This document shows, in pieces, positions 1 to 64,000 of a stretch of 64,000 nt of DNA (positions within the stretch are counted from its first letter, which is position 1; every line of letters starts with the position of its first letter). The translations under genes and the position numbers were made by a program. The DNA is from Ktedonobacteria bacterium (GTDB lineage Bacteria > Chloroflexota > Ktedonobacteria > Ktedonobacterales > JACDGC01). The stretch is taken from positions 12,326 to 76,325 of the forward strand of contig DAIDIC010000210.1 in the NCBI GenBank assembly GCA_027459525.1, in the 5' to 3' direction. Below the pieces are notes generated by a model. It had not been told where the DNA came from. It worked only from the letters and a program-made list of their open reading frames with translations, and searched no databases.

Positions 1-421
1 GGTTTACTGCGGCCAATGTAGCGTCTACCGCAGGACCCAAAGAGCAGCACCCATGGCTGTCGGGTGGCGATACTTGGATAAACGCAACATCAATGGCCAT
101 TTCGCCGCCGTGGCGAAACGTTGCCGGAACATCCGAAAGGAATATGGGGGTATACGTTCCCCGCCCAGAATTAATTGCCTGCCGCGTGTTATCGCTCACA
201 AATATAGCTCGCAGCAAAAAATGCCCCGCCCACTGAGGATCGGTATATGGGGTTGGGCCATAGGTGTGCAAATGCACAATTTCTACATTTTCCAATTCTT
301 GGCCGCGCGCCGTTAAAGCTTGCAGCAACGGAGTCGGCGTTACAGCAAACCCCTGTACATATACTCTATTACCCGATTGAACAACACGAACCGCTTCTTC
401 GGCTGTGCACCATGTCGTCAT
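1..421 (-). CDS. Acetyl-CoA hydrolase/transferase family protein (4-hydroxybutyrate CoA-transferase-like), N-terminal part; ORF runs off the left window edge
   Basis: Own translation of the minus strand from ATG 421-419: MTTWCTAEEAVRVVQSGNRVYVQGFAVTPTPLLQALTARGQELENVEIVHLHTYGPTPY..., open to position 1. The pattern is typical of this CoA-transferase family N-terminus. It is missing from the ORF track because there is no stop in the window. GAAAGG lies upstream. Confidence 0.6.
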   Translation of the reverse strand, partial: MTTWCTAEEAVRVVQSGNRVYVQGFAVTPTPLLQALTARGQELENVEIVHLHTYGPTPYTDPQWAGHFLLRAIFVSDNTRQAINSGRGTYTPIFLSDVPATFRHGGEMAIDVAFIQVSPPDSHGCCSLGPAVDATLAAVN

Positions 422-690
422 AAAAAGAACCTTTCTGCTTATAAACCAGCCCAGTACTCAAAAAAAATTTTTACTTACATATCTGCTACTCACATTGTAT
501 CCCTCACCACATTTATTGTATCTGATCTATATCACATAATATTAATTTTGTGAGTTAACTGAGAGACAGCATGACAAATTCTGCAGGGTCATGTTATAAT
601 ACCTGCAAAATACCCATTTCCGGCAATCGTCTAAGCGGTTGTCTGTTATTTTTATCGGGAAAATTACCCATTTAAATCAGATCAGTATAG

Positions 691-828
691 TAGGACTTTC
701 GCTTGAAAGAACAGCATATGTTTCTCGTATTTGAAGCAGAAGGGGGCTGGGGACACCCCAGAACCGCGTACAAGGGACGACTGCCCCGTATACATCCCTC
801 GATTTTCCCTGCTGAAGCGAAAGTCCTG
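691..828 (+). mobile_element. MITE-like structured repeat, copy 1 (orientation defined here as forward)
   Basis: T-AGGACTTTCGCTT...AAGCGAAAGTCCT-G with a 13-bp terminal inverted repeat. Flanked by a perfect 5-bp direct repeat TATAG (686-690 / 829-833). Its interior is the most diverged of the full copies. Confidence 0.85.
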
Positions 829-856
829 TATAGTATTTATTTATCAAGGAAACATC

Positions 857-1831
857 ATGAATAATCCAACACCAAATGCGCAATCCGTCTTTGAATGGGC
901 GCAAAAAATCCGCGAAAATATCGGCAAAGTTATCGTTGGCAAACAAGAAGTTATCGATCTGCTGCTCGCCGCCATGCTGAGCAATGGACATGTCCTTATA
1001 AATGATTATCCGGGCAGCGGAAAAACAATGCTGGCAAAATCATTGGCGAAATCACTGGGAATGCAGTTTCAGCGTATCCAAGGCACACCTGATTTATTGC
1101 CAACCGATGTCACCGGCGTAAGCTATTATGACCAAAAACAAAATAACTTCATTTTTAGAAACGGTCCAATATTTACCCAACTGCTGCTTTTTGATGAAAT
1201 TAACCGCGCAACCCCTCGCACGCAATCTGCGCTGCTGGAAGCAATGGCAGAAATGCAAGTGACGGTAGACAGAGACACAATGCGGCTGCCCGAGCCATTT
1301 ATGGCCATTGCCACACAAAACCCTGTAGAAATGGAAGGCACATTTCCGCTGCCGGAAGCGCAGTTAGATAGATTTATTATCAGCGCGCAAATGGGGTATC
1401 CGGAAGAAGAAGAAGAATTGTTTATGACACGCCGGTTCAAAACAGAAGAGCCGTTGGAAACAATTGAAGCGGTTTCCTTCTCCGACGATATTATGCGCAT
1501 GCAGCAAAAGATTAGAACCGCTATTTGGGCGCCGGATGTTGAACGCTATTTAGTTGCAATCATCCGCGGAACACGCAATCACCCGCTGATTGAATTAGGA
1601 GCCAGCCCGCGCGCAACCCTTGCGCTGTATCGCATGTGCGAAGCATGGGCTTTTATGAATGGCAGAATATTTGTAGAGCCTGATGATGTAAAAAAAATGG
1701 CGGCGCCAGTGCTTGCGCATCGGCTGATTATGAAAAGCAGCATCCGCCGAAGAACTTCCGGCGCAAAAGATGTTATCACCGAAATCATCGCGTCGGTTAT
1801 TGCGCCAGTTGAATTTACCAAAGGCCGCTGA
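857..1831 (+). CDS. moxR: MoxR-family AAA+ ATPase
   Basis: Walker A YPGSGKTMLAKSLA, Walker B LLLFDEINRA, AAA_3/MoxR-like layout. Start moved to ATG 857 (MNNPTPN, AAGGA upstream) because 731-856 of the track ORF lies over the repeat element. Confidence 0.9.
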   Translation: MNNPTPNAQSVFEWAQKIRENIGKVIVGKQEVIDLLLAAMLSNGHVLINDYPGSGKTMLAKSLAKSLGMQFQRIQGTPDLLPTDVTGVSYYDQKQNNFIFRNGPIFTQLLLFDEINRATPRTQSALLEAMAEMQVTVDRDTMRLPEPFMAIATQNPVEMEGTFPLPEAQLDRFIISAQMGYPEEEEELFMTRRFKTEEPLETIEAVSFSDDIMRMQQKIRTAIWAPDVERYLVAIIRGTRNHPLIELGASPRATLALYRMCEAWAFMNGRIFVEPDDVKKMAAPVLAHRLIMKSSIRRRTSGAKDVITEIIASVIAPVEFTKGR

Positions 1832-1836
1832 TTCCT

Positions 1837-3180
1837 ATGGATTATAATATTGGCAAATTCCGAACCGAAAAAGACGCGATTGCTTTTATCGGATGGTTTA
1901 TATTTGCAGGAACACTTACTCTATTGGCGGCAAGCAGCAAAAATGGCCTATTCCTGTTGCTTGCCCTATTTGCGGCCTTTATTGGCGGCGCGCTTGAATT
2001 ATGGCATAGGCTTGGCTTTCGAGGTGTTAGCGTAAAGCAGCAGACTATCCCTGCGCGCGTTACTATCGGGGAAGATTTTATGCTGGAAATTGCTGTAGAA
2101 AATCGGAAACGGCTGCCAATGCCATGGATAGAAGTTACCTGTGAAATATCCGCAGATATACCATTATCAAAATATATTGCGCAATCTTCCTATAAAGCCG
2201 GAAAACTGGATTTAATCAGCGCATTTTCCCTCTGGTCTATGGATCGAATCCGCCGTAAATTTTTGTTTCACGCAACAAAACGAGGATATTTTATCTTTGG
2301 CCCGGTAACAGTTCGCATGAGTGACCCTTTCGGGTGGAAAGTCCGTGAAATTCGTCTGCTGCGAAGCGCCAACGCAGGCATTATCATCTATCCTAAAGTT
2401 ATGGATATAGGGCGGTTTGGTCTGCCTGCCCACAGTCTGCTTGGCGAAATGAAACCGTTTCGACATTTTCTTGAAGATCCGCTGAAAGTAATGGGAGTGC
2501 GGGAATACATTATTGGCGATGACCCGCGCCGCATTCATTGGAAAAATACCGCGAAGGCCGGCGCGCTCCGCAGCAAAATATACGATTCCAGCAACAAAGT
2601 AGATTTGCTGATTGCTTTAAATATAAACACCTATCCACAAATTGCAATGGGACACGACGAAAATTTATTAGAGCTTTCCATAACATTTGCCGCATCTATA
2701 TCTGAATGGGCATTGGAACAAAAACATTCCGTTGGGTTGCTTGCCAACTGCCTGTTACAATCTATACAACATGTTATTACGGCAGAGAATTCGCTGGCGG
2801 ATGAACCGCTCACGAAAAACGCTGATACCCGCTTAACCTACGTGCCAATTGGCAGAAATGCTGTACAAGGTGAACGCATGCTGAATGCGCTGGCTAGGCT
2901 GCTGACTGTTTGGGGATCTTCTATGCAGCAGCGATTGGAAAATATACAAAGTGAACTGCCAATCGGCGCTACTATTTTGTATGTTGGCGCAATTCGCGCT
3001 TTAAATGACGAAATTATGGCGCAGCTTCTTGCCATGCAACACGCCGGTATGGGAATAATTTTAGCGGTAACCGGCGAACCAAACGAGGAAATACAAGTAT
3101 ATACTGGCTCTATTCCCATTTTTCATATCGGCGGAACGGAGCTTTGGAACATGATAAACGGAAAATCTGATGAAACATAA
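1837..3180 (+). CDS. DUF58 domain protein (usual MoxR partner)
   Basis: N-terminal TM pair and the RRIHWKNTAKAGALRSKIYD motif typical of DUF58. Starts 5 nt after moxR. Confidence 0.8.
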   Translation: MDYNIGKFRTEKDAIAFIGWFIFAGTLTLLAASSKNGLFLLLALFAAFIGGALELWHRLGFRGVSVKQQTIPARVTIGEDFMLEIAVENRKRLPMPWIEVTCEISADIPLSKYIAQSSYKAGKLDLISAFSLWSMDRIRRKFLFHATKRGYFIFGPVTVRMSDPFGWKVREIRLLRSANAGIIIYPKVMDIGRFGLPAHSLLGEMKPFRHFLEDPLKVMGVREYIIGDDPRRIHWKNTAKAGALRSKIYDSSNKVDLLIALNINTYPQIAMGHDENLLELSITFAASISEWALEQKHSVGLLANCLLQSIQHVITAENSLADEPLTKNADTRLTYVPIGRNAVQGERMLNALARLLTVWGSSMQQRLENIQSELPIGATILYVGAIRALNDEIMAQLLAMQHAGMGIILAVTGEPNEEIQVYTGSIPIFHIGGTELWNMINGKSDET

Positions 3181-4576
3181 TACTATAACTGCCGTTATCC
3201 GGATAGACACCATCCTAATACCGATTACACAAAGCTTAATGGAATCGGCGCAAATCATCGTCGTCTTTGCCGTACTTGCGCAAGTTTTTGCAAACACATA
3301 TACAGGTTCGCCATTTGCTTTGCCATCATTTTTTGCCATTAATCTGGGACAAATATGGGTTTTGCAGTGGATCTATTCACGAAACGGCCGCGAACAAAAA
3401 TATACCCGCTTCTTTGAGGTCATAGTATATATTGCAGTATTTTTGCTGCTCTCCGCTGCCAGTTTAAATGCAGTTTTCACTGATTATTTTTGGCTTAAAG
3501 AGTTTATTATTGCGCTGACTGTTGCTATTTTATGGCGGACACATATTATCAGCGGCGGTAAAAAACACACTGCTGCTCAGCAAACTACATTTCTTATAGG
3601 ATTTGGCGCATTTGTTTTTGCAACAATCGTAGCAGGATTCAACGGCATACAACTCACAAACTTTATTTTGCAATTATTTCCGATTTTTGCTTTAAGCGGC
3701 TTAATAACAATATCGCTTACGCGGTTGACAATATTGCAAAAAAAACTTATCAACAGATCTGCCGCCGAACAAAGTCTAACCATGCGCTGGCTGCTGTTAA
3801 CATCGCTTATCAGTTTAGCTTTGCTGATACTATCTTTATTATTCGATTCCCTCATCTCAATAAATATGTTGGATGCGGTAACCTCATTTTTTATGCCTTT
3901 ATGGGATGTTATTGGTGTTTTTGCTTTGGTTATTGGGATAGTTTTAGCGTTCAGTGTAGAAATTATTTTTTATCCGGTGCGCTGGGTTATCTATTTCTTA
4001 GAGTCACTTTTACATAAAGGAAATCAACAGATTACACCTCCGTCTGGGATACAATTAAAATCTATCCCAGACGTTGTATCGTCTCAGCAAACTATTACCC
4101 TCATTCAATATATATTGATAGCGTTACTGGCAATGCTTACAATATATATTGTACTTCGCATTCTTAAAACAACATTTAATAGAACTTCCACAGCAGATTA
4201 TGAAGATATTCATGAACATCTTGCGATTTCTTCGGAAACTTCTAAAAAATATGGTCTCTATTGGCCATATGATTCCACCAAAATTGATGAATCTTCTGTA
4301 AGAGCGCGTTACCGTGAATTGCTGGAATATATTCAGAAAAAGCATCCGCGGCTGGCGCGAAACATGGCGGAAACTCCTTTGGAATATAAACGAAGATTAC
4401 AAGCGACACTGAATAAAGAGGAAGAACCGGCGAGAAGCGCAACACAAGCGGCGCTGCAAGCATTAACCAACGCCTACCGGCAAGAGCGCTATGGCAAGCT
4501 GACAGCAGACGACACACAAAAGAAAAACGCGCGCGCATGGGCAAAACAGGTTACGGAGCATTTTCCCACAATATAG
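3170..4576 (+). CDS. Polytopic membrane protein with a C-terminal DUF4129-like domain (third member of the MoxR/DUF58 triad)
   Basis: Many hydrophobic segments. C-terminal ETPLEYKRRL...LTNAYRQERYGK resembles DUF4129. Overlaps the DUF58 gene by 11 nt. No obvious transglutaminase Cys-His-Asp core seen. Confidence 0.6.
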   Translation: MKHNTITAVIRIDTILIPITQSLMESAQIIVVFAVLAQVFANTYTGSPFALPSFFAINLGQIWVLQWIYSRNGREQKYTRFFEVIVYIAVFLLLSAASLNAVFTDYFWLKEFIIALTVAILWRTHIISGGKKHTAAQQTTFLIGFGAFVFATIVAGFNGIQLTNFILQLFPIFALSGLITISLTRLTILQKKLINRSAAEQSLTMRWLLLTSLISLALLILSLLFDSLISINMLDAVTSFFMPLWDVIGVFALVIGIVLAFSVEIIFYPVRWVIYFLESLLHKGNQQITPPSGIQLKSIPDVVSSQQTITLIQYILIALLAMLTIYIVLRILKTTFNRTSTADYEDIHEHLAISSETSKKYGLYWPYDSTKIDESSVRARYRELLEYIQKKHPRLARNMAETPLEYKRRLQATLNKEEEPARSATQAALQALTNAYRQERYGKLTADDTQKKNARAWAKQVTEHFPTI

Positions 4577-4597
4577 GCAGCAACGGTGTATGCAACG

Positions 4598-5446
4598 TTA
4601 TGATTGCATGGCAGTCAGCAATCGCTGCATATTCAGCCCTAGCGCAGCCTCTTGTGCGGCAGTTTCTAATGCGGCGGATCGCAAATATGCCAGCATTTTT
4701 TTCTGGCTGATTACCGCATAGTCGCTGCCCCAAACAATATGCTCAGGGGAAACTCCACAATGTAACGCCGCAGAAAAAATGGCGGAATCGTATAAATACG
4801 CCGACGCGGCGCAGTCGTACCAGCAATGTTGCGCAATTGCTTGAATTTCCGGCATAAGATGATAGAAGGGCAAGCCACCGCCCCAATGGGCAGCAATAAC
4901 CATATTTTCGGGGAAAGCCGCCAAAAAAGCTGCCAGTTCCTGCGGAAAAACCTGCTCTTTACCTGCGTATATATGGCCAACCGGCTCACTCGTGTGCGTT
5001 AAAATAATAAGTTTGCGTTCACGCGCAACCTCAGCCAACGGGCGCAGCAAATCGCTGTCACTCAGCGCATACTGCTGGCCTGCCGGCATAAGTTCGCCAA
5101 CGCCGCGAAACCCCATACCGGCGCAGCGCTCAACTTCTTGCGCGCAGCCTTTTGCAGTTGGATTTACAGAAGCAAACGCTGTCAATCGAGAAGGATATTT
5201 TTGAATAGAATCTGCCAGATAATCATTCGTTAAGCGGATTAAGCCAGTATCTTTCCAGGCAAACCCGCATATAACCGATATATCTATGCCGTTGCGATCC
5301 ATAGAAGCAATAAGATCTTCTGCAGAAGCCAGCCGCGCCTTTGGGTTAGCATATAGCTCGGCAAACCAACTGTCTTTCTGCAAAAATAGCGCTTTCCCTG
5401 CAGAAACTTCCGGAGGGAAAATATGTGTATGAGCGTCAATTATCAC
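4598..5446 (-). CDS. Amidohydrolase-2 / TIM-barrel metal-dependent hydrolase
   Basis: MIIDAHTHIFPPEV N-terminal metal-binding HxH, later HWGGG and WGSDY motifs. Starts 6 nt after the livF stop, so it is the last gene of the liv operon. Confidence 0.75.
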   Translation of the reverse strand: MIIDAHTHIFPPEVSAGKALFLQKDSWFAELYANPKARLASAEDLIASMDRNGIDISVICGFAWKDTGLIRLTNDYLADSIQKYPSRLTAFASVNPTAKGCAQEVERCAGMGFRGVGELMPAGQQYALSDSDLLRPLAEVARERKLIILTHTSEPVGHIYAGKEQVFPQELAAFLAAFPENMVIAAHWGGGLPFYHLMPEIQAIAQHCWYDCAASAYLYDSAIFSAALHCGVSPEHIVWGSDYAVISQKKMLAYLRSAALETAAQEAALGLNMQRLLTAMQS

Positions 5447-5452
5447 GTTGCA

Positions 5453-6157
5453 TTAACCGCCAAGATACGCTGCCCGCACAGTGTCGTTTTTCAGCAGATT
5501 TTGCGCAGTGTCTTCCATTATAATTTTGCCTGATTGCAAAACATAGCCTCTGTCAGCGTTACTCAGCGCCATAAAAGCATTTTGCTCCACCAAAAATATC
5601 GTCACACCATCTTGCCGTATTTTATGTATTGTATCAAACACAGTTTGCACCAAAATCGGCGAAAGCCCCAGCGAAGGCTCATCTAAGCACAATAATTGCG
5701 GCCGCGCCATCAAAGCGCGCCCAATTGCCAGCATTTGCTGCTCCCCGCCAGACATGGTGCCGGAAATTTGTTTGTCGCGCTCTTTCAGTCGGGGAAACAG
5801 CGCATACACTTTATCAATATCTTCAGCAACCTGCGTGGTGTTGGTAAACATAAATGCGCCCATTTCCAAATTTTCACGCACCGTCATGCGAGAAAAAACG
5901 CGGCGTCCTTCAGGCGAGAGGATGATACCTTTTTTAATAATTTGATCAGTTTTCAAGGTATCTATCCGCTCACCCTTAAACATTACCTTGCCATCTTTCG
6001 GTTTTACCAAACCAAAAATTGTTTTCATGGTAGTGGTTTTACCGGCGGCGTTTGCGCCGAGCAAGCAAACTATTTCACCTTGGTTTACTTTCACGGTCAT
6101 ATCCTGCAACACATGGCTGGGGCCATAAAATGTATTAATATTCTGCAATTCTAGCAT
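5453..6157 (-). CDS. livF: Branched-chain-amino-acid-type ABC transporter, ATP-binding protein LivF
   Basis: Walker A GANAAGKTT, signature MSGGEQQMLAIGRAL, Walker B LLCLDEPS. Start placed at MLELQNINTFYGP (ATG 6157), just after the livG stop. Confidence 0.9.
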   Translation of the reverse strand: MLELQNINTFYGPSHVLQDMTVKVNQGEIVCLLGANAAGKTTTMKTIFGLVKPKDGKVMFKGERIDTLKTDQIIKKGIILSPEGRRVFSRMTVRENLEMGAFMFTNTTQVAEDIDKVYALFPRLKERDKQISGTMSGGEQQMLAIGRALMARPQLLCLDEPSLGLSPILVQTVFDTIHKIRQDGVTIFLVEQNAFMALSNADRGYVLQSGKIIMEDTAQNLLKNDTVRAAYLGG

Positions 6158-6161
6158 ACTT

Positions 6162-6962
6162 TTAAGCGCCTTCAACTTTCCGTCCAAGATATGCCTCAAT
6201 AACCAAATCATTATGCTGAATTTCTGCGGGAAGCCCTTCGGCAATCTTTCTCCCATAATCCAATACAGCTATCCTATCAGAAATGCCCATAGTTACCTGC
6301 AATTTGTGTTCAATCAGCAAAATGGTTAAATCAAATTCCTGCCGTAATCGTTGAATATATTTTATTGCTTCCGCCGTTTCGGCGTCATTCATACCGGCAG
6401 TTGGTTCATCCAGCAGCAGCAGCTTGGGCCGTGACCCTAACGCGCGAACAATTTCTAAGCGTCGGCGAAACGCATACGCCAAATTAGCCGCATACTCTTC
6501 TTTGCGAAATACCAATTCGGAGCCAAAAAAGGATAATAATTGTAAGGCGCGATTGTGGGCTTTTTTTTCTGCGGCGCGGTAATTCGGCAGCCGAAAGGTT
6601 ACGGAAAACAGATCACTGGGGATGAAAGGATGCTGGCCAACCATAGCATTTTCCATAATGGTCATATTATTAAACAGGCGGATATTTTGAAATGTACGCG
6701 CTATACCACGGCGCAAAACCCTATCCGGCGAAAGATTTTTTAATGAAGATCCATTAAAAATAATTTCTCCGGATGTAGGCTGGTAGATACCTGTTATCAG
6801 ATTAAATACCGTCGTTTTTCCGGCGCCATTCGGGCCGATAATACTGAAGATTTCACCTTTTCGAACTTCCAAATCTATGGAATCCACTGCGGTCAGTCCG
6901 CCAAAACTTTTGGTAACATGCTTCAGTTGTAAAAGCACTTCTCCCTTTGATGTTCCAGCCAT
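6162..6962 (-). CDS. livG: Branched-chain-amino-acid-type ABC transporter, ATP-binding protein LivG
   Basis: Walker A GPNGAGKTT, Walker B LLLLDEPTAGMN, LivG-like C-terminal extension. Confidence 0.9.
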   Translation of the reverse strand: MAGTSKGEVLLQLKHVTKSFGGLTAVDSIDLEVRKGEIFSIIGPNGAGKTTVFNLITGIYQPTSGEIIFNGSSLKNLSPDRVLRRGIARTFQNIRLFNNMTIMENAMVGQHPFIPSDLFSVTFRLPNYRAAEKKAHNRALQLLSFFGSELVFRKEEYAANLAYAFRRRLEIVRALGSRPKLLLLDEPTAGMNDAETAEAIKYIQRLRQEFDLTILLIEHKLQVTMGISDRIAVLDYGRKIAEGLPAEIQHNDLVIEAYLGRKVEGA

Positions 6963-8288
6963 TTATATATCTCCCAAGCCTTCAACAGAATCCGGAGGAG
7001 CGGAAGCGCCTGATTCTTCACGCTCTATTTCTCCAACTACAGATAATTCTTCAGGGGCAAGACCAACACCCTGTAGCTCTAGCTGCCGGCGTTTATTGGG
7101 AACGATTCCCTGTGGCCTTAGTATAATCATTAACAGCAGAATCAAACCAAAAATTAAAAATTTGGTCGTGTTCAAATTGAAGCTAACCAAAAAGTGAAAT
7201 GGATTAGCGGGGTTAGCCAGCGCAATATTTGTTTGTAGCATAGTGCTGATAGTTGATATAACATAGACATCAATAAAGCGTAATAAAATGGCGCCAAGTA
7301 TAACACCGGGTATACTGCCGATGCCGCCAAGCACAATCATAATCAGCACAGATATAGACACCTGGAACGAAAACTGATCGTAGCTGATACTGGATGTCAT
7401 AACACCGTTAAATACACCGCCGATACCGCCGATAGCCGCGCCTAAACCAAACGCCATCAGCTTAATACGCACCAAATTTACACCGGACGCCGAAGCGGCA
7501 AGTTCATCTTCGCGGATTGCAATCCAGGCTCTGCCAATACTCGAATTGCGCAATAAAATATTAAACATAACAATCAATATAATGACTGCCAATGTTAAAT
7601 AATAAAACGCCGAAAAATCCAGCGGGTTGCCAAAATCTACTTGGCCAAATGGGGTGTTAATAACCGGAGCGGGAGGCACCTGAAACCCTAATGCGCCATA
7701 AAAAAACGGCACATCTTTAATGACAATCGGCACAATTTCACCAAAACCCAGCGTTACAATTGCCAAATAATCTCCGCGCAGCCGCAATGTCGGCGCTCCA
7801 AGCAGCACACCCATAAAGCCGGCAATAAGCGCCGCCAGCGGAATAGCCGCCCAAAAAGAAATCGCCGGAATCGTTACAACTTGGCTGTGGATATTGCGGA
7901 TAATGCCGCTGGTGGCAAACGCAACAGTATAAGAACCGATGACAAAAAACGCCACATATCCCAAATCCAGCAGGCCGGCATACCCCACCACAATATTTAA
8001 ACCCAGCGCCAACATAACATATATGCCGCACAAAATAGCGTCTAACAACAACACATTAGGGGCAAAATACGTTGGATCCAGAAAATTAGACGATAAACTG
8101 AGGAGCTGCGGCAAAAACAGCGCAACAAGCCCCCAAAAAATTCCGGCGCGCCAACCGGTTAGATACCAACTGAGTGAACGATTCAAAAATTTTGTATTAT
8201 TAAGAAAATCACCGATTTTTTTGCCTAAACCAAGCGATTTCAATGGGTTTTGCATTTTCTGCTGAAAATGAGAAGGTGAAGCAGACAT
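6963..8288 (-). CDS. livM: Branched-chain-amino-acid-type ABC transporter permease LivM
   Basis: Polytopic protein. LivM-like GYAGLLDLGYVAFF and GAPTLRLRGDYLAIVTLGFGE motifs. Abuts livG. Confidence 0.9.
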   Translation of the reverse strand: MSASPSHFQQKMQNPLKSLGLGKKIGDFLNNTKFLNRSLSWYLTGWRAGIFWGLVALFLPQLLSLSSNFLDPTYFAPNVLLLDAILCGIYVMLALGLNIVVGYAGLLDLGYVAFFVIGSYTVAFATSGIIRNIHSQVVTIPAISFWAAIPLAALIAGFMGVLLGAPTLRLRGDYLAIVTLGFGEIVPIVIKDVPFFYGALGFQVPPAPVINTPFGQVDFGNPLDFSAFYYLTLAVIILIVMFNILLRNSSIGRAWIAIREDELAASASGVNLVRIKLMAFGLGAAIGGIGGVFNGVMTSSISYDQFSFQVSISVLIMIVLGGIGSIPGVILGAILLRFIDVYVISTISTMLQTNIALANPANPFHFLVSFNLNTTKFLIFGLILLLMIILRPQGIVPNKRRQLELQGVGLAPEELSVVGEIEREESGASAPPDSVEGLGDI

Positions 8289-8304
8289 TGCGTAATACTT
8301 CCTT

Positions 8305-9246
8305 TCAAACCTTATCCGGTACTTGTTGCCCCAGCAGCCCGGATGGACGCAAGGCTAACACCAGAACCAAAATAGCAAAAACGACAGCGTCACTCAGATC
8401 GCTGCCATTCGGCAGATAATTTGTAGCTAAGGCTTTAATGACGCCAATAAGAAAACCGCCGGCCATAGCTCCGGTAATATTTCCGATACCGCCTAACACC
8501 GCCGCAGTAAATGCAATCAGACCGAGTTCAAACCCAACATTATAGGCATATACAGGAATCACAAGGCTGTAAAAAACTCCGGCAACCCCAGCCAACACAC
8601 CACCCACAAGAAACGCAAACGATATCGTTTGGTTAATATCCACACCCATCAGCGCCGCAGCTTCGGGATCTTGCGCAGTAGCGCGCATTGCCTTACCCAT
8701 TTTAGTCGACCGCACCAACATATTTAGACCATACATTAAGCCAACGGTTAAAACCACGACAACTACATCAATATATTGAATAGTTACATCTCCCAAAACG
8801 ATACCACCGTTTGGAAAAAAGTCTGGGTAAGAAATACCGGAAGCGCCAAGCCATAATTCTGCAATGTTTTCCAAAATAAATGAAACGCCAATAGCCGCAA
8901 TAAGCGGCGCAAGGCGAGGAGCTTTTCGAAGCGGACGATAAGCCAGCCGTTCAATAACGACGTTTAGGGTTCCCGAAACGACCGCGCCAATAACAATCAT
9001 CAATAACAGCAGGCCGATAAGGGTAAACCCATACACTGCAGTGGAAACATGCATAGAATTCAGCACAACCAACGTAATAGCGGTACTCCACATAAAGACA
9101 TCGCCATGCGCAAAATTGATCAATTCTACAATCCCATACACAATAGTGTACCCAAGGGCAACCAAAGCGTAAACCGCGCCTAAAGTTATGCCATTGACCA
9201 TTGTTTGTATGAATATACCCGATGAAGTTGAGGCAAGGACAATCAT
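8305..9246 (-). CDS. livH: Branched-chain-amino-acid-type ABC transporter permease LivH
   Basis: LivH-like INFAHGDVFM motif, polytopic. Confidence 0.9.
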   Translation of the reverse strand: MIVLASTSSGIFIQTMVNGITLGAVYALVALGYTIVYGIVELINFAHGDVFMWSTAITLVVLNSMHVSTAVYGFTLIGLLLLMIVIGAVVSGTLNVVIERLAYRPLRKAPRLAPLIAAIGVSFILENIAELWLGASGISYPDFFPNGGIVLGDVTIQYIDVVVVVLTVGLMYGLNMLVRSTKMGKAMRATAQDPEAAALMGVDINQTISFAFLVGGVLAGVAGVFYSLVIPVYAYNVGFELGLIAFTAAVLGGIGNITGAMAGGFLIGVIKALATNYLPNGSDLSDAVVFAILVLVLALRPSGLLGQQVPDKV

Positions 9247-9519
9247 ATCTACTCCCTGTCTAATTATAAGTTTTTAAAGCAATCGCTATTACCCATTGAA
9301 AGTATTTTTCACTTGTTTTACGGTGAAACAGCCAACAAACGCAAACATCTGTAAATGATTGCCGTTTCTAGAGTATTTTTGCTTTCTCAACACCAGCAAA
9401 TGATTTAACGAAAGATACATTGCTTTGCATAAGATGAATCTTATATTAAGATTGAGTATGCCTGATTTTAAAATATTCGTCAAGATACCTGCCATTTCAA
9501 AAAACCAAAATATCTTTTT

Positions 9520-9657
9520 TAGGACTTTCGCTTGAAAGAGCAGCGCATGGTTTCTCGTATCTGCAACAAAAGGAAATCTGGGGCCACCCCAGAACCCCGT
9601 ACAAGGGGATCCGCCCCTTGTACATCCCCGATTTTCCATGCTGCAGCAAAAGTCCTG
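9520..9657 (+). mobile_element. MITE-like structured repeat, copy 2 (forward)
   Basis: Full-length copy close to the consensus. Flanks TTTTT / TTCTT (4 of 5 identical). Lies between livK and livH, antisense to the operon. Confidence 0.85.
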
Positions 9658-9816
9658 TTCTTATATCTGTGTGGTCTTTGACACGCGCCAAACACGTACC
9701 ACATTCATATATTCATTGAATAATTTACCAATACATTGGTTTTCTTATTGATGCTGACAAAGCAAACGCCACAGCGCAAAAATATATTTCCGCAATTATG
9801 TCGCTGTAGCAAAGCA

Positions 9817-9854
9817 GCGCTTTCACTGAATTGAGATAGTGCAGGTGAAAGCGC
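9817..9854. other. Perfect 10-bp hairpin, possible IS200/IS605-type subterminal end structure
   Basis: GCGCTTTCAC (9817-9826) pairs with GTGAAAGCGC (9845-9854), 18-nt loop. Lies downstream (minus-strand sense) of the TnpB relic. Confidence 0.35.
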
Positions 9855-9973
9855 CGCTACTCAGTATGCTAAACGCCATACAGCGTTAAGCGCCATATAG
9901 TATCCTTTAGTATGGACAAATATGCCCAAGGTTAGGTTCGCCTTATTGAAGGGCAGGCTGACTACAACAGCCA

Positions 9974-10177
9974 CTACGCGCTGGCCTTACGGCGAACACG
10001 CTGCATGCGCTTGTCCTGATGGCGATCAGGCAATGGCAAGAAATGCAGACGAAGGAGGCAAGACGCCACTCCATCCACGAATGCGTCGGGAGCATACCGG
10101 CGCAAAATATTGTACGCCCCATTGACATCCGCATTGAGCAGGGTTCCAGTGGCTAAGCGGAAGACCTTGCAGAGTTT
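9974..10177 (-). pseudogene. tnpB: C-terminal relic of a TnpB (IS200/IS605 or IS607 OrfB-type RNA-guided nuclease) gene
   Basis: Own minus-strand translation: KLCKVFRLATGTLLNADVNGAYNILRRYAPDAFVDGV..., i.e. the characteristic NADVNGAxNILRK...P.AF..G tail of TnpB. Only about 67 codons, no start and no upstream RuvC motifs. Begins immediately after the livK stop. Confidence 0.6.
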
Positions 10178-10182
10178 TCAAA

Positions 10183-11499
10183 CTACAGAGTGCTTGTGTC
10201 AATCTGTGTTTCAAATACCCACTGTTTTGTCTTGGGGTCTGCATAGTAAATGCTATAGAATTTTGAACCTTTGTTGTCACCATTGGAATCAAATGAAATT
10301 GTTCCGGTTACACCATTATAAGTCAAACCAGCAATCTCATCACGCACCGCAGATCGAGTAACAGGTTTGCCGGCGCTGATCAAATCTTTGATAGCAGTAA
10401 TTTCAATCATTGCCGCATCATATGCCATAGCGCTGTATGGAATCGGAGCTGCGCCAAATTTTGCAGTATACTGCTGAACAAATGTTTGAGCAACTGTGTT
10501 GGTTTTTGCAAGTGTGCTGATATCCGGAGCTGCGACTGTGCCAGAAACATTGAACGCATCAGCGCCGCCTTGGGTTATCCACGAAGGATCGTCGGCAATA
10601 CCGTCGCCGCCAACCCATGGGATACTGGAACCGCCGGCTTTATCTACCTGGGCCTTCAGCTGAGGAGCGCCATTAGAGGTAACGCCGCCATAGAAGATAA
10701 CTCCAGGATGCGCATTAACAATATTTTGAGCAAGTGTTGGGAAAGTGCTGGCTTGGCTTAACGAAATGGACTGACGTGTGCCAACAGTTTTGCCGCCGTC
10801 TTGCTGGAAATATTGTGTGAAGAAGTTCGCTAAACCTACGCCATATGCTTCGTTATCATCGATAACAAATGCAGTTGTGGCGTTGATTGGCGCGGATGTC
10901 GCAATTTTTGCGTCCAATTTGCCTTGGTCAATATCATTGCCGCATACACGGAAATAATAATCCGGTTTACCTGCCGGGTGCAGGGTGTTAAAGTCAAATC
11001 CATTCGCCGCAGCATACTGCTGAAGGGTAAGACCAGGATTTGTGTTTGAAGGGCTGATTAATGTCAAACCATAGCGGTTGGCAACCGGAATTTCTGCGCC
11101 GGCAACATTGCTGTTGAACGGCCCAACTACGCCCATAACACTGGCGTTATTTGCCAACGCTACAATATTGTTTGCGCCAGTTGTAGGATCGTGTGTGCCG
11201 GTTGTTGTGCTTACGTCATTTTCACTCAGAAACGTTAATGTATATCCATTTCCCAGATTGGCGTTTTGTGACACGGCTAACTGCACACCATTTTGTGTGG
11301 GAACACCATCACCTGCGTCTGTCCCAGTAACGGGCAACTCGGAAGCGATAATCAGATTCTTAGGTCCGCTGGATCCGCTGTTTGTCGATCCGCCGCACGC
11401 TGCAAGGCTAATAGCCATAACAGCAATCGCTGCAACAGAAAACTGAGCAAATCCGCGCACGAACTTCGAAAATTGCTTTTGCTGCATAACTGCATGCAC
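10183..11499 (-). CDS. livK: Liv-type periplasmic/extracellular substrate-binding lipoprotein
   Basis: Signal peptide with lipobox SLAAC-GGS. Type-1 PBP (LivK/Peripla_BP_6-like) length and composition. AAGGAG upstream. Confidence 0.8.
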   Translation of the reverse strand: MHAVMQQKQFSKFVRGFAQFSVAAIAVMAISLAACGGSTNSGSSGPKNLIIASELPVTGTDAGDGVPTQNGVQLAVSQNANLGNGYTLTFLSENDVSTTTGTHDPTTGANNIVALANNASVMGVVGPFNSNVAGAEIPVANRYGLTLISPSNTNPGLTLQQYAAANGFDFNTLHPAGKPDYYFRVCGNDIDQGKLDAKIATSAPINATTAFVIDDNEAYGVGLANFFTQYFQQDGGKTVGTRQSISLSQASTFPTLAQNIVNAHPGVIFYGGVTSNGAPQLKAQVDKAGGSSIPWVGGDGIADDPSWITQGGADAFNVSGTVAAPDISTLAKTNTVAQTFVQQYTAKFGAAPIPYSAMAYDAAMIEITAIKDLISAGKPVTRSAVRDEIAGLTYNGVTGTISFDSNGDNKGSKFYSIYYADPKTKQWVFETQIDTSTL

Positions 11500-11948
11500 T
11501 CCTTAAGATTAATGTGCATCACAGGAAAACCTTTTTCCTATGAATACACGGCGCTTGATTGAACATAATACAATCAGGCCGCTTATGACTTATATACGCA
11601 ATTTTTCGGCAAAATCACACAAAACTTTAACAAATTTATTGATCACATGGTTAATCAGACTCATTTTTTTGATATATCAGAAAAAACGCCGGCATGAATG
11701 GACCCAAAAATCATCGTTATATCATGCGGATAAAAGCTTTGCAGCAGCGCATTTGCCTGGGTTTGGCTCAATCTTTACTGGGCGCAGGCAAACAGTTTTG
11801 GGGGAAATAATGTTTGGAGATGTTACGCTGAATTTGTTTTAAACCTGTTTTTATAAAGTGGCAAAAGCAACAAAAAAGCCTGCGCAACAAGCGCCATGCT
11901 TTTTGCGTATTCGGATACGTCTCTAAAAATAGCCGCTATTTTAGTTAC

Positions 11949-12341
11949 TCAGTTTGACAACATCTGTTGCTGAGGAGGCTGTCCTTTAAAAATTCGGTTA
12001 TAGTGCTCCCCCACTATCGAAATAGGGAAAACCCTCAACAAGTTAAGGGCAAGCACAGCAATAGCAAGCCAATCAAAGGCTGCGTCGGCAGGTAACCCAA
12101 TTGCCGGGCCTATAAACGGTATAACATTGGCAAATAATTCAACCGCAAGGTCTCCGGAAAACAGCAAGACAATCATGGCAAGAATAGCGCCGACAAAAAA
12201 AATCTTGCGAAAAATTGAAACTCTGCCGTCTTTCATTAACGCGCCAGTCAGACGAAACGTTTTCCCTAAATGAAATATCAACGCAAGGGGATTTGGCTGT
12301 TTAGCCGTCAGTTCTTGGTGTGGATTGGATGGCGCAGACAT
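11949..12341 (-). CDS. Small membrane protein (possibly DUF1232/YkvA-like)
   Basis: 130 aa with two or three hydrophobic helices. The family assignment is weak. Confidence 0.45.
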   Translation of the reverse strand: MSAPSNPHQELTAKQPNPLALIFHLGKTFRLTGALMKDGRVSIFRKIFFVGAILAMIVLLFSGDLAVELFANVIPFIGPAIGLPADAAFDWLAIAVLALNLLRVFPISIVGEHYNRIFKGQPPQQQMLSN

Positions 12342-12766
12342 ATTATTCTCTCCATCAAAAAAATCTGAGTGTAAATCTCTAATAATTAAAAATATAGCGC
12401 TCCGTTAAGTATACCACCAAAACTTTCGCCAGTTATTTCTGATAGGCTATCACTACAAAAAACGCCGAGCAATGTCCTACTACAACAGCCTGCCTGTAAT
12501 ATTGAATACATGAAGGCATACAGAAAAAAACAGATCAAAGGCTTTATCAGAATATAGCATTCCCCCCAAAATAATACAATAGTATGCAGGTATTATAAAC
12601 GATTATGTGCCTTATCTCACACCATAGCAGTGAAATTTGCTCTTAGCGCAATCTGTGGTATATACTGTCCAAGACGGTTTATGAAATTTTCGTTTAGCCT
12701 CATAGTACAATAGCGCGTTTTATTCGCGTTTTCCATGCAATTGAAAGGACCTTTTATTCGGCCGAT

Positions 12767-13225
12767 ATGAAAGTAATTCTCCTAGAAGAAGTTCCCGGTC
12801 TTGGAAAAGCCGGTGAAGTTAAAAATGTCGCAGACGGTTACGCCCGCAATTATCTGTTACCCCGCAATATGGTTACTGCTGCAACCTCAAACGCTCTTTC
12901 CAATCTGCAGGATCGTGTAGCTCTTGAAAATCGCCGCAGAGAAAAATTATTGGCAGATCTTCAAAGCCTTACCGATCGACTAAACAGCGTTTCTTTAAAA
13001 TTTGCCGTTCGTGTTGGGAAAGATAACCAACTGTACGGTTCAGTTACCAATCAAGATATTGCCGACGCGCTCCGCGAACAAGAAAAAATTATTGTGGATC
13101 GCCGCTCCATTACGTTGCGCGAATCCATCCGCAGATTAGGTGAATATAAGGTTCCTGTGCGGTTGGGCAATACTTTTGAACCACAATTAACAGTGGTTAT
13201 TGTTCAAGAGGCCACAACAAAGTAA
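12767..13225 (+). CDS. rplI: 50S ribosomal protein L9
   Basis: MKVILLEEVPGLGKAGEVKNVADGYARNYLLPR is the canonical L9 N-terminus. Confidence 0.95.
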   Translation: MKVILLEEVPGLGKAGEVKNVADGYARNYLLPRNMVTAATSNALSNLQDRVALENRRREKLLADLQSLTDRLNSVSLKFAVRVGKDNQLYGSVTNQDIADALREQEKIIVDRRSITLRESIRRLGEYKVPVRLGNTFEPQLTVVIVQEATTK

Positions 13226-13239
13226 GCGTTGGCTGTGTT

Positions 13240-13923
13240 TCATCGCGCAATCTGTGGAATAGTGTGATGGAAATATGAGGCAATTAATGCCGCAACACGA
13301 ACTTCATATCCTTTCATAAGGTGTTCGGCGCGCGGCACAGTTGTTTGTGTTTTTTGAGATGGATTTTGTTGTATCCACTGCTCTAATTTATATGGCGGGC
13401 ACACCTCGTCATTTTCCCCAGATAGCAGCAAGCAGGGGATAGCAATTTGCCTTGCCAATGATTGCTGCAGCCGAAATATCGGCGGGCTGACGGCCGCCAC
13501 AGCCGCTACAGATGGATCTGCTGCGGCGTATACTAACGCCACAGCGGCGCCAAACGCATGCCCGGCAATAGCTACTTTGGAAGAATCTACCTGCGGCTGT
13601 GAACGCAACCATAACACCGCCGCAGCAATATCAAATAACTCCAGACGGCCATCAGTATATGCGCCTCCGCTAGGCGGCGCGCCCCGAAAGTTAAATCGAA
13701 GCACAGACCAGCCGGCTTTCACCAACTCGCGCTGTAACGCCTGCGTCAGCGGATCATTCATATCATTTACCAGCGGTTGCGGGTGGCATAACACTACTGC
13801 TGGGCCGGAAACAGCCGCGCTTGTTTGCGATGCGCCATTTGCAGGGGTCCATTCACCCGCCAGCCGAACACCATTGGGATCGAGAGATGTAAAAAAAACT
13901 TGCTGCGACTGTATCGCTGACAT
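13240..13923 (-). CDS. Alpha/beta-fold hydrolase (COG2945-like) with the nucleophile Ser replaced by Ala
   Basis: LCHPQP...LRFNFRG...IAGHAFGAAVA, where relatives have GFSFGA. Start placed at ATG 13923 (AGGTG upstream) rather than TTG 13944. Confidence 0.65.
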   Translation of the reverse strand: MSAIQSQQVFFTSLDPNGVRLAGEWTPANGASQTSAAVSGPAVVLCHPQPLVNDMNDPLTQALQRELVKAGWSVLRFNFRGAPPSGGAYTDGRLELFDIAAAVLWLRSQPQVDSSKVAIAGHAFGAAVALVYAAADPSVAAVAAVSPPIFRLQQSLARQIAIPCLLLSGENDEVCPPYKLEQWIQQNPSQKTQTTVPRAEHLMKGYEVRVAALIASYFHHTIPQIAR

Positions 13924-14218
13924 ATCAATGCACCTGCCGCACAAAAATTATGCTATAAAATTGCGCTATTCCATACAATAAACTTATTGGCAGCAATCTC
14001 AATTGCAATTATCTTTGCTGCCGGCGCAGTATTTTTCCGCAACATTGCGAAAGATTAAAAAGAAAACACTAGCCTATATTGTACCTCATATTCCGCCAAT
14101 CTGATCGCCTGTTTTGCCAAGAATAGCCGGCAAAGTAGAGATTCAACTGGTATTCTTGCAAAATTAGGATAGCGCATAGAAAATCAAGGTAAACTCTCAA
14201 ATTTTGTTTCATGAGACA

Positions 14219-14249
14219 TAAAAAACAGCCTGTTCTGCATTGAACAGGC
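14219..14249 (-). terminator. Rho-independent terminator of the 14449-14844 gene
   Basis: Minus strand reads GCCTGTTC-AATGCA-GAACAGGC followed by TGTTTTTTA. Confidence 0.65.
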
Positions 14250-14448
14250 CTAAATTAGATATTTACCGGCAAATACAGCTGCTTGCTGTGTATGTGTTTG
14301 ATAAACTTCAGCAAAATATTTCATACATAGTGTATAGTTCTCAGATGATCCCGTAAAGACGCGGCCCCTTTAAGATATGTACATGCAAGGGATTGTATCG
14401 GACAATGAGAACCAAAAATCCACTATGGCTTTTCGCTTATGCGGAATA

Positions 14449-14844
14449 TTAATTCGCTGGCTTCGGAGGCGGTCTCTCCATTTGTGCGTTGCCGGTAGTT
14501 TTGTTATATACCGCAGCAATATCTGTATGCATTGTTGAAAGTGGGTTTTGTTCACCAATCATAAAATGCAGCAAAAGCATTTCGCGCTGAGGATTTCGCA
14601 ATAGACCGCGATTTTTTCGGTAGTTATCATGCCCATCTGCGATAATTTGTTTTTGCGCCTCGCCGCCGGCGCCGGTGTCTTTCGATTTAATTTTTATCTG
14701 ACGATTATAATTTTTAACATATTTAGACTGCATTTGCTGCTCAACAGCTTGTGTTCGTGAAATCAGCATCGGTTCCTGAATCGTGCCTTCTCCTGCCCGG
14801 TATTGTGTAAACCCCGATAACTCTGAGCTTTTGACTGGATTCAT
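14449..14844 (-). CDS. Hypothetical protein (131 aa, Q/K/N-rich)
   Basis: ORF with AGAGG upstream of the ATG and its own terminator. No family recognised. Confidence 0.5.
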   Translation of the reverse strand: MNPVKSSELSGFTQYRAGEGTIQEPMLISRTQAVEQQMQSKYVKNYNRQIKIKSKDTGAGGEAQKQIIADGHDNYRKNRGLLRNPQREMLLLHFMIGEQNPLSTMHTDIAAVYNKTTGNAQMERPPPKPAN

Positions 14845-15237
14845 ATACCAAACCTCTTTTCGTTAACACTCTTCATCAAACTTCGACCTGCGGATACCTC
14901 TAACTTCAGTTATAGGGAGGAAGCAGATCTTCCTTATATATTTGTCTGTTAAAGTTTTTCTTCCGGTAGTTGTATTCCGGATGTCTTGTATACATACATC
15001 GACAGGTTTACACAAGCCAATACAGCCCAAAAGTCCTTAATATCGCCATCCAAAGGTACTGAGCATAGTTATACAATATATTTGCTGTCACATCCTATAA
15101 AATAGTTCAACAGCTGAATATTGACCGCAAAAAATCTTGTAGACACAAAAAGAATCTGTTACAATACGATCGAGACAGCAGTTTTCCGATTTTGCGGTTC
15201 ACCAAAACCGCTCAACGGAATATCCGGGAGGAAGAAA

Positions 15238-15381
15238 ATGGCGCAGCAGCCTGCTCAAAAACAATTCCATAAAATCAGCGTTTTGGAATACATTTTAATC
15301 GTTGCCATCATCGCCGTATTTTGCGCCGGTGTATTTATTGTTATATATCCATCAATTTCCAACATCATCTCTGTTTTTTAG
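15238..15381 (+). CDS. flp: Flp-family type IVb pilin (47 aa)
   Basis: GGGAGGAAGAAAATG RBS. MAQQPAQKQFHKISVLEYILIVAIIAVFCAG... has the Flp EY + hydrophobic core, but K instead of G at the usual G/XXXXEY cleavage position. Lies directly upstream of the tad genes. Confidence 0.7.
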   Translation: MAQQPAQKQFHKISVLEYILIVAIIAVFCAGVFIVIYPSISNIISVF

Positions 15382-15651
15382 GTCATTGACAAAAACGTAG
15401 CCACTCGCTTGTTCACTGCGCACACATAGCATCCTGCGCCAATAAAGTGAAATCTGGAAACATCCAGGCCTCAATCTCCGCGCAAAGGGCCAACAATGTA
15501 TGCATTTTTGATGCAGTGCAGCAAGCGAGTGTTTTTGTCTGTATATATTGTTTATTTCAATGCAATTCTTTGGATTTAAACCCATAAATATGGAGTTCCG
15601 CACCGTCTCTTCTCAACATTTCCTCATACATCTCCGCCAAAAACATATTTT

Positions 15652-15788
15652 CAGGACTTTCGCTGCAGCATGGAACATCGGGGATGTACAAGGGGCGCCG
15701 CCTCTTGTACGGGGTTCTGGGGTGTCCCCAGACCTTCCTTTGCTGCAGATGCAAGAACCATGCGCTGCTCTTTCAAGCGAATGTCCTA
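15652..15788 (-). mobile_element. MITE-like structured repeat, copy 3 (reverse)
   Basis: Reverse complement of the consensus. Perfect 5-bp direct repeat ATTTT (15647-15651 / 15789-15793). Lies between flp and cpaB. Confidence 0.9.
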
Positions 15789-15874
15789 ATTTTATTGAAA
15801 CAATTTCGGTAAAATGGACTGATTCTTGCTGAATAGCTATTAGTATTTTCATCGTACAGTAAGGAAAACCAAAC

Positions 15875-16651
15875 ATGGACGCATCATCTTCGCGCAAAGC
15901 CCCAACCGGAGCATTTTTTATCATTTTAGGGATAATATTTGCGTTACTTGTTGGGATTATCATTCTAAAACTATCAGAAAATTTAGGAAAAAATAACGCA
16001 AATATCAGTATGACGCAAGTAATAACGGCAACCACAAATTTAAGCACAGGCATGGTGCTTTCTTCTAACCAAAGCGCTGCGCCCTACATCCTTATTTCTG
16101 CCGCCGTTCATGTTACTTCCATACCTCAAAGTTCTTTGCCGCCAAATGCGCTAATCTACACATCACAACAGCAATTAAACGATGCGCTGAATAATATGGT
16201 TGTGCAAAATACCATTCTCAATGGATCCATCTTACGGCAAAATGATCCTCGGCTCAGTCACTCCGGCGGACCTGCCGCAAGTTTAGCCAACAAAGATCCC
16301 TCCGATCTTCCTGCCGGAGATGTGCTGGTCGTTTTGCCGCTTACTTCACCGGCTATGCAAATCGGCGCAGTGCAGGGGGACCACATAGATATACTGGCAA
16401 CTGCGTGTATCGGTTCATCAGGCTCAGGCTCATGTCAAGTTGCGCAAACAACGCTGCAAAACGTGTATGTATACGCGGTTCCAGATTCGCAAACGCTCAT
16501 TGTTGCCTTAAGTCATCAAGACGCGCTGAATTTAAAAATACTCATTGAAACAACAAAAATCTCCATTGCGCTGCGCAAACCGGATGATACGGGACATATA
16601 TCAACAACGCCGGTTTCACCACAAACCATCTATAGTTTATTTGGATTTTAA
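15875..16651 (+). CDS. cpaB: Flp pilus assembly protein CpaB/RcpC-like
   Basis: N-terminal TM anchor followed by a CpaB-like domain. Position in the tad cluster. Confidence 0.7.
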   Translation: MDASSSRKAPTGAFFIILGIIFALLVGIIILKLSENLGKNNANISMTQVITATTNLSTGMVLSSNQSAAPYILISAAVHVTSIPQSSLPPNALIYTSQQQLNDALNNMVVQNTILNGSILRQNDPRLSHSGGPAASLANKDPSDLPAGDVLVVLPLTSPAMQIGAVQGDHIDILATACIGSSGSGSCQVAQTTLQNVYVYAVPDSQTLIVALSHQDALNLKILIETTKISIALRKPDDTGHISTTPVSPQTIYSLFGF

Positions 16652-16671
16652 AGGAAAGGAACATCAAAGCA

Positions 16672-17823
16672 ATGTCTGGATTTTTCAAAAATGACCCTAA
16701 AATACGTGTGGTAATTGCCCATTCATCGCAAAATTCTGCGCTATATTTGCGCAAAATTGTAGAATCTAAACCGCAGTTGCGCGTTATTGCGGTTACCGTA
16801 TCAGCAGATGAATTAGTCGAAATTTGCAGAGACGGCAATCCGCAATTGGTAATAATGAATCAGCGGCTGGCAGATTGCAATAATGTTTTAGATACATCAT
16901 TGATTATGGATTTAGCGGTTCCTGTAATCCTTTTCACAGGGCATAGCTATGATGAGCTTTGGAAAGAAGCAATGCAACGCGGCGCACGTTATGTGCTGTT
17001 AGAGCCGATTAATTCTAAAGAATTGCACGCCAATATCACCCAGATTATTAACTCCACTGCCGCTGTGACATTACCTGCCCCCGAGCCGCAAAAAACTGAC
17101 GGCGCGCTGATTGCCGTGTGCGGCGCAAAAGGTGGCAGTGGATGCAGCGTTACTGCGGTAAATTTAGCGATTGCCCTGCAAGCTGATCATAAAAAAACTG
17201 CGTTGATCGATCTGGCGTTTGACACCGGCGACGATCACATTTTATTGAATTTAATGCCGCAGCAAACCATCGTTTCTTTATGCAATGAACCCGAGCTTGA
17301 CCAAGAAACAATTATCTACAACTCTGCAGAACATTCTTCGGGAATGCGCTTCTTCCGTGCGCCAGATTATATAGGAGAGGCGATGCAAATTCACGCTGAA
17401 GATTTACGCAGAATTCTTGTAGAAATGAGTGAGCATTTTGATTATATTATCGCCGATATCGGTTACCCAAACAACAGTTTAGCCTTAACCGCGCTGGAAC
17501 GAGCAGACGCCGTTTTGCTGCTGATGTCGCTCAACATAACATCAATCGGCCGAGCTACTAAAATGTTGCGATTCTTCAATGAAAACCAAATTCCTCAAGA
17601 AAAAATTTTTATTGTCAATACCGAGTTTAACAACAATAAACAGTTTAAACCGCGTCATCTGGAAAATTATACCGGAAAACAGATTTTTGCCGCGATTCCG
17701 GCAAATGAATCAGTCGTTGAAGAATCAATCATTAACGGTATGCCTTTTATTCTCAATAAAAAGCGAGAATCTGTCAGCAAAGCAATTTTTGATATTGCCC
17801 ATAAACTGGCTGCACGCCGTTGA
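16672..17823 (+). CDS. cpaE: TadZ/CpaE-like ParA/MinD-type ATPase with an atypical receiver domain
   Basis: Deviant Walker A CGAKGGSGCS. The N-terminal REC-like domain lacks acidic pocket residues (VVIAHSS, VIMNQ). Confidence 0.8.
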   Translation: MSGFFKNDPKIRVVIAHSSQNSALYLRKIVESKPQLRVIAVTVSADELVEICRDGNPQLVIMNQRLADCNNVLDTSLIMDLAVPVILFTGHSYDELWKEAMQRGARYVLLEPINSKELHANITQIINSTAAVTLPAPEPQKTDGALIAVCGAKGGSGCSVTAVNLAIALQADHKKTALIDLAFDTGDDHILLNLMPQQTIVSLCNEPELDQETIIYNSAEHSSGMRFFRAPDYIGEAMQIHAEDLRRILVEMSEHFDYIIADIGYPNNSLALTALERADAVLLLMSLNITSIGRATKMLRFFNENQIPQEKIFIVNTEFNNNKQFKPRHLENYTGKQIFAAIPANESVVEESIINGMPFILNKKRESVSKAIFDIAHKLAARR

Positions 17824-17884
17824 ATAAAAACCCGGTAATCTGATTGATTACTGAGTATGATTTTCCGCACAAAAGGATTTTACA

Positions 17885-19267
17885 ATGAATGACGACCGAG
17901 ACGAAGTAAATCGTAGCATATATTCTAGGAATTCCGGAAAAAATGTCACCGAAAATACAAAACTCACCGGCAAATCTACTGGACACGAAGATAAGCAGTA
18001 TGAATTTCAAAAGAGAATTTTGATGGCGTTAAGCAATGAACTGCGCGTCAATAAAATTGATCTGCTTACATATCCTAAAGAAAAGATTCGGCAAATGCTG
18101 GAAAGTTATTTGGACCGTATCATTACAAATGAGCTGAATACGAGTTTTCAAACAATGAATCGCGGGGAACGAAAAGCGCTCATCGATCAGTGTCTTGATG
18201 ACACGCTAGGCAACGGACCTATTGAATCCCTCCTTCGTGATGACAGCATAACTGAAATTATGATCAATGGTCCGTTTGATGTTCGTGTGGAACAACACGG
18301 CCTGCAAAAAAAAACAGCCATAAAATTTTATAATGAACAGCACCTTATGAACTATATTGAACGGGTAGTTTCACGTTCCGGCCGGCATATCGATGAAGCT
18401 AACCCAATGGTAGACGCCCGTTTAGAGAACGGCTCGCGTGTACATATCGTCATTCCGCCGGTATCACTAAACGGGCCTCATGTAACCATTCGAAAGTTTA
18501 CCAAAGCAATCTTACATCCCGAAAAACTCATTGAAAACGGTTCGGTAACCCCTCCGGTCATGCATTTTTTAGAAGCTTGCGTACAGGCGCAGTTGAACAT
18601 TATTGTTTCCGGCGGCACAAATTCCGGCAAAACGACATTGTTAAATGTGCTTTCGGCGTTTGTACAGCCGGAACAGCGCATTATCACGATTGAAGATTCC
18701 GCAGAATTGCAGTTGCAGCAAGAGCATGTTGTAAAACTTGAGTGCCGGCATGCTTCAATTGAAGGCAAAAATGAAATTACAACAAGAGATTTGGTCCGCA
18801 CATCTCTCCGAATGAATCCAACACGCATCATCGTTGGCGAATGCCGCGGCGGCGAGGCGCTGGATATGCTTCAAGCAATGAACACTGGGCACGATGGATC
18901 GATGACGACAATACACGCCAACAGCCCGCAAGACGTTATCAGTCGATTGGAAACATTGGTTCTTATGGCAGGGTACGAATTGCCGACACGCGCAATCCGT
19001 GACCAAATTGCCAGCGCAGTGCATCTGATTGTGCATACGGCGCACTTTATCGACGGTAAACGACGAATTCAAAATGTTTCTGAAATTCGGCGCACCGGTT
19101 CGGGTAACATTGAGGTGGTTGATATCTTTACGTTCGATCAAACCGGATTTACTGCAAACAACACCATTCACGGAAGATTAATTGCAAATAATATCATCCC
19201 AAGATTTCTGCCAAATTTGCATAAAGCCGGATTTACGTTTCCTCAAAATTTCTTTGAAAAGGCATAA
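17885..19267 (+). CDS. cpaF: Tad secretion ATPase CpaF/TadA
   Basis: Walker A GGTNSGKTTLLN, IITIEDSAELQL, RIIVGECRGGEALDMLQAMNTGHDGSMTTIHAN (T2SSE family). Confidence 0.95.
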   Translation: MNDDRDEVNRSIYSRNSGKNVTENTKLTGKSTGHEDKQYEFQKRILMALSNELRVNKIDLLTYPKEKIRQMLESYLDRIITNELNTSFQTMNRGERKALIDQCLDDTLGNGPIESLLRDDSITEIMINGPFDVRVEQHGLQKKTAIKFYNEQHLMNYIERVVSRSGRHIDEANPMVDARLENGSRVHIVIPPVSLNGPHVTIRKFTKAILHPEKLIENGSVTPPVMHFLEACVQAQLNIIVSGGTNSGKTTLLNVLSAFVQPEQRIITIEDSAELQLQQEHVVKLECRHASIEGKNEITTRDLVRTSLRMNPTRIIVGECRGGEALDMLQAMNTGHDGSMTTIHANSPQDVISRLETLVLMAGYELPTRAIRDQIASAVHLIVHTAHFIDGKRRIQNVSEIRRTGSGNIEVVDIFTFDQTGFTANNTIHGRLIANNIIPRFLPNLHKAGFTFPQNFFEKA

Positions 19268-19273
19268 AGGCAA

Positions 19274-20260
19274 GTGCAGAATATGAGCAGCATACAAATA
19301 GTATTATTTGTTTTAAGCGTGTCGGCGGTATTATTATTTGCCTCCGGTATACGATTGATTTCAATGCGCAGATCACCGCTGGCCCGATTGATTAAACTGC
19401 AAACACCCGATACAACCCAGAAAATTCACGCAGTTCCATTTACTATTGCGACTGCAAAACATAAACAAGGAATTTTTGCGCAAAATCTTGAAAAATTGGC
19501 CAATCAACTAAACGCAGGGTCGAGAATTGAACAAACCATGCGGCTGGCCGGCATTAAACAAATGCAATTAGGTGATTATCTAACCGCCATCTCCACATTC
19601 ATAATCATCAGTATTATTATTGCGCTATGGACTCGCAATATCATCATCGGAATAGCCCTCATCGGGGCTTCCATCTTTCTGCCGCAATTCTGGCTGCAAA
19701 TGCGCGGAAAAAGGCGCTTAAAACTTATCGAGCAGCAATTGCCCGAATATATTTCCCACGTAATTACTATTTTAAAATCCGGCGCTATTTTAAAGGCAGC
19801 GCTGATTCAAGCGTTAGATGAGGTCCCTGAACCACTGGCAACTGAGTTGGGGTATGCGTTTCACAATCTGCAATTTGCGCCGATTCAAGATTCACTGAAT
19901 GAGTTATCGGACCAGATTCCCAGTAAAGATATTGTTCTGTTGGCGCAGGCTATAGCCATTCAAGTTGAAGGCGGCGGAGATATTATTTTTGTCTTAGAAA
20001 ATCTCAGCGCCATTATTCGCGAAAGAGTAAAGTTTCAAAAAGATGTCCTGTCGCTAACCTCGCAGCAACGTTTTTCCGGCAATATTATTGCGTTACTTCC
20101 GGTGGGATTTGTCATTCTTATACTTATCTTTAACCCAAATTATATTCTTGGCGTTTTTCGCATAACACATTGGCTGGGATACGCCATATTCATCGTTTCT
20201 ACTATTATGATTATGATCGGCCTTTGGGTTATGCAAAAAATCGCAAATATTGATGTTTAG
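19274..20260 (+). CDS. tadB: Tad platform membrane protein TadB
   Basis: T2SSF-like polytopic protein following cpaF. Start uncertain (GTG 19274 or ATG 19283). Confidence 0.8.
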   Translation: MQNMSSIQIVLFVLSVSAVLLFASGIRLISMRRSPLARLIKLQTPDTTQKIHAVPFTIATAKHKQGIFAQNLEKLANQLNAGSRIEQTMRLAGIKQMQLGDYLTAISTFIIISIIIALWTRNIIIGIALIGASIFLPQFWLQMRGKRRLKLIEQQLPEYISHVITILKSGAILKAALIQALDEVPEPLATELGYAFHNLQFAPIQDSLNELSDQIPSKDIVLLAQAIAIQVEGGGDIIFVLENLSAIIRERVKFQKDVLSLTSQQRFSGNIIALLPVGFVILILIFNPNYILGVFRITHWLGYAIFIVSTIMIMIGLWVMQKIANIDV

Positions 20261-20272
20261 AGGTCTCTTTGT

Positions 20273-21202
20273 ATGTTAGATATTCTCCCGCTTTTTGCTT
20301 CTATCAGCGCATCGCTCAGCATTATGTTTATCGTCATGGGGATCTCTCAACGCATGCGCAAGCCAAACAGCATTCAAAAACGCTTGGCGTTTGCCACACA
20401 GCAAATAAACGAAATGCATACGCGCAGAAATAAGAATCCCCTGAAAAAGACGATAAAATCATTCAATTCATTTACCTCTGGCCTGTCTAATACGTTTATT
20501 CCCCTGCGCATGCAGCGTAATATTATGGAAATTGCTCGCTTTGCAGGCAAAGATGATACTTTTGTCTCTTCATTTATCCTTATACGCTTCTTGCTCACAG
20601 GCAGCGGCGTTTTGTTATTTCTGCTGCTGTTCATCTTAAGCGGCGCGCCCGTCTCCAACTCTTTTATCATCAGTGCGCTGATGGGGTTTTTTATGTATAT
20701 GTTTCCTGTTATGTGGCTAAAAAATGCCGCAAAACGCCGGCAAATCGCCATTCGCAAAGATCTTCCCGATACTATTGATTTATTGATCCTCTGTTTAGAA
20801 AGTATCCCTTTCGATCAATCTCTCCAACGTGTTATCGATAAATCGTCCGGAGCAATAAAAGAAGAACTGCTGCACACACGTTCAGATATGAACATCAATA
20901 TTTCCCGCAGCGACGCTTTAAAAGCTATGGCAGACCGTGTGGGTATTGATGAAATCCGCATGATGACCAGCGCCATCATTCAAGCAGAAAAATATGGCAC
21001 ACCGCTGGCAAATGCCCTGCAAATACAAGCAGACGATATGCGCACAAAAAGACGCCAGCGCGCAGAAACAATGGCAAGACAAGCAACAGTGAAAATGATG
21101 TTTCCAACCGTAGCTTTCATCTTTCCTCCACTGTTGCTTATTATGGCCGCGCCAATTCTGCCAAAAATTATTCTGTTGGTCAATCCGGGAGCGCACATAT
21201 AA
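20273..21202 (+). CDS. tadC: Tad platform membrane protein TadC
   Basis: Second T2SSF-like protein (DLPDTIDLLILCLESG-type motif). Confidence 0.8.
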   Translation: MLDILPLFASISASLSIMFIVMGISQRMRKPNSIQKRLAFATQQINEMHTRRNKNPLKKTIKSFNSFTSGLSNTFIPLRMQRNIMEIARFAGKDDTFVSSFILIRFLLTGSGVLLFLLLFILSGAPVSNSFIISALMGFFMYMFPVMWLKNAAKRRQIAIRKDLPDTIDLLILCLESIPFDQSLQRVIDKSSGAIKEELLHTRSDMNINISRSDALKAMADRVGIDEIRMMTSAIIQAEKYGTPLANALQIQADDMRTKRRQRAETMARQATVKMMFPTVAFIFPPLLLIMAAPILPKIILLVNPGAHI

Positions 21203-21726
21203 TGCGCAAAATAGTATTTCAAGCACAAAAACACCGGCGCGGGCAAGCTATCGTTGAATTTGCATTAGTTGCGCCAATTTTATTTACGCTGATTTTTGGG
21301 ATCATCGAATTTGCTCTTATCGGCGCATCACTCTCAATTTGCGAAAACGCTGCGCAAAACGCTGTACATTTGCTTGCCGTCAACGGCGACACCAACTCGT
21401 CTATTGATACACAAGCAGTGCAATTAATACTCGGCCGCGCAAATATACTGCCGGTTATACAAATTCAATCGATCACCATTTTCCAATCTTCCGCCACTAA
21501 TTCGGGTCCGCAAATAAACGCAGAAAATATCTATTCGGGGCCGAGCGGAATACCCACAACACAAAACTGGCCAATATCGCAACGATTTTCTACCGTTTCA
21601 TCGCCGATTTTTGCCGGTATAGAAATTCAATTTACCTATAACTTGCCTTTTGCCTCTATCGGGTCCGGATCAATAATACATCTTCAGGCGCAGGCGTTTT
21701 CATTAATTATGCCTTCCGGAGGTTGA
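21202..21726 (+). CDS. TadE-like pseudopilin
   Basis: N-terminal RRGQAIVEFALVAPILFTLIFGIIEF TadE motif. Start overlaps the tadC stop. Confidence 0.75.
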   Translation: MRKIVFQAQKHRRGQAIVEFALVAPILFTLIFGIIEFALIGASLSICENAAQNAVHLLAVNGDTNSSIDTQAVQLILGRANILPVIQIQSITIFQSSATNSGPQINAENIYSGPSGIPTTQNWPISQRFSTVSSPIFAGIEIQFTYNLPFASIGSGSIIHLQAQAFSLIMPSGG

Positions 21727-22265
21727 TTACCGTGAAATACGCAAAAGGCCAATCAATCGTAGAATTTGTTTTAACAGCTACTGTATTATTAATCCTTCTC
21801 GGCGGCATACTCGATCTCGCTAATATATTAAACGCGCAAAATACGTTACAAAACGCCGCGTTTCAAGGCGCGCTGGCAGGATCGTTTTCCGGAAAAAACA
21901 CCGCCGCCGATTGCAGTATCCTTGCGGCAATTTATAACGGATCACAGGGGTTAAGTGGTGTAACCATCAGCCAAATTATTATCTATCAAGCAAATGTAAC
22001 AGGTAATCCTCTTGGAGGCTCACAGTCTATTGCCTATGAAGATATTTATGCCGGCAATCCCGGATGCAGCAGCGCAGCTGCGCCTCCGGCGCCAACAAGC
22101 GCCAATTGGCTGCCAGCAGCGCGCAATAATTTCATGTATCAAAACGCAAATTTAGGTATAAAAATTGTTTATGTTTATGCGTGGCAGACAAACCTGCTGC
22201 CATTCGGCAGTATAACCCTTTCAGTGAAAGCAGTTGCGCCGATGAATCCTCAGCCGGCCCCATAG
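21723..22265 (+). CDS. TadE-like pseudopilin (second copy)
   Basis: KGQSIVEFVLTATVLLILLGGILDL TadE motif. Non-ATG start (TTG 21723 or GTG 21732). Confidence 0.7.
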   Translation: MITVKYAKGQSIVEFVLTATVLLILLGGILDLANILNAQNTLQNAAFQGALAGSFSGKNTAADCSILAAIYNGSQGLSGVTISQIIIYQANVTGNPLGGSQSIAYEDIYAGNPGCSSAAAPPAPTSANWLPAARNNFMYQNANLGIKIVYVYAWQTNLLPFGSITLSVKAVAPMNPQPAP

Positions 22266-22274
22266 GAAAGCGCT

Positions 22275-24074
22275 ATGACAAAATTTTATTGTATGAAACA
22301 TGAAGCACAAATACGAGCAATTCTCAAAAGGACTCGCAAACCGCAAAAAGGACAAGCGTTGGTTTTATTTGCGTTCAGCGCCGTCATTCTGATTGCCATT
22401 GCCGGGCTGGCTATCGATGAAATTACGGCGTTTTTCCAAATGAATACTGCGCAAACAGCAGCAGACGCCGCCGCTATTGCCGCCGTTCCCTATGCGGCGT
22501 TTCCCTCAGCTGCAACCCCTGCGCCGGATGGCTCAAACGCCGTAGGAGCCGCAGATAGCGCCGCCGCGCAAAATGGATTTACTGACACAAGTAAAATTTC
22601 TGTTTCCACAACAATGCAGCCAATACCCAAAGTTACCGTCACTATTGCAGTTGGCCTTTCATTTACCCTAATATCACTAGTAGGTGTCAACTCAATAGGG
22701 GCAAGTGTAACGGCGACCGCCAGCATGCTACCACCGATTAATTCCGATAACTCCCAAAATTCCGTCGGGCTGCCCGGCAGCGGTGAATATGTTTTTTTGA
22801 CGGGACAAAATGACCTAAAAGAATTTGGTGATCCTTATTCTACACTTTGCGAAGATGGATGGAGTGACGCCTCCAACACAACCTACACCGACGCATCATC
22901 CTATATCTATCTTACACGGCTGGACACATACACCAACGCGCCGCAATACCCAACGGGACCACAGTGCAGCCCCGCCAATCCCGGCAATCCGGATGCTGTG
23001 CCCGGCGGATTTGGCGGACTTTTAACCGCAAGCAGCAGCGTTCCTAATGGTGAAAGTTATCTTGTTAAAATTCCACCAAACACAAAAAATATTGCGCTGT
23101 GGATTTATAATCCGCAATTTGTGTATCAAAACGGCGCAAATACCGGCAATTATTTCGATTATTTCGAGAATATTTTTTCGCCGCCATACTTTGATAATAT
23201 GCAATTTTATCCCCAAATTGCATATGCGCTTTACTCTGTTCCCGAATGGTATCACCGCAGCGCAGATACGCTGGTTTCCGCTATTTGGCCAAATAACACT
23301 GCGCCGCAGTCGGCGCCAAATGTATACTTGCCGGCTGGCGCATGGATGTATCTGCCTTCGCTTGATATGACATCTGCCGATCTATCCTTGCACGGCTGCT
23401 CTGGGGCGCTGATTCCGCAAAGCGGCAGCTATTATAATCCGCCAGTTACAACCGGTTTGGGCTGCGTTGCTGCGCCAAGCGATATTATGAATTGGACAGC
23501 TATGCCATACACATTCAACAATACAACATCCTCGCCACAGTATTATCGTTTTACCACTGATATCAGCGGCGGCTACGGGGTTCACGCATATGCGCTGGCC
23601 ATATGCGCAGACGGCGCCTCGCCGCCTTGTTTAGGAGAAGGAGCAACCATCAGCGCATGGAACACCCAAACTATCAACTTAAACGGCGCGCAGACAAATT
23701 ATCCTATTTTTACCATCCCGGCGGCGTATAAAGGGCAGCAAGTAACCGTAAGAATATTCAATCCCGGCGTGGCAGAATCCGATGAGAATACTGATCTGAG
23801 TGTTACCGGCCCGGCCAACGCCGGAACCATCACATACCCATCTTATTTGCGAACCACATCCGGCGCCGGCGGAACGACAATCGAAACATCAATTGCTGGT
23901 GATAACCTCTACCATGCAAAATGGATTTCTATAACTATTCAGCTTGCGCCAAATTACAACGGCGGGCAATGGTATCTCACTTATTCTATTTTTAACTCCT
24001 CTAATTTAACACCAATGCTGCCGATGACAGTTGCAGTGTCTTCACCCGGAAATCTTGTGCAATTATCTTCCTGA
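22275..24074 (+). CDS. TadG-like large pilus-associated protein
   Basis: QKGQALVLFAFSAVILIAIAGLAIDE TadG-type N-terminus. The remainder is N/Q/S/T/Y/P-rich with no recognised domain. Confidence 0.65.
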   Translation: MTKFYCMKHEAQIRAILKRTRKPQKGQALVLFAFSAVILIAIAGLAIDEITAFFQMNTAQTAADAAAIAAVPYAAFPSAATPAPDGSNAVGAADSAAAQNGFTDTSKISVSTTMQPIPKVTVTIAVGLSFTLISLVGVNSIGASVTATASMLPPINSDNSQNSVGLPGSGEYVFLTGQNDLKEFGDPYSTLCEDGWSDASNTTYTDASSYIYLTRLDTYTNAPQYPTGPQCSPANPGNPDAVPGGFGGLLTASSSVPNGESYLVKIPPNTKNIALWIYNPQFVYQNGANTGNYFDYFENIFSPPYFDNMQFYPQIAYALYSVPEWYHRSADTLVSAIWPNNTAPQSAPNVYLPAGAWMYLPSLDMTSADLSLHGCSGALIPQSGSYYNPPVTTGLGCVAAPSDIMNWTAMPYTFNNTTSSPQYYRFTTDISGGYGVHAYALAICADGASPPCLGEGATISAWNTQTINLNGAQTNYPIFTIPAAYKGQQVTVRIFNPGVAESDENTDLSVTGPANAGTITYPSYLRTTSGAGGTTIETSIAGDNLYHAKWISITIQLAPNYNGGQWYLTYSIFNSSNLTPMLPMTVAVSSPGNLVQLSS

Positions 24075-24081
24075 CCAAATA

Positions 24082-25038
24082 TCAGCGTGACCGGCGGGTA
24101 GTTTTGCTGCGGCTCTGCTTTATAAAAGGAAGAACTAACGTCGGCAGCGGCGGCGGAACCGATTCAATATACACGGTTTCTTCCTGCGAGTGCAGCGCGG
24201 CAAGCACAGCGTTTCCGTCGGCCGGCCTTTCCGCCGGATGAATGGAAAGACATTGCGAAATCAGTTTATCCAAATAAGCCGGCACATGCGGATTCAGCAG
24301 CGCCGGCCGCACAGCCGCCAATCGTCTCTGAGCTATTGCCGATAAATAGTTTTGCACACTCTGCGCCGGAAATGGCATTGCGCCGGTTACCAAGCGATAT
24401 AAGATAACCCCAAACGCAAACACATCGCACGCAGAAGAAATAGTGTCATACATCCATTGCTCCGGCGCTAAATACATCATTGCTTTCTCATTAAACATGC
24501 CGGTAACAGTTATACCGGTATCAGAAACTATTCTGGCAACGCCCATATCTGTTACTGTTACCGCGCCGGTTTTATCGGGAAAAATATTATCGGGATTTAA
24601 GTTGAGATGCATATAGCCTTTTGTATGGATAGCAGCAAGATACTGCGCTAATGTAAAACTAATTTTCTGAACAACACGCATAGTCAATAAGCGATTGCTT
24701 TTCATCAGTTCGGCAAGCGAAACCGCTTCAATCCATTGGGATATAATATATGGCTGTTCATCAACAATAAAAAAATCATATAACTGCGCCGCAGTTTGTG
24801 TATTACACTCCAACATAGCATGGCAGGCGCTCCAAAAACGAAACAAAGATTTTGCCGAAACCCGCGGCAAAAGCAATTGCTTTATTGCCGCTTTGCGCTG
24901 CAATTGTGTATCTATTCCGGCATACACTTTCGCGTATGCGCCGGAATGCATCAATGAATGGGTTTCATATCGATTTTCAAGAGTTAGACGAACAATATTA
25001 TTATTTTTTTTCTTAGTCCATGACATAACATATATCAC
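24082..25038 (-). CDS. Ser/Thr protein kinase-like protein, predicted pseudokinase
   Basis: Kinase fold markers AAIK, DMG, YLAPEQ, but the catalytic loop is HLNLNPDN instead of HRDxKPxN and the Gly-rich loop is degenerate. Start may be ATG 25026. Confidence 0.7.
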   Translation of the reverse strand: MIYVMSWTKKKNNNIVRLTLENRYETHSLMHSGAYAKVYAGIDTQLQRKAAIKQLLLPRVSAKSLFRFWSACHAMLECNTQTAAQLYDFFIVDEQPYIISQWIEAVSLAELMKSNRLLTMRVVQKISFTLAQYLAAIHTKGYMHLNLNPDNIFPDKTGAVTVTDMGVARIVSDTGITVTGMFNEKAMMYLAPEQWMYDTISSACDVFAFGVILYRLVTGAMPFPAQSVQNYLSAIAQRRLAAVRPALLNPHVPAYLDKLISQCLSIHPAERPADGNAVLAALHSQEETVYIESVPPPLPTLVLPFIKQSRSKTTRRSR

Positions 25039-25057
25039 CTATATATATATATCTGAT

Positions 25058-25194
25058 CATGACTTTCGCTGCAGCATGGAACATCGGGGATGTACAAGAG
25101 GCGGCGCCCCTTGTACGGAGTTCTGGGGTGTCCCCGGACCTCCCTTTGTTGCAGATACGAAAACCATACGCTTCTCTTTCAAGCGAAAGTCTTA
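25058..25194 (-). mobile_element. MITE-like structured repeat, copy 4 (reverse)
   Basis: Perfect 5-bp direct repeat CTGAT (25053-25057 / 25195-25199). The termini carry substitutions (ATGAC.../...GTCTT). Confidence 0.9.
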
Positions 25195-25242
25195 CTGATA
25201 TTGAAAGAATCACCGCTTTTCGGTTACAGCGGCAACAAGCCG

Positions 25243-27216
25243 CTATTGTACAGAATGATGAACCATAACCGGCATTTTTACCGTTTCAACTTCAGCGGGA
25301 TATTCATTATTTTTTCGATTATTCTGCGAATGCCGCATATTCAGCAGCGCCATTATGATAGCGGGGCTGATAACCAAAATGTGCCACAACAGCAGCAGCG
25401 ATAACAATACAGTTTCAATACTTACGCTTTGTACCAGCAATATAACTATAGAGACAGCGGCAATTACAGTAAAAACGGTTTCCGGAGCCGCCATTTTTAT
25501 TGCGGAGCCAAACGAAAGTGATGATGTGTATTTCGGTGTCCGTATAAACGGGAGCCGCCGACGATACAATCCGGCAAAAGATGCACGAGAAACCGCCCAA
25601 TTCACGGCAAATAGTCCTATTAAAACCCCTGCCGCTTCTTTCCATGAAACACGCATCACCACCTTAGATGACCATAGAACACGCGCTGCGCCAATAACTG
25701 TTCCTAAAATTGGCGCCAACAACGCCGAGGCAATTAAGGGACGCACCGTTAAGGGAATATGTAAAATGCGCGCCACAATAATGCAATTAAGAAACATACC
25801 CAATGTTATTTGCAAAAATGGATGAAACCAATGCAGCCCATGCATAAGATAATCGTAGCGTTGTTTTGCGTTAAGCCGCGCAAATGCGCCGGCGACTGCC
25901 CCTTGTTTAGGATTTTTATTGCGCAGTTTCCGCCCAAACAGCAGCAGCAAAATATACGCTCGCGTTAGCTGTACGCTGCCATATGCCCAGCGATAATGCT
26001 GTTTTTTCAAATCTGCTAATGTTGCAGGCAATTGCCCGTGTCCATACACAATATCCAAATATCCCCCAACATACCCTTTTGTAAAAATACGCAAACTAGC
26101 TTCGGCGTCTTCAGTTACACTCCATTCCGCCCAGCCGCCGAGGCGCTCTAGCACCCTGCGGCGAATTAATCCCATAGTTCCGCAAAAAATAATAGAATTG
26201 CGTTCCGCGCGGGAATGCATGCCCACCGAGAAAAAATATTTTTCCGCCAAGGCGTTTACATGATGGTAGGTATCGCCCGCGTCATAAGTAAAGGCTTGTG
26301 GGGTTTGTATAAAGGCCATTTCCGGATTTTGCAGAAAAAGCGGCGCAGTTTCTTTCAACCATTGCGGCTGAACAATATAATCGGCGTCTACTATAGCAAT
26401 CAGTTCAGCGTTGGGACTGGTTTGTGTTAGGGCAAAATTCAGCGCGCCCGCCTTATACCCGGGATATTGCTGCAAATGAAATACTTTAATATTATGCTTT
26501 AAACAGAAATCCATTACCGGCCGCCATTTTAACATATCCTGTGTATTATCATCAATGAGAATTATTTCATAGGAAGGATACTCTAACCGAAGAATCGCTT
26601 GTAACGTTTGGATAACCATCTCCGGAGGTTCATCATGCGCCGGCACATGCAGTGAAACCATCGGAAATTGCGCCGCAGCGCTGCTATTTCGCGATGGATA
26701 AAGCCGCATATTCCATTTAGTTCGGCAAAGCACATCAATTAATTCACTGGTATAATACACATCAATAAACGCCGACGCCAGTTCTCCCGCAATAAGGAAA
26801 AAAGCCAGCGTATATCCATACCACTGCGCTGAAGTTGTAACCGAAACATAGAGCGCATATTGCAAAAAACTAAGGGAAAATAAAATAGGCGCGCTAAAGG
26901 CCAAGCAGCCGATGAGGCTCCATTCAGTATGAGTAAAAAAGACACTGATATCTATCAGCTCGGCGGCAAGCGTTGCCAGCAACAAAACAACCAACGGCGC
27001 GCCAACAAGATAACCGATATAAATCGGCGTAACATACGCCGCTGCGGCAAGCAGAACATTTCGCGGACTGGTTCGTTTTATACGTGAAGCTCCTGCCGCG
27101 GCAAGCTCCAGCGTCCGTATCATAAATGTTAGTATGCCCCACCACAAAATTCCCCAAGACGCCGCACTTTTAGCGCTTAAATACCGAACAAAAAGTATGT
27201 GAGGGAGCGCGTTCAT
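25243..27216 (-). CDS. Membrane-embedded family-2 processive glycosyltransferase (cellulose/PNAG synthase-like)
   Basis: IILIDDNT, IVDADY, QTPQAF, VTEDAE and QHYRWAYG (QxxRW) motifs flanked by multiple TM helices. Confidence 0.85.
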   Translation of the reverse strand: MNALPHILFVRYLSAKSAASWGILWWGILTFMIRTLELAAAGASRIKRTSPRNVLLAAAAYVTPIYIGYLVGAPLVVLLLATLAAELIDISVFFTHTEWSLIGCLAFSAPILFSLSFLQYALYVSVTTSAQWYGYTLAFFLIAGELASAFIDVYYTSELIDVLCRTKWNMRLYPSRNSSAAAQFPMVSLHVPAHDEPPEMVIQTLQAILRLEYPSYEIILIDDNTQDMLKWRPVMDFCLKHNIKVFHLQQYPGYKAGALNFALTQTSPNAELIAIVDADYIVQPQWLKETAPLFLQNPEMAFIQTPQAFTYDAGDTYHHVNALAEKYFFSVGMHSRAERNSIIFCGTMGLIRRRVLERLGGWAEWSVTEDAEASLRIFTKGYVGGYLDIVYGHGQLPATLADLKKQHYRWAYGSVQLTRAYILLLLFGRKLRNKNPKQGAVAGAFARLNAKQRYDYLMHGLHWFHPFLQITLGMFLNCIIVARILHIPLTVRPLIASALLAPILGTVIGAARVLWSSKVVMRVSWKEAAGVLIGLFAVNWAVSRASFAGLYRRRLPFIRTPKYTSSLSFGSAIKMAAPETVFTVIAAVSIVILLVQSVSIETVLLSLLLLWHILVISPAIIMALLNMRHSQNNRKNNEYPAEVETVKMPVMVHHSVQ

Positions 27217-27357
27217 GAAATAAATAACCTCTCAATTAACAATTTATGCGTGGAGGAGCGCCTTTGAGTATCGTTCCATGCATACAGTTCACAGCGAGCC
27301 AGAAATCATCTTTCACAATACAATATGCAATCCAAATGGCTATTGGAAAAGCAATGT

Positions 27358-27864
27358 TTATATCAGAGAAAACTGCCAATTAGCGCGCAAATCATATGTA
27401 ACGGTTTCCTGTAAAAAAACTGCGCCATCAAAAAAATGAAGCTCTCCGGTCATTTGGCTGTACATATATGGCATTGTTGTCCGAATGCTTTTCTCTGCCA
27501 AATAAATCATCATTTTCTCCGCTTGCCCGGTATGCGCTGCTGTTTGAAAAGTTGCTTCATCTGTAATTGGCCATGCGTCTTCACCGGAAAATAGCCGCAG
27601 ATCGGGTGAAAAAGTGGAATAAACCTTTATCAGCCTTTTGCGATCGGTATGAATAAATTGTTCCATAATCATACCGGCAGATCCGGAACTGATAGCGTCG
27701 ATACTTTGCAACAACGCCACAAAAGTTGCCGGATTCATAGCAAGGGACGCCAACAACGGCTGAATATAATTTTTTGTCAGTAAAAAGCTGTATCCGCTTA
27801 TATCTTGTTCAATAACTATAATACGAACGATTGCCGAATTTGTTTCATTTGCTTGAAGATACAT
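27358..27864 (-). CDS. Hypothetical protein (168 aa) upstream of the GT2 gene
   Basis: Complete ORF co-directional with GT2. No family recognised. Confidence 0.5.
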   Translation of the reverse strand: MYLQANETNSAIVRIIVIEQDISGYSFLLTKNYIQPLLASLAMNPATFVALLQSIDAISSGSAGMIMEQFIHTDRKRLIKVYSTFSPDLRLFSGEDAWPITDEATFQTAAHTGQAEKMMIYLAEKSIRTTMPYMYSQMTGELHFFDGAVFLQETVTYDLRANWQFSLI

Positions 27865-28066
27865 GATTTATCACGGTCTTTTTATGAAAAACTGCGGATA
27901 ACTGCGCTTGCGACGCAGTTATTGCAAAATAGAAATTGCGCTTATGCAACTTTGCGCAACAAAAATTCTGATTCTATTTTTTGTAATCTGTAATTGTTAC
28001 GTTTTATGGCCATTATAGCAAATATTGGCGTATTAGAAAATGTATTAGCAAAGATGTTTTCTTTTA

Positions 28067-28204
28067 TGGGATTTTCGCTGGAAAGAGAAGCGCATGGTTC
28101 TCGTATCTACAACAAAGGGAGGTGTGGGGGGCATCCCAGAACCCCATACAAGGGGCGGAGACCATTGTACATCCCCGATGTTCCATGCTGCAGCGAAAGT
28201 CCTG
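28067..28204 (+). mobile_element. MITE-like structured repeat, copy 5 (forward)
   Basis: Full length but diverged at the 5' end (GGGATTTTCGCTGG). No recognisable target duplication (TTTTA / TTATT). Confidence 0.8.
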
Positions 28205-28352
28205 TTATTATTGAGATAACCACTATCAACTCGTACTTGCGCTCTGGCCAGCAACCCAGAAAATAGGCAAAGGCAGAATGAGCGCAAATAAACAAGAATA
28301 TATAAATAATTATTTATATATAAAAATATTTACATTTATTCATAAAAATTGC

Positions 28353-28382
28353 TTGACTTTTGCCAGGTAAATCTGTTATAAA
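28353..28382 (+). promoter_or_regulatory. Candidate sigma-70-type promoter for the ArsR-MIPS gene
   Basis: TTGACT (28353-28358), 18-nt spacer, TATAAA (28377-28382), in a very AT-rich tract. Confidence 0.35.
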
Positions 28383-28453
28383 TAGGACAGGACCCTGAAA
28401 ACATCAGGATATACAAATATATAAAAATAATTTGATGTATTGGGATAAATGGT

Positions 28454-29953
28454 TTGTATCAATGGCAATCTTCTTCGGAATTTGATCACAGCCTGCGCGC
28501 ATTAGGCGATGTATACCGATTAAATATCTTACGACTGCTTGCTTCGCAAGGAGATATGACGGTATCAGAAATTACTCAGACACTTGGAAAGAGTCAGCCG
28601 CTTATCTCATTTCACTTGCGCATCCTGCGTGAGGCAGAAATTGTGCAAAAAATACAGCGCGGACGACAAGCCTATTATTCCGTAAACGATCGGGCGCTTT
28701 CGCGCATATATTCCGCAATAAACCGCTTTATTTTTGCCGCGACACCGCATGGCAATGCGCCAAACGGCCGGCAAACACCTGCAAAGGCGCCACATATACA
28801 GGCGCAAGAATCTACAAGGGAGAAATTTTCAATGGGCAAAAAAGTTCGGGTTGCAGTTATCGGCGCCGGTAACTGCGCATCCTCATTTGTTCAAGGTGTG
28901 CAATACTACCAAAACGCCAGCGAACAAGATTTTATTCCAGGCCTTATGCATGTCAACTTAGGCGGATATCATATTCATGATATCGAATTCAGCGCCGCGT
29001 TTGATATTGATTCCACCAAGGTTGGCAAAGACCTGAGTGAAGCAATTTTCTCGGGACCTAACAATACCTATAAGTTTTCCGACGTTCCCAACTTGGGCGT
29101 TACCGTAAATCGCGGCATGACACACGACGGCTTAGGCAAATATCTGTCGCAAGTGATAACTAAAGCGCCGGGATCAACCAGCGATATTGTAAAAATTCTG
29201 CGCGACACCGGCACCGATGTTGTAGTTAATTATCTTCCGGTAGGCAGCGAAACCGCTACCAAATGGTATGTTGAACAAGTGCTGCGCGCCGGCTGCGGCT
29301 TTGTTAACTGCATTCCTGTTTTTATTGGACGTGAGCAATATTGGCGCGAACGCTTTGAAGCAGAACATTTGCCGATTGTTGGCGATGATATTAAAAGTCA
29401 GGTCGGCGCCACCATTGTGCACCGTACACTTACCAGACTGTTCCGCGAGCGCGGTGTTCGCTTAGAGCGCACCATGCAGCTAAACGTCGGCGGCAACACC
29501 GATTTCTTAAACATGCTTGAGCGCGAACGATTGGAATCGAAGAAAATCTCGAAAACTAATTCGGTAACCAGCCAGTTAGATTATAATATTGGCGCCGAAA
29601 ACGTGCATATCGGCCCCAGTGACTATGTTGCATGGCTTACAGACCGCAAATGGGCCTACATTCGCATGGAAGGCCGCACATTCGGCGATGTTCCCTTAAA
29701 TATGGAACTGAAATTAGAGGTATGGGATTCACCCAATTCCGCAGGGGTGGTTATAGACGCCGTCCGTTGCGCAAAATTAGCAAAAGATAATGATGTCAGC
29801 GGCGCGCTGCTTGGTCCTTCCGCCTACTTTATGAAATCGCCGCCAGTGCAATATACCGATCCGCAGGCGCGGATTATGGTAGAGCAATTTATCAGTGAAT
29901 ACGGCGCAGGAGCCGCCGCCGCTCAGCCTTTCACTGAAACACCGGCTGAATAA
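28454..29953 (+). CDS. ino1: ArsR-type winged-HTH domain fused in frame to myo-inositol-1-phosphate synthase
   Basis: Residues about 14-80, [63 protein letters not shown], match ArsR/SmtB. From [26 protein letters not shown] the sequence is a bacterial/archaeal-type MIPS. No stop between the two parts. Internal ATG 28832 has its own GGGAG RBS. The outer start is TTG. Confidence 0.75.
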
Positions 29954-29974
29954 ACCGCACTACACGCCAAAGAT

Positions 29975-30010
29975 TTGCAAGGGGATCAGCCGCCCCTTGC
30001 AAAGGGCGGC
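29975..30010. terminator. Convergent-gene hairpin (two alternative stems), likely bidirectional terminator; related to the MITE apical hairpin
   Basis: TTGCAAGGGG (29975-29984) pairs with CCCCTTGCAA (29993-30002). Overlapping alternative: GCCGCCC (29989-29995) with GGGCGGC (30004-30010). Lies between the ino1 and PNP stops. Confidence 0.5.
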
Positions 30011-30056
30011 GTGGATATTCCCAAAAATCATTTTTCCTCTTATAAAACCTCTAGAC

Positions 30057-30980
30057 TTACGAATACAGTATCGAGCGCACACCGGTCTGTTTTATCGGTG
30101 AAAAAGCCGGAGCGGTTAATCGTTGCAAAATTCCTGTCAGCAGGGTATTCAGCCGCGGCAATATCATCTGTGCGCCGGCCAAAACTTCTTCATGATTCAC
30201 ATTTTTTGCTGTCTCCGGAGCAGCAGAGTTAGTGATAGAACTTATTCCCAGCACCTTCATGCCTGAATGCCGCGCCGCTATCACTTCCGGAGCAGTAGAC
30301 ATGCCCACAGCGTCGGCTCCTAAAATACGCATCATGCGTATCTCTGCCGGTGTTTCATATGTTGGCCCCGAAACCATCAAATAGACACCTTCCCGCAAAA
30401 CAATATGATGTTCCGCAGCAACCTCCCGCGCCATCTGAATATATTCTGGCGCATACGCTTCACCCATCGGCACAAACCGCGGACCCAATGCGTCATCATT
30501 CGGGCCAACTAAGGGATTAGAGCCTGCAAGTGTTGGTAAACCAATATGGTCTTGAATCACCATTAAATCACCTTGCCGAAACGTGGGATTTAGTCCGCCG
30601 GCGGCGTTTGTTACTATAAGCGTTTCCACACCCAGCTCTTTCATTACCCGAACCGGCAATATAACGCGACTTCCTGAATGACCTTCATAAAAATGAAAAC
30701 GGCCGCGAAGAATTGCGACCTGTTGTGCGTTTATTTCTGAAATATCTAAAACACCGGAGTGACCTTGAACTGTTGGGGCGGCAAAATGGGGAATTTCCTG
30801 ATAGTAAAAACGCTGTAACAGCGTGGAGTTTTGTAATGTATCGTTTAATCCGGAACCAAGAATTACTGCTATTTTAGGTTTACACACCCCTGAACCAGAA
30901 TGCTCAAAACGTTCTTTCAACCAATATGCTGATTCTTTAGCGGCGCTGGGCGGCAATCTCGTTACATCTATTTTCCGCAT
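30057..30980 (-). CDS. punA: Purine nucleoside phosphorylase (trimeric PNP/MTAP family)
   Basis: ILGSGL, TVQGHSG, GRFHFYEGH, VTNAAGGLNP, GPTYETPAE, GADAVGMST motifs. Confidence 0.9.
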   Translation of the reverse strand: MRKIDVTRLPPSAAKESAYWLKERFEHSGSGVCKPKIAVILGSGLNDTLQNSTLLQRFYYQEIPHFAAPTVQGHSGVLDISEINAQQVAILRGRFHFYEGHSGSRVILPVRVMKELGVETLIVTNAAGGLNPTFRQGDLMVIQDHIGLPTLAGSNPLVGPNDDALGPRFVPMGEAYAPEYIQMAREVAAEHHIVLREGVYLMVSGPTYETPAEIRMMRILGADAVGMSTAPEVIAARHSGMKVLGISSITNSAAPETAKNVNHEEVLAGAQMILPRLNTLLTGILQRLTAPAFSPIKQTGVRSILYS

Positions 30981-31194
30981 TTTTTTCCTCCTGAATTATG
31001 CTGCTGGAAAGACGCCGATTAATCATCCTCTTTTTCAAATACTCGGTAATTCAAAATTAATGGCGATATTTCCTAATATACCATTACTTATTGTATCATG
31101 CAAGAATAATACCCAAAACAAAAAAAATTCCCTCTTGATTTTTTACTAAGTTTAGTACTAAACTTATAAGTATGCGATAGTTGAGGCTCGTATT

Positions 31195-31698
31195 ATGCAA
31201 AAGTTAAGCGTCCTTGTATGGGTTCGTTTAGTCCGAGTATTCCAAAAATTACAGAAACGTTCCATGAAAAATCTCAGCGATCTTGGCCTCACTCCTTCAG
31301 AATTTGATATCCTGGCGCAAGCCGGAACCCATGAAGGAGCAAGCCAGCAGCAATTGGCAGACCTGCTTTTGGTTACCAAAGGCAATATCTGCCAGCAGCT
31401 TAGCCACATGGAGCAAAACGGTTTGCTTTGCCGCACGCAAGACGGCAGACTAAACAGAATCTATCTCACCGAGGCGGGCCGCAGTCTTTTTTATACTGTT
31501 ACGCCGCTTCAGGAAGAGTTTTTGCAAAAACTTTTTGAACCGCTTTCCGATTCCGAACAACGGCAATTATACGCGATTTTGAAAAAGTTGGATCATTCTT
31601 TCCGCGCTGCCAAAACGCCGCAAAAAAAAGAAAAAACTCAGCAAATCCAAGAATTGTTTCCCTGCAATTCTCAGCCGGGCTTAGAACCGGATTGCTGA
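31195..31698 (+). CDS. MarR-family transcriptional regulator
   Basis: LTPSEFDILAQAGTHEGASQQQLADLLLVTKGNICQQLSHMEQNGLLCR wHTH. Confidence 0.8.
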   Translation: MQKLSVLVWVRLVRVFQKLQKRSMKNLSDLGLTPSEFDILAQAGTHEGASQQQLADLLLVTKGNICQQLSHMEQNGLLCRTQDGRLNRIYLTEAGRSLFYTVTPLQEEFLQKLFEPLSDSEQRQLYAILKKLDHSFRAAKTPQKKEKTQQIQELFPCNSQPGLEPDC

Positions 31699-31729
31699 AT
31701 ACTTTATACAATTAAGAGGAACACACAAA

Positions 31730-32272
31730 ATGGCTACCCCAACAACTGTCACTTGGAATATTGACGCTGCGCACACACATGTTGAATTTGCTGTAAAGCA
31801 TATGATGTTTTCTACCGTTAAAGGCAGTTTTGCCGATGTAAAAGGAACTATCACCGAACACGCAACCGACAAATCATTATCATCCGTTCAAGCTGAAGTA
31901 ACAGTAAATTCTATTAGCACCGGTGATGAAAAACGTGATGGGCACCTGCGCTCTGCAGATTTCTTTGATGTGGAAACCTACCCAACAATTTCATTTAAAA
32001 GCACAAAGGTAGAACACGCCGGCGGCGATCACTATAAAGTATATGGCGATTTCACCATGCACGGCGTTACAAAAGAGATTGTTTTCAACGCTGAATTTAC
32101 CGGAACCGGCAAAAATCCATGGGGCGCAACCGTTATGGGACTGACTGCCGAAACCAAAATTAACCGGAAAGATTTTAATTTAAACTGGAACGCAGCGCTG
32201 GAAACCGGTGGTGTGCTTGTTGGTGAAGAAGTGAAACTGACATTGGATGTTGAAGCTACCGCAGCCGCATAA
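31730..32272 (+). CDS. YceI-family polyisoprenoid-binding protein
   Basis: WNIDAAHTHVEFAVKHMMFSTVKGSF and the overall YceI pattern. Confidence 0.85.
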   Translation: MATPTTVTWNIDAAHTHVEFAVKHMMFSTVKGSFADVKGTITEHATDKSLSSVQAEVTVNSISTGDEKRDGHLRSADFFDVETYPTISFKSTKVEHAGGDHYKVYGDFTMHGVTKEIVFNAEFTGTGKNPWGATVMGLTAETKINRKDFNLNWNAALETGGVLVGEEVKLTLDVEATAAA

Positions 32273-32300
32273 TATCTTACTGCTTCCTGTTGTTTTCCTT

Positions 32301-32339
32301 TGGCCGTGAATCGCTGTGATTCCGGCCATTTTCTTTTCA
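32301..32339 (+). terminator. Rho-independent terminator after the yceI-like gene
   Basis: TGGCCG-t-GAATC-gctgt-GATTC-CGGCCA followed by TTTTCTTTT. Confidence 0.75.
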
Positions 32340-32382
32340 AAAACTGCTATAGATAAAGTCGGCGCGCCTGCTGACGCCGCTT

Positions 32383-34731
32383 TTACATCGGAAATAATAC
32401 TGCTTGTTCCGGGGGAGAAAAAAATTCGGCAAAAACGGCGCGGCTCAGCCCATTTTCTAATTTTGCGGCGTATTGATTGCGCAAAATTTTTTTATAATAT
32501 GCAACATCATAGTTGCGGGTATCTGCTCCGGTATATAAAGTAACTTGGCGCTGTCCGGCGTAATAAAACCGTATGCGTTCGCCTTTTGCCCATACCGTTT
32601 TGCCTGCCGCAAGCATCGCTTCATAGGGCGCTTCGCGGCGTGTTTGGCGGGTGTTTAGATATTCTTTGCTGCTTTTTGTCAGCCGCGCAGGTATCAGCAT
32701 ATCTTCTAACGGCAGCGCTTTTTCGGCAAGAAGCGTAAGATAGCGTTGAAATATTTGCGGGATAAGCGCGCTATTATCGCGCAGCAACGCCGAAACGATT
32801 TCCGTAAGAAAATCGGCGCCAAACTTCTCAAATTTGCTGGAGCGAAACGCCACACCTTTTAAGATGATGATATCGTCATAGGTAAGCAGCGCATAGTTTT
32901 TCACCTCATGCGAAAGCATGGCCGCATATCGGCCCTCATATTCCAAATGTATCAACGGGGGCAGCAAAGTGTCTACTTCTTGAACGATGGCGCGTTCCTC
33001 AGTTTCACTCCAAGATTCCGGAACACTAAAGTATACACCATCGGTATCAGCTTCAATTAATTCTGCGCCGCGCGCCTTAAGTTGTTCGCAAATAACATTC
33101 AAGGTATCACGGCCGCGCTTAGTAATTTCATTTGCAGCGTTCATATCGGCAAAGCGCGCTAAACGCACGGAGCCTAAATAGCCATAGGCCGAATTAATAA
33201 TAATCTTCATTGCTGCAGAAAGGCTGTTATAACCGGCGCGCGCATTTTCCGGCAAAGAAGTATCTTTAGATAATTTTTTTGCTTGCAGGCGCTGCTCAAC
33301 CAACCGATCGACAATTCCCAGCAAAGCGCCTAAGCTATCTTGCTGAGATCCAATATGAAATTGTCGCATTAAGGATGGATATAAACTTGCCACATCGGCT
33401 TTTACCACATGTTTTTTAACGCCGGCGGCAAATAAAATAGTTGCCGCGCCGGAATGCGTTGCGCCATTGGGCTGAGTATACGCGGGAATAGCAGTTTGCG
33501 CGCGCAGATATGCGCGAAGCAGCATCGGCTCCAAAATTCCTGTTGCGGGTCCGGCGTCTGCAGCTCGTTCTCCGCGCCGCGGCGCCATTTTAGCCAAAGC
33601 AAAGGCCGCGCCGCCTAAAATTTCAGCAATGGAACCGGCCTCTATCACATCATCCATCGCATAGGCGCGCACTGCGTCTGGCTGTGTTTTCCATGTGTCA
33701 TACACCGCGCCGCCGCTAAGATAAACACGGTTTGGCGCGGCAACTCCAAAATATTTCGCCGTATCTTTCAAACCATGGTTTGGCAAAGCGCGCGCGGCAA
33801 AATCAAAACGCCGCACTGCGTCCAGCGTATCTATGATTTCTCTGCCTTGAATGCTGTAGCGCTGCCGGCCCAAATTAGCAAGCGGAATGGCGTATGTATC
33901 AGAATCTTCGGTAAATGCGCGTACTGCGCCATACCCGCGGGCAGAGCCGCGCGCAGTTCCCAGCACAGATGGCGCGCCCTTTCGGCCCAGCGCCATAGCT
34001 ACGCCAAGCTGTTGCGCGCGATAGAATAAAAACGGCAAATCAAACCCATGGATATTATGGTTTTCCAAAATATCGGGATCGGTTTCCTGAACAACTCGAC
34101 AAAACGCTGCCAATAACTCTTTCTCTGCGGCGGCGTCATCGGCAGATTTTGCGCCAATATCCAAAATACCCTGAAAGCCAAAATTAGAATGAATGGCTAT
34201 AAGAAACACGTGACTATCAGACGGATTCAGACCAGTGGTTTCAATATCAAAGCGCAAACGCCGTATATCGTTAAAATCCAGCCCTTTATAATACGTTCGG
34301 CCACTGGCAATAAGATATTGTTCTTCAGGGGGCAGCCGCAAAACAATATCTTTGCTTAGTTCACCTATATGGCTGGCTTTTGGGTATCCGCGCTGTGCAG
34401 CGCCTGCTAAAATATTTCTTTCAAGCAAACTATTATTTGCGCAGGAAAGTTTCCACTGCAGCGCGCCGGTTCCTTGCAATTTTTGCGCATAGATAACGGT
34501 GGGGTCTGCCTTTTCGGGAAATTCATATTGTATTTTTGGATACGTTAGCATAGCCAGATCAGAAATAAGCGCCCATGGGAGAAAATAATCGCGCTCTAAA
34601 ACCACAGGCTCACGCAGCGATGTGCGCCGCCATACCATAACCGAACCATTGTGCTGCGCCAATATCGATACAATACCGGGAGTAGTATCCCATCCCCAAA
34701 GCCAATCTTCCGGTGAAGCAATACTCATCAT
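32383..34731 (-). CDS. polB: Family B DNA polymerase (Pol II-like) with intact 3'-5' exonuclease motifs
   Basis: Exo I FDIETTG, Exo II NHNIHGFDLPFL, Exo III YAMDDV. Pol A DVASLYPSLM, Pol B KIIINSAYGYLG, Pol C EADTDGVYF. Start set to ATG 34731 (AAGG 5 nt upstream). Confidence 0.9.
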   Translation of the reverse strand: MMSIASPEDWLWGWDTTPGIVSILAQHNGSVMVWRRTSLREPVVLERDYFLPWALISDLAMLTYPKIQYEFPEKADPTVIYAQKLQGTGALQWKLSCANNSLLERNILAGAAQRGYPKASHIGELSKDIVLRLPPEEQYLIASGRTYYKGLDFNDIRRLRFDIETTGLNPSDSHVFLIAIHSNFGFQGILDIGAKSADDAAAEKELLAAFCRVVQETDPDILENHNIHGFDLPFLFYRAQQLGVAMALGRKGAPSVLGTARGSARGYGAVRAFTEDSDTYAIPLANLGRQRYSIQGREIIDTLDAVRRFDFAARALPNHGLKDTAKYFGVAAPNRVYLSGGAVYDTWKTQPDAVRAYAMDDVIEAGSIAEILGGAAFALAKMAPRRGERAADAGPATGILEPMLLRAYLRAQTAIPAYTQPNGATHSGAATILFAAGVKKHVVKADVASLYPSLMRQFHIGSQQDSLGALLGIVDRLVEQRLQAKKLSKDTSLPENARAGYNSLSAAMKIIINSAYGYLGSVRLARFADMNAANEITKRGRDTLNVICEQLKARGAELIEADTDGVYFSVPESWSETEERAIVQEVDTLLPPLIHLEYEGRYAAMLSHEVKNYALLTYDDIIILKGVAFRSSKFEKFGADFLTEIVSALLRDNSALIPQIFQRYLTLLAEKALPLEDMLIPARLTKSSKEYLNTRQTRREAPYEAMLAAGKTVWAKGERIRFYYAGQRQVTLYTGADTRNYDVAYYKKILRNQYAAKLENGLSRAVFAEFFSPPEQAVLFPM

Positions 34732-34797
34732 GAAAACCTTTGCGAGATATTTTGTTCTAAGTATATCATAGCGCAAAAACCGCAGGAAAGTCTGCAG

Positions 34798-35304
34798 TTA
34801 TTTTTTGTCCGTGGAAGAAGCGCGCAGCAGTTCACATTGCGTTATACGCAGTAAATCTGCAGTTTGCAGCTGCACATCTATCCCGCGCTGCCCTGCGCTC
34901 ACATAGATGGTAGGATTATTGTGCGCAGAATCGTCGATATACATAGCAAAACGCCGGTTCAGCAGCGCCAAAGCTGATATGCCGCCAACTTTTAGTCCGG
35001 TGAGCAATTCTGCCTGTGTATGCGGCGCCATATGAACACTCTTCAAACCGATTTCGCGGGCAAATGCGCGTTCATCTAAAGATGCGCAGGCCGGCAGCAT
35101 CACAAGCATTGGGCGAGAGCTTGGCACATCGGAGAGTACAACCAATGTTTTAAAAACGCGATCTGCCGGGGCTTCAATCGCCTGCGCCACCAATACAGCG
35201 TCGCGAATATCTTCGGGATACGTGTGAATGGTATACGCTATCTTCATTGCGTCAAGCGTTCTCATTGCCAACGTTTTAGAGATTTTAACCATACAATTTT
35301 GCAA
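34798..35304 (-). CDS. ybaK: YbaK/EbsC-type Cys-tRNA(Pro) deacylase
   Basis: YbaK-like length and pattern (KTLVV, GGISAL). The true start may be an internal Met (35292). Confidence 0.65.
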   Translation of the reverse strand: MQNCMVKISKTLAMRTLDAMKIAYTIHTYPEDIRDAVLVAQAIEAPADRVFKTLVVLSDVPSSRPMLVMLPACASLDERAFAREIGLKSVHMAPHTQAELLTGLKVGGISALALLNRRFAMYIDDSAHNNPTIYVSAGQRGIDVQLQTADLLRITQCELLRASSTDKK

Positions 35305-35312
35305 AAAACAAA

Positions 35313-36512
35313 TCAGTCAAGATATTCTTTCAGACGGCGCATTTTGCTTGGCATGCGCAGTTTACGAAGCGCTTTCGATTCTATTTGGCGAATGCGCTCG
35401 CGGGTAACACGGAATTCGCGGCCAACCTCTTCTAATGTGCGGCCTTTGGTGCCATCTAAGCCAAAGCGCAGTTGCAAAACTTTGCGTTCTCTGTCGGTTA
35501 AAGCGGCCAGCACTTCATCTACCTGTTCGCGAAGAATTTTTTTTGTTGCGGCTTCGGGTGGGGTAAGGGAAGTATGATCTTCCAGAAAATCACTTAAATG
35601 CGAATCATCTTCTTCACCAATGGGGGTTTCCAAACTCACCGGCTCTTGATTCACTTTCACAATTTCACGGACTTTATCAGGGCTGATATTCATTTCCAAG
35701 GCAATTTCTTCAGGAAGAGGTTCACGTCCAAGTTCTTGGGTTAACCGACGAGTGATGCGCATCATTTTATTGATGGTTTCAACCATATGAACGGGAACGC
35801 GAATAGTGCGGGATTGATCGGCAATAGAGCGTGAAATTGCTTGGCGAATCCACCATGTGGCGTATGTGCTGAACTTATAGCCTTTAGTATAATCAAATTT
35901 TTCAACCGCGCGCAGTAAACCGATATTGCCTTCTTGAATAAGATCCAGCAAACTCATGCCTCGGCCAACAAATTTTTTAGCAACGCTGACAACTAGGCGA
36001 AGGTTAGCTTCTGTCAGTCGTTTTTGCGCTTCAATACCGTCATTGATAAGGCGTTTATTACGTTGGGTGTGTGTTTTTTTAATTTCAACCAGTCCTCGTT
36101 GCACACGAATAGCAAACGCAACTTCTTCATCATAAGAAAGCAGGGGAACTTTACCAATTTCGCGCAGATATACCCGCACAGGGTCATCGGCAGAGCATTC
36201 AGACTCTAGGGAAAGCAAGCTGGAGGAATGAGCGATATGGGTATGTACGCCATTAGAGTCATTTGCTTCTTCAGTATTTTCTTCTTCAAAACTCCAAGAG
36301 GCTTCATGCATATCTTCTGTTTCAATATCACCGGCAACGAATTGCTGCGCAATAATCTGAAATTGAGCAGAGGGGTGAGCGCTGTCTGAAAAACCATGAT
36401 CTGAAGATGTATCGGCAAAAATAGGCTCTCGATCGACAAGCTGCTGATCAGCGGTGTTCCACTGAGATGAAAGCGAGCGACGGCTATATTGGCGCATGAA
36501 CAATTCCTCCAA
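35313..36512 (-). CDS. rpoD: Primary RNA polymerase sigma factor (RpoD/SigA)
   Basis: Regions 1.2 to 4 are present: [78 protein letters not shown]. Confidence 0.95.
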
Positions 36513-36633
36513 CGAAACCTGTGTACTGCAACTTAAGTATGCATTATTGAGTTATACAAATCAATCAATAGTACGCAGAAAAAACTGAAAACTACCTTAA
36601 AACTAGCTGGCAGTTTTTTTTGCAGAGCATTTA

Positions 36634-38643
36634 TTACGTTTGAAGCAAAGCTTCATCATCGATACGTTTGCGTTTAGCTAAAAGCGTAAAGCTTTTTTCG
36701 CGCAACGCCTGAACAGAACTGAAATCGTTTTGTTCAGCTGCTTCATGCTGTAATACAGATATTTGGTTGATTGCTTCCGTCAACCTGACTTTTTTAAGTC
36801 GTAACGCCAGTTGCTTGGCTGTCCGTGCCAAAAGAGCGCTATCTTGTGTTTGCTGAACGGTATGCATTGATTTCAACCGCTCATAAACATCGACTAAAAC
36901 AGGTGAAGATTCTATCAACGCTGACGCAGTACTTTCACTATCCTGTCTGCCGCTTGCTTGCAAAATCAGGCTAAATAACGCTCTTGTCTCGGTTCCTTCG
37001 AAGTCATTCACTTCAATTATAACATATATCTCCTGTGCAATAATAGGGTAGTTAATAATCAGGGAAAGGATCTGTTCTTCAAGCGTGTTTCCTAGTCTCA
37101 TCCGCTCCGAAATAGCTCCGGATCTGGGAGATTCTGCCACAGAAGCGTCATCTGTGTCATAGTACTTATTAGCTATGCCATCTGGCGCAGTACTGCTTTG
37201 AGATCGTTTTTGTGCGGCGCCGGCGGCATATTTTCGGCGCAGCCGATTCATTTCATGAATAGCGTCGCGTTCCTGTAACTGCATTTCGCTGGCAACGCGG
37301 CGCACATACATATCGCGTTTTAAAGGATCTGCCATAACCGCAATTGCCTGAAGCAATTCATGGCTGGCTTTCAGGCGTTCGTAAGAATTGCGCAGATCGT
37401 GTGCGCCCATAATATTTTTTATGGCAAATTCAATTAAAGGCATTGCCGCATTCATTTGCTGCTGCCACGCCACAGGATTGGCGCGAATAAATTCATCAGG
37501 ATCTATACCATCCGGCAGCTCCATAATAGTAATCTCAGCGTTTACCTGTTCTTCAAACTGTATAGGGCTTTGTGGCAGCGGTGAATATTTCCCTGCTTTT
37601 TTACCTTTAAACCGCGGCTCTTCAGCTACAGGAGCCAAGTGTTGAGGAACTAACGAACGATCGAAGCCCTCCTGCGCAACTTCGATAGCGCGCAGCGTCG
37701 CCATTTGGCCGGCAGAATCGGGGTCGAGCGCCAAGGTGAGCTTATTGGTTAATTTCTTAATAATTTCCACATGTTTGGCGGTTATGGCGCTGCCAATACA
37801 AGCAACCGTATTACGAAAATGATATTGCTGCGCAATAATTGCGTCGAAATATCCCTCTACAATAACGATTCGGTCTTCTTTGCGCACCGCTTCCCGCGCG
37901 GTGTCTAAGCCATACAGCGTTGCGCTTTTATCAAACAGCGGTGTTTGCGGCGAGTTTAAATATTTAGGCGTTCCGCCGCCCAATTCACGGCCGCCAAACG
38001 CTATTACTCCGCGAGTATCGCGAATGGGAAACATAATACGGCTGCGAAAATATTCTGCCGTAAAACCGGTTTCCTCTTTTATATGCGCTAAACCGGCTTC
38101 AATAATCAACTGGCTGGGAAAACCCTGCTCTTGCAGAAATTGTAGCGCGCCGCCATGTTCCGGCGCATATCCCAAACGAAATTTTATGATTGTTTCGTTT
38201 GTAACTCCCCGAGATTGTAAATATGATCGCGCTTTTGCCGCCGCGTTCGCCGCCAGCAATTGATGATGGTACCACAGCGCCGCCGCTTCATTCACCTCAC
38301 GCAATTTCTGCAAATGTTCGCGCCGCTCTGCAGATCCCGCAGAAAACTCAATATCCGTAAAACCAATTGGAATCCCGGCTTTGTCTGCAAGCTCACTCAG
38401 CGCATCGTGAAATGTCAGAGATTGTGTTTTCATCAAAAAGGTGAATATATCGCCGCCTTCGCCGCAACCAAAGCAGCGCCACGTTCCGGTTTCGGGAAAG
38501 ACATAAAAAGAAGGTGTTTTTTCCCCATGAAACGGGCATAACCCTTTATAGCCTTTTCCGGAGCGCTTTAACTCCACAACCGCCCCTATTTCCTGAACAA
38601 CATCTATTCGGGCCTTAATCTGATCGATAGGGGAATCTGCCAT
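36634..38643 (-). CDS. dnaG: DNA primase
   Basis: Zn ribbon CPFHGEKTPSFYVFPETGTWRCFGCGEGGD, TOPRIM IVIVEGYFDAI. Start at ATG 38643 with GGGAGG 7 nt upstream. Confidence 0.95.
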   Translation of the reverse strand: MADSPIDQIKARIDVVQEIGAVVELKRSGKGYKGLCPFHGEKTPSFYVFPETGTWRCFGCGEGGDIFTFLMKTQSLTFHDALSELADKAGIPIGFTDIEFSAGSAERREHLQKLREVNEAAALWYHHQLLAANAAAKARSYLQSRGVTNETIIKFRLGYAPEHGGALQFLQEQGFPSQLIIEAGLAHIKEETGFTAEYFRSRIMFPIRDTRGVIAFGGRELGGGTPKYLNSPQTPLFDKSATLYGLDTAREAVRKEDRIVIVEGYFDAIIAQQYHFRNTVACIGSAITAKHVEIIKKLTNKLTLALDPDSAGQMATLRAIEVAQEGFDRSLVPQHLAPVAEEPRFKGKKAGKYSPLPQSPIQFEEQVNAEITIMELPDGIDPDEFIRANPVAWQQQMNAAMPLIEFAIKNIMGAHDLRNSYERLKASHELLQAIAVMADPLKRDMYVRRVASEMQLQERDAIHEMNRLRRKYAAGAAQKRSQSSTAPDGIANKYYDTDDASVAESPRSGAISERMRLGNTLEEQILSLIINYPIIAQEIYVIIEVNDFEGTETRALFSLILQASGRQDSESTASALIESSPVLVDVYERLKSMHTVQQTQDSALLARTAKQLALRLKKVRLTEAINQISVLQHEAAEQNDFSSVQALREKSFTLLAKRKRIDDEALLQT

Positions 38644-39022
38644 AGCGCCGCCTCCCAAGTCTCCGGCGGAAATATGCCCGAAATATCAAGGATTCGGTAC
38701 CACCGGCTGATTATATCGATTTGGTTTTTGTGTATGATGTTCTGTAACAGCAGAACTATTCCGCTGCCGCAGATATGTGTTACGTTACGCTTTATTGCGC
38801 TGCGCTTAGTGATATTATTGTACAAATCAGCAGAACATTTCATTTGTATGGGAAATTTGCTGCAATAAAAACTGCGTTACGCCATTTGACGGCGGCCAGA
38901 AATAATAAAACACAATATATTCATTGCCGGCAAAATTATTTTGGTCCCATACCTGCGAATAATTCAATTCATTCCATGATACAATATGCATATGAAACGA
39001 TTGCCTGAAAGGACGCTTTGTA

Positions 39023-40261
39023 ATGGCGTCAATTGAACCAACCGATACCATTCCTTCATTAAAACGCGCCGAACGATCCCTGCGAGTTATCATTTCTGGC
39101 GGGGGAACCGGCGGACACATCTATCCGGCGCTGGCTGTGGCCCAGATATTAGCTGAATCCTATGGCGCCGAAATATTATATATCGGAGACGCCGATGGCC
39201 CAGAGGTAAAACTGGCGCCGGCGGCAGGGTTCCGGCTGAAAACTATTCACGCCGGCAAACTGGTTCGCTATTGGTCAAAAGAGTTGATACAAGAGCTGGC
39301 CAATGTTCCGGTGGGGTTTTTTGAGGCGCGGCAAATTGTTCATGAATTTGATCCACAGGCGGTGTTTACCAGCGGCGGCTATGTAGCCACACCGGTTGGG
39401 GTAGCCGCGCGCGCGCATGGCGCTCCGGTATTAATTCACCAACAAGATGTATCGCCAAATTTAGCAAATAAACTGCTTAAACCATTTGCCACACGCATCT
39501 CGGTTTCGTTTCACGATTCGCTGCGTTATTTCCCCCCAGATAAAACTACGGTTTCGGGCAACCCGGTGCGCAAAGCAATACTCGACGCAGCCCAGTTATC
39601 TCGCGCACAAGCTAAACAATTATCAGGTTTTGCCGATGATCTTCCATTGATAGTAGTTACAGGGGGAAGCCAAGGCGCGCGGCGCATTAACCAAGTTGTA
39701 TGTGAAATATTGCCGGTTATTCTGCCAAAAGCGAATGTTTTGCATATCAGTGGCAGGCAGACATTCCAAGAAACGGTTGAACGTTCTGTTCAAGCGTTAA
39801 CCTCGTTGCCGGAAGATGTGCGCGCGCGATATAAACTAACGCCATATCTTGATAATGAAATGGGGGCAGCGCTTGCCGCCGCAGATTTTGTTATTGCGCG
39901 TTCTGGCGCCGCCACACTGGCAGAGCTTGCGGTTTTAAGTAGAGCCTCAATTTTAGCGCCGCTACCGCCAGGCTTTAGCGGATCTCCGCAAGAAATTAAC
40001 GCCAATATGTTTGCCGATAAAGGCGCCGCAGTGGTTATTCCGGACGATGCGTTTACAGCGGCGCGGCTCTTACAATCGGCGCTTAACCTGCTGGAAAACA
40101 GCGCGCAAGTACGGGCAATGGAAACAGCGGCGCAGCAATTTTCTCAGCCAAACGCCGCAAATGATATTGCGGCGCAGGTTGCGCGGCTGGGCGCCGAGTA
40201 TAGGGTTCAACGCCGCAAAGATCGCGCACGGCGAATAGTTGAACGAGCGTCTCGGCAATGA
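39023..40261 (+). CDS. murG: UDP-GlcNAc:lipid I GlcNAc transferase MurG
   Basis: ISGGGTGGHIYPALAVA, VTGGSQGA, ARSGAATLAEL motifs. Confidence 0.9.
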   Translation: MASIEPTDTIPSLKRAERSLRVIISGGGTGGHIYPALAVAQILAESYGAEILYIGDADGPEVKLAPAAGFRLKTIHAGKLVRYWSKELIQELANVPVGFFEARQIVHEFDPQAVFTSGGYVATPVGVAARAHGAPVLIHQQDVSPNLANKLLKPFATRISVSFHDSLRYFPPDKTTVSGNPVRKAILDAAQLSRAQAKQLSGFADDLPLIVVTGGSQGARRINQVVCEILPVILPKANVLHISGRQTFQETVERSVQALTSLPEDVRARYKLTPYLDNEMGAALAAADFVIARSGAATLAELAVLSRASILAPLPPGFSGSPQEINANMFADKGAAVVIPDDAFTAARLLQSALNLLENSAQVRAMETAAQQFSQPNAANDIAAQVARLGAEYRVQRRKDRARRIVERASRQ

Positions 40262-40321
40262 CAGCAATGGGGTTTTGCGCGCAGATGTGTATAAACAGAG
40301 ATTCATTCAAGAGAGGGCGCC

Positions 40322-42109
40322 ATGGGATGGAGTGAACTGATTAACTCTGAACTGGATGGGTATAAAATTATTAAAGAAATAGCCCGCGGAGGCACTTCGC
40401 GGGTATATCTTGGCGTGCATTTACAAACAGGGCAGGAAACTGCAATAAAGGTAATGGCGGTTAATGTAGACGGCGGAGAGCAAAATTCCTTTGTCCGCAG
40501 ATTTGAACAGGAATCTCAAGCAGTGCTGATGCTGAATCATCCCAATATTGTGCAGGTATATTCCGTCGGGAAAAATGATGAATTTGTATATATGATTATG
40601 CAATTGGTCTCCGGCGGCACGCTGCGCGATAAACTCGGCAAGCCGCTGCCGGTTCCTGAAGCCGTATCGCTGATTTCACAAATGGCGCGCGCGCTGCATC
40701 ATGCGCACCAACGCAATATAGTGCACCGTGATGTAAAGCCAGCCAATATGCTGGTAGACGATAAAGACACTTCACATCTTTTACTGGCAGATTTTGGTAT
40801 TGCCAAAATCATCGGCATGCAAGGCATCACCAAAACGGGCACAGCGTTGGGCACGCCGGAATATATGGCGCCGGAGCAGGCCCAAGGCGAAGTTATTGAC
40901 CACCGCGCAGATATTTATGGCTTAGGCTGTGTGCTTTACGAAACGTTGGCCGGCCGCCCGCCTTTTTCTGGGCCTACCGCTTTTTCAACCTGTTATCAAC
41001 ATGTGCATTACCGTCCGCCATATATTCGGGGATTTAACCCGGATGTTTCACGAAAACTTGCGCTGATTATTGAAAAAGCGCTGGCTAAAAATCCCGCAGA
41101 TCGTTTTGCCACTGCCGAGGAGTTTGCCGAAGCGCTATATCCATTTTCGGAAGCGCAGCCGGATAGACATATCCCGCCTGCCCCACCCATTGAAGGCTTA
41201 AATACCGACAGAGATTTTTCCCGCCCGCAGCTGCGGCTGGCGCCAAACCCAGAAATACAGGAACAACAGTCATCTTCTTTTGAGGAGCCAATTTCAGTTG
41301 AAATAAATCCGCCGGTGTTGGATATTTCTATGATTCGCCGAGCCACGATACCGACGCCCACAGCGCACACCGATGACGAAACCACTCGCCAAACCACCGA
41401 GGTAACCCCGGTAGCCACACCATTGCGGCCGCGCCACACCAGACCGATAGAAAAAAATTCTCCGGTTAAAAATCACGCCGTATCTCCGCCGGTTATGCAA
41501 CCGCACACCGAGGCTCCGCGCCACAGCAGCAACGCTTCCGCCGGCTCCGGATCAGATCACCGCGCACAACCGCCGGCGCGCAAGCCCGATAATAAATTGG
41601 GAAAAGCGCTTATTTTCCTTGCGGCTATTTTAGCCCTAGGGTCTATCGCTTTAGCTGTGCCGCATTTTTTAAATAAAAACCAGCCGGCAGCTTTGGCTAC
41701 AGCTACACTGGCGCCTACAGACACAGCCACACTGGCTCCTACAGCCACACTGGCGCCAACGGTAACCGCCGCGCCCGCAACAGCAACCACCGCGCCACAG
41801 GCAGGCGCTATTACAAAAGCGACAGCAAATTCCGTAATAGATCTAAGCTGTTCTATTTCCAAATCCGTTTTTCCGGCGTATTCACAAGTATATATTAACA
41901 TTTGTATAAACTCCGGATATGGCTCGGGAGTCATTTCTGCTGTATATTACCGCAACGGCGCATTTATAATACGTTCATCTTATTCCGGCGCTTCCGCCGG
42001 AGGATATTATCTTTCCGCAGACTCTTCCGTCATGCAGCCGGGATCTTACACCGTAGATGTTCAATGGAATAGTCAAACTGAATATACGTTATTATTTACT
42101 GTTTCATAG
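40322..42109 (+). CDS. Transmembrane Ser/Thr protein kinase (PknB-like, canonical catalytic motifs)
   Basis: GGTSRVY, AIKV, HRDVKPANML, DFGIAK, APEQ. Then a P/T/A-rich linker, one TM helix and an unassigned extracellular domain. Confidence 0.9.
   Translation: MGWSELINSELDGYKIIKEIARGGTSRVYLGVHLQTGQETAIKVMAVNVDGGEQNSFVRRFEQESQAVLMLNHPNIVQVYSVGKNDEFVYMIMQLVSGGTLRDKLGKPLPVPEAVSLISQMARALHHAHQRNIVHRDVKPANMLVDDKDTSHLLLADFGIAKIIGMQGITKTGTALGTPEYMAPEQAQGEVIDHRADIYGLGCVLYETLAGRPPFSGPTAFSTCYQHVHYRPPYIRGFNPDVSRKLALIIEKALAKNPADRFATAEEFAEALYPFSEAQPDRHIPPAPPIEGLNTDRDFSRPQLRLAPNPEIQEQQSSSFEEPISVEINPPVLDISMIRRATIPTPTAHTDDETTRQTTEVTPVATPLRPRHTRPIEKNSPVKNHAVSPPVMQPHTEAPRHSSNASAGSGSDHRAQPPARKPDNKLGKALIFLAAILALGSIALAVPHFLNKNQPAALATATLAPTDTATLAPTATLAPTVTAAPATATTAPQAGAITKATANSVIDLSCSISKSVFPAYSQVYINICINSGYGSGVISAVYYRNGAFIIRSSYSGASAGGYYLSADSSVMQPGSYTVDVQWNSQTEYTLLFTVS
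41702..41761 (+). repeat. Three 18-nt tandem units inside the kinase gene (ATLAPT linker)
   Basis: GCTACACTGGCGCCTACA, a 6-nt spacer, then GCCACACTGGCTCCTACA and GCCACACTGGCGCCAACG. Confidence 0.6.
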
Positions 42110-42225
42110 CAATTTTGGTTATCTTCTGCCATAATAGTATATAAAGTCTTGACGATTGCGCAGACCTATGATAGCCTACTTACTAAGATGCGCTGTCTTG
42201 GTTGTATGGCTTAATATATAATTAT

Positions 42226-42300
42226 AGGACTTTCGCTTGTTACCTTATTTGGAAATTTGCAAGGCTCTCCTTGCGCAGGATTTGGGGTATCCCTCCCAAA
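42226..42300 (+). repeat. Degenerate or rearranged relative of the MITE-like element
   Basis: Starts with an exact T-AGGACTTTCGCTTG terminus. Contains a GCAAGG-CTCT-CCTTGC hairpin and TTTGGG-GTATCCCT-CCCAAA. No matching right terminus was found. Confidence 0.35.
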
Positions 42301-42391
42301 TGCTCTCATCGGCGCAGTATGTAAGACAACCTTGAATGGTTCCGGCGGAAAACTAGCGTCAAAAAGATATTTCATACAATAAAGGGTCAAT

Positions 42392-42589
42392 ATGACAGAA
42401 AAAGAACTGCTTCAAACGCAAATGCGCAGTTTTCAGTTTTACGCTGATTTAATTGAACGCGCAACACGCACAACCGGCGATGAACTGCCGCGCTGGAATA
42501 TCGAAAAAGCCAGAAAGTTTCGAGAATTGGCGGAGCAATATAAATTGCGGCTGCAAGAAATTGAACAAAAAGAGCGGCAAGCGTCTTAA
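42392..42589 (+). CDS. Small coiled-coil protein (65 aa), hypothetical
   Basis: ORF with AAAGGG upstream. Charged helical sequence. First gene of the 42.4-45.4 kb cluster. Confidence 0.45.
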   Translation: MTEKELLQTQMRSFQFYADLIERATRTTGDELPRWNIEKARKFRELAEQYKLRLQEIEQKERQAS

Positions 42590-42667
42590 CAATTCATTGT
42601 GAAAATCAGCGGATATGCGTTGCGTATCCCTGATTTATTTCAGGCGAACCTTGAAGGAAGTTGCGGT

Positions 42668-43390
42668 ATGAGTGATCAGCAATATCTATATACCAGCAGG
42701 CTGGGCAATATTATACGCCTGATTATTTTAGGAAGACAAACCGGATCGCTTCGCGCGTATCGGGGCACAGAAAACTCGCGGGAAGAAGGCGGCGCCGATT
42801 TTATCGACGGGCAGGCCGAAAATGTTTTTGTTGGTCAAATACATGATCCAAGAATGCTGGATGTGTTAATTGCGTGGGGAGAGTGTCATTATTTATTTTT
42901 GGATAATCTTACCAACGCAGACGGAATGCAAAACAGCGGTGGGTATAGGTCTGTGCCCAGAGAGGCGCAAAAAAGCGGATCACTGCCTCCAATCAGCTCA
43001 GGATCGCTGCCGGGGTCTCAGCTTTATAACCCATACCCGCCGATCAATAATACCGGCAATCCGCAGGGATATAACCAGTATGGCAACCAGCCTTACCCGC
43101 CGGACAGCAGTTATAACACTGGTTACGGCGCTGAACAAAGCACAAATGTATATAATATTCAAATACCCGCATATATATGGCAAAAAGTGCAAAATACAAG
43201 TTATATTCCACGCAGAGTTTCTGCGCAAGACCTAAGCATATTCAGTCAGTTCAACCGATACGATCGTCAGTTAGCCTTTTTAGTTGACGGACGGCGGACA
43301 TTACCCGATCTTATCCGCATGACAAACCGGCCGGCGGAAGAAGTGCAAAAGATCGTTGCAACACTAATAGTACTGGGATTAGTCGAATAA
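42668..43390 (+). CDS. DUF4388 domain protein with a Q/N/P/Y-rich linker
   Basis: N-terminal LGNIIRLIILGRQTGSLRAYRG...DGQ...W pattern of DUF4388. C-terminal RRTLPDLIRMTNRPAEEVQKIVATLIVLGLVE wHTH-like tail. Start at ATG 42668 (GAAGGA upstream). Confidence 0.55.
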   Translation: MSDQQYLYTSRLGNIIRLIILGRQTGSLRAYRGTENSREEGGADFIDGQAENVFVGQIHDPRMLDVLIAWGECHYLFLDNLTNADGMQNSGGYRSVPREAQKSGSLPPISSGSLPGSQLYNPYPPINNTGNPQGYNQYGNQPYPPDSSYNTGYGAEQSTNVYNIQIPAYIWQKVQNTSYIPRRVSAQDLSIFSQFNRYDRQLAFLVDGRRTLPDLIRMTNRPAEEVQKIVATLIVLGLVE

Positions 43391-43428
43391 AAACCGGCGT
43401 ATTGTTCCCGGATATGAGGAAATTTTCT

Positions 43429-44922
43429 ATGAAAAAATGGTCAGCAAGATTTGGTATTCGGACCCAGATTATTTTTGTTGTGTTATTAGGCGCAATTATA
43501 ACCACCGCTATTACGCTGGTTATTGCTGATACATCCATCCAATCATATGGATATTCTCAGTTTTTAAATCAAGAATCAAATAATTTAAAGTTTGTTAATT
43601 TAACATTAGCTTCTCGTTTTGGATCCAGCGTTTCTATTACTTCAAATGATCTGCTTGCTTTTGATGATCCTGCGGCTAATTCATATCTCAATCAGCCATA
43701 TGGTATACTTGCCGCAAATAATAACCCAGATATTGTTAATTATATTCATGCGCTTTTGCAAGATAATCAAATCACAGTCTATCAATGCGCCAACCAAAAC
43801 GCTCAGTTAATTTTGGTCAACGGGTTGCTGCAATGCCAAGTTGCCTCTACCACGTTTCTGTCAAATGGTCAGCCAGTCACTGCTGATACACCATCTATCC
43901 TCAATTTAACAGTGCTGCCGCAAAACGTGATTCAACAAATGGCTATTCCAATCAATTCGGCAAATAGTTTTGACACACCACCCAAAACATATTATGGATC
44001 TGTTACCATCCAAAAAATTTCTTATTTTGCCGCGTATGAGCCACTCATCGATCCTCAGCATCACCTTGTAGGGATTCTTTCCATTGCGGTGCCGCAAACA
44101 ACTGTTTCTACCCTGATTAATGACGTTTCGCTGAAGTTAATTATCAGCGGCGCCGCAATATTAATTGCCGGCGTTATTCTTGCCATTTGGGTTGCTACGG
44201 CGGTTTCCAACACACTAAAAGGATCTTCCAACCAAATTATTGTTTCTTGCGATAAAATATCGAAAAACGCCTTGCAGCAAACATCCGGCGCGCGGCAGCA
44301 GGTTTGGGCAATTAACGCCATCAACCAAGCCATCGTCGATCTGCAAAACTTCTCAAATGAAGTTACGGGCCGCACGCAATATTTAGCCAATATCACCGGC
44401 GAAACATATAATCGACGCAGTGAAATGAGTCATGCCCAATATGAAGCGGTGCTGGCGTTTATGTCTAATCAATCACGCTCTATCAATTCATATGCGCAGC
44501 AGCAAAATCATACTATCGATCGTATGTCTAAAGCCATGCAGGCAGTTATTGAAATTGCCGACCAAGTGGTTGACAGCAGCCAAGACACCCAAAATAACGC
44601 TGATCAACTGAATGAAGTTGTTTTACGCCTGAATCAATTGGTAAAAGGCTTAAATAAAAAGACGGCAGCGCCGGCTCCGGCGCCAAATGCGCAAATTAGG
44701 AAATCACCAGAAAACCGCAACGGTAAAGCCATGTTGGATGCGCCCGCAGCGCAGTCGTCACAGTATGGCGATCCCTTTGCGCAAAGCCAGTTAAACGCGC
44801 CAAGAAGCGGCGGCTCGCGCAGCAGCGGCATCCCTGCTATGCGTTCTTCTTCGTCGCCGGCGCAGCCCGGGATAAGATCTGGAAATAATTCTTTGCCAAA
44901 TCAGCGCCGGAATACAAAATAA
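43429..44922 (+). CDS. Membrane sensor-like protein: TM, Cache-like extracellular domain, TM, cytoplasmic coiled coil, disordered tail
   Basis: YFAAYEPLIDPQHHLVGILSIAVP resembles a Cache core. The cytoplasmic heptad region vaguely resembles an MCP, but the conserved MCP hairpin is absent. Confidence 0.45.
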   Translation: MKKWSARFGIRTQIIFVVLLGAIITTAITLVIADTSIQSYGYSQFLNQESNNLKFVNLTLASRFGSSVSITSNDLLAFDDPAANSYLNQPYGILAANNNPDIVNYIHALLQDNQITVYQCANQNAQLILVNGLLQCQVASTTFLSNGQPVTADTPSILNLTVLPQNVIQQMAIPINSANSFDTPPKTYYGSVTIQKISYFAAYEPLIDPQHHLVGILSIAVPQTTVSTLINDVSLKLIISGAAILIAGVILAIWVATAVSNTLKGSSNQIIVSCDKISKNALQQTSGARQQVWAINAINQAIVDLQNFSNEVTGRTQYLANITGETYNRRSEMSHAQYEAVLAFMSNQSRSINSYAQQQNHTIDRMSKAMQAVIEIADQVVDSSQDTQNNADQLNEVVLRLNQLVKGLNKKTAAPAPAPNAQIRKSPENRNGKAMLDAPAAQSSQYGDPFAQSQLNAPRSGGSRSSGIPAMRSSSSPAQPGIRSGNNSLPNQRRNTK

Positions 44923-44982
44923 CCGGCGTTGGCCGCAAAAATTCCGGATATTTTATTTTTCATTCTAATGGAGGTCTTTTAC

Positions 44983-45405
44983 ATGTCAATTACCGATACA
45001 CTGGCAAGGGCGCCGCTGTTTGCTTCGCTGGATCAGAAAGATCTGACAGCGTTAGCGTCGGCTGCACGAGAACAGCAATACCACCATGGCGAAGAGTTAA
45101 TTCGCCAAGGACAAACAGGCGTAGGTTTATTTATCTTAACATCAGGACGAGTTCGTGTAACGCAGCAGCGAAACAATGAATTATTCGATCTTGGTGTGCT
45201 GGAACATGGCCAAGTATTTGGCGAGTTATCACTCTTGGATGACCTGCCACGCACTGCAACCATAACAGCAATTGAAAACTGCAATGTTATTATCATTCCA
45301 ATTTGGGATTTCCGCGCCGCATTGCGCGAAAATCCATCTATGGCGCTGGGTCTGCTTAAATCACTCAGTCAGCGCATCCGGCAAATTGAAAAACCAACAA
45401 ACTAA
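44983..45405 (+). CDS. Stand-alone cyclic-nucleotide-binding domain protein
   Basis: LFASLDQKDL...GELIRQGQ...FGELSLLDDLPRTATITA (CAP/cNMP fold). GGAGG RBS before ATG 44983. Confidence 0.8.
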   Translation: MSITDTLARAPLFASLDQKDLTALASAAREQQYHHGEELIRQGQTGVGLFILTSGRVRVTQQRNNELFDLGVLEHGQVFGELSLLDDLPRTATITAIENCNVIIIPIWDFRAALRENPSMALGLLKSLSQRIRQIEKPTN

Positions 45406-45444
45406 CTTCAGCATACAAGTTGAAATAGTGTCACAGCAATAAGA

Positions 45445-45475
45445 GGGCGGCGCCAATAGCCGCCTTTCGTTGTAT
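45445..45475 (+). terminator. Candidate terminator after the cNMP-binding gene
   Basis: GGGCGGC-gccaata-GCCGCCT followed by TTCGTTGTATTT. Confidence 0.45.
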
Positions 45476-45607
45476 TTACAGAACATCCCGTAAAGCCGAC
45501 AGTCTGTAGACTGTGCGGAGTTGGCTTGAGCCTATGCGGAGTATCAATTTGTGTATCATTGGTTTTCTGGCCGAACAATATACAGTATTTTTACCGATAT
45601 CTTTTTT

Positions 45608-45965
45608 CACCTTTCGGAAATCGCTGGTATGCTAGAAAAAAATATCCCATCATGCGGTATATTAGATAAAAACGACCTATGAGGGATCAACGTGAATTTT
45701 TTACCGCCCAAAAGCGATTCATGACGAAGTTTCCCGGCTGGAAGACGCTTTAGCGCAAGGCAAAGAGGAAGGCAGAGCAGAAGGCACAGTTGAGGGAATA
45801 GTCCAGTCAATTCGTCAACTGTGGCGCAAACATTTTGGCAAAATGAGCAAAAAAGAAGAACAAGCGTTGTCAGCCGCCGGCAGCGATGCGCTCGAACACA
45901 TTCCGGATCAAATGCCGGAGCCACACCATACGGTTGAACAGGCTCGCGCCGATCTGGGGATGTAA
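45608..45965 (+). pseudogene. Frameshifted C-terminal relic of an Rpn/YhgA-like (PD-(D/E)XK 'transposase'-like) protein with a DUF4351-type tail
   Basis: Own translation of 45696-45965: ...LEDALAQGKEEGRAEGTVEGIVQSIRQLWRKHFGKMSKKEEQALSAAGSDALEHIPDQM..., matching the EGRxEG + helical DUF4351 pattern. No start codon. The upstream piece (SEIAGMLEKN...) is in another frame. Confidence 0.45.
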
Positions 45966-46273
45966 ATAGCCCTTTATCTATGCGCGGCGCTAACATGTTA
46001 TACTATTAATGTTACACTGATACTGCCTAATATATAGCGCGCAATATTCAACGCCGTTCAGCCAGCTGCGCACAGGTGTTGCACAACAATACAGTCAATA
46101 ATTTAGCTGGCGTATGCGCGCGGCAACGTAATATGGGGCAGTTTCGCGTTTAAAGCCCGGAGTAGGGCGCTCCCGGTTTCTTTCACGCAATTGCGTATAA
46201 AAGAAATCCTTGAATGGATTATATGAATGCCCAACAAATATATCAATGTTGATAGTGTAAAAGAGGATGTTGT

Positions 46274-48376
46274 ATGGCGACTCAAGCAGATAAATCATCC
46301 GCGGCGGCAAACGCTGCGCCGGCATTTGATCCGATTGACTGCTATAAGCAGATGATCATGGCTCGAACCATTAATGAGACATTAAAGGCTCGTAAAACAC
46401 AGGGTAAATTCCCCTTTTATATCGGCGCCGGCGGACATGAAGCTTTAGCCGGTGTGGTCGCCGCGCTGCGGCAAGATGACTGGCTGGCCCTTTACTATAG
46501 AGATCTTGCCGTATGGCTTCAACGCACCCGCGACGCATTCGCGCCAGTGCGCGCCGCGTATTCGCGTGTTACCGACCCTATGTCTGCCGGGCGGAATATG
46601 CCGGAACATTTTAGCAGCGCGGACTATCATATTCTGCCAACATCCAGCGAAGTTTCCAGCCTTGGACCATTTGCCGCCGGCGTGGCGTATGCCTTTAAGC
46701 GCGCAAAAACCGGCCAATTGGCAATGTTTTGCACCGGAGATGGCGGCGCGGCAACCAATGATTTTACGGCAATGTATCGCGCGGCAACCGTGCATAAACT
46801 GCCGCTGATTATGACTGTAGAAGATAACGGCTGGGCAATTACTACGCCAACAGACGGACACCAATGGGGCGGTAATTTGGCAGAATGGGCGCGCGGCGGT
46901 GGCGCATTTACGATTGAAGCAGACGGAACCAACGCTTTAGAGCTATATGAGGTTGGGTTGCAAGCCGCTGAAGTTGCCAGATCCGGAAACGGTCCGGTAT
47001 TTTTGCATTTAAAGATGGGCCTGCTCGATCCGCATTCCAGCAGCACCGATATTTATGCGTACCGCCAACGCGACGAAGTTGCTAAAACAAAAGAAACCCG
47101 CGACCCCATCCGTAATACCGGCAAAGCGTTGATAGAACGCGGCCTGCTGACACAGGAACAGATCGACCGGATGATGGAACAAGCAAAAGATGAGTTGGAC
47201 GCTATTGAAGATCAGGTTTTGGCAGAGCCGGTTGCCACCGGAGATCGCGTGCAGGAACGGCTGTATTATTGGCCGACGGAGCCGCAGGTAGAACCGGGAT
47301 CGAATCGGTCGAGTAAACATATGCTGCAGGCCATCAACGAGGCGCTGGTAGAAATTACGCGCCGAGATTCCGGCTTTTTTGTGTACGGCCAAGATGTTGG
47401 CAGCCCGCGCGGCGGTGTTTTTGGCGCAACGCAAATGCTGGTAAATGAATTTCCGCAATCGGCAATCAGCAGCCCCCTGAATGAGCAAATTATTTTCGGC
47501 ATAGCCGCTGGCGCCTCTATGGCAGATAACAAAGCGCGATTTGGCGAAATTCAATTTGTGGATTACCATCAATCTATGTCGCAAAGCATACGCATAGCAG
47601 GGCGCATATCGTACCAAACGTTTGGTGACTGGAAATGTCCTGTGGTTATTCGCACAAAAGCCGGCAGCGGCGGCGGCGGCCCAATTTCTGATTCTGGCAC
47701 AGGCGGCGGCGCATTCGGGCATTCACATTCCGGAGAATATTGGTTTACCTCCATTCCCGGATTGATTACTGTTTGCCCCAGCAACCCATTTGACGCTAAA
47801 GGTTTGATGATCGAATCTTCACGCACACAATCACCGCTCGTATTTTTGGAACGCGGCAGACTCTTCCGATCAGATCCGCCAAAAGACGCCAACGGCAATG
47901 TGATAGCAGAACTGGCAGATTTATGGCTGACCCCCGATGGATATTATACTGTGCCGCTGCGTTCGGCGCGAACCATTCATATTGGGCAGGGCAGTACCGC
48001 CGGCGCAATTATAACATGGGGCACTATGGTTTTAGAGTCTGCCATTGCCGCGGCAAATGCGTCACAGCAATATAACTGCGCATTTGATATTATTGATTTG
48101 CGCACGCTGTACCCATTTGATGAAGCGACTGTTTCTCAGGCTATTGCGGCAACAAACCGTGTTGTGGTAGTAACTGAAGAAGGTGACCATACCAGTTTTG
48201 GCCGGCACCTGCATTCGTGGATTGTAGAACGGCATTTTAATGACCTTGATATGCCGGCAGAACTCATCCATGCGCTCGCATTCCCGGCCGTTTCATACAG
48301 CGCCGCCGAAGAAGCAGTGTTTTATCCGACTTCTAAGGATATTGAGCAGATCTTGGTCCGCTTTGCTTCAGCGTAA
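46274..48376 (+). CDS. Fused E1 alpha-beta TPP-dependent 2-oxoacid (branched-chain/acetoin-type) dehydrogenase component
   Basis: The N-terminal half has the E1-alpha TPP motif (CTGDGGAATNDF...EDNGWAI). The C-terminal half is E1-beta (YGQDVGSPRGGVFGAT...SSPLNEQIIFGIAAGA). Confidence 0.85.
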   Translation: MATQADKSSAAANAAPAFDPIDCYKQMIMARTINETLKARKTQGKFPFYIGAGGHEALAGVVAALRQDDWLALYYRDLAVWLQRTRDAFAPVRAAYSRVTDPMSAGRNMPEHFSSADYHILPTSSEVSSLGPFAAGVAYAFKRAKTGQLAMFCTGDGGAATNDFTAMYRAATVHKLPLIMTVEDNGWAITTPTDGHQWGGNLAEWARGGGAFTIEADGTNALELYEVGLQAAEVARSGNGPVFLHLKMGLLDPHSSSTDIYAYRQRDEVAKTKETRDPIRNTGKALIERGLLTQEQIDRMMEQAKDELDAIEDQVLAEPVATGDRVQERLYYWPTEPQVEPGSNRSSKHMLQAINEALVEITRRDSGFFVYGQDVGSPRGGVFGATQMLVNEFPQSAISSPLNEQIIFGIAAGASMADNKARFGEIQFVDYHQSMSQSIRIAGRISYQTFGDWKCPVVIRTKAGSGGGGPISDSGTGGGAFGHSHSGEYWFTSIPGLITVCPSNPFDAKGLMIESSRTQSPLVFLERGRLFRSDPPKDANGNVIAELADLWLTPDGYYTVPLRSARTIHIGQGSTAGAIITWGTMVLESAIAAANASQQYNCAFDIIDLRTLYPFDEATVSQAIAATNRVVVVTEEGDHTSFGRHLHSWIVERHFNDLDMPAELIHALAFPAVSYSAAEEAVFYPTSKDIEQILVRFASA

Positions 48377-48392
48377 TCGATTGCCTGCGCGG

Positions 48393-48426
48393 GATATGGC
48401 AGAAACAAGCTATTTTCTGCCATATC
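48393..48426 (+). terminator. Perfect 13-bp hairpin after the E1 gene
   Basis: GATATGGCAGAAA-caagctat-TTTCTGCCATATC. The U-tract is weak (TTGTGG). Confidence 0.5.
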
Positions 48427-48521
48427 TTGTGGCGGATAAGGATTTTGAACAGATTTCTAGGTCCTCTACTCATTCCCAATACAAGCAAAAATTTTTTGAA
48501 AAATATAGGCGGATAATCTCT

Positions 48522-49289
48522 ATGACACAGCGTTTTTCATTAGCAGGTAAATATGCGGTTGTTACCGGAGCCAGCAGAGGTATTGGTTTTGCAGTGGCAA
48601 AATGGCTGGCTGAAGCCGGAGCAGATATTGCAGTTTGCGCGCGAAAAGAGGAAAATTTGGCAGAAATTACCCGGATAGTGCGTTCGCTTGGCCGAAAAGT
48701 AGTTTCTATCGGCGCAGATTTAGCAGAATCGGAAAGCGCGCAAATAATTATCGATCGCGCGGCGCAAGAATTTGGGTCGATTGATATTTTAGTCAATAAC
48801 GCCGGTGTCAGCCCAATATTTAAACCTGTTTTGGATACAAAGCAGGCGGAATGGGAAGATATCCTAAAAATCAACCTTACAGCGCCAATGCTGCTTTCAC
48901 AGGCCGCGGCGCGCATTATGATTGCCGCGCAAAAGGGCGGATCAATTATACAAATGGCTTCAGTTGCGGGAATAGTGGCAACACCGCGTATGGCGGCTTA
49001 CGGAGCAGCTAAGGCCGGGTTGATTCAATTAACCAAAACAATGGCGGCAGAACTGGCGCGTTATCAAATTCGGGTAAACGCAATAGCGCCGGGGTATGTG
49101 CAAAGCGATTTAACCGCTGCGTTGCTGGCAAACCCAAAATACGCCGAAAGCATTGCCGCCGCGGCGCCGCTGGGGCGAGTTGGTGTGGCAGATGAAATAG
49201 CAGGAATAGCGCTGTATTTAGCGTCAAACGCATCCTCATTTGCTACAGGCCAAGTGTTTACAGTTGATGGCGGCATATCGGCTGTTTAA
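48522..49289 (+). CDS. Short-chain dehydrogenase/reductase (FabG-like)
   Basis: VVTGASRGIG, NNAG, YGAAKAG catalytic motifs. Start at ATG 48522, because the track ORF start at 48240 overlaps the E1 gene. Confidence 0.9.
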   Translation: MTQRFSLAGKYAVVTGASRGIGFAVAKWLAEAGADIAVCARKEENLAEITRIVRSLGRKVVSIGADLAESESAQIIIDRAAQEFGSIDILVNNAGVSPIFKPVLDTKQAEWEDILKINLTAPMLLSQAAARIMIAAQKGGSIIQMASVAGIVATPRMAAYGAAKAGLIQLTKTMAAELARYQIRVNAIAPGYVQSDLTAALLANPKYAESIAAAAPLGRVGVADEIAGIALYLASNASSFATGQVFTVDGGISAV

Positions 49290-49661
49290 TCAGCGAATTG
49301 GCGATAAACCTTATAGCGCTATTTGTCCCAAATTATACATATTCAGCGTTATATATACTGATAGCAGATACTCGATTTGCCGGCTCTTATTTTCAATTGC
49401 CAAAGCGCGCGGCTTAACGTCGCATATATGACGTGTTGCAGTGAACTACCACTGAACTGAAGACTCAGGGGAGATACGCATCACCTGCTGTCGGGCAGAA
49501 TATCTTGAGTTGGCTGGCTCTCAGTAAAAGCCTGTCCCCGCAAGGGAGATATATGTGATAGCCAACAAAGCAGAGAAATTGACACCTTGCTTCTCTGCGG
49601 GTACCATTCTAAGTATTATCAGTTCTTAAAATTCAGCGCATTTGTAAGAGGAGAGTTATTC

Positions 49662-50348
49662 ATGGGCGCAAAGCCAGGCCGCATGCGTACAATACTATTG
49701 CTGTTCATGCCATTCATCATTCTAACTTCAGCGTGCAACGCTTCAACATCCAACCCTGTTTCTATTAATGGAACCACTGGGGCAAGTTCTACTTCAACAT
49801 CTACACCTGCCGACAACCAAAATATTCCTATCACGGCATACCAAAGTGTGACACCAATTCCTGGGGATTACTCATTATATGTTGACCCCAATTACGGATA
49901 CTCATTTCAATATCCCACTCCATGGATTGTTTATCCGGCGCACCCCAGCAATTCAAATGAAAGCGACGTAGCGTTTACCCAGCAATATACTGCTAATATG
50001 GAACATCCGTTGCTGGTATTTGTTGCGCGTGTTACCAACGATTACCATCATCAGTTTGTGCAAAAATATATTTGTTCGGGGCAATATGCCATGAATTCAA
50101 CGTTTGGCCCATACAAAGCTGTTGATATTACATCTCGTGGGGGAGATCCTACAGTTGGTTATGGCGGCGTTATTATCGGGCGTGTTTTTATCGCCAAAGG
50201 GCTTGTTTTTATGGTTTGGCTGGAGGCGTCCCCAAAATCTGATTATAACATTTACATGTTTTTCAAGATATACACACCGATATATCAGCATATGATGGAT
50301 TCCTTTAACGTCGGCAATGGCGCAAAACCTTTAAATAGCTGCAATTAA
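49662..50348 (+). CDS. Secreted lipoprotein, hypothetical
   Basis: MGAKPGRMRTILLLFMPFIILTSAC lipobox, AAGAGGAG RBS. Confidence 0.6.
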   Translation: MGAKPGRMRTILLLFMPFIILTSACNASTSNPVSINGTTGASSTSTSTPADNQNIPITAYQSVTPIPGDYSLYVDPNYGYSFQYPTPWIVYPAHPSNSNESDVAFTQQYTANMEHPLLVFVARVTNDYHHQFVQKYICSGQYAMNSTFGPYKAVDITSRGGDPTVGYGGVIIGRVFIAKGLVFMVWLEASPKSDYNIYMFFKIYTPIYQHMMDSFNVGNGAKPLNSCN

Positions 50349-50449
50349 AACGGCGGTGAGGAAAGAGCGTCGTTTCTGAATCTTTAAAATTTGCTGCTGA
50401 AAAGCGGGATTTGCAGAAAAAGCAAATCCCACTTTTAACACATGTGTCA

Positions 50450-50944
50450 TCAACGCAGCATAGATGTTTTGCTTGAGTGTAAGTGGCAAATGGCAATAGC
50501 AGCGGCGTCGGCGGCGTCATCGGGCTTTGGAACTTGGGAAAGGCCAAGCAGAATGCGCACCATTTCGCCCACTTGGTGTTTCGTTGCAGAGCCATAGCCT
50601 TGTACTGCTTGTTTTATCTGCATGGGAGTATATTCACTGATTTTCAGCCCAGCTTCAGCTGCCGCCAGCAACGCCACTCCACGACCCTGCCCAACAGCAA
50701 TGGCGGTGCGAGTATTACGGGCAAAAAACAGTTCTTCTACGGCAACATCATCTGGGTGAAATTGCGCAATAATATCTGAAAGTCCATGAAAAATTTTACT
50801 GAGCCGCACTTCAAATGCGTCTGACGGCTCAGTAGTAATAACATTGCACACACGCAGAGATAGCTGCGAGCGTTCTTCCGCAACAACAGCATAGCCAACA
50901 ATAGCAATTCCCGGGTCTATACCAAGGGTTACTCGCGTCGTCAT
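50450..50944 (-). CDS. ruvC: Holliday junction resolvase RuvC
   Basis: LGIDPGIAIVGYAVV...AVEELFF...DAADAAAIAICH motifs. Confidence 0.95.
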   Translation of the reverse strand: MTTRVTLGIDPGIAIVGYAVVAEERSQLSLRVCNVITTEPSDAFEVRLSKIFHGLSDIIAQFHPDDVAVEELFFARNTRTAIAVGQGRGVALLAAAEAGLKISEYTPMQIKQAVQGYGSATKHQVGEMVRILLGLSQVPKPDDAADAAAIAICHLHSSKTSMLR

Positions 50945-50959
50945 ATATACAACAGCCCG

Positions 50960-51718
50960 CTAATCTTCGCCACCCATTGCGGCGTCGCTGATTTCCGCGT
51001 TAGTGTACACATTTTGCACATCATCCAAATCTTCCAAGCGTTCAATTAAACGAATGGTTTGCAAACTTTGTTTTTCATCTAATGAAATGGTTGTTTTGGG
51101 CACCAATGAAGTGTCAGATTTAGTAACAGGAATTTTTTTTGTTTCCAGCGCGCCGCGCACCGTTTCAACTTCATTTGCCGCAGTATATACTGTCATTACC
51201 ACATCGCCTGCATCAGGCTGTTCTACATCTTCGGCCCCGGAATCAATTGCTTCGAGATAAATATCATCTGCATTTTTGCCGGTTAAATCAATTTCAATGA
51301 TGCCACGGTTTTCAAAAATCCAATCTACACAGCCATTTTCACCAAGGTTGCCACCGTTTTTCGAGAAAACGTTGCGAATTTCCGAAACCGTTCTGTTGCG
51401 ATTATCAGTCAGTGTATAGATAAGAACCGCCGCGCCACCGGGGCCATAGCCTTCGTAAGTAATTTCCTCTAATTGAGCGCCTTCACCACCGCCCAACGCG
51501 CGTTTAATGGAACGATCAATGTTTTCCATTGGCATGTTAGCAGCGCGCGCAGCGTCTATCGCTTTTCTCAGGCGAAAATTCATATTGGGATCACCACTGC
51601 CGCCTGCCCTTACTGCAACAATAATTTCGCGGCCAAGTTTGGTAAATAACTGACCTCTTCGGGCGTCGTTAACGCCTTTCTGACGCTTGATCTGCGCCCA
51701 TTTTGAGTGACCAGACAT
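50960..51718 (-). CDS. yebC: YebC/PmpR-family transcriptional or translational regulator
   Basis: MSGHSKWAQIKRQKG canonical N-terminus. GAGG upstream of ATG 51718. Confidence 0.95.
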   Translation of the reverse strand: MSGHSKWAQIKRQKGVNDARRGQLFTKLGREIIVAVRAGGSGDPNMNFRLRKAIDAARAANMPMENIDRSIKRALGGGEGAQLEEITYEGYGPGGAAVLIYTLTDNRNRTVSEIRNVFSKNGGNLGENGCVDWIFENRGIIEIDLTGKNADDIYLEAIDSGAEDVEQPDAGDVVMTVYTAANEVETVRGALETKKIPVTKSDTSLVPKTTISLDEKQSLQTIRLIERLEDLDDVQNVYTNAEISDAAMGGED

Positions 51719-52111
51719 AGGATTCGCCTCATCTCCAGAAAGTATGCAAAAGTGATATCCAACATCAAAAAGATGGAACGATATCACTGAAAAATATAGC
51801 TCAAAATTGTACGAACGTAGGCATTGTATCACCTGTTTGCCCTATTGAGCAAGAAGCGCGCAAAAACCAAACATCGCAAACAAAGCTCCATGGCCCCTCA
51901 GTTTGCTTCGCAGCAGACTGCAGATAGAAAATTCTGCCGGCTATCAAGAAACTGAGAGATATTCGCTTTATGATATGTGTTATGGTATACTGTTGTCTAA
52001 GCCCGCTATAATGGGCTTTAGTACATCCCAAAATGCGAAGATTCAGTTTGCAGTTTTAAAAAAATTGCGCCAGCCATGCCGGCTGGTGAAAACAGAACAG
52101 GAGAATTGACT

Positions 52112-54169
52112 ATGAGAGTCTTTAAACCGGAGAGTATCCGCAATGTTGCCTTGATTGCGCACAGCGGCTCGGGAAAAACTTCGCTGGCGGATGTCGCCCT
52201 CTTTGACACAAAAGCAGCAACACGCATCGGTCGAGTGGACGACGGCTCATCAGTGATGGATTATGAACCTGAAGAGTTGAAGCGAAAGATGACACTATCT
52301 TTAAAGATAGCTCCGGTAGAATGGAAGGATACAAAAATTAATCTGCTTGATACTCCCGGATATATCGACCTTATCGGTGATGTTCATTCAGCTCTGCGCG
52401 CCGCAGATTCTGCCGCGCTGATCATTTCGGCGGAAAAAGGAGTTGAAGTAGGCGCAGAGATCGCATGGAACTCGGCGGCCGAATATGGCTTGCCCCGCAT
52501 TATTTTTGTCAATAAGTTAGATCGTGAAAATACCAGTTTCGATCGCGCATTACAATCGGCGCAAAAAATGTTTGGCAAACAAGTGGCGCCGCTGCATGCG
52601 CCTATCGGTTCACAGGCCAGCTTTCGCGGAGTGGTGGATATTTGCAGTGGTATAGCGTATTTTTTTGAGAAAGATACAATAACAACCGGCGCGCCGCCCG
52701 ATGATATGAAAGATATTATTGAAAATTACCGTGTGCAATTAACAGAAGCCGCCGTGGAAAATGATGATACATTGATGATGAAATATCTGGACGGCGAAGC
52801 CATCTCGGCTGATGAGCTGCGCGCCGCAGTTTGCGCAGGTGTTCGAAATAGCGCTTTGATTCCCGTCTTAGCCGGCTCTGCCGCAAAAAATATTGGCGTA
52901 CAATTGCTGATGGATACTATCGTTGAAATGACTCCTTCCGCCAGCGAAACCATTAAAACCATGAAAGACCTCGACCATACCGGCACAGCGGCGCTGATTT
53001 TTAAAACATTTGAAGATCCACAACGCGGCCGAATTTCCGCCATCCGGGTATTCAAAGGCACGCTAAAACCCGATGTGCATTTATGGAACCCGCATACCCT
53101 TACCGAAGAACGCATTGGGCAGCTGCTTTTGCTGCGCGGCAAACAACAGGAAGCGTTAGAAGCGCTCCCTGAAGGTGATATTGCCAGCGTTGTAAAGCTG
53201 AACAAAACTCACACCGGTGACACTTTATGCCAGGATAAAGACCATACCGCAGAATTGCAGGGAATAAAGTTCCCCAAACCAGCGTATACAGCCGCAATTG
53301 AACCGAAAAGCAAATCGGACCTCGATCGATTAAGCACCGCTTTGTCACGCGCCTGTGAGGAAGACCCGACGGTGCATGTCAGCCGCGATCAGGAAACCGC
53401 CGAAACACAATTAATGGGCTTGGGTGAATCGCATATTGAAATTACCCTTGAACGTATGCAACGCAAATATGGGGTGGAAGTGACAAAACATAACCCACAT
53501 ATTCCTTACCGCGAAACCATTAAAAAACCTGCCCAAGCGAATGGCCGCTTCAAAAAACAGTCCGGCGGACACGGCCAGTTTGGAGATGTAGTTTTAGAGG
53601 TTGCTCCGCTTCCGCCGGGCAGCGAAGAAACATTGGTTTTTGAAAACAAAATTGTCGGCGGGGTAGTGCCCAGAGAATATGTGCCCGGTGTGGAAAAAGG
53701 CGTGCGGGAGTTTATGCAGCACGGCTTCCTTTCCGGCTGCCAGATGATTGGGTTGCGTGTGGCGCTCATTGACGGTAAATATCATCCGGTCGATTCATCG
53801 GCGCAAGCGTTTGAAGTCGCAGCAAACCTAGCAATGAAAGAGGCTATGGTAAAAGCAATGCCGGTAATTCTTGAGCCAATGATGCGTGTAACCATTTTTG
53901 CTCCTGAATCCTTTGTAGGTGATATTACCAGCGGACTAAACACCAAACGCGGCCGAATTTCCGGAATGGATTCTGCAGCAAACGGCTTACAAATTATTAA
54001 CGCTGTGGCGCCAATGGCGGAAATGATGCATTACGCCACTGATTTGCGGTCCATTACCCAAGGCAGAGGCTCGTTTACTGTGGAATTTGATCACTACGAA
54101 GAAGTTCCGCCGCTGGTGCAAAAAGAGATTACCGAAGCGCACGCCGCAACGCGGGCGCAAGCCAGCTAA
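52112..54169 (+). CDS. Elongation factor G-like GTPase (EF-G paralog)
   Basis: Five-domain EF-G length. G1 reads AHSGSGKTS rather than AHIDAGKTT. DTPGYIDL, NKLD. AGGAG RBS before ATG 52112. Confidence 0.85.
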   Translation: MRVFKPESIRNVALIAHSGSGKTSLADVALFDTKAATRIGRVDDGSSVMDYEPEELKRKMTLSLKIAPVEWKDTKINLLDTPGYIDLIGDVHSALRAADSAALIISAEKGVEVGAEIAWNSAAEYGLPRIIFVNKLDRENTSFDRALQSAQKMFGKQVAPLHAPIGSQASFRGVVDICSGIAYFFEKDTITTGAPPDDMKDIIENYRVQLTEAAVENDDTLMMKYLDGEAISADELRAAVCAGVRNSALIPVLAGSAAKNIGVQLLMDTIVEMTPSASETIKTMKDLDHTGTAALIFKTFEDPQRGRISAIRVFKGTLKPDVHLWNPHTLTEERIGQLLLLRGKQQEALEALPEGDIASVVKLNKTHTGDTLCQDKDHTAELQGIKFPKPAYTAAIEPKSKSDLDRLSTALSRACEEDPTVHVSRDQETAETQLMGLGESHIEITLERMQRKYGVEVTKHNPHIPYRETIKKPAQANGRFKKQSGGHGQFGDVVLEVAPLPPGSEETLVFENKIVGGVVPREYVPGVEKGVREFMQHGFLSGCQMIGLRVALIDGKYHPVDSSAQAFEVAANLAMKEAMVKAMPVILEPMMRVTIFAPESFVGDITSGLNTKRGRISGMDSAANGLQIINAVAPMAEMMHYATDLRSITQGRGSFTVEFDHYEEVPPLVQKEITEAHAATRAQAS

Positions 54170-54215
54170 TCGAGCGATGAGCGGCGGTGATATTGCCGAG
54201 GCAGTTTGCCGCATC

Positions 54216-54256
54216 AGGAGCCGGATAAAAGAAATCTGGCTCCTTTGCTGTTTTGT
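54216..54256 (+). terminator. Rho-independent terminator after the EF-G-like gene
   Basis: AGGAGCC, 15-nt loop, GGCTCCT, followed by TTGCTGTTTTGT. Confidence 0.55.
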
Positions 54257-54267
54257 GGAATCAAAAA

Positions 54268-54672
54268 CTACATTGCCGGCATAGTATATTCTTCATCGGT
54301 AACGTGGCTGCCCCACGTTGCGCTGGTTCCGGCGGCGTCAACTTCCAGAAACGCAATATGCGTCATAAAGCGCTGTGGCGCCGCCCCATGCCAATGTTCT
54401 TCATTGGGTTCAAAAAACACTTTGTCACCCGGATAAAGCACTTCTACTGGACCGCCGCGCCGCTGACACAGACCGATTCCTTCTGTCACATAGATAGTTT
54501 GCCCGCAGGGATGCGTGTGCCATGCTGTGCGAGCGCTCGGTGAAAAATGAACATTCACTGCAGAAAGCCGAGATTGTTCTGTTGGAGTAGTAATTGTGTC
54601 TACATACACTGTTCCGGTAAACCATTCTTCAGGTCCCACAGTGGTATTTAAAGAGTTTTTTGTTATGCGCAT
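54268..54672 (-). CDS. Cupin-domain protein
   Basis: WHTHPCGQTIYVTEG...EEHWHGA cupin_2 metal motifs. Confidence 0.8.
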   Translation of the reverse strand: MRITKNSLNTTVGPEEWFTGTVYVDTITTPTEQSRLSAVNVHFSPSARTAWHTHPCGQTIYVTEGIGLCQRRGGPVEVLYPGDKVFFEPNEEHWHGAAPQRFMTHIAFLEVDAAGTSATWGSHVTDEEYTMPAM

Positions 54673-54826
54673 ATTGATCTCCTATACAAAAAATTTCCGC
54701 TATTTTGGCGCCTTTGCTTAATAATGCTAAAATGTTTTGCAGTCTGCGTTACTGACACAAACATTTAGAGACTCAGCAATTCCTGTATATCGGCCTATGC
54801 AATTGCGCCAGCAGTATTTCCGCTGA

Positions 54827-55861
54827 TTACCACTGCACCATCACTTTAAGCGCTGTTCGTTTATCCATAGCTTCATATCCGGCAGGAACATTATCCAGAT
54901 CCACGGTCATATCAAGGATAGCAGATGGATCCAATGTTCCATTAACAACATCCTGCAACAATTCGGGCAAATAGGCGCGCGCGGGAGCAACTCCGCCGGT
55001 GACGGTTATGTTGCGGAAAAATCTATGGCCCATATCAGGGATTTGATCGATATGCGCCACACCAACAAAGCTGGCGATTTTCCCCGGCCGGGTAATATGC
55101 AGCGCCATATTAATGCTTTCTAATGTTCCAACGCATTCTAACACAGCGTCGGCGCCACCATGAGTTTGTTCATTCACTTCGTGCTCTGCCTGCTCACCGC
55201 GCGCCAAAATAATATCTGTTGCGCCAAATGATTGCGCTATTTTTAATCGCTGCTCTTGATGCCCAATAACAAAAATCCGCTCTGCTCCCAACCTTTTTGC
55301 GGCAAGCGCCGCACATAAACCAACCGCGCCATCGCCGATAACCGCTACCGTGCTGCCTTTGCCAACTTTTGCGGTATAAGCTGCGTGGTGACCGGTTGCC
55401 ATAACATCGGTCAGTGGAAGAACCGCTTTCAACAATTGCTTATCTTCCGCAAATGAAGGAGGAAGAGCCACTAATGTTCCGTCCGCGTAGGGAACACGCA
55501 CAGCTTCACCTTGCCCGCCATCGGCTGCTCTGCCCCAAAGTGAGACGTGCAGGCAAGAACTATGCAATCCGGCTTGACAAAACTCGCACACTCCATCGGA
55601 TATCAAAAATGGCGCAATGACACGGTCACCTTTTTTAAGAGTCTGCACTTCCGCGCCGACTTCCTCTACAATCCCCATCCATTCATGCCCCATACGTGTC
55701 CCTGGTTTTGGCTGATCAACGCCACGATATGGCCAAAGATCGGATCCGCAGATACAAGCATGGGTAACCCGAGCGATAACATCGGTTGGTTTTTGAATGA
55801 CAGGATCAGGAACACGCTCAATACGTATATCTCTTGCCCCGTAATAAACTGCTGCTTTCAT
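54827..55861 (-). CDS. Zinc-dependent alcohol/formaldehyde dehydrogenase family oxidoreductase
   Basis: CICGSDLW catalytic Zn site, GHEWMG, structural Zn Cys cluster CEFCQAGLHSSC, GDGAVGL Rossmann motif. Confidence 0.9.
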   Translation of the reverse strand: MKAAVYYGARDIRIERVPDPVIQKPTDVIARVTHACICGSDLWPYRGVDQPKPGTRMGHEWMGIVEEVGAEVQTLKKGDRVIAPFLISDGVCEFCQAGLHSSCLHVSLWGRAADGGQGEAVRVPYADGTLVALPPSFAEDKQLLKAVLPLTDVMATGHHAAYTAKVGKGSTVAVIGDGAVGLCAALAAKRLGAERIFVIGHQEQRLKIAQSFGATDIILARGEQAEHEVNEQTHGGADAVLECVGTLESINMALHITRPGKIASFVGVAHIDQIPDMGHRFFRNITVTGGVAPARAYLPELLQDVVNGTLDPSAILDMTVDLDNVPAGYEAMDKRTALKVMVQW

Positions 55862-55911
55862 GAATATCTCCTGTTTTTTACACTATTTATTTGCCAAAAA
55901 TCATTTACCTG

Positions 55912-56048
55912 TAGGACTTTTGCTTGAAAGAGCAGCGCATGGTTCTCGTATCTGCAACAAAGGGAGGTCTGGGGACACCCCAGAACCCCGTACAAGGGGC
56001 ATTGTCCCTTGTATATCCCCGATGTTCCATGCTGAAGCGAAAGTCCTG
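55912..56048 (+). mobile_element. MITE-like structured repeat, copy 6 (forward; closest to consensus)
   Basis: Full-length. Flanks ACCTG / ACATG (4 of 5 identical). Lies in the divergent region between the ADH and Pnkp-like genes. Confidence 0.9.
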
Positions 56049-56312
56049 ACATGGCAATTGGATGGATCATCCAAAACAATATTATAAAAAATTTTAAAGA
56101 AATGGTGATAGATCCAAAATATATTAGTTATTTCTCATGCAATTACATACTACACAAAATATATACCACCGCAGAAAATTGCGCCGGTTAAAAGATATCT
56201 GCTATACTGCAAAGAGACAGAAAAATTAATATGCTGGTGTCCGGCTTAGGCACGCAAAATATAATGAAAGGCCGGCGAACTGCGAAAGCATGCGCCGTAA
56301 ATAATCTGAAAA

Positions 56313-57644
56313 ATGGCGGCACAACCCGATTTGTATTCAATCAAAGTTCCTCCGTCCTCACTGGTGGTTCTTGTCGGCCCTGCCGCTTCAGGGAAAAGTT
56401 CGTGGGCAAAAAAACATTTCTCACCATCGCAAATTGTATCTTCTGATGCGCTCCGTTCCATTGTAGCTGATGATGAAGCTATGCAAGAAGCTTCATCCGA
56501 TGCGTTTATGCTGCTGTATAAAATTATCGATGCGCGGCTGCGCCGCGGCCTGCTCACTGTTGTTGATTCTACTGCGCTGACTGCAGATTCACGCAGAAAA
56601 CTTCTTACGATTGCAGCAGGTTATGGGCGCTCTGCAATTGCTGTAATTTTTCATATTGATGAAAAATTACAATATGAATGGAATGACAGACGTTCGCGCA
56701 GCGTAAATCAGCGTGTGCTGCACGAACACCGCGAACTTGCGGCAGATGCAATGAGCCACATACCTCACGAAGGCTTTTCAGCCTATTACACCATCCATTC
56801 CCCGCAAATGATTGAATCTGTTCAGGTTATCCGCAACATCGTAGATGATTCGGGGCCGTTTGATATTATCGGCGATGTGCATGGGTGTTTTAGCGAACTG
56901 TGTGATTTATTGATGAAATTGGGATATGAGCAGAGTCCTGGCAATCAATTTCTCTGGAAACATCCGCAACATAGAAAATTAGTGTTTGTTGGTGATTTAT
57001 GCGACCGAGGCCCGGATTCTGTTTCGGTCATCCGGCTGGCGATGGAGATGCAAAAAGCGCGCTTGGCGTGGCTTGTGCAAGGAAATCACGATTATAAAAT
57101 CGCAATTAAAATCGACGCAAACGATCCGCTTCCGGCGCAGCCGCAAAACGCCGGAGAAATTACCATAAGTGAAATTTTAAACGCCAGCGCAAACGCACCG
57201 CAGCTGAAACAGCAAATTATACACTTGCTGAAGTTTGCGCCGGGTTACCTGATTTTTGATAATGGCGGGTTAGTTATCACACATGGCGGTATCCTTGATT
57301 CTATGATCGGCGGTTGGAGTCCGCGAATTAAATCATTTTGCATGTATGGTGAGGTGTTTTCACCTAATAATAATAATTCTGAACGTATGGACTGGATCCA
57401 TCGGCGCCAAGTTCACAGAACCAGCCCGCTAATCGTGTACGGGCACACACCAATGCAAAATCCATATATCGTAAATAAAACAGTGGATATCGATACAGGC
57501 TGCTGTTATGGCGGCAAATTAACGGCGTATAGATATCCCGAACACACAACAGTTTGTGTCAGCGCCAAGGCAGCCTATGCCCGCAAAAAACGTAAAAATT
57601 TTCTTTCTGAAAGAGAAAACGGCAAAGAAAGAGGCGCTGATTGA
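56313..57644 (+). CDS. pnkp: Polynucleotide kinase-phosphatase (Pnkp-like) lacking the ligase domain
   Basis: P-loop kinase SLVVLVGPAASGKSSWAKKHF followed by a metallophosphoesterase: GPFDIIGDVHGC, VFVGDLCDRGPDS, GNHD, GHTP. From memory the domain order and motifs follow Clostridium thermocellum Pnkp residues 1 to about 425. The protein ends where the ligase domain would begin. Confidence 0.75.
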   Translation: MAAQPDLYSIKVPPSSLVVLVGPAASGKSSWAKKHFSPSQIVSSDALRSIVADDEAMQEASSDAFMLLYKIIDARLRRGLLTVVDSTALTADSRRKLLTIAAGYGRSAIAVIFHIDEKLQYEWNDRRSRSVNQRVLHEHRELAADAMSHIPHEGFSAYYTIHSPQMIESVQVIRNIVDDSGPFDIIGDVHGCFSELCDLLMKLGYEQSPGNQFLWKHPQHRKLVFVGDLCDRGPDSVSVIRLAMEMQKARLAWLVQGNHDYKIAIKIDANDPLPAQPQNAGEITISEILNASANAPQLKQQIIHLLKFAPGYLIFDNGGLVITHGGILDSMIGGWSPRIKSFCMYGEVFSPNNNNSERMDWIHRRQVHRTSPLIVYGHTPMQNPYIVNKTVDIDTGCCYGGKLTAYRYPEHTTVCVSAKAAYARKKRKNFLSERENGKERGAD

Positions 57645-57736
57645 CAAAGCAAAAGCCGAAACGGAACTGGCGCATTCTCCCTTTCCGGCTGCCGAAGCCG
57701 AACACAACTCTTTTAACCAGAAACGAGGATGAACGC

Positions 57737-59014
57737 ATGGCTACATATCTAATTTTAAGCGATCTGCATTTAAGCGGCGGCGCGGCAGATCCGTGGAACC
57801 CTATTCGGCAGAAGGCGTTTGAAGAAATTACTAACGCCGCTATGCCTGGCCAAAGCTTTGCCGATGATTCGGTTGAACTTATTTTTAATGGCGACACCTT
57901 TGATTTTCTGAACACTCCCCCTTCATTGGCAAATCATCCTGCTACCGATGTAGCGACAGCGCATGAAAAATGGTCCGCCATTGCATTGGCGCATGATCCA
58001 TGGTTTCAGGCGCTTCGCAAATTTACCGCTATTCCCGGCCGAAAAATTACCTTCCTCATTGGCAATCACGATCTCGAATTGTGGTATCCTTCCATTCGCG
58101 CGCGCATACGCTCGGCCATTCACGCTGCTCCTGGGCTAGTGCAGTTTTGTCTGACTCAGTCTTACCAGCCAAGAACAGATTTGGTAATAGCCCACGGCTG
58201 CCAGCAAGACATTTTTAACTATATCCCCAATATTTGGGAAGCAGACACAGAGCCATCAGGGCCAGATCATCTGGAACGAAATGATATGAGAACCGCCCCG
58301 GTCGGTGACTTAAAACTTCCGTGGGGTTCGCGCTATTACTACCAAATTATGCAGCCAATGCTGGAAATGTACCCATATCTCATTCATATGAATCCGGAAC
58401 TCACTTTACACGAGCAAATTGCGCTATTTTGTTTATTACAGCCAAAATTAGCAGAGCAAAACGCCGCAAAAATGCAAAATTTGGTTACGTCTCCAATTCA
58501 TTTTCCAAGTTTTTCCACCGGTGATATCGCACAGCTTTTTGCAGATATTACCCAACTGCAAAACCAAATTATCGGGGAATTACGCGAAACAGTACATATA
58601 CCGGCTTCCAATTCAACAGAAGAGTATGATCGATTATTGAACATACTAAAGTTTTCCGGCGTTTCCGATGCGTTACGACGTATTATTACCACTCCCCACG
58701 CAGAGTATCCCGTACAGTTAGCTCCGCAAAACAGCGCTTTTTATATATACGGACACACACACTTCGCCGGACGATGGCGCAATGGCGCAAATCAAACAGC
58801 GATTAATACGGGAACATGGATTCCTCAATTTACCCGCCCCAAAGACGCTGAGTGGAACCCTGAATTCGAGCAGTGGTTTATGCAGCCCAATTCCACGCCT
58901 TATCCGGGAGCAGACACATCGCGACTTACTCTTGCGTGGACCCGCGCATACCCGCACAGCGCATCTTCCACCGAATTAATCGAATGGAAGAACGGCAGTT
59001 TTATCCTCGTATAA
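57737..59014 (+). CDS. Calcineurin-like metallophosphoesterase, unknown specificity
   Basis: ILSDLHLSGG, NGDTFDF, GNHDLE, GHTH motifs. GAGGA RBS before ATG 57737. The track ORF start at 57641 overlaps pnkp. Confidence 0.75.
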   Translation: MATYLILSDLHLSGGAADPWNPIRQKAFEEITNAAMPGQSFADDSVELIFNGDTFDFLNTPPSLANHPATDVATAHEKWSAIALAHDPWFQALRKFTAIPGRKITFLIGNHDLELWYPSIRARIRSAIHAAPGLVQFCLTQSYQPRTDLVIAHGCQQDIFNYIPNIWEADTEPSGPDHLERNDMRTAPVGDLKLPWGSRYYYQIMQPMLEMYPYLIHMNPELTLHEQIALFCLLQPKLAEQNAAKMQNLVTSPIHFPSFSTGDIAQLFADITQLQNQIIGELRETVHIPASNSTEEYDRLLNILKFSGVSDALRRIITTPHAEYPVQLAPQNSAFYIYGHTHFAGRWRNGANQTAINTGTWIPQFTRPKDAEWNPEFEQWFMQPNSTPYPGADTSRLTLAWTRAYPHSASSTELIEWKNGSFILV

Positions 59015-59023
59015 ATTATGTTT

Positions 59024-59068
59024 AGCAGGGATTCAAAAAATATGGCGGCGCGCCGGTGAATCCCTGCT
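59024..59068 (+). terminator. 11-bp hairpin after the metallophosphoesterase gene
   Basis: AGCAGGGATTC, 23-nt loop, GAATCCCTGCT, starting 10 nt after the stop. No clear U-tract. Confidence 0.4.
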
Positions 59069-59210
59069 CGTTAATGATACCGCTTATCAAAGATTTCACC
59101 AAGCAAGCTCACGAAGGCGCGGCGATATTGGGGTTGAACATTAGTTTTTCTCAAAAGCAACATGATAGGGGCGGTTTTAATGCATGGTGGTTTAGGAGAG
59201 GAAGAAAGAG

Positions 59211-59284
59211 TGGGCAGTACAAGACTCGAACTTGTGACCTCGTCGGTGTGAACGACGCGCTCTAACCAACTGAGCTAACTGCCC
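59211..59284 (-). tRNA. tRNA-Val (anticodon CAC)
   Basis: Minus strand GGGCAGTTAGCTCAGTTGGTTAGAGCGCGTCGTTCACACCGACGAGGTCACAAGTTCGAGTCTTGTACTGCCCA folds as a cloverleaf: 7-bp acceptor, GCTC/GAGC D stem, CGTCG/CGACG anticodon stem with loop TTCACAC, ACAAG/CTTGT T stem. CCA is not encoded. Confidence 0.95.
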
Positions 59285-59553
59285 AAAACCATTGAATAGC
59301 TGATACTTGGTTATATCATGCGCCGCGCCGGTCTGTCAAGGTGTTTTTCTCCGATCTCGTGTGGATTGTGTTTCTTAAAACAGCGATGGGCAAGAGGCGA
59401 CGTGTGAAAAGATATATGTTTCCGCAATATGAAAAACCACTATACTTATAGTAGCGTCAGCCTATTAGGGCAACCTTGCGGCTGCCCCGTTATAGCGTTA
59501 GTCAGGCGCACTTGCTGCGACGCAATCGAATATTTTGCCGCAGCAATGCACAG

Positions 59554-60408
59554 TTAATATCCAAGAGTGTTCGTAAATGCGTTGGCAATAACCTGATACC
59601 CGGTTGAAGTCGGGTGGATATTGTTGAAGAAACTGCACATCCACGTATAGCTGCATATATTGCTTGCTTGGTTTGAGCCACCGAAAGCAGCATATACATT
59701 CACTACAGGAATACCGAACATGGCTGCGTCATTTTGAATATTTGTATTTAATTGCTGCACATATGGAATGGTGTTAGGGCATTGCAGCGCAAATGGATCA
59801 TAATAATTCATCATCACCAAATCGCCAGTGCGAACACCATTTACTGTTAACGCATTGACCAGTTTGGGAAGAATAATATTATTGAGATTATAATTTAATG
59901 TGCTCAGCGCGCTGGTCCAAGAGGATGAAATGCTGCAATTCGATGCGTTAATATAGGGAAGCAAATCATTTGCGCCCATATCCAGCGTAACCGGGCTGAC
60001 ATTGCCTTTATGATTATTCAGAAAATTAACCGCAGCGGTTAATTGCGCGCCCCAATAATAGTTATGCAATATATACCAATAGGGACAGTTGCCGCTGATC
60101 ATAGAGTTAGAAGTTTCGCCATTGCAGCCATAATTAGTTAAGCTGCTCGACCCATGATACTGCAGATTTTGGTAGTAGAGATCTTCCACATAACCTTCGT
60201 CCCAGTTTAAATCCGGCTGAAAGCCGAACGCTAATGAATCGCCAAGCCCAAGGTAGTAGTGTTTTGCGCCAACAAATCGTGTTGCAGCGGCGGCTTTCGG
60301 GGTGAAAGCAAACATTCCCATGGTAAAACTGAACGCCAGAAGCACCGACATTGTGACGAGAGAGATGCGCCGCAAATGTGAACGAAGCATACCTTGCCCT
60401 TCTTTCAT
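59554..60408 (-). CDS. Secreted SGNH/GDSL-family hydrolase
   Basis: Signal peptide followed by the YLGLGDSLAFG block I motif. Start at an internal Met (MKEGQG or MLRSHL) is more plausible than 60507. Confidence 0.75.
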   Translation of the reverse strand: MKEGQGMLRSHLRRISLVTMSVLLAFSFTMGMFAFTPKAAAATRFVGAKHYYLGLGDSLAFGFQPDLNWDEGYVEDLYYQNLQYHGSSSLTNYGCNGETSNSMISGNCPYWYILHNYYWGAQLTAAVNFLNNHKGNVSPVTLDMGANDLLPYINASNCSISSSWTSALSTLNYNLNNIILPKLVNALTVNGVRTGDLVMMNYYDPFALQCPNTIPYVQQLNTNIQNDAAMFGIPVVNVYAAFGGSNQASNICSYTWMCSFFNNIHPTSTGYQVIANAFTNTLGY

Positions 60409-60562
60409 AGAAAATAAATACCCATCTTTGGGGAAATAAAAGAAACCTAAACGGCCCCAACGCCGTATATACCATATTAGGTGAACTATAACACAGTATA
60501 TGAGCAAAATTTTACCATATCTTTAAGAAATTTTCAATAGCAGAAAAAAACTTTTGAATATT

Positions 60563-60633
60563 CAGGACTTTCGTTTCAGTAGAAAATTTGGGGGTATACA
60601 AGGGCGCGGCGCCTCTTGCAAGCGAAAGTCCTA
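60563..60633 (-). mobile_element. MITE-like repeat, copy 7: internally deleted (about 69 nt core), reverse orientation
   Basis: Both termini (AGGACTTTCG... / ...AAGCGAAAGTCCT) and the apical hairpin are kept, and about 65 nt are missing. Flanks ATATT / ATATA (4 of 5 identical). Confidence 0.8.
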
Positions 60634-60686
60634 ATATATTAAATATATCGCCGAGCGGTTGAATAAGCGCTGAAGCGCTGCGGAAA

Positions 60687-61685
60687 CTATAAATCCGACG
60701 CACTATTTGATTCTTCTGTCAGTGGCTTTGCAATTACAAATCCATCGGGAGCAACCCGCCGAAACCCAAACCATTCATATAGTCGATGCGCATGCGCATT
60801 GGCTTCTTCCGTGTTCAACAAAATGCGCACAGCGCCGGCGCGCGCAAAAAATTCTATCGCGGCGCGCATCAGCCGGGCGCCGATTCCTCTGCTGTGTAGC
60901 GCCGGATGCACTCCAATTCTAATCAAAAATCCGATAGAACCTTCCACATCACTGTATTGGTACCCCAAAATTACGCCATCGTCATCTACCGCAACCACAA
61001 AAAAAGGATTATTTTGGTATATCTCGGTAAATTCTTGCGCGTTATGCCGCCATAATGGCGCAAATGCTGCGTTTTCTACCGCACAAATAGCTTCCATATC
61101 TGTTTCCGGCTGAAAAGGACGAACCTGCACATATTGCGCGCCTTCCGCAGGGATTGATACACCATATTTATCATATGACCATAATTGCGATTGCATAGTA
61201 AATCCTTGCTTCAGCAGCAGTCCCTTCAGCCAATCATTTTCGGTGTCATATCCCGAATAATAGAGACACTCCGCGCCGTTGGCCCGCAACATAGGGTACA
61301 GCGCCGCTAAACTTCTTTGCAGATATACCTCTAAGCGCTGATGTTCTCCCCACTCTGCGCCGAAGCCGCCTATCCATGCGCTGGGCGCCACTACCGATGA
61401 ACACAACAGAAACGCGGTGTAGGGATTGTTTTTGCGATATACAATAACTCCGGGTCTTGTAGCAATCAGCGCCGACAGTTCATTCGGTAAAAATCGCTGT
61501 GTCGACCATGGAGACTGCGTTAAAATCTGCATGATACCATCACTGTCTTCATGCGAAACAGGCCTGATAAATATTTCCGGTGTGTTCAGAAAAAGCACCT
61601 GCGATTCACAAAATAATAGGCTTTTGTCGCGCTGACGCGCGTATTCACAGACAGAATAATATAGCGCATTGCAAATGTCAAACAT
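60687..61685 (-). CDS. Two-domain GNAT-family N-acetyltransferase
   Basis: The C-terminal domain has HPALHSRGIGARLMRAAIEFF (acetyl-CoA Q/RxxGxG/A motif). An N-terminal second GNAT-like half is present. Confidence 0.7.
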   Translation of the reverse strand: MFDICNALYYSVCEYARQRDKSLLFCESQVLFLNTPEIFIRPVSHEDSDGIMQILTQSPWSTQRFLPNELSALIATRPGVIVYRKNNPYTAFLLCSSVVAPSAWIGGFGAEWGEHQRLEVYLQRSLAALYPMLRANGAECLYYSGYDTENDWLKGLLLKQGFTMQSQLWSYDKYGVSIPAEGAQYVQVRPFQPETDMEAICAVENAAFAPLWRHNAQEFTEIYQNNPFFVVAVDDDGVILGYQYSDVEGSIGFLIRIGVHPALHSRGIGARLMRAAIEFFARAGAVRILLNTEEANAHAHRLYEWFGFRRVAPDGFVIAKPLTEESNSASDL

Positions 61686-61760
61686 GCTTTAAATCCGATT
61701 GTACGGCAAAAATAGCTTTTTCATCCATTGAACGGGCAGGTGAGCATTGAGCATATTTGT

Positions 61761-61789
61761 TTGACAGATCACAAATTTAGAAGTATAAT
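61761..61789 (+). promoter_or_regulatory. Consensus sigma-70-type promoter upstream of rpmH
   Basis: TTGACA (61761-61766), exactly 17 nt, TATAAT (61784-61789). Confidence 0.55.
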
Positions 61790-61901
61790 TGATGGTGAAT
61801 TAATAAGCGCTTTCAAGGCATTTCGGCTTTGCAAGCCATTATTGTAAGGAGATGCGGCATATACTGTTTGACAGGTATAGCAAGCCGCATATAAATGCGA
61901 C

Positions 61902-62048
61902 ATGAAACGAACCTATCAGCCCAAAAAACTCCCGCGTCTGCGTGTACATGGCTTTTTAAAGAGAATGTCTTCTCATGACGGCCGCAAAGTATTAAAATCT
62001 CGCCGTTTGAAGGGTCGCTGGCGCCTGACTGTTGGCGCTTCAAAATAA
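61902..62048 (+). CDS. rpmH: 50S ribosomal protein L34
   Basis: Own translation [48 protein letters not shown]. At 48 aa it is below the ORF-track length cutoff. Confidence 0.95.
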
Positions 62049-62050
62049 TA

Positions 62051-62389
62051 GTGAAACGCTGGGAGAGAATCTGCCTGCAACGCGATTTTGACGCGGTATA
62101 TGCCCACGGCAAAACCATAAAACGGCCATCTTGCGTTATAGCTTGGGCGCCGAATACGTTACAGTTTTCTCGCTTTGGCGTTGTCGCCAGCAAACGTGTA
62201 GGCGGCGCCGTTGTGCGCGCGCTCGTAAAGCGCCGAATACGCGCCATTGCGCAAGAAATAAAAGATTCGCTGCATATACCCTGCGATATCATTATTTCTG
62301 CCCGCCCGCTTGCCGCGCGCCGCGAGTTTAGCGATCTGCGGCGTGATATTTGGGAAGCTATAAACGCAGCGGGCCTGCTTAAACAATAA
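62051..62389 (+). CDS. rnpA: Ribonuclease P protein component
   Basis: GTG start 2 nt after the rpmH stop. RFGVVASKRVGGAVVRALVKRRIRA RNR-type motif. Confidence 0.9.
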   Translation: MKRWERICLQRDFDAVYAHGKTIKRPSCVIAWAPNTLQFSRFGVVASKRVGGAVVRALVKRRIRAIAQEIKDSLHIPCDIIISARPLAARREFSDLRRDIWEAINAAGLLKQ

Positions 62390-62434
62390 CACGCGCCATT
62401 TTGCGCCGCCGCCAAGATTGCGAGGCATTGCACT

Positions 62435-62647
62435 GTGAAATATATTGCTCTTTTTCTCATCCGGCTCTATCAGAAATTTATTTCTCCTCTTTTTCCTCCA
62501 TCGTGCAGATTTCAGCCAACCTGCTCTCACTATGGATATGAGGCGATACAAAAATATGGCTTTCTGAAAGGCGGCGTTATGGCCATAAAACGCATCGGCA
62601 GATGTCATCCCTTCTATAAGGGAGATCTATACGATCCCGTGCCATAG
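62435..62647 (+). CDS. yidD: Membrane protein insertion efficiency factor YidD
   Basis: [35 protein letters not shown] canonical YidD. Confidence 0.95.
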
Positions 62648-62750
62648 CCGATTATAATCACTATACTGTTTTGATATGCAATATTTGTAAATTTGGCGTA
62701 AGTTTTATTCCCCGGCAGCGCGTCGTGGAAGATTTTTGGGAGGCTCTATC

Positions 62751-64000
62751 TTGGGCGGTATTGGGCAATTGTTCGGCTATGTTTTCTTTGAGCCGACGTT
62801 TAATCTGTTAATGTTTATCTATGGTGTTATCCATAGTTTCGGCTGGTCCATCATTCTTATGACTGTCATTGTTCGCATGCTGATGATACCGCTTTTTATG
62901 AAGCAGCTTGAATCACAGCGCCAAATGCAGAATGTTACACCTCTCATTCAAGAAATTCAGAAAAAATATAAGAATGATCCCCAAACCGCAAATCGCGAGA
63001 TTATGCGGGTGTATAAAGAACATAACGCCAGCCCGGTAAGCGGGTGTCTGCCAAATCTTATTCAACTCCCCTTTATTTATGGCCTCTTCGACGCTTTTAA
63101 TCAAATTTTAAATGGCGCAAAGCCTGCCGTTCTGTATTCTCAACTCTATCCATTTGTAAAACCGGTTTTTGGCAGCGCAAATTCATATTATTTAGTGAAC
63201 CTAAATCATTTTATGCAATTTTGGGGCTATAACCTCGCAAAACCAGATCCATATTATATCTTACCGATTCTGGTTGGTTTAACTACGTTTGTGCAAACAC
63301 GCATGATGCTAAATGTCACCAAAAATCAACCGCAACAAGCCAACGCAAGTTCTTCTCAGCAAAACGCCACCCAAGCTTCTATGCAGATGATGCAATATGT
63401 TATGCCAATTATGCTGTTCTTCTTCAGCATACGCTTTGCTTCGGGCTTGTCTGTGTATTGGACAGTCAGCACACTTTTTATGGTTATTCAGCAAGGGTTG
63501 GTGTATGGAACCTTTATTCCCTATTTGCCAAAATCAATTGCCAAGTTCATGCCAAAACCCGCTATGAGAGTCGCTGTAGCCGCCAATGCAGGATCAAACA
63601 GCCTAAATGTCAGTTTGTCTAATCCTTCTGAGCCTGCTTCTAAACCATCTTACAACCGATTTAACAGATTAAATCCCGGCACAGTCGTAGACGCGGACAC
63701 GAAAGAATTACCGGATTCGGCGAATGATTCTCGACATGAAGCCGAAAACAACCAAAATAATGACGCCGCTATGAAGCAAAATTTCCCGGCAGCCAGCCAA
63801 CCCAAAACACCAAGAGAAGCTAAACCCAAAAAGCCGCAAGTACAGTTTATTTCTGACACTTCGGCTGAAGCACAGCCCGAAACACATTCTGTTGTCAAAC
63901 CTTCACCGGCTGCGGTTTCAACAATGAAGACGAAAACACCTACAAAACCGGTCCAAACACATTCAATGGCAAAAGGTAACGCCGCCGTCGGCGCCAAAGC
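62751..64000 (+). CDS. yidC: Membrane protein insertase YidC/Oxa1 family (short form) with a long S/P/K/T-rich C-terminal tail; runs off the right window edge
   Basis: Own translation from TTG 62751 (GGGAGG 7 nt upstream): ...SIILMTVIVRMLMIPLFMKQLESQRQMQNVTPLIQEIQKKYKNDPQ...GCLPNLIQLPFIYGLF...SGLSVYWTVSTLFMVIQQ. Open to the end of the window, so it is absent from the ORF track. Confidence 0.9.
   Translation, partial: MGGIGQLFGYVFFEPTFNLLMFIYGVIHSFGWSIILMTVIVRMLMIPLFMKQLESQRQMQNVTPLIQEIQKKYKNDPQTANREIMRVYKEHNASPVSGCLPNLIQLPFIYGLFDAFNQILNGAKPAVLYSQLYPFVKPVFGSANSYYLVNLNHFMQFWGYNLAKPDPYYILPILVGLTTFVQTRMMLNVTKNQPQQANASSSQQNATQASMQMMQYVMPIMLFFFSIRFASGLSVYWTVSTLFMVIQQGLVYGTFIPYLPKSIAKFMPKPAMRVAVAANAGSNSLNVSLSNPSEPASKPSYNRFNRLNPGTVVDADTKELPDSANDSRHEAENNQNNDAAMKQNFPAASQPKTPREAKPKKPQVQFISDTSAEAQPETHSVVKPSPAAVSTMKTKTPTKPVQTHSMAKGNAAVGAK

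Follow-up and report, generated by a model that had tools for sequence, protein, structure and literature searches.

Does a Pnkp-type kinase-phosphatase gene without a ligase domain form a nucleic-acid end-processing unit with the metallophosphoesterase gene downstream of it, or are the two genes unrelated neighbors? We addressed this question in a 64-kb window (the whole stretch of DNA that was analyzed) from the chromosome of an uncultured Chloroflexota of the class Ktedonobacteria. The host is described as a soil-type Chloroflexota. The two co-directional open reading frames of the preliminary description, here called ORF1 and ORF2, both exist as described, and the features of the locus are the following:

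56313..57644, plus strand: ORF1, predicted ligase-less Pnkp-type 5'-kinase / 2',3'-phosphoesterase, 443 aa plus stop (TIGR04075, 4j6o, 4gp6)
56361..56825, plus strand: ORF1 kinase module, residues ~17-171 (CthPnk alignment, clade alignment)
56835..57596, plus strand: ORF1 binuclear metallophosphoesterase module (lambda-phosphatase/PrpE-like), residues ~175-428 (CthPnkp residue correspondence)
57645..57736, plus strand: intergenic spacer, 92 nt (GAGGA at 57725-57729)
57737..59014, plus strand: ORF2, predicted lidded binuclear metallophosphoesterase, 425 aa (motifs, AF2 model, homolog alignment)
58208..58744, plus strand: ORF2 helical lid insertion, residues ~158-336, between motifs IV and V (AF2 model)
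59024..59068, plus strand: hairpin, 12-bp stem, no U tract (folding)
59210..59284, minus strand: tRNA-Val(CAC), convergent neighbor of ORF2 (Rfam)

To assign ORF1, we compared it with curated protein models and solved structures. Pfam detected AAA_33 at residues 17-136 and Metallophos at residues 182-382, with no match to the adenylyltransferase/ligase domain PF16542; the protein ends at residue 443. The NCBIfam model TIGR04075 (bacter_Pnkp) matched with an E-value of 2.5e-115 and 386.6 bits, about half of the curated equivalog cutoff of 750 bits, over model positions 2-423 of 851, a span that covers the kinase and phosphatase parts only. The best solved-structure matches were the phosphatase (4j6o, E 4e-49) and the kinase (4gp6, E 6e-33) of Clostridium thermocellum Pnkp. 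ORF1 is therefore collinear with the kinase and phosphatase two-thirds of bacterial Pnkp, which agrees with the domain order proposed in the preliminary description and with its remark that the protein stops where the ligase domain would begin.

The P-loop GPAASGKS with K28 and S29, the general base D45, R48, T87, and the lid residues R126/R129 of ORF1 align to the C. thermocellum kinase (CthPnk) and are invariant in the clade alignment, whereas W123 takes the place of the CthPnk stacking residue R116. The essential residues of CthPnk include Lys21, Ser22, Asp38, and Arg41 (PMC3902929). In the phosphatase module, D188, H190, D228, R232, N258, and H259 correspond to D187, H189, D233, R237, N263, and H264 of CthPnkp, and H324, H378, and D394 correspond to H323, H376, and D392, so that all nine phosphatase essential residues (PMC3675462) are present; they too are invariant in the clade. 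With its catalytic residues fully conserved, ORF1 is predicted to have both 5'-kinase and 2',3'-phosphatase functions.

Could ORF1 be a truncated or frameshifted full-length Pnkp? We rejected this candidate, since the metallophosphoesterase ORF2 is unrelated and natural homologs of ~430 aa are numerous. Among the best 120 ORF1 homologs, 94 lack PF16542. The ligase-less form is a genuine and widespread architecture rather than a truncation. Its members are currently annotated as "AAA family ATPase" or "protein phosphatase" (often the latter at JGI), and our literature searches returned nothing on ligase-less Pnkp or on the AAA_33 plus Metallophos architecture. A truly split canonical system does occur in Dictyobacter vulcani, in the order Hen1, kinase-phosphatase, PNKP_ligase ORF, and at two metagenome loci; the window is not of that kind.

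The absence of Hen1 and Rnl noted earlier was borne out within the 64-kb window: Pfam scans of ~40 ORFs gave no ligase, Hen1, or RtcB, and a tblastn search that used 25 Pnkp ligase halves and 25 Hen1 proteins as queries gave no match beyond the end of ORF1. All 19 ligase-less loci tested likewise lacked both Hen1 and an RNA-ligase domain. As a positive control, Hen1 was found at 72 of 80 full-length Pnkp loci; the metagenome scan for ORF1 relatives, which recovered mostly canonical 850-aa Pnkp, served mainly for this purpose.

These results set ORF1 apart from the known end-healing systems. It shares with bacterial Pnkp of the Pnkp-Hen1 type an N-terminal P-loop kinase followed by a lambda-phosphatase-like 2',3'-phosphoesterase, which is central in the full-length enzyme, but it lacks the C-terminal ligase domain and an adjacent Hen1 and scores below the equivalog cutoff. 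The Pnkp1-Rnl-Hen1 system of Capnocytophaga gingivalis is similar in concept only, in that the kinase-phosphatase is encoded apart from the ligase. Rnl is encoded in one operon with Pnkp1, Hen1 is required, and Pnkp1 is a homolog of T4 Pnkp (PMC4411300). The T4 Pnkp phosphatase is of the DxDxT acylphosphatase type (PMC3592404). The Pnkp1 phosphatase is therefore of a different kind from the metallophosphoesterase of ORF1, and the comparison with Pnkp1/Rnl/Hen1 made in the preliminary description was wrong; neither Rnl, another ligase, nor Hen1 is found in the window. Bacteriophage T4 Pnkp itself works along similar lines: the bifunctional 5'-kinase/3'-phosphatase stands alone, and a ligase from a separate gene seals the ends that it has healed. 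It differs from ORF1 in its acylphosphatase-superfamily phosphatase and has no metallophosphoesterase partner. TIGR01663 matched ORF1 weakly (E 0.011), in the kinase only.

We then considered ORF2. Its longest reading frame starts at TTG 57641 and gives the 4-nt overlap with the ORF1 stop reported earlier. The real start is most likely ATG 57737, which has a GAGGA ribosome-binding site 7 nt upstream and fits the homolog alignment; it yields a protein of 425 aa and leaves a gap of 92 nt after ORF1. The earlier assignment as a calcineurin-like phosphoesterase of about this length is supported by five metallophosphoesterase motifs (D9-x-H11, G52-D53, G109-N110-H111-D112, H153, and G339-H340-x-H342) and by the predicted fold. 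The corresponding family motifs (D-x-H, G-D, G-N-H-[DE], H, G-H-x-H) are invariant in 16 homologs and largely so in 64. The AF2 model (pLDDT 94, pTM 0.93) has the metallophosphoesterase sandwich fold, and Foldseek returned probability 1.0 for purple acid phosphatase, Rv0805, and PolD DP1, with TM values of 0.3-0.4 that are low because of the lid. Pfam PF00149 scored 17.6 bits (gathering cutoff 21.5) and NCBIfam models gave zero matches on ORF2; several homologs have precomputed PF00149 or PF12850 matches. The lid consists of ~180 residues; it is helical and acidic (pI about 4.9) and contains an invariant LPWGSRYY segment. The pI values were 4.7-5.6 for ORF2 and 4.4-5.4 for the lid. A fold search with the isolated lid found no solved-structure match at E <1. 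From its sequence and model, ORF2 is thus predicted to be a binuclear metallophosphoesterase with a complete catalytic site, in a lidded clade that had not been described before; its family is uncharacterized and centered on Ktedonobacteria.

The nearest profile match of ORF2, a distant one, is LpxH, the UDP-2,3-diacylglucosamine pyrophosphatase (COG2908; 5k8k, E 7e-5), and some ORF2 homologs are labeled "LpxH" at JGI. The two share similar SDLHL and GDxFDF motifs and a helical cap inserted in the same chain region, ahead of the GHTH motif. However, motif III is GNRD in Pseudomonas aeruginosa LpxH and GNHD in ORF2 and 16 close homologs, and LpxH has ~240 aa with a short lipid-binding cap compared with 425 aa and the much longer lid of ORF2. 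LpxH was absent from the best 50 Foldseek matches of ORF2, and the NCBIfam LpxH models did not match. LpxH was rejected as the identity of ORF2 on motif, size, and curated models. Chloroflexota are generally regarded as monoderm bacteria without LPS, and the host class is not known to make lipid A.

SbcD/Mre11 and the MPE of Pseudomonas putida (Lhr-Core/MPE/Exo/Lig operon) resemble ORF2 as binuclear metallophosphoesterases beside DNA repair genes. The similarity of ORF2 to SbcD/Mre11 is not significant (profile E 0.11; Foldseek E 5e-3, TM 0.31); the large helical lid replaces the Mre11 capping domain, and no SMC-type, SbcC, or Rad50 gene adjoins ORF2 in the window. The PdeM model TIGR04123 did not match, and no Lhr, helicase, or ligase gene adjoins it there. 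Since specific similarity is lacking, SbcD/Mre11, PdeM, and Pnkp phosphatase were all rejected as identities of ORF2. PHROGs gave no match for ORF2 and PADLOC none for either protein; a phage origin of ORF2 was rejected on the PHROGs result and the uniform GC content of the locus surroundings.

Is the two-gene arrangement a unit? We looked for terminator-like and promoter-like sites in the spacer between ORF1 and ORF2 and saw none; conservation of its sequence extends only to the close relative L003, and in the spacer and 3' region Rfam matched the tRNA only. The hairpin reported downstream is real, with a stem measured at 12 bp instead of 11 (dG -25.3 kcal/mol, z -2.7). It lies between the convergent ORF2 and tRNA-Val genes and may be a transcript-end or stability element. 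The tRNA-Val gene that was said to follow the hairpin is also present, but it lies on the minus strand, convergent with ORF2, and so marks a boundary outside the two-gene unit. The surroundings are chromosomal housekeeping genes (dnaG-rpoD, an EF-G-like gene, YebC), and no mobile-element genes were found near the pair. Compared with L003, the closest relative, both genes are under purifying selection (dN/dS 0.09 and 0.10).

Conservation of the second phosphoesterase beside Pnkp-like genes was found in part. The two genes are adjacent in 4 of ~11 sampled lineages of the closest ORF1 clade (the window with L003, L002, L163, and L165/166), in the same order and on the same strand, with gaps of 12-110 nt; the other seven sampled lineages are unpaired, and in three assemblies both genes are present on separate contigs. 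ORF2 proteins of the four paired lineages are 38-43% identical. Their flanks are all different, and no other gene is common to them. Counted from the ORF2 side, a Pnkp-like gene lies within 10 kb at 2 of ~61 full-length family loci (L002 and L003); this count comes from a genome scan, and a separate search starting from ORF1 gave L163 and L165/166. The ORF1 and ORF2 gene trees are congruent and the pairing probably goes back to one ancestral event. A single ancestral rearrangement would make the adjacency weaker evidence of coupling.

Other neighbors of the two families were also informative. At 50 of 55 loci from the sister group of the ORF2 family, polA is the next gene downstream, on the same strand; most of the five loci without polA end at a contig edge, L021 being the exception. 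About 50 other Ktedonobacteria carry such polA-linked ORF2-family genes. The polA adjacency sits inside a larger conserved block (epimerase, NTP-transferase/PGM, aminotransferase, glycogen debranching enzyme), and because these are otherwise unrelated housekeeping genes it could be mere inherited synteny. Unpaired members of the ORF1 clade are adjoined by an M78-UvrD-PD-(D/E)XK helicase-nuclease across a 42-nt gap, lie beside an SMC/AAA_23 ATPase, or have Ada/Ogt genes nearby. Distant ORF2 relatives in Bdellovibrionota, Myxococcota, and archaea have uninformative housekeeping neighbors.

Our best explanation, held tentatively and short of probable, is that ORF1 and ORF2 are a co-transcribed end-processing pair, probably for DNA, which leaves joining to unlinked enzymes. 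Both proteins would have the same broken nucleic-acid ends as their substrate. The contribution of ORF2 would be a phosphodiesterase step (incising, trimming, or removing a blocking group) that could yield or expose 3'-PO4/5'-OH ends. A precedent is the P. putida MPE, which cuts single-stranded DNA and produces 3'-PO4 ends for which a Pnkp-type phosphatase is required (PMC7826289); it is the mechanistic template for this proposal and has no detectable specific homology to ORF2. The P-loop kinase of ORF1 would convert 5'-OH to 5'-PO4 ends, and its Mn/Ni-dependent binuclear phosphoesterase would convert 2',3'-cyclic or 3'-phosphate ends to 3'-OH. The ends healed in this way would then be filled and sealed by PolA and a DNA or RNA ligase encoded elsewhere; unlike Pnkp-Hen1, the pair would have no built-in sealing or 2'-O-methylation. 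Coupling is favored by the same order, strand, and short gaps in four divergent lineages that have no other gene in common, and by the lack of a terminator between the genes. The context leans to DNA: polA, the UvrD/PD-(D/E)XK helicase-nuclease, the SMC-like ATPase, and Ada/Ogt, together with the missing Hen1 and RNA ligase at the 19 loci and the P. putida precedent. The earlier suggestion of an RNA/DNA end-healing cassette, with healing but no sealing, is partly supported, with nothing that favors RNA over DNA. Against coupling are the non-obligate pairing, the acidity of ORF2 and its lid (unlike a typical nucleic-acid-binding surface), LpxH as the nearest match, and the results for SbcD/Mre11, PdeM, PADLOC, and PHROGs.

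The main rival, somewhat doubtful in our estimate and still a serious possibility, is that ORF1 is a stand-alone healer and ORF2 a metallophosphoesterase with a housekeeping role and a non-polymeric substrate such as a nucleotide-diphosphate conjugate, a dinucleoside polyphosphate, or a cyclic nucleotide, with LpxH-like pyrophosphatase chemistry. The adjacency would then be a chance arrangement specific to the lineage, which some of its members have not yet lost. Elsewhere ligase-less Pnkp homologs mostly stand alone among unrelated genes, a Pnkp-like neighbor is rare at the ORF2-family loci of the genome scan, and the congruent trees fit one juxtaposition with several later break-ups; Ktedonobacteria also retain long blocks of unrelated genes in fixed order. 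The acidic lid, and a best profile that is a nucleotide-sugar pyrophosphatase, fit a small substrate as well. An accident accounts less readily for a pair that survives at ~40% protein identity while all flanking genes differ, on one strand, with short gaps and no intervening terminator. The other conserved neighbor of the ORF2 family, polA, again encodes a nucleic-acid enzyme, and neither the motif nor the size of ORF2 fits LpxH. A bolder reading, which we consider fairly unlikely, would make the ORF2 family a new class of nucleic-acid end-processing metallophosphoesterases (nuclease, end-deblocking enzyme, or pyrophosphatase) with a novel helical lid. Their partner in Ktedonobacteria would be either DNA polymerase I or a ligase-less Pnkp, and the pair in the window would be the first bacterial "Pnkp + MPE" DNA end-cleaning module, by a logic analogous to that of eukaryotic PNKP with accessory end-processing factors.

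We consider it unlikely that ORF1 heals the ends (2',3'-cyclic phosphate and 5'-OH) of tRNA or rRNA cut by ribotoxins, that ORF2 assists as a 3'-processing enzyme or second cyclic-phosphodiesterase, and that an unlinked RtcB or Rnl does the sealing. CthPnkp, the closest characterized relative of ORF1, does repair RNA, and ORF2 keeps the GNHD phosphate-binding His linked to 2',3'-cyclic phosphodiesterase ability (PMC3675462). Yet CthPnk also phosphorylates DNA oligonucleotides (PMC3902929), the recurrent neighbors are DNA enzymes, a second cyclic phosphodiesterase would be redundant with the one predicted in ORF1, and neither the window nor the 19 ligase-less loci provided Hen1, RNA ligase, or RtcB. 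It is very unlikely that ORF1 does not act on polynucleotides at all and instead joins a protein phosphatase or Ap4A hydrolase of the PrpE/ApaH type to a kinase for small molecules or proteins, paired with ORF2 in nucleotide signaling. The ORF1 phosphatase module belongs to the same metallophosphoesterase branch as Bacillus subtilis PrpE and ApaH-type Ap4A hydrolases and matches NF010148 PrpE (E 1e-56, 192 bits, cutoff 340) and the ApaH model (E 1e-22, 81 bits, cutoff 176); the JGI "protein phosphatase" and PHROGs "NinI-like phosphatase" labels point the same way. But those enzymes are single-domain proteins without a kinase, and ORF1 as a whole groups with Pnkp and not with ApaH/PrpA: TIGR04075 reaches ~387 bits across both domains, and the CthPnkp phosphatase scores 171 bits compared with ~41 for ApaH. 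The polynucleotide-kinase-specific acceptor-site residues D45, R48, and T87 are invariant, and R232 and H259, the CthPnkp phosphate contacts, are conserved. A role in anti-phage defense or toxin immunity is highly improbable. RNA repair systems frequently have a link to ribotoxin conflicts (PMC4411300), and in one relative, L174, a TIR-domain protein is encoded upstream and a helicase-nuclease downstream; the housekeeping setting with uniform GC, vertical inheritance, and lack of mobile-element genes and PADLOC matches argue against it.

As only part of the relatives share the pairing, we regard it as a modest lead toward a new kind of repair module and not as a demonstrated system. If the pairing is not functional, the finding amounts to an annotation improvement for two gene families. 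If it is functional, it would represent a bacterial end-healing module in which healing is separate from both sealing and the Hen1 mark. The widespread ligase-less Pnkp proteins would gain a first functional handle, as would a lidded metallophosphoesterase family that occurs across the sampled Ktedonobacteria, usually by polA, and the pairing would suggest that bacterial Pnkp-type enzymes serve DNA as well as RNA repair.

The Pnkp-like kinase-phosphatase gene (ORF1) is followed directly by a metallophosphoesterase (MPE) gene (ORF2), and the two-ORF arrangement read from the sequence in the preliminary description is correct. The features of the locus are:

56313-59014, + strand: ORF1 and ORF2, a co-directional pair (ORF calling)
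58208-58744, + strand (that of ORF2): helical lid of ORF2, residues about 158-336, with an invariant LPWGSRYY segment (alignment and model)
59024-59068: stable hairpin with a 12-bp stem (dG -25 kcal/mol), a GGCGCGCC palindrome inside the loop and no U tract

The hairpin separates ORF2 from the tRNA-Val gene, which is convergent with it. Both elements had been described downstream of ORF2, the stem as 11 bp; the part implied for the tRNA-Val gene does not hold, as this gene is on the strand opposite to ORF1 and ORF2. The window is ordinary chromosome, carrying genes for YebC, an EF-G-like protein, Tad pili and ABC transporters as well as dnaG-rpoD. The gene at 32383-34776 (-), next to rpoD (35313-36512) and dnaG (36634-38658), encodes a family-B DNA polymerase of 797 aa that has exonuclease/RNase H-like domains, a bacterial PolB in a housekeeping setting. 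The Tad/Flp-type pilus cluster (15875-24074) encodes CpaB-like, response-regulator/ParA-like ATPase, T2SSE ATPase, two T2SSF and TadE-like proteins. Genes for two Ser/Thr protein kinases lie at 24082-25038 (-) and 40322-42109 (+).

ORF1 encodes 443 aa, with Pfam matches to AAA_33 (residues 17-136) and Metallophos (182-382). The NCBIfam model TIGR04075 ('bacter_Pnkp') matched at E 2.5e-115 and 386.6 bits, about half of the 750-bit cutoff because only model positions 2-423 of 851 are spanned. The top PDB matches were the phosphatase (4j6o, E 3.7e-49) and kinase (4gp6, E 5.9e-33) domains of Clostridium thermocellum Pnkp (CthPnkp); ApaH and lambda phosphatase trailed far behind (E about 1e-9 and 1e-4), which bears out the assignment to Pnkp rather than to ApaH kin. 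All residues essential in CthPnkp are present, each invariant among 29 aligned sequences from the closest clade. In the kinase, the essential CthPnkp residues K21, S22, D38 and R41 (PMC3902929) are matched by K28, S29, D45 and R48, the acceptor contact T80 by T87, and the lid residues R120/R123 by R126/R129; the phosphatase retains D188, H190, D228, R232, N258, H259, H324, H378 and D394. The C-terminus is reached ∼15 residues past the phosphatase fold. ORF1 is very probably a stand-alone Pnkp-type end-healing enzyme, as predicted from these residues and domains.

The ligase-less Pnkp architecture is real. PF16542 was missing from 94 of the 120 best ORF1 homologues, mostly of 414-470 aa and from Ktedonobacterales, Spirosoma, Desulfofundulus and others; those of other phyla have unrelated neighbour genes. 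Part of the 'short' database matches are split canonical Hen1-Pnkp systems, as in Dictyobacter vulcani and, similarly, two metagenome loci. In D. vulcani (L171:6514-10568, BKZW01000005.1), the ORF after Hen1 encodes a 485-aa kinase-phosphatase and abuts a PNKP_ligase ORF of 369 aa. This split may be a frameshift or natural, and certain 'ligase-less' database matches are artefacts of that kind. Hen1 was directly upstream in 72 of 80 metagenome loci, a set dominated by full-length Pnkp. The window and 19 ligase-less loci yielded neither Hen1 nor a ligase domain, and Pfam searches of ∼40 ORFs across the window gave no ligase, Hen1 or RtcB; the absence of Hen1 and of a separate ligase reported at first reading is thus upheld. 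We found no description of the ligase-less form in the literature. The comparison drawn earlier with Pnkp1/Rnl/Hen1 systems fails on the defining point: Pnkp1 is a homologue of T4 Pnkp (PMC4411300), which has a phosphatase of DxDxT acylphosphatase type (PMC3592404), not a metallophosphoesterase like that of ORF1. End healing without sealing, proposed together with that comparison, is plausible.

The longest ORF2 frame, opening at TTG 57641, runs over the ORF1 stop, an overlap that had been noted. Homologues start at the position matching ATG 57737, and a GAGGA site lies 7 nt upstream of that ATG; the product is therefore likely 425 aa, with a 92-nt spacer after ORF1 instead of an overlap. Pfam gave an N-terminal Metallophos match below threshold and nothing else, and NCBIfam, PADLOC, PHROGs and a PDB sequence search gave no match. 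The alignment shows the full binuclear metallophosphoesterase motif set (SDLH, NGDxFD, GNHD, HGCQ, GHTH). A confident AlphaFold2 model (pLDDT 94, pTM 0.93) shows a metallophosphoesterase core into which a helical lid of ∼180 residues is inserted, between motifs IV and V; a beta extension follows at the C-terminus. Foldseek against PDB returned generic superfamily members only (purple acid phosphatase, Rv0805, PolD DP1, SbcD; TM 0.3-0.4), and the lid alone (model pLDDT 77) matched no solved structure with E below 1. Both ORF2 (pI 5.5) and, consistently, its lid are acidic, whereas ORF1 is basic (pI 8.4). Profile search ranked LpxH first, weakly (E 7e-5), then PolD DP1; LpxH was ruled out since it carries GNRD where ORF2 has GNHD and is much smaller. 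In a set of 1.84 billion cluster representatives, about 20 clusters make up the core family (E below 1e-50), 88 reach 1e-30, and a looser metallophosphoesterase family, with proteins of about 360-520 aa, counts about 2,000. When each species is represented by one genome, full-length relatives are essentially restricted to Ktedonobacteria. ORF2 looks like an active metallophosphoesterase and belongs to a lidded clade not described before. One close homologue (group A) is on a 2.5-kb contig (L005, JAJPKG010000101.1) of a MAG labelled 'Proteobacteria bacterium'; all other close relatives are from Ktedonobacteria, and the label is probably a binning error.

The neighbourhoods of relatives were compared from both sides. 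The ORF2 census covered about 61 full-length family loci of the genome collection, with a Pnkp-like gene sought within 10 kb; the ORF1 census drew on sampled lineages from the clade nearest to ORF1, with 43% identity as the lower bound.

Window/L003, L002, L163, L165/166: paired lineages, ORF2 homologue directly downstream of the ORF1 homologue, gaps 12-110 nt
L164, L167, L168, L169/170, L172/173, L174, L175: unpaired lineages of the ORF1 clade
L010-L063 (e.g. L014:9986-14682), same strand: MPE-polA loci (polA detection)

From the ORF2 side, only L002, L003 and the window had a Pnkp-like gene within range. From the ORF1 side, the association appears in the paired lineages and is missing from the seven unpaired ones. 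Three genomes carry both genes unlinked: GCA_009712145.1 (P0074 and P0004), GCA_027459705.1 (L174 and L007) and GCA_036557885.1 (L173 and L010). Against L003, the closest relative of the window, ORF1 and ORF2 show dN/dS of 0.09 and 0.10 and protein identities of 87% and 84%. The two proteins give congruent neighbour-joining trees (L163~L174/L007, L165~L168/L001, window/L003~L002), so the adjacency may be one ancestral event, broken several times since.

Among the neighbours of unpaired ORF1-clade genes are an SMC/AAA_23 ATPase and, nearby, Ada/AlkA-Ogt genes. At L174:6001-10895 (GCA_027459705.1), a ligase-less homologue 47% identical to ORF1 has a TIR-domain protein upstream and, downstream across a 42-nt gap, a 1190-aa protein with Peptidase_M78 (IrrE-like), UvrD helicase and PD-(D/E)XK nuclease domains; this gene set may form another kind of repair or conflict module.

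In group B, the large sister group of the ORF2 family, the gene directly precedes polA (DNA polymerase I) and has the same orientation; this holds for practically all Ktedonobacteria loci whose downstream sequence is long enough. Members include Ktedonosporobacter rubrisoli (L017), Thermosporothrix hazakensis (L038) and Thermogemmatispora species (L050/L062). polA was found in 50 of 55 loci; the other five are mostly cut off at contig ends, L021 being the exception. The two genes belong to a larger conserved block made up of unrelated genes (NTP-transferase/PGM, epimerase, MPE, polA, aminotransferase, glycogen debranching enzyme), so the MPE-polA association is only suggestive.

The main rival to a joint function, only a little less likely than the best model below, is that ORF1 and ORF2 are neighbours with no functional relation and that the substrate of ORF2 is a small phosphodiester or pyrophosphate. 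It is favoured by the uneven conservation of the pairing, by the single-event phylogeny of the adjacency, and by the distant kinship of ORF2 to LpxH and its acidic surface; the paired loci have no gene in common beyond the pair, which argues for selection on the pair. A dedicated RNA-repair role is improbable, the ancestry of ORF1 being its one specific support. Our best model, held tentatively, is that ORF1 and ORF2 are co-transcribed and together process the ends of broken nucleic acids, more probably of DNA. A precedent is Pseudomonas putida MPE, which cleaves single-stranded DNA to give 3'-PO4 ends that require a Pnkp phosphatase (PMC7826289). In the end-processing model, ORF2 would incise or deblock broken ends, and ORF1 would restore 5'-PO4/3'-OH ends for use by an unlinked polymerase and ligase.
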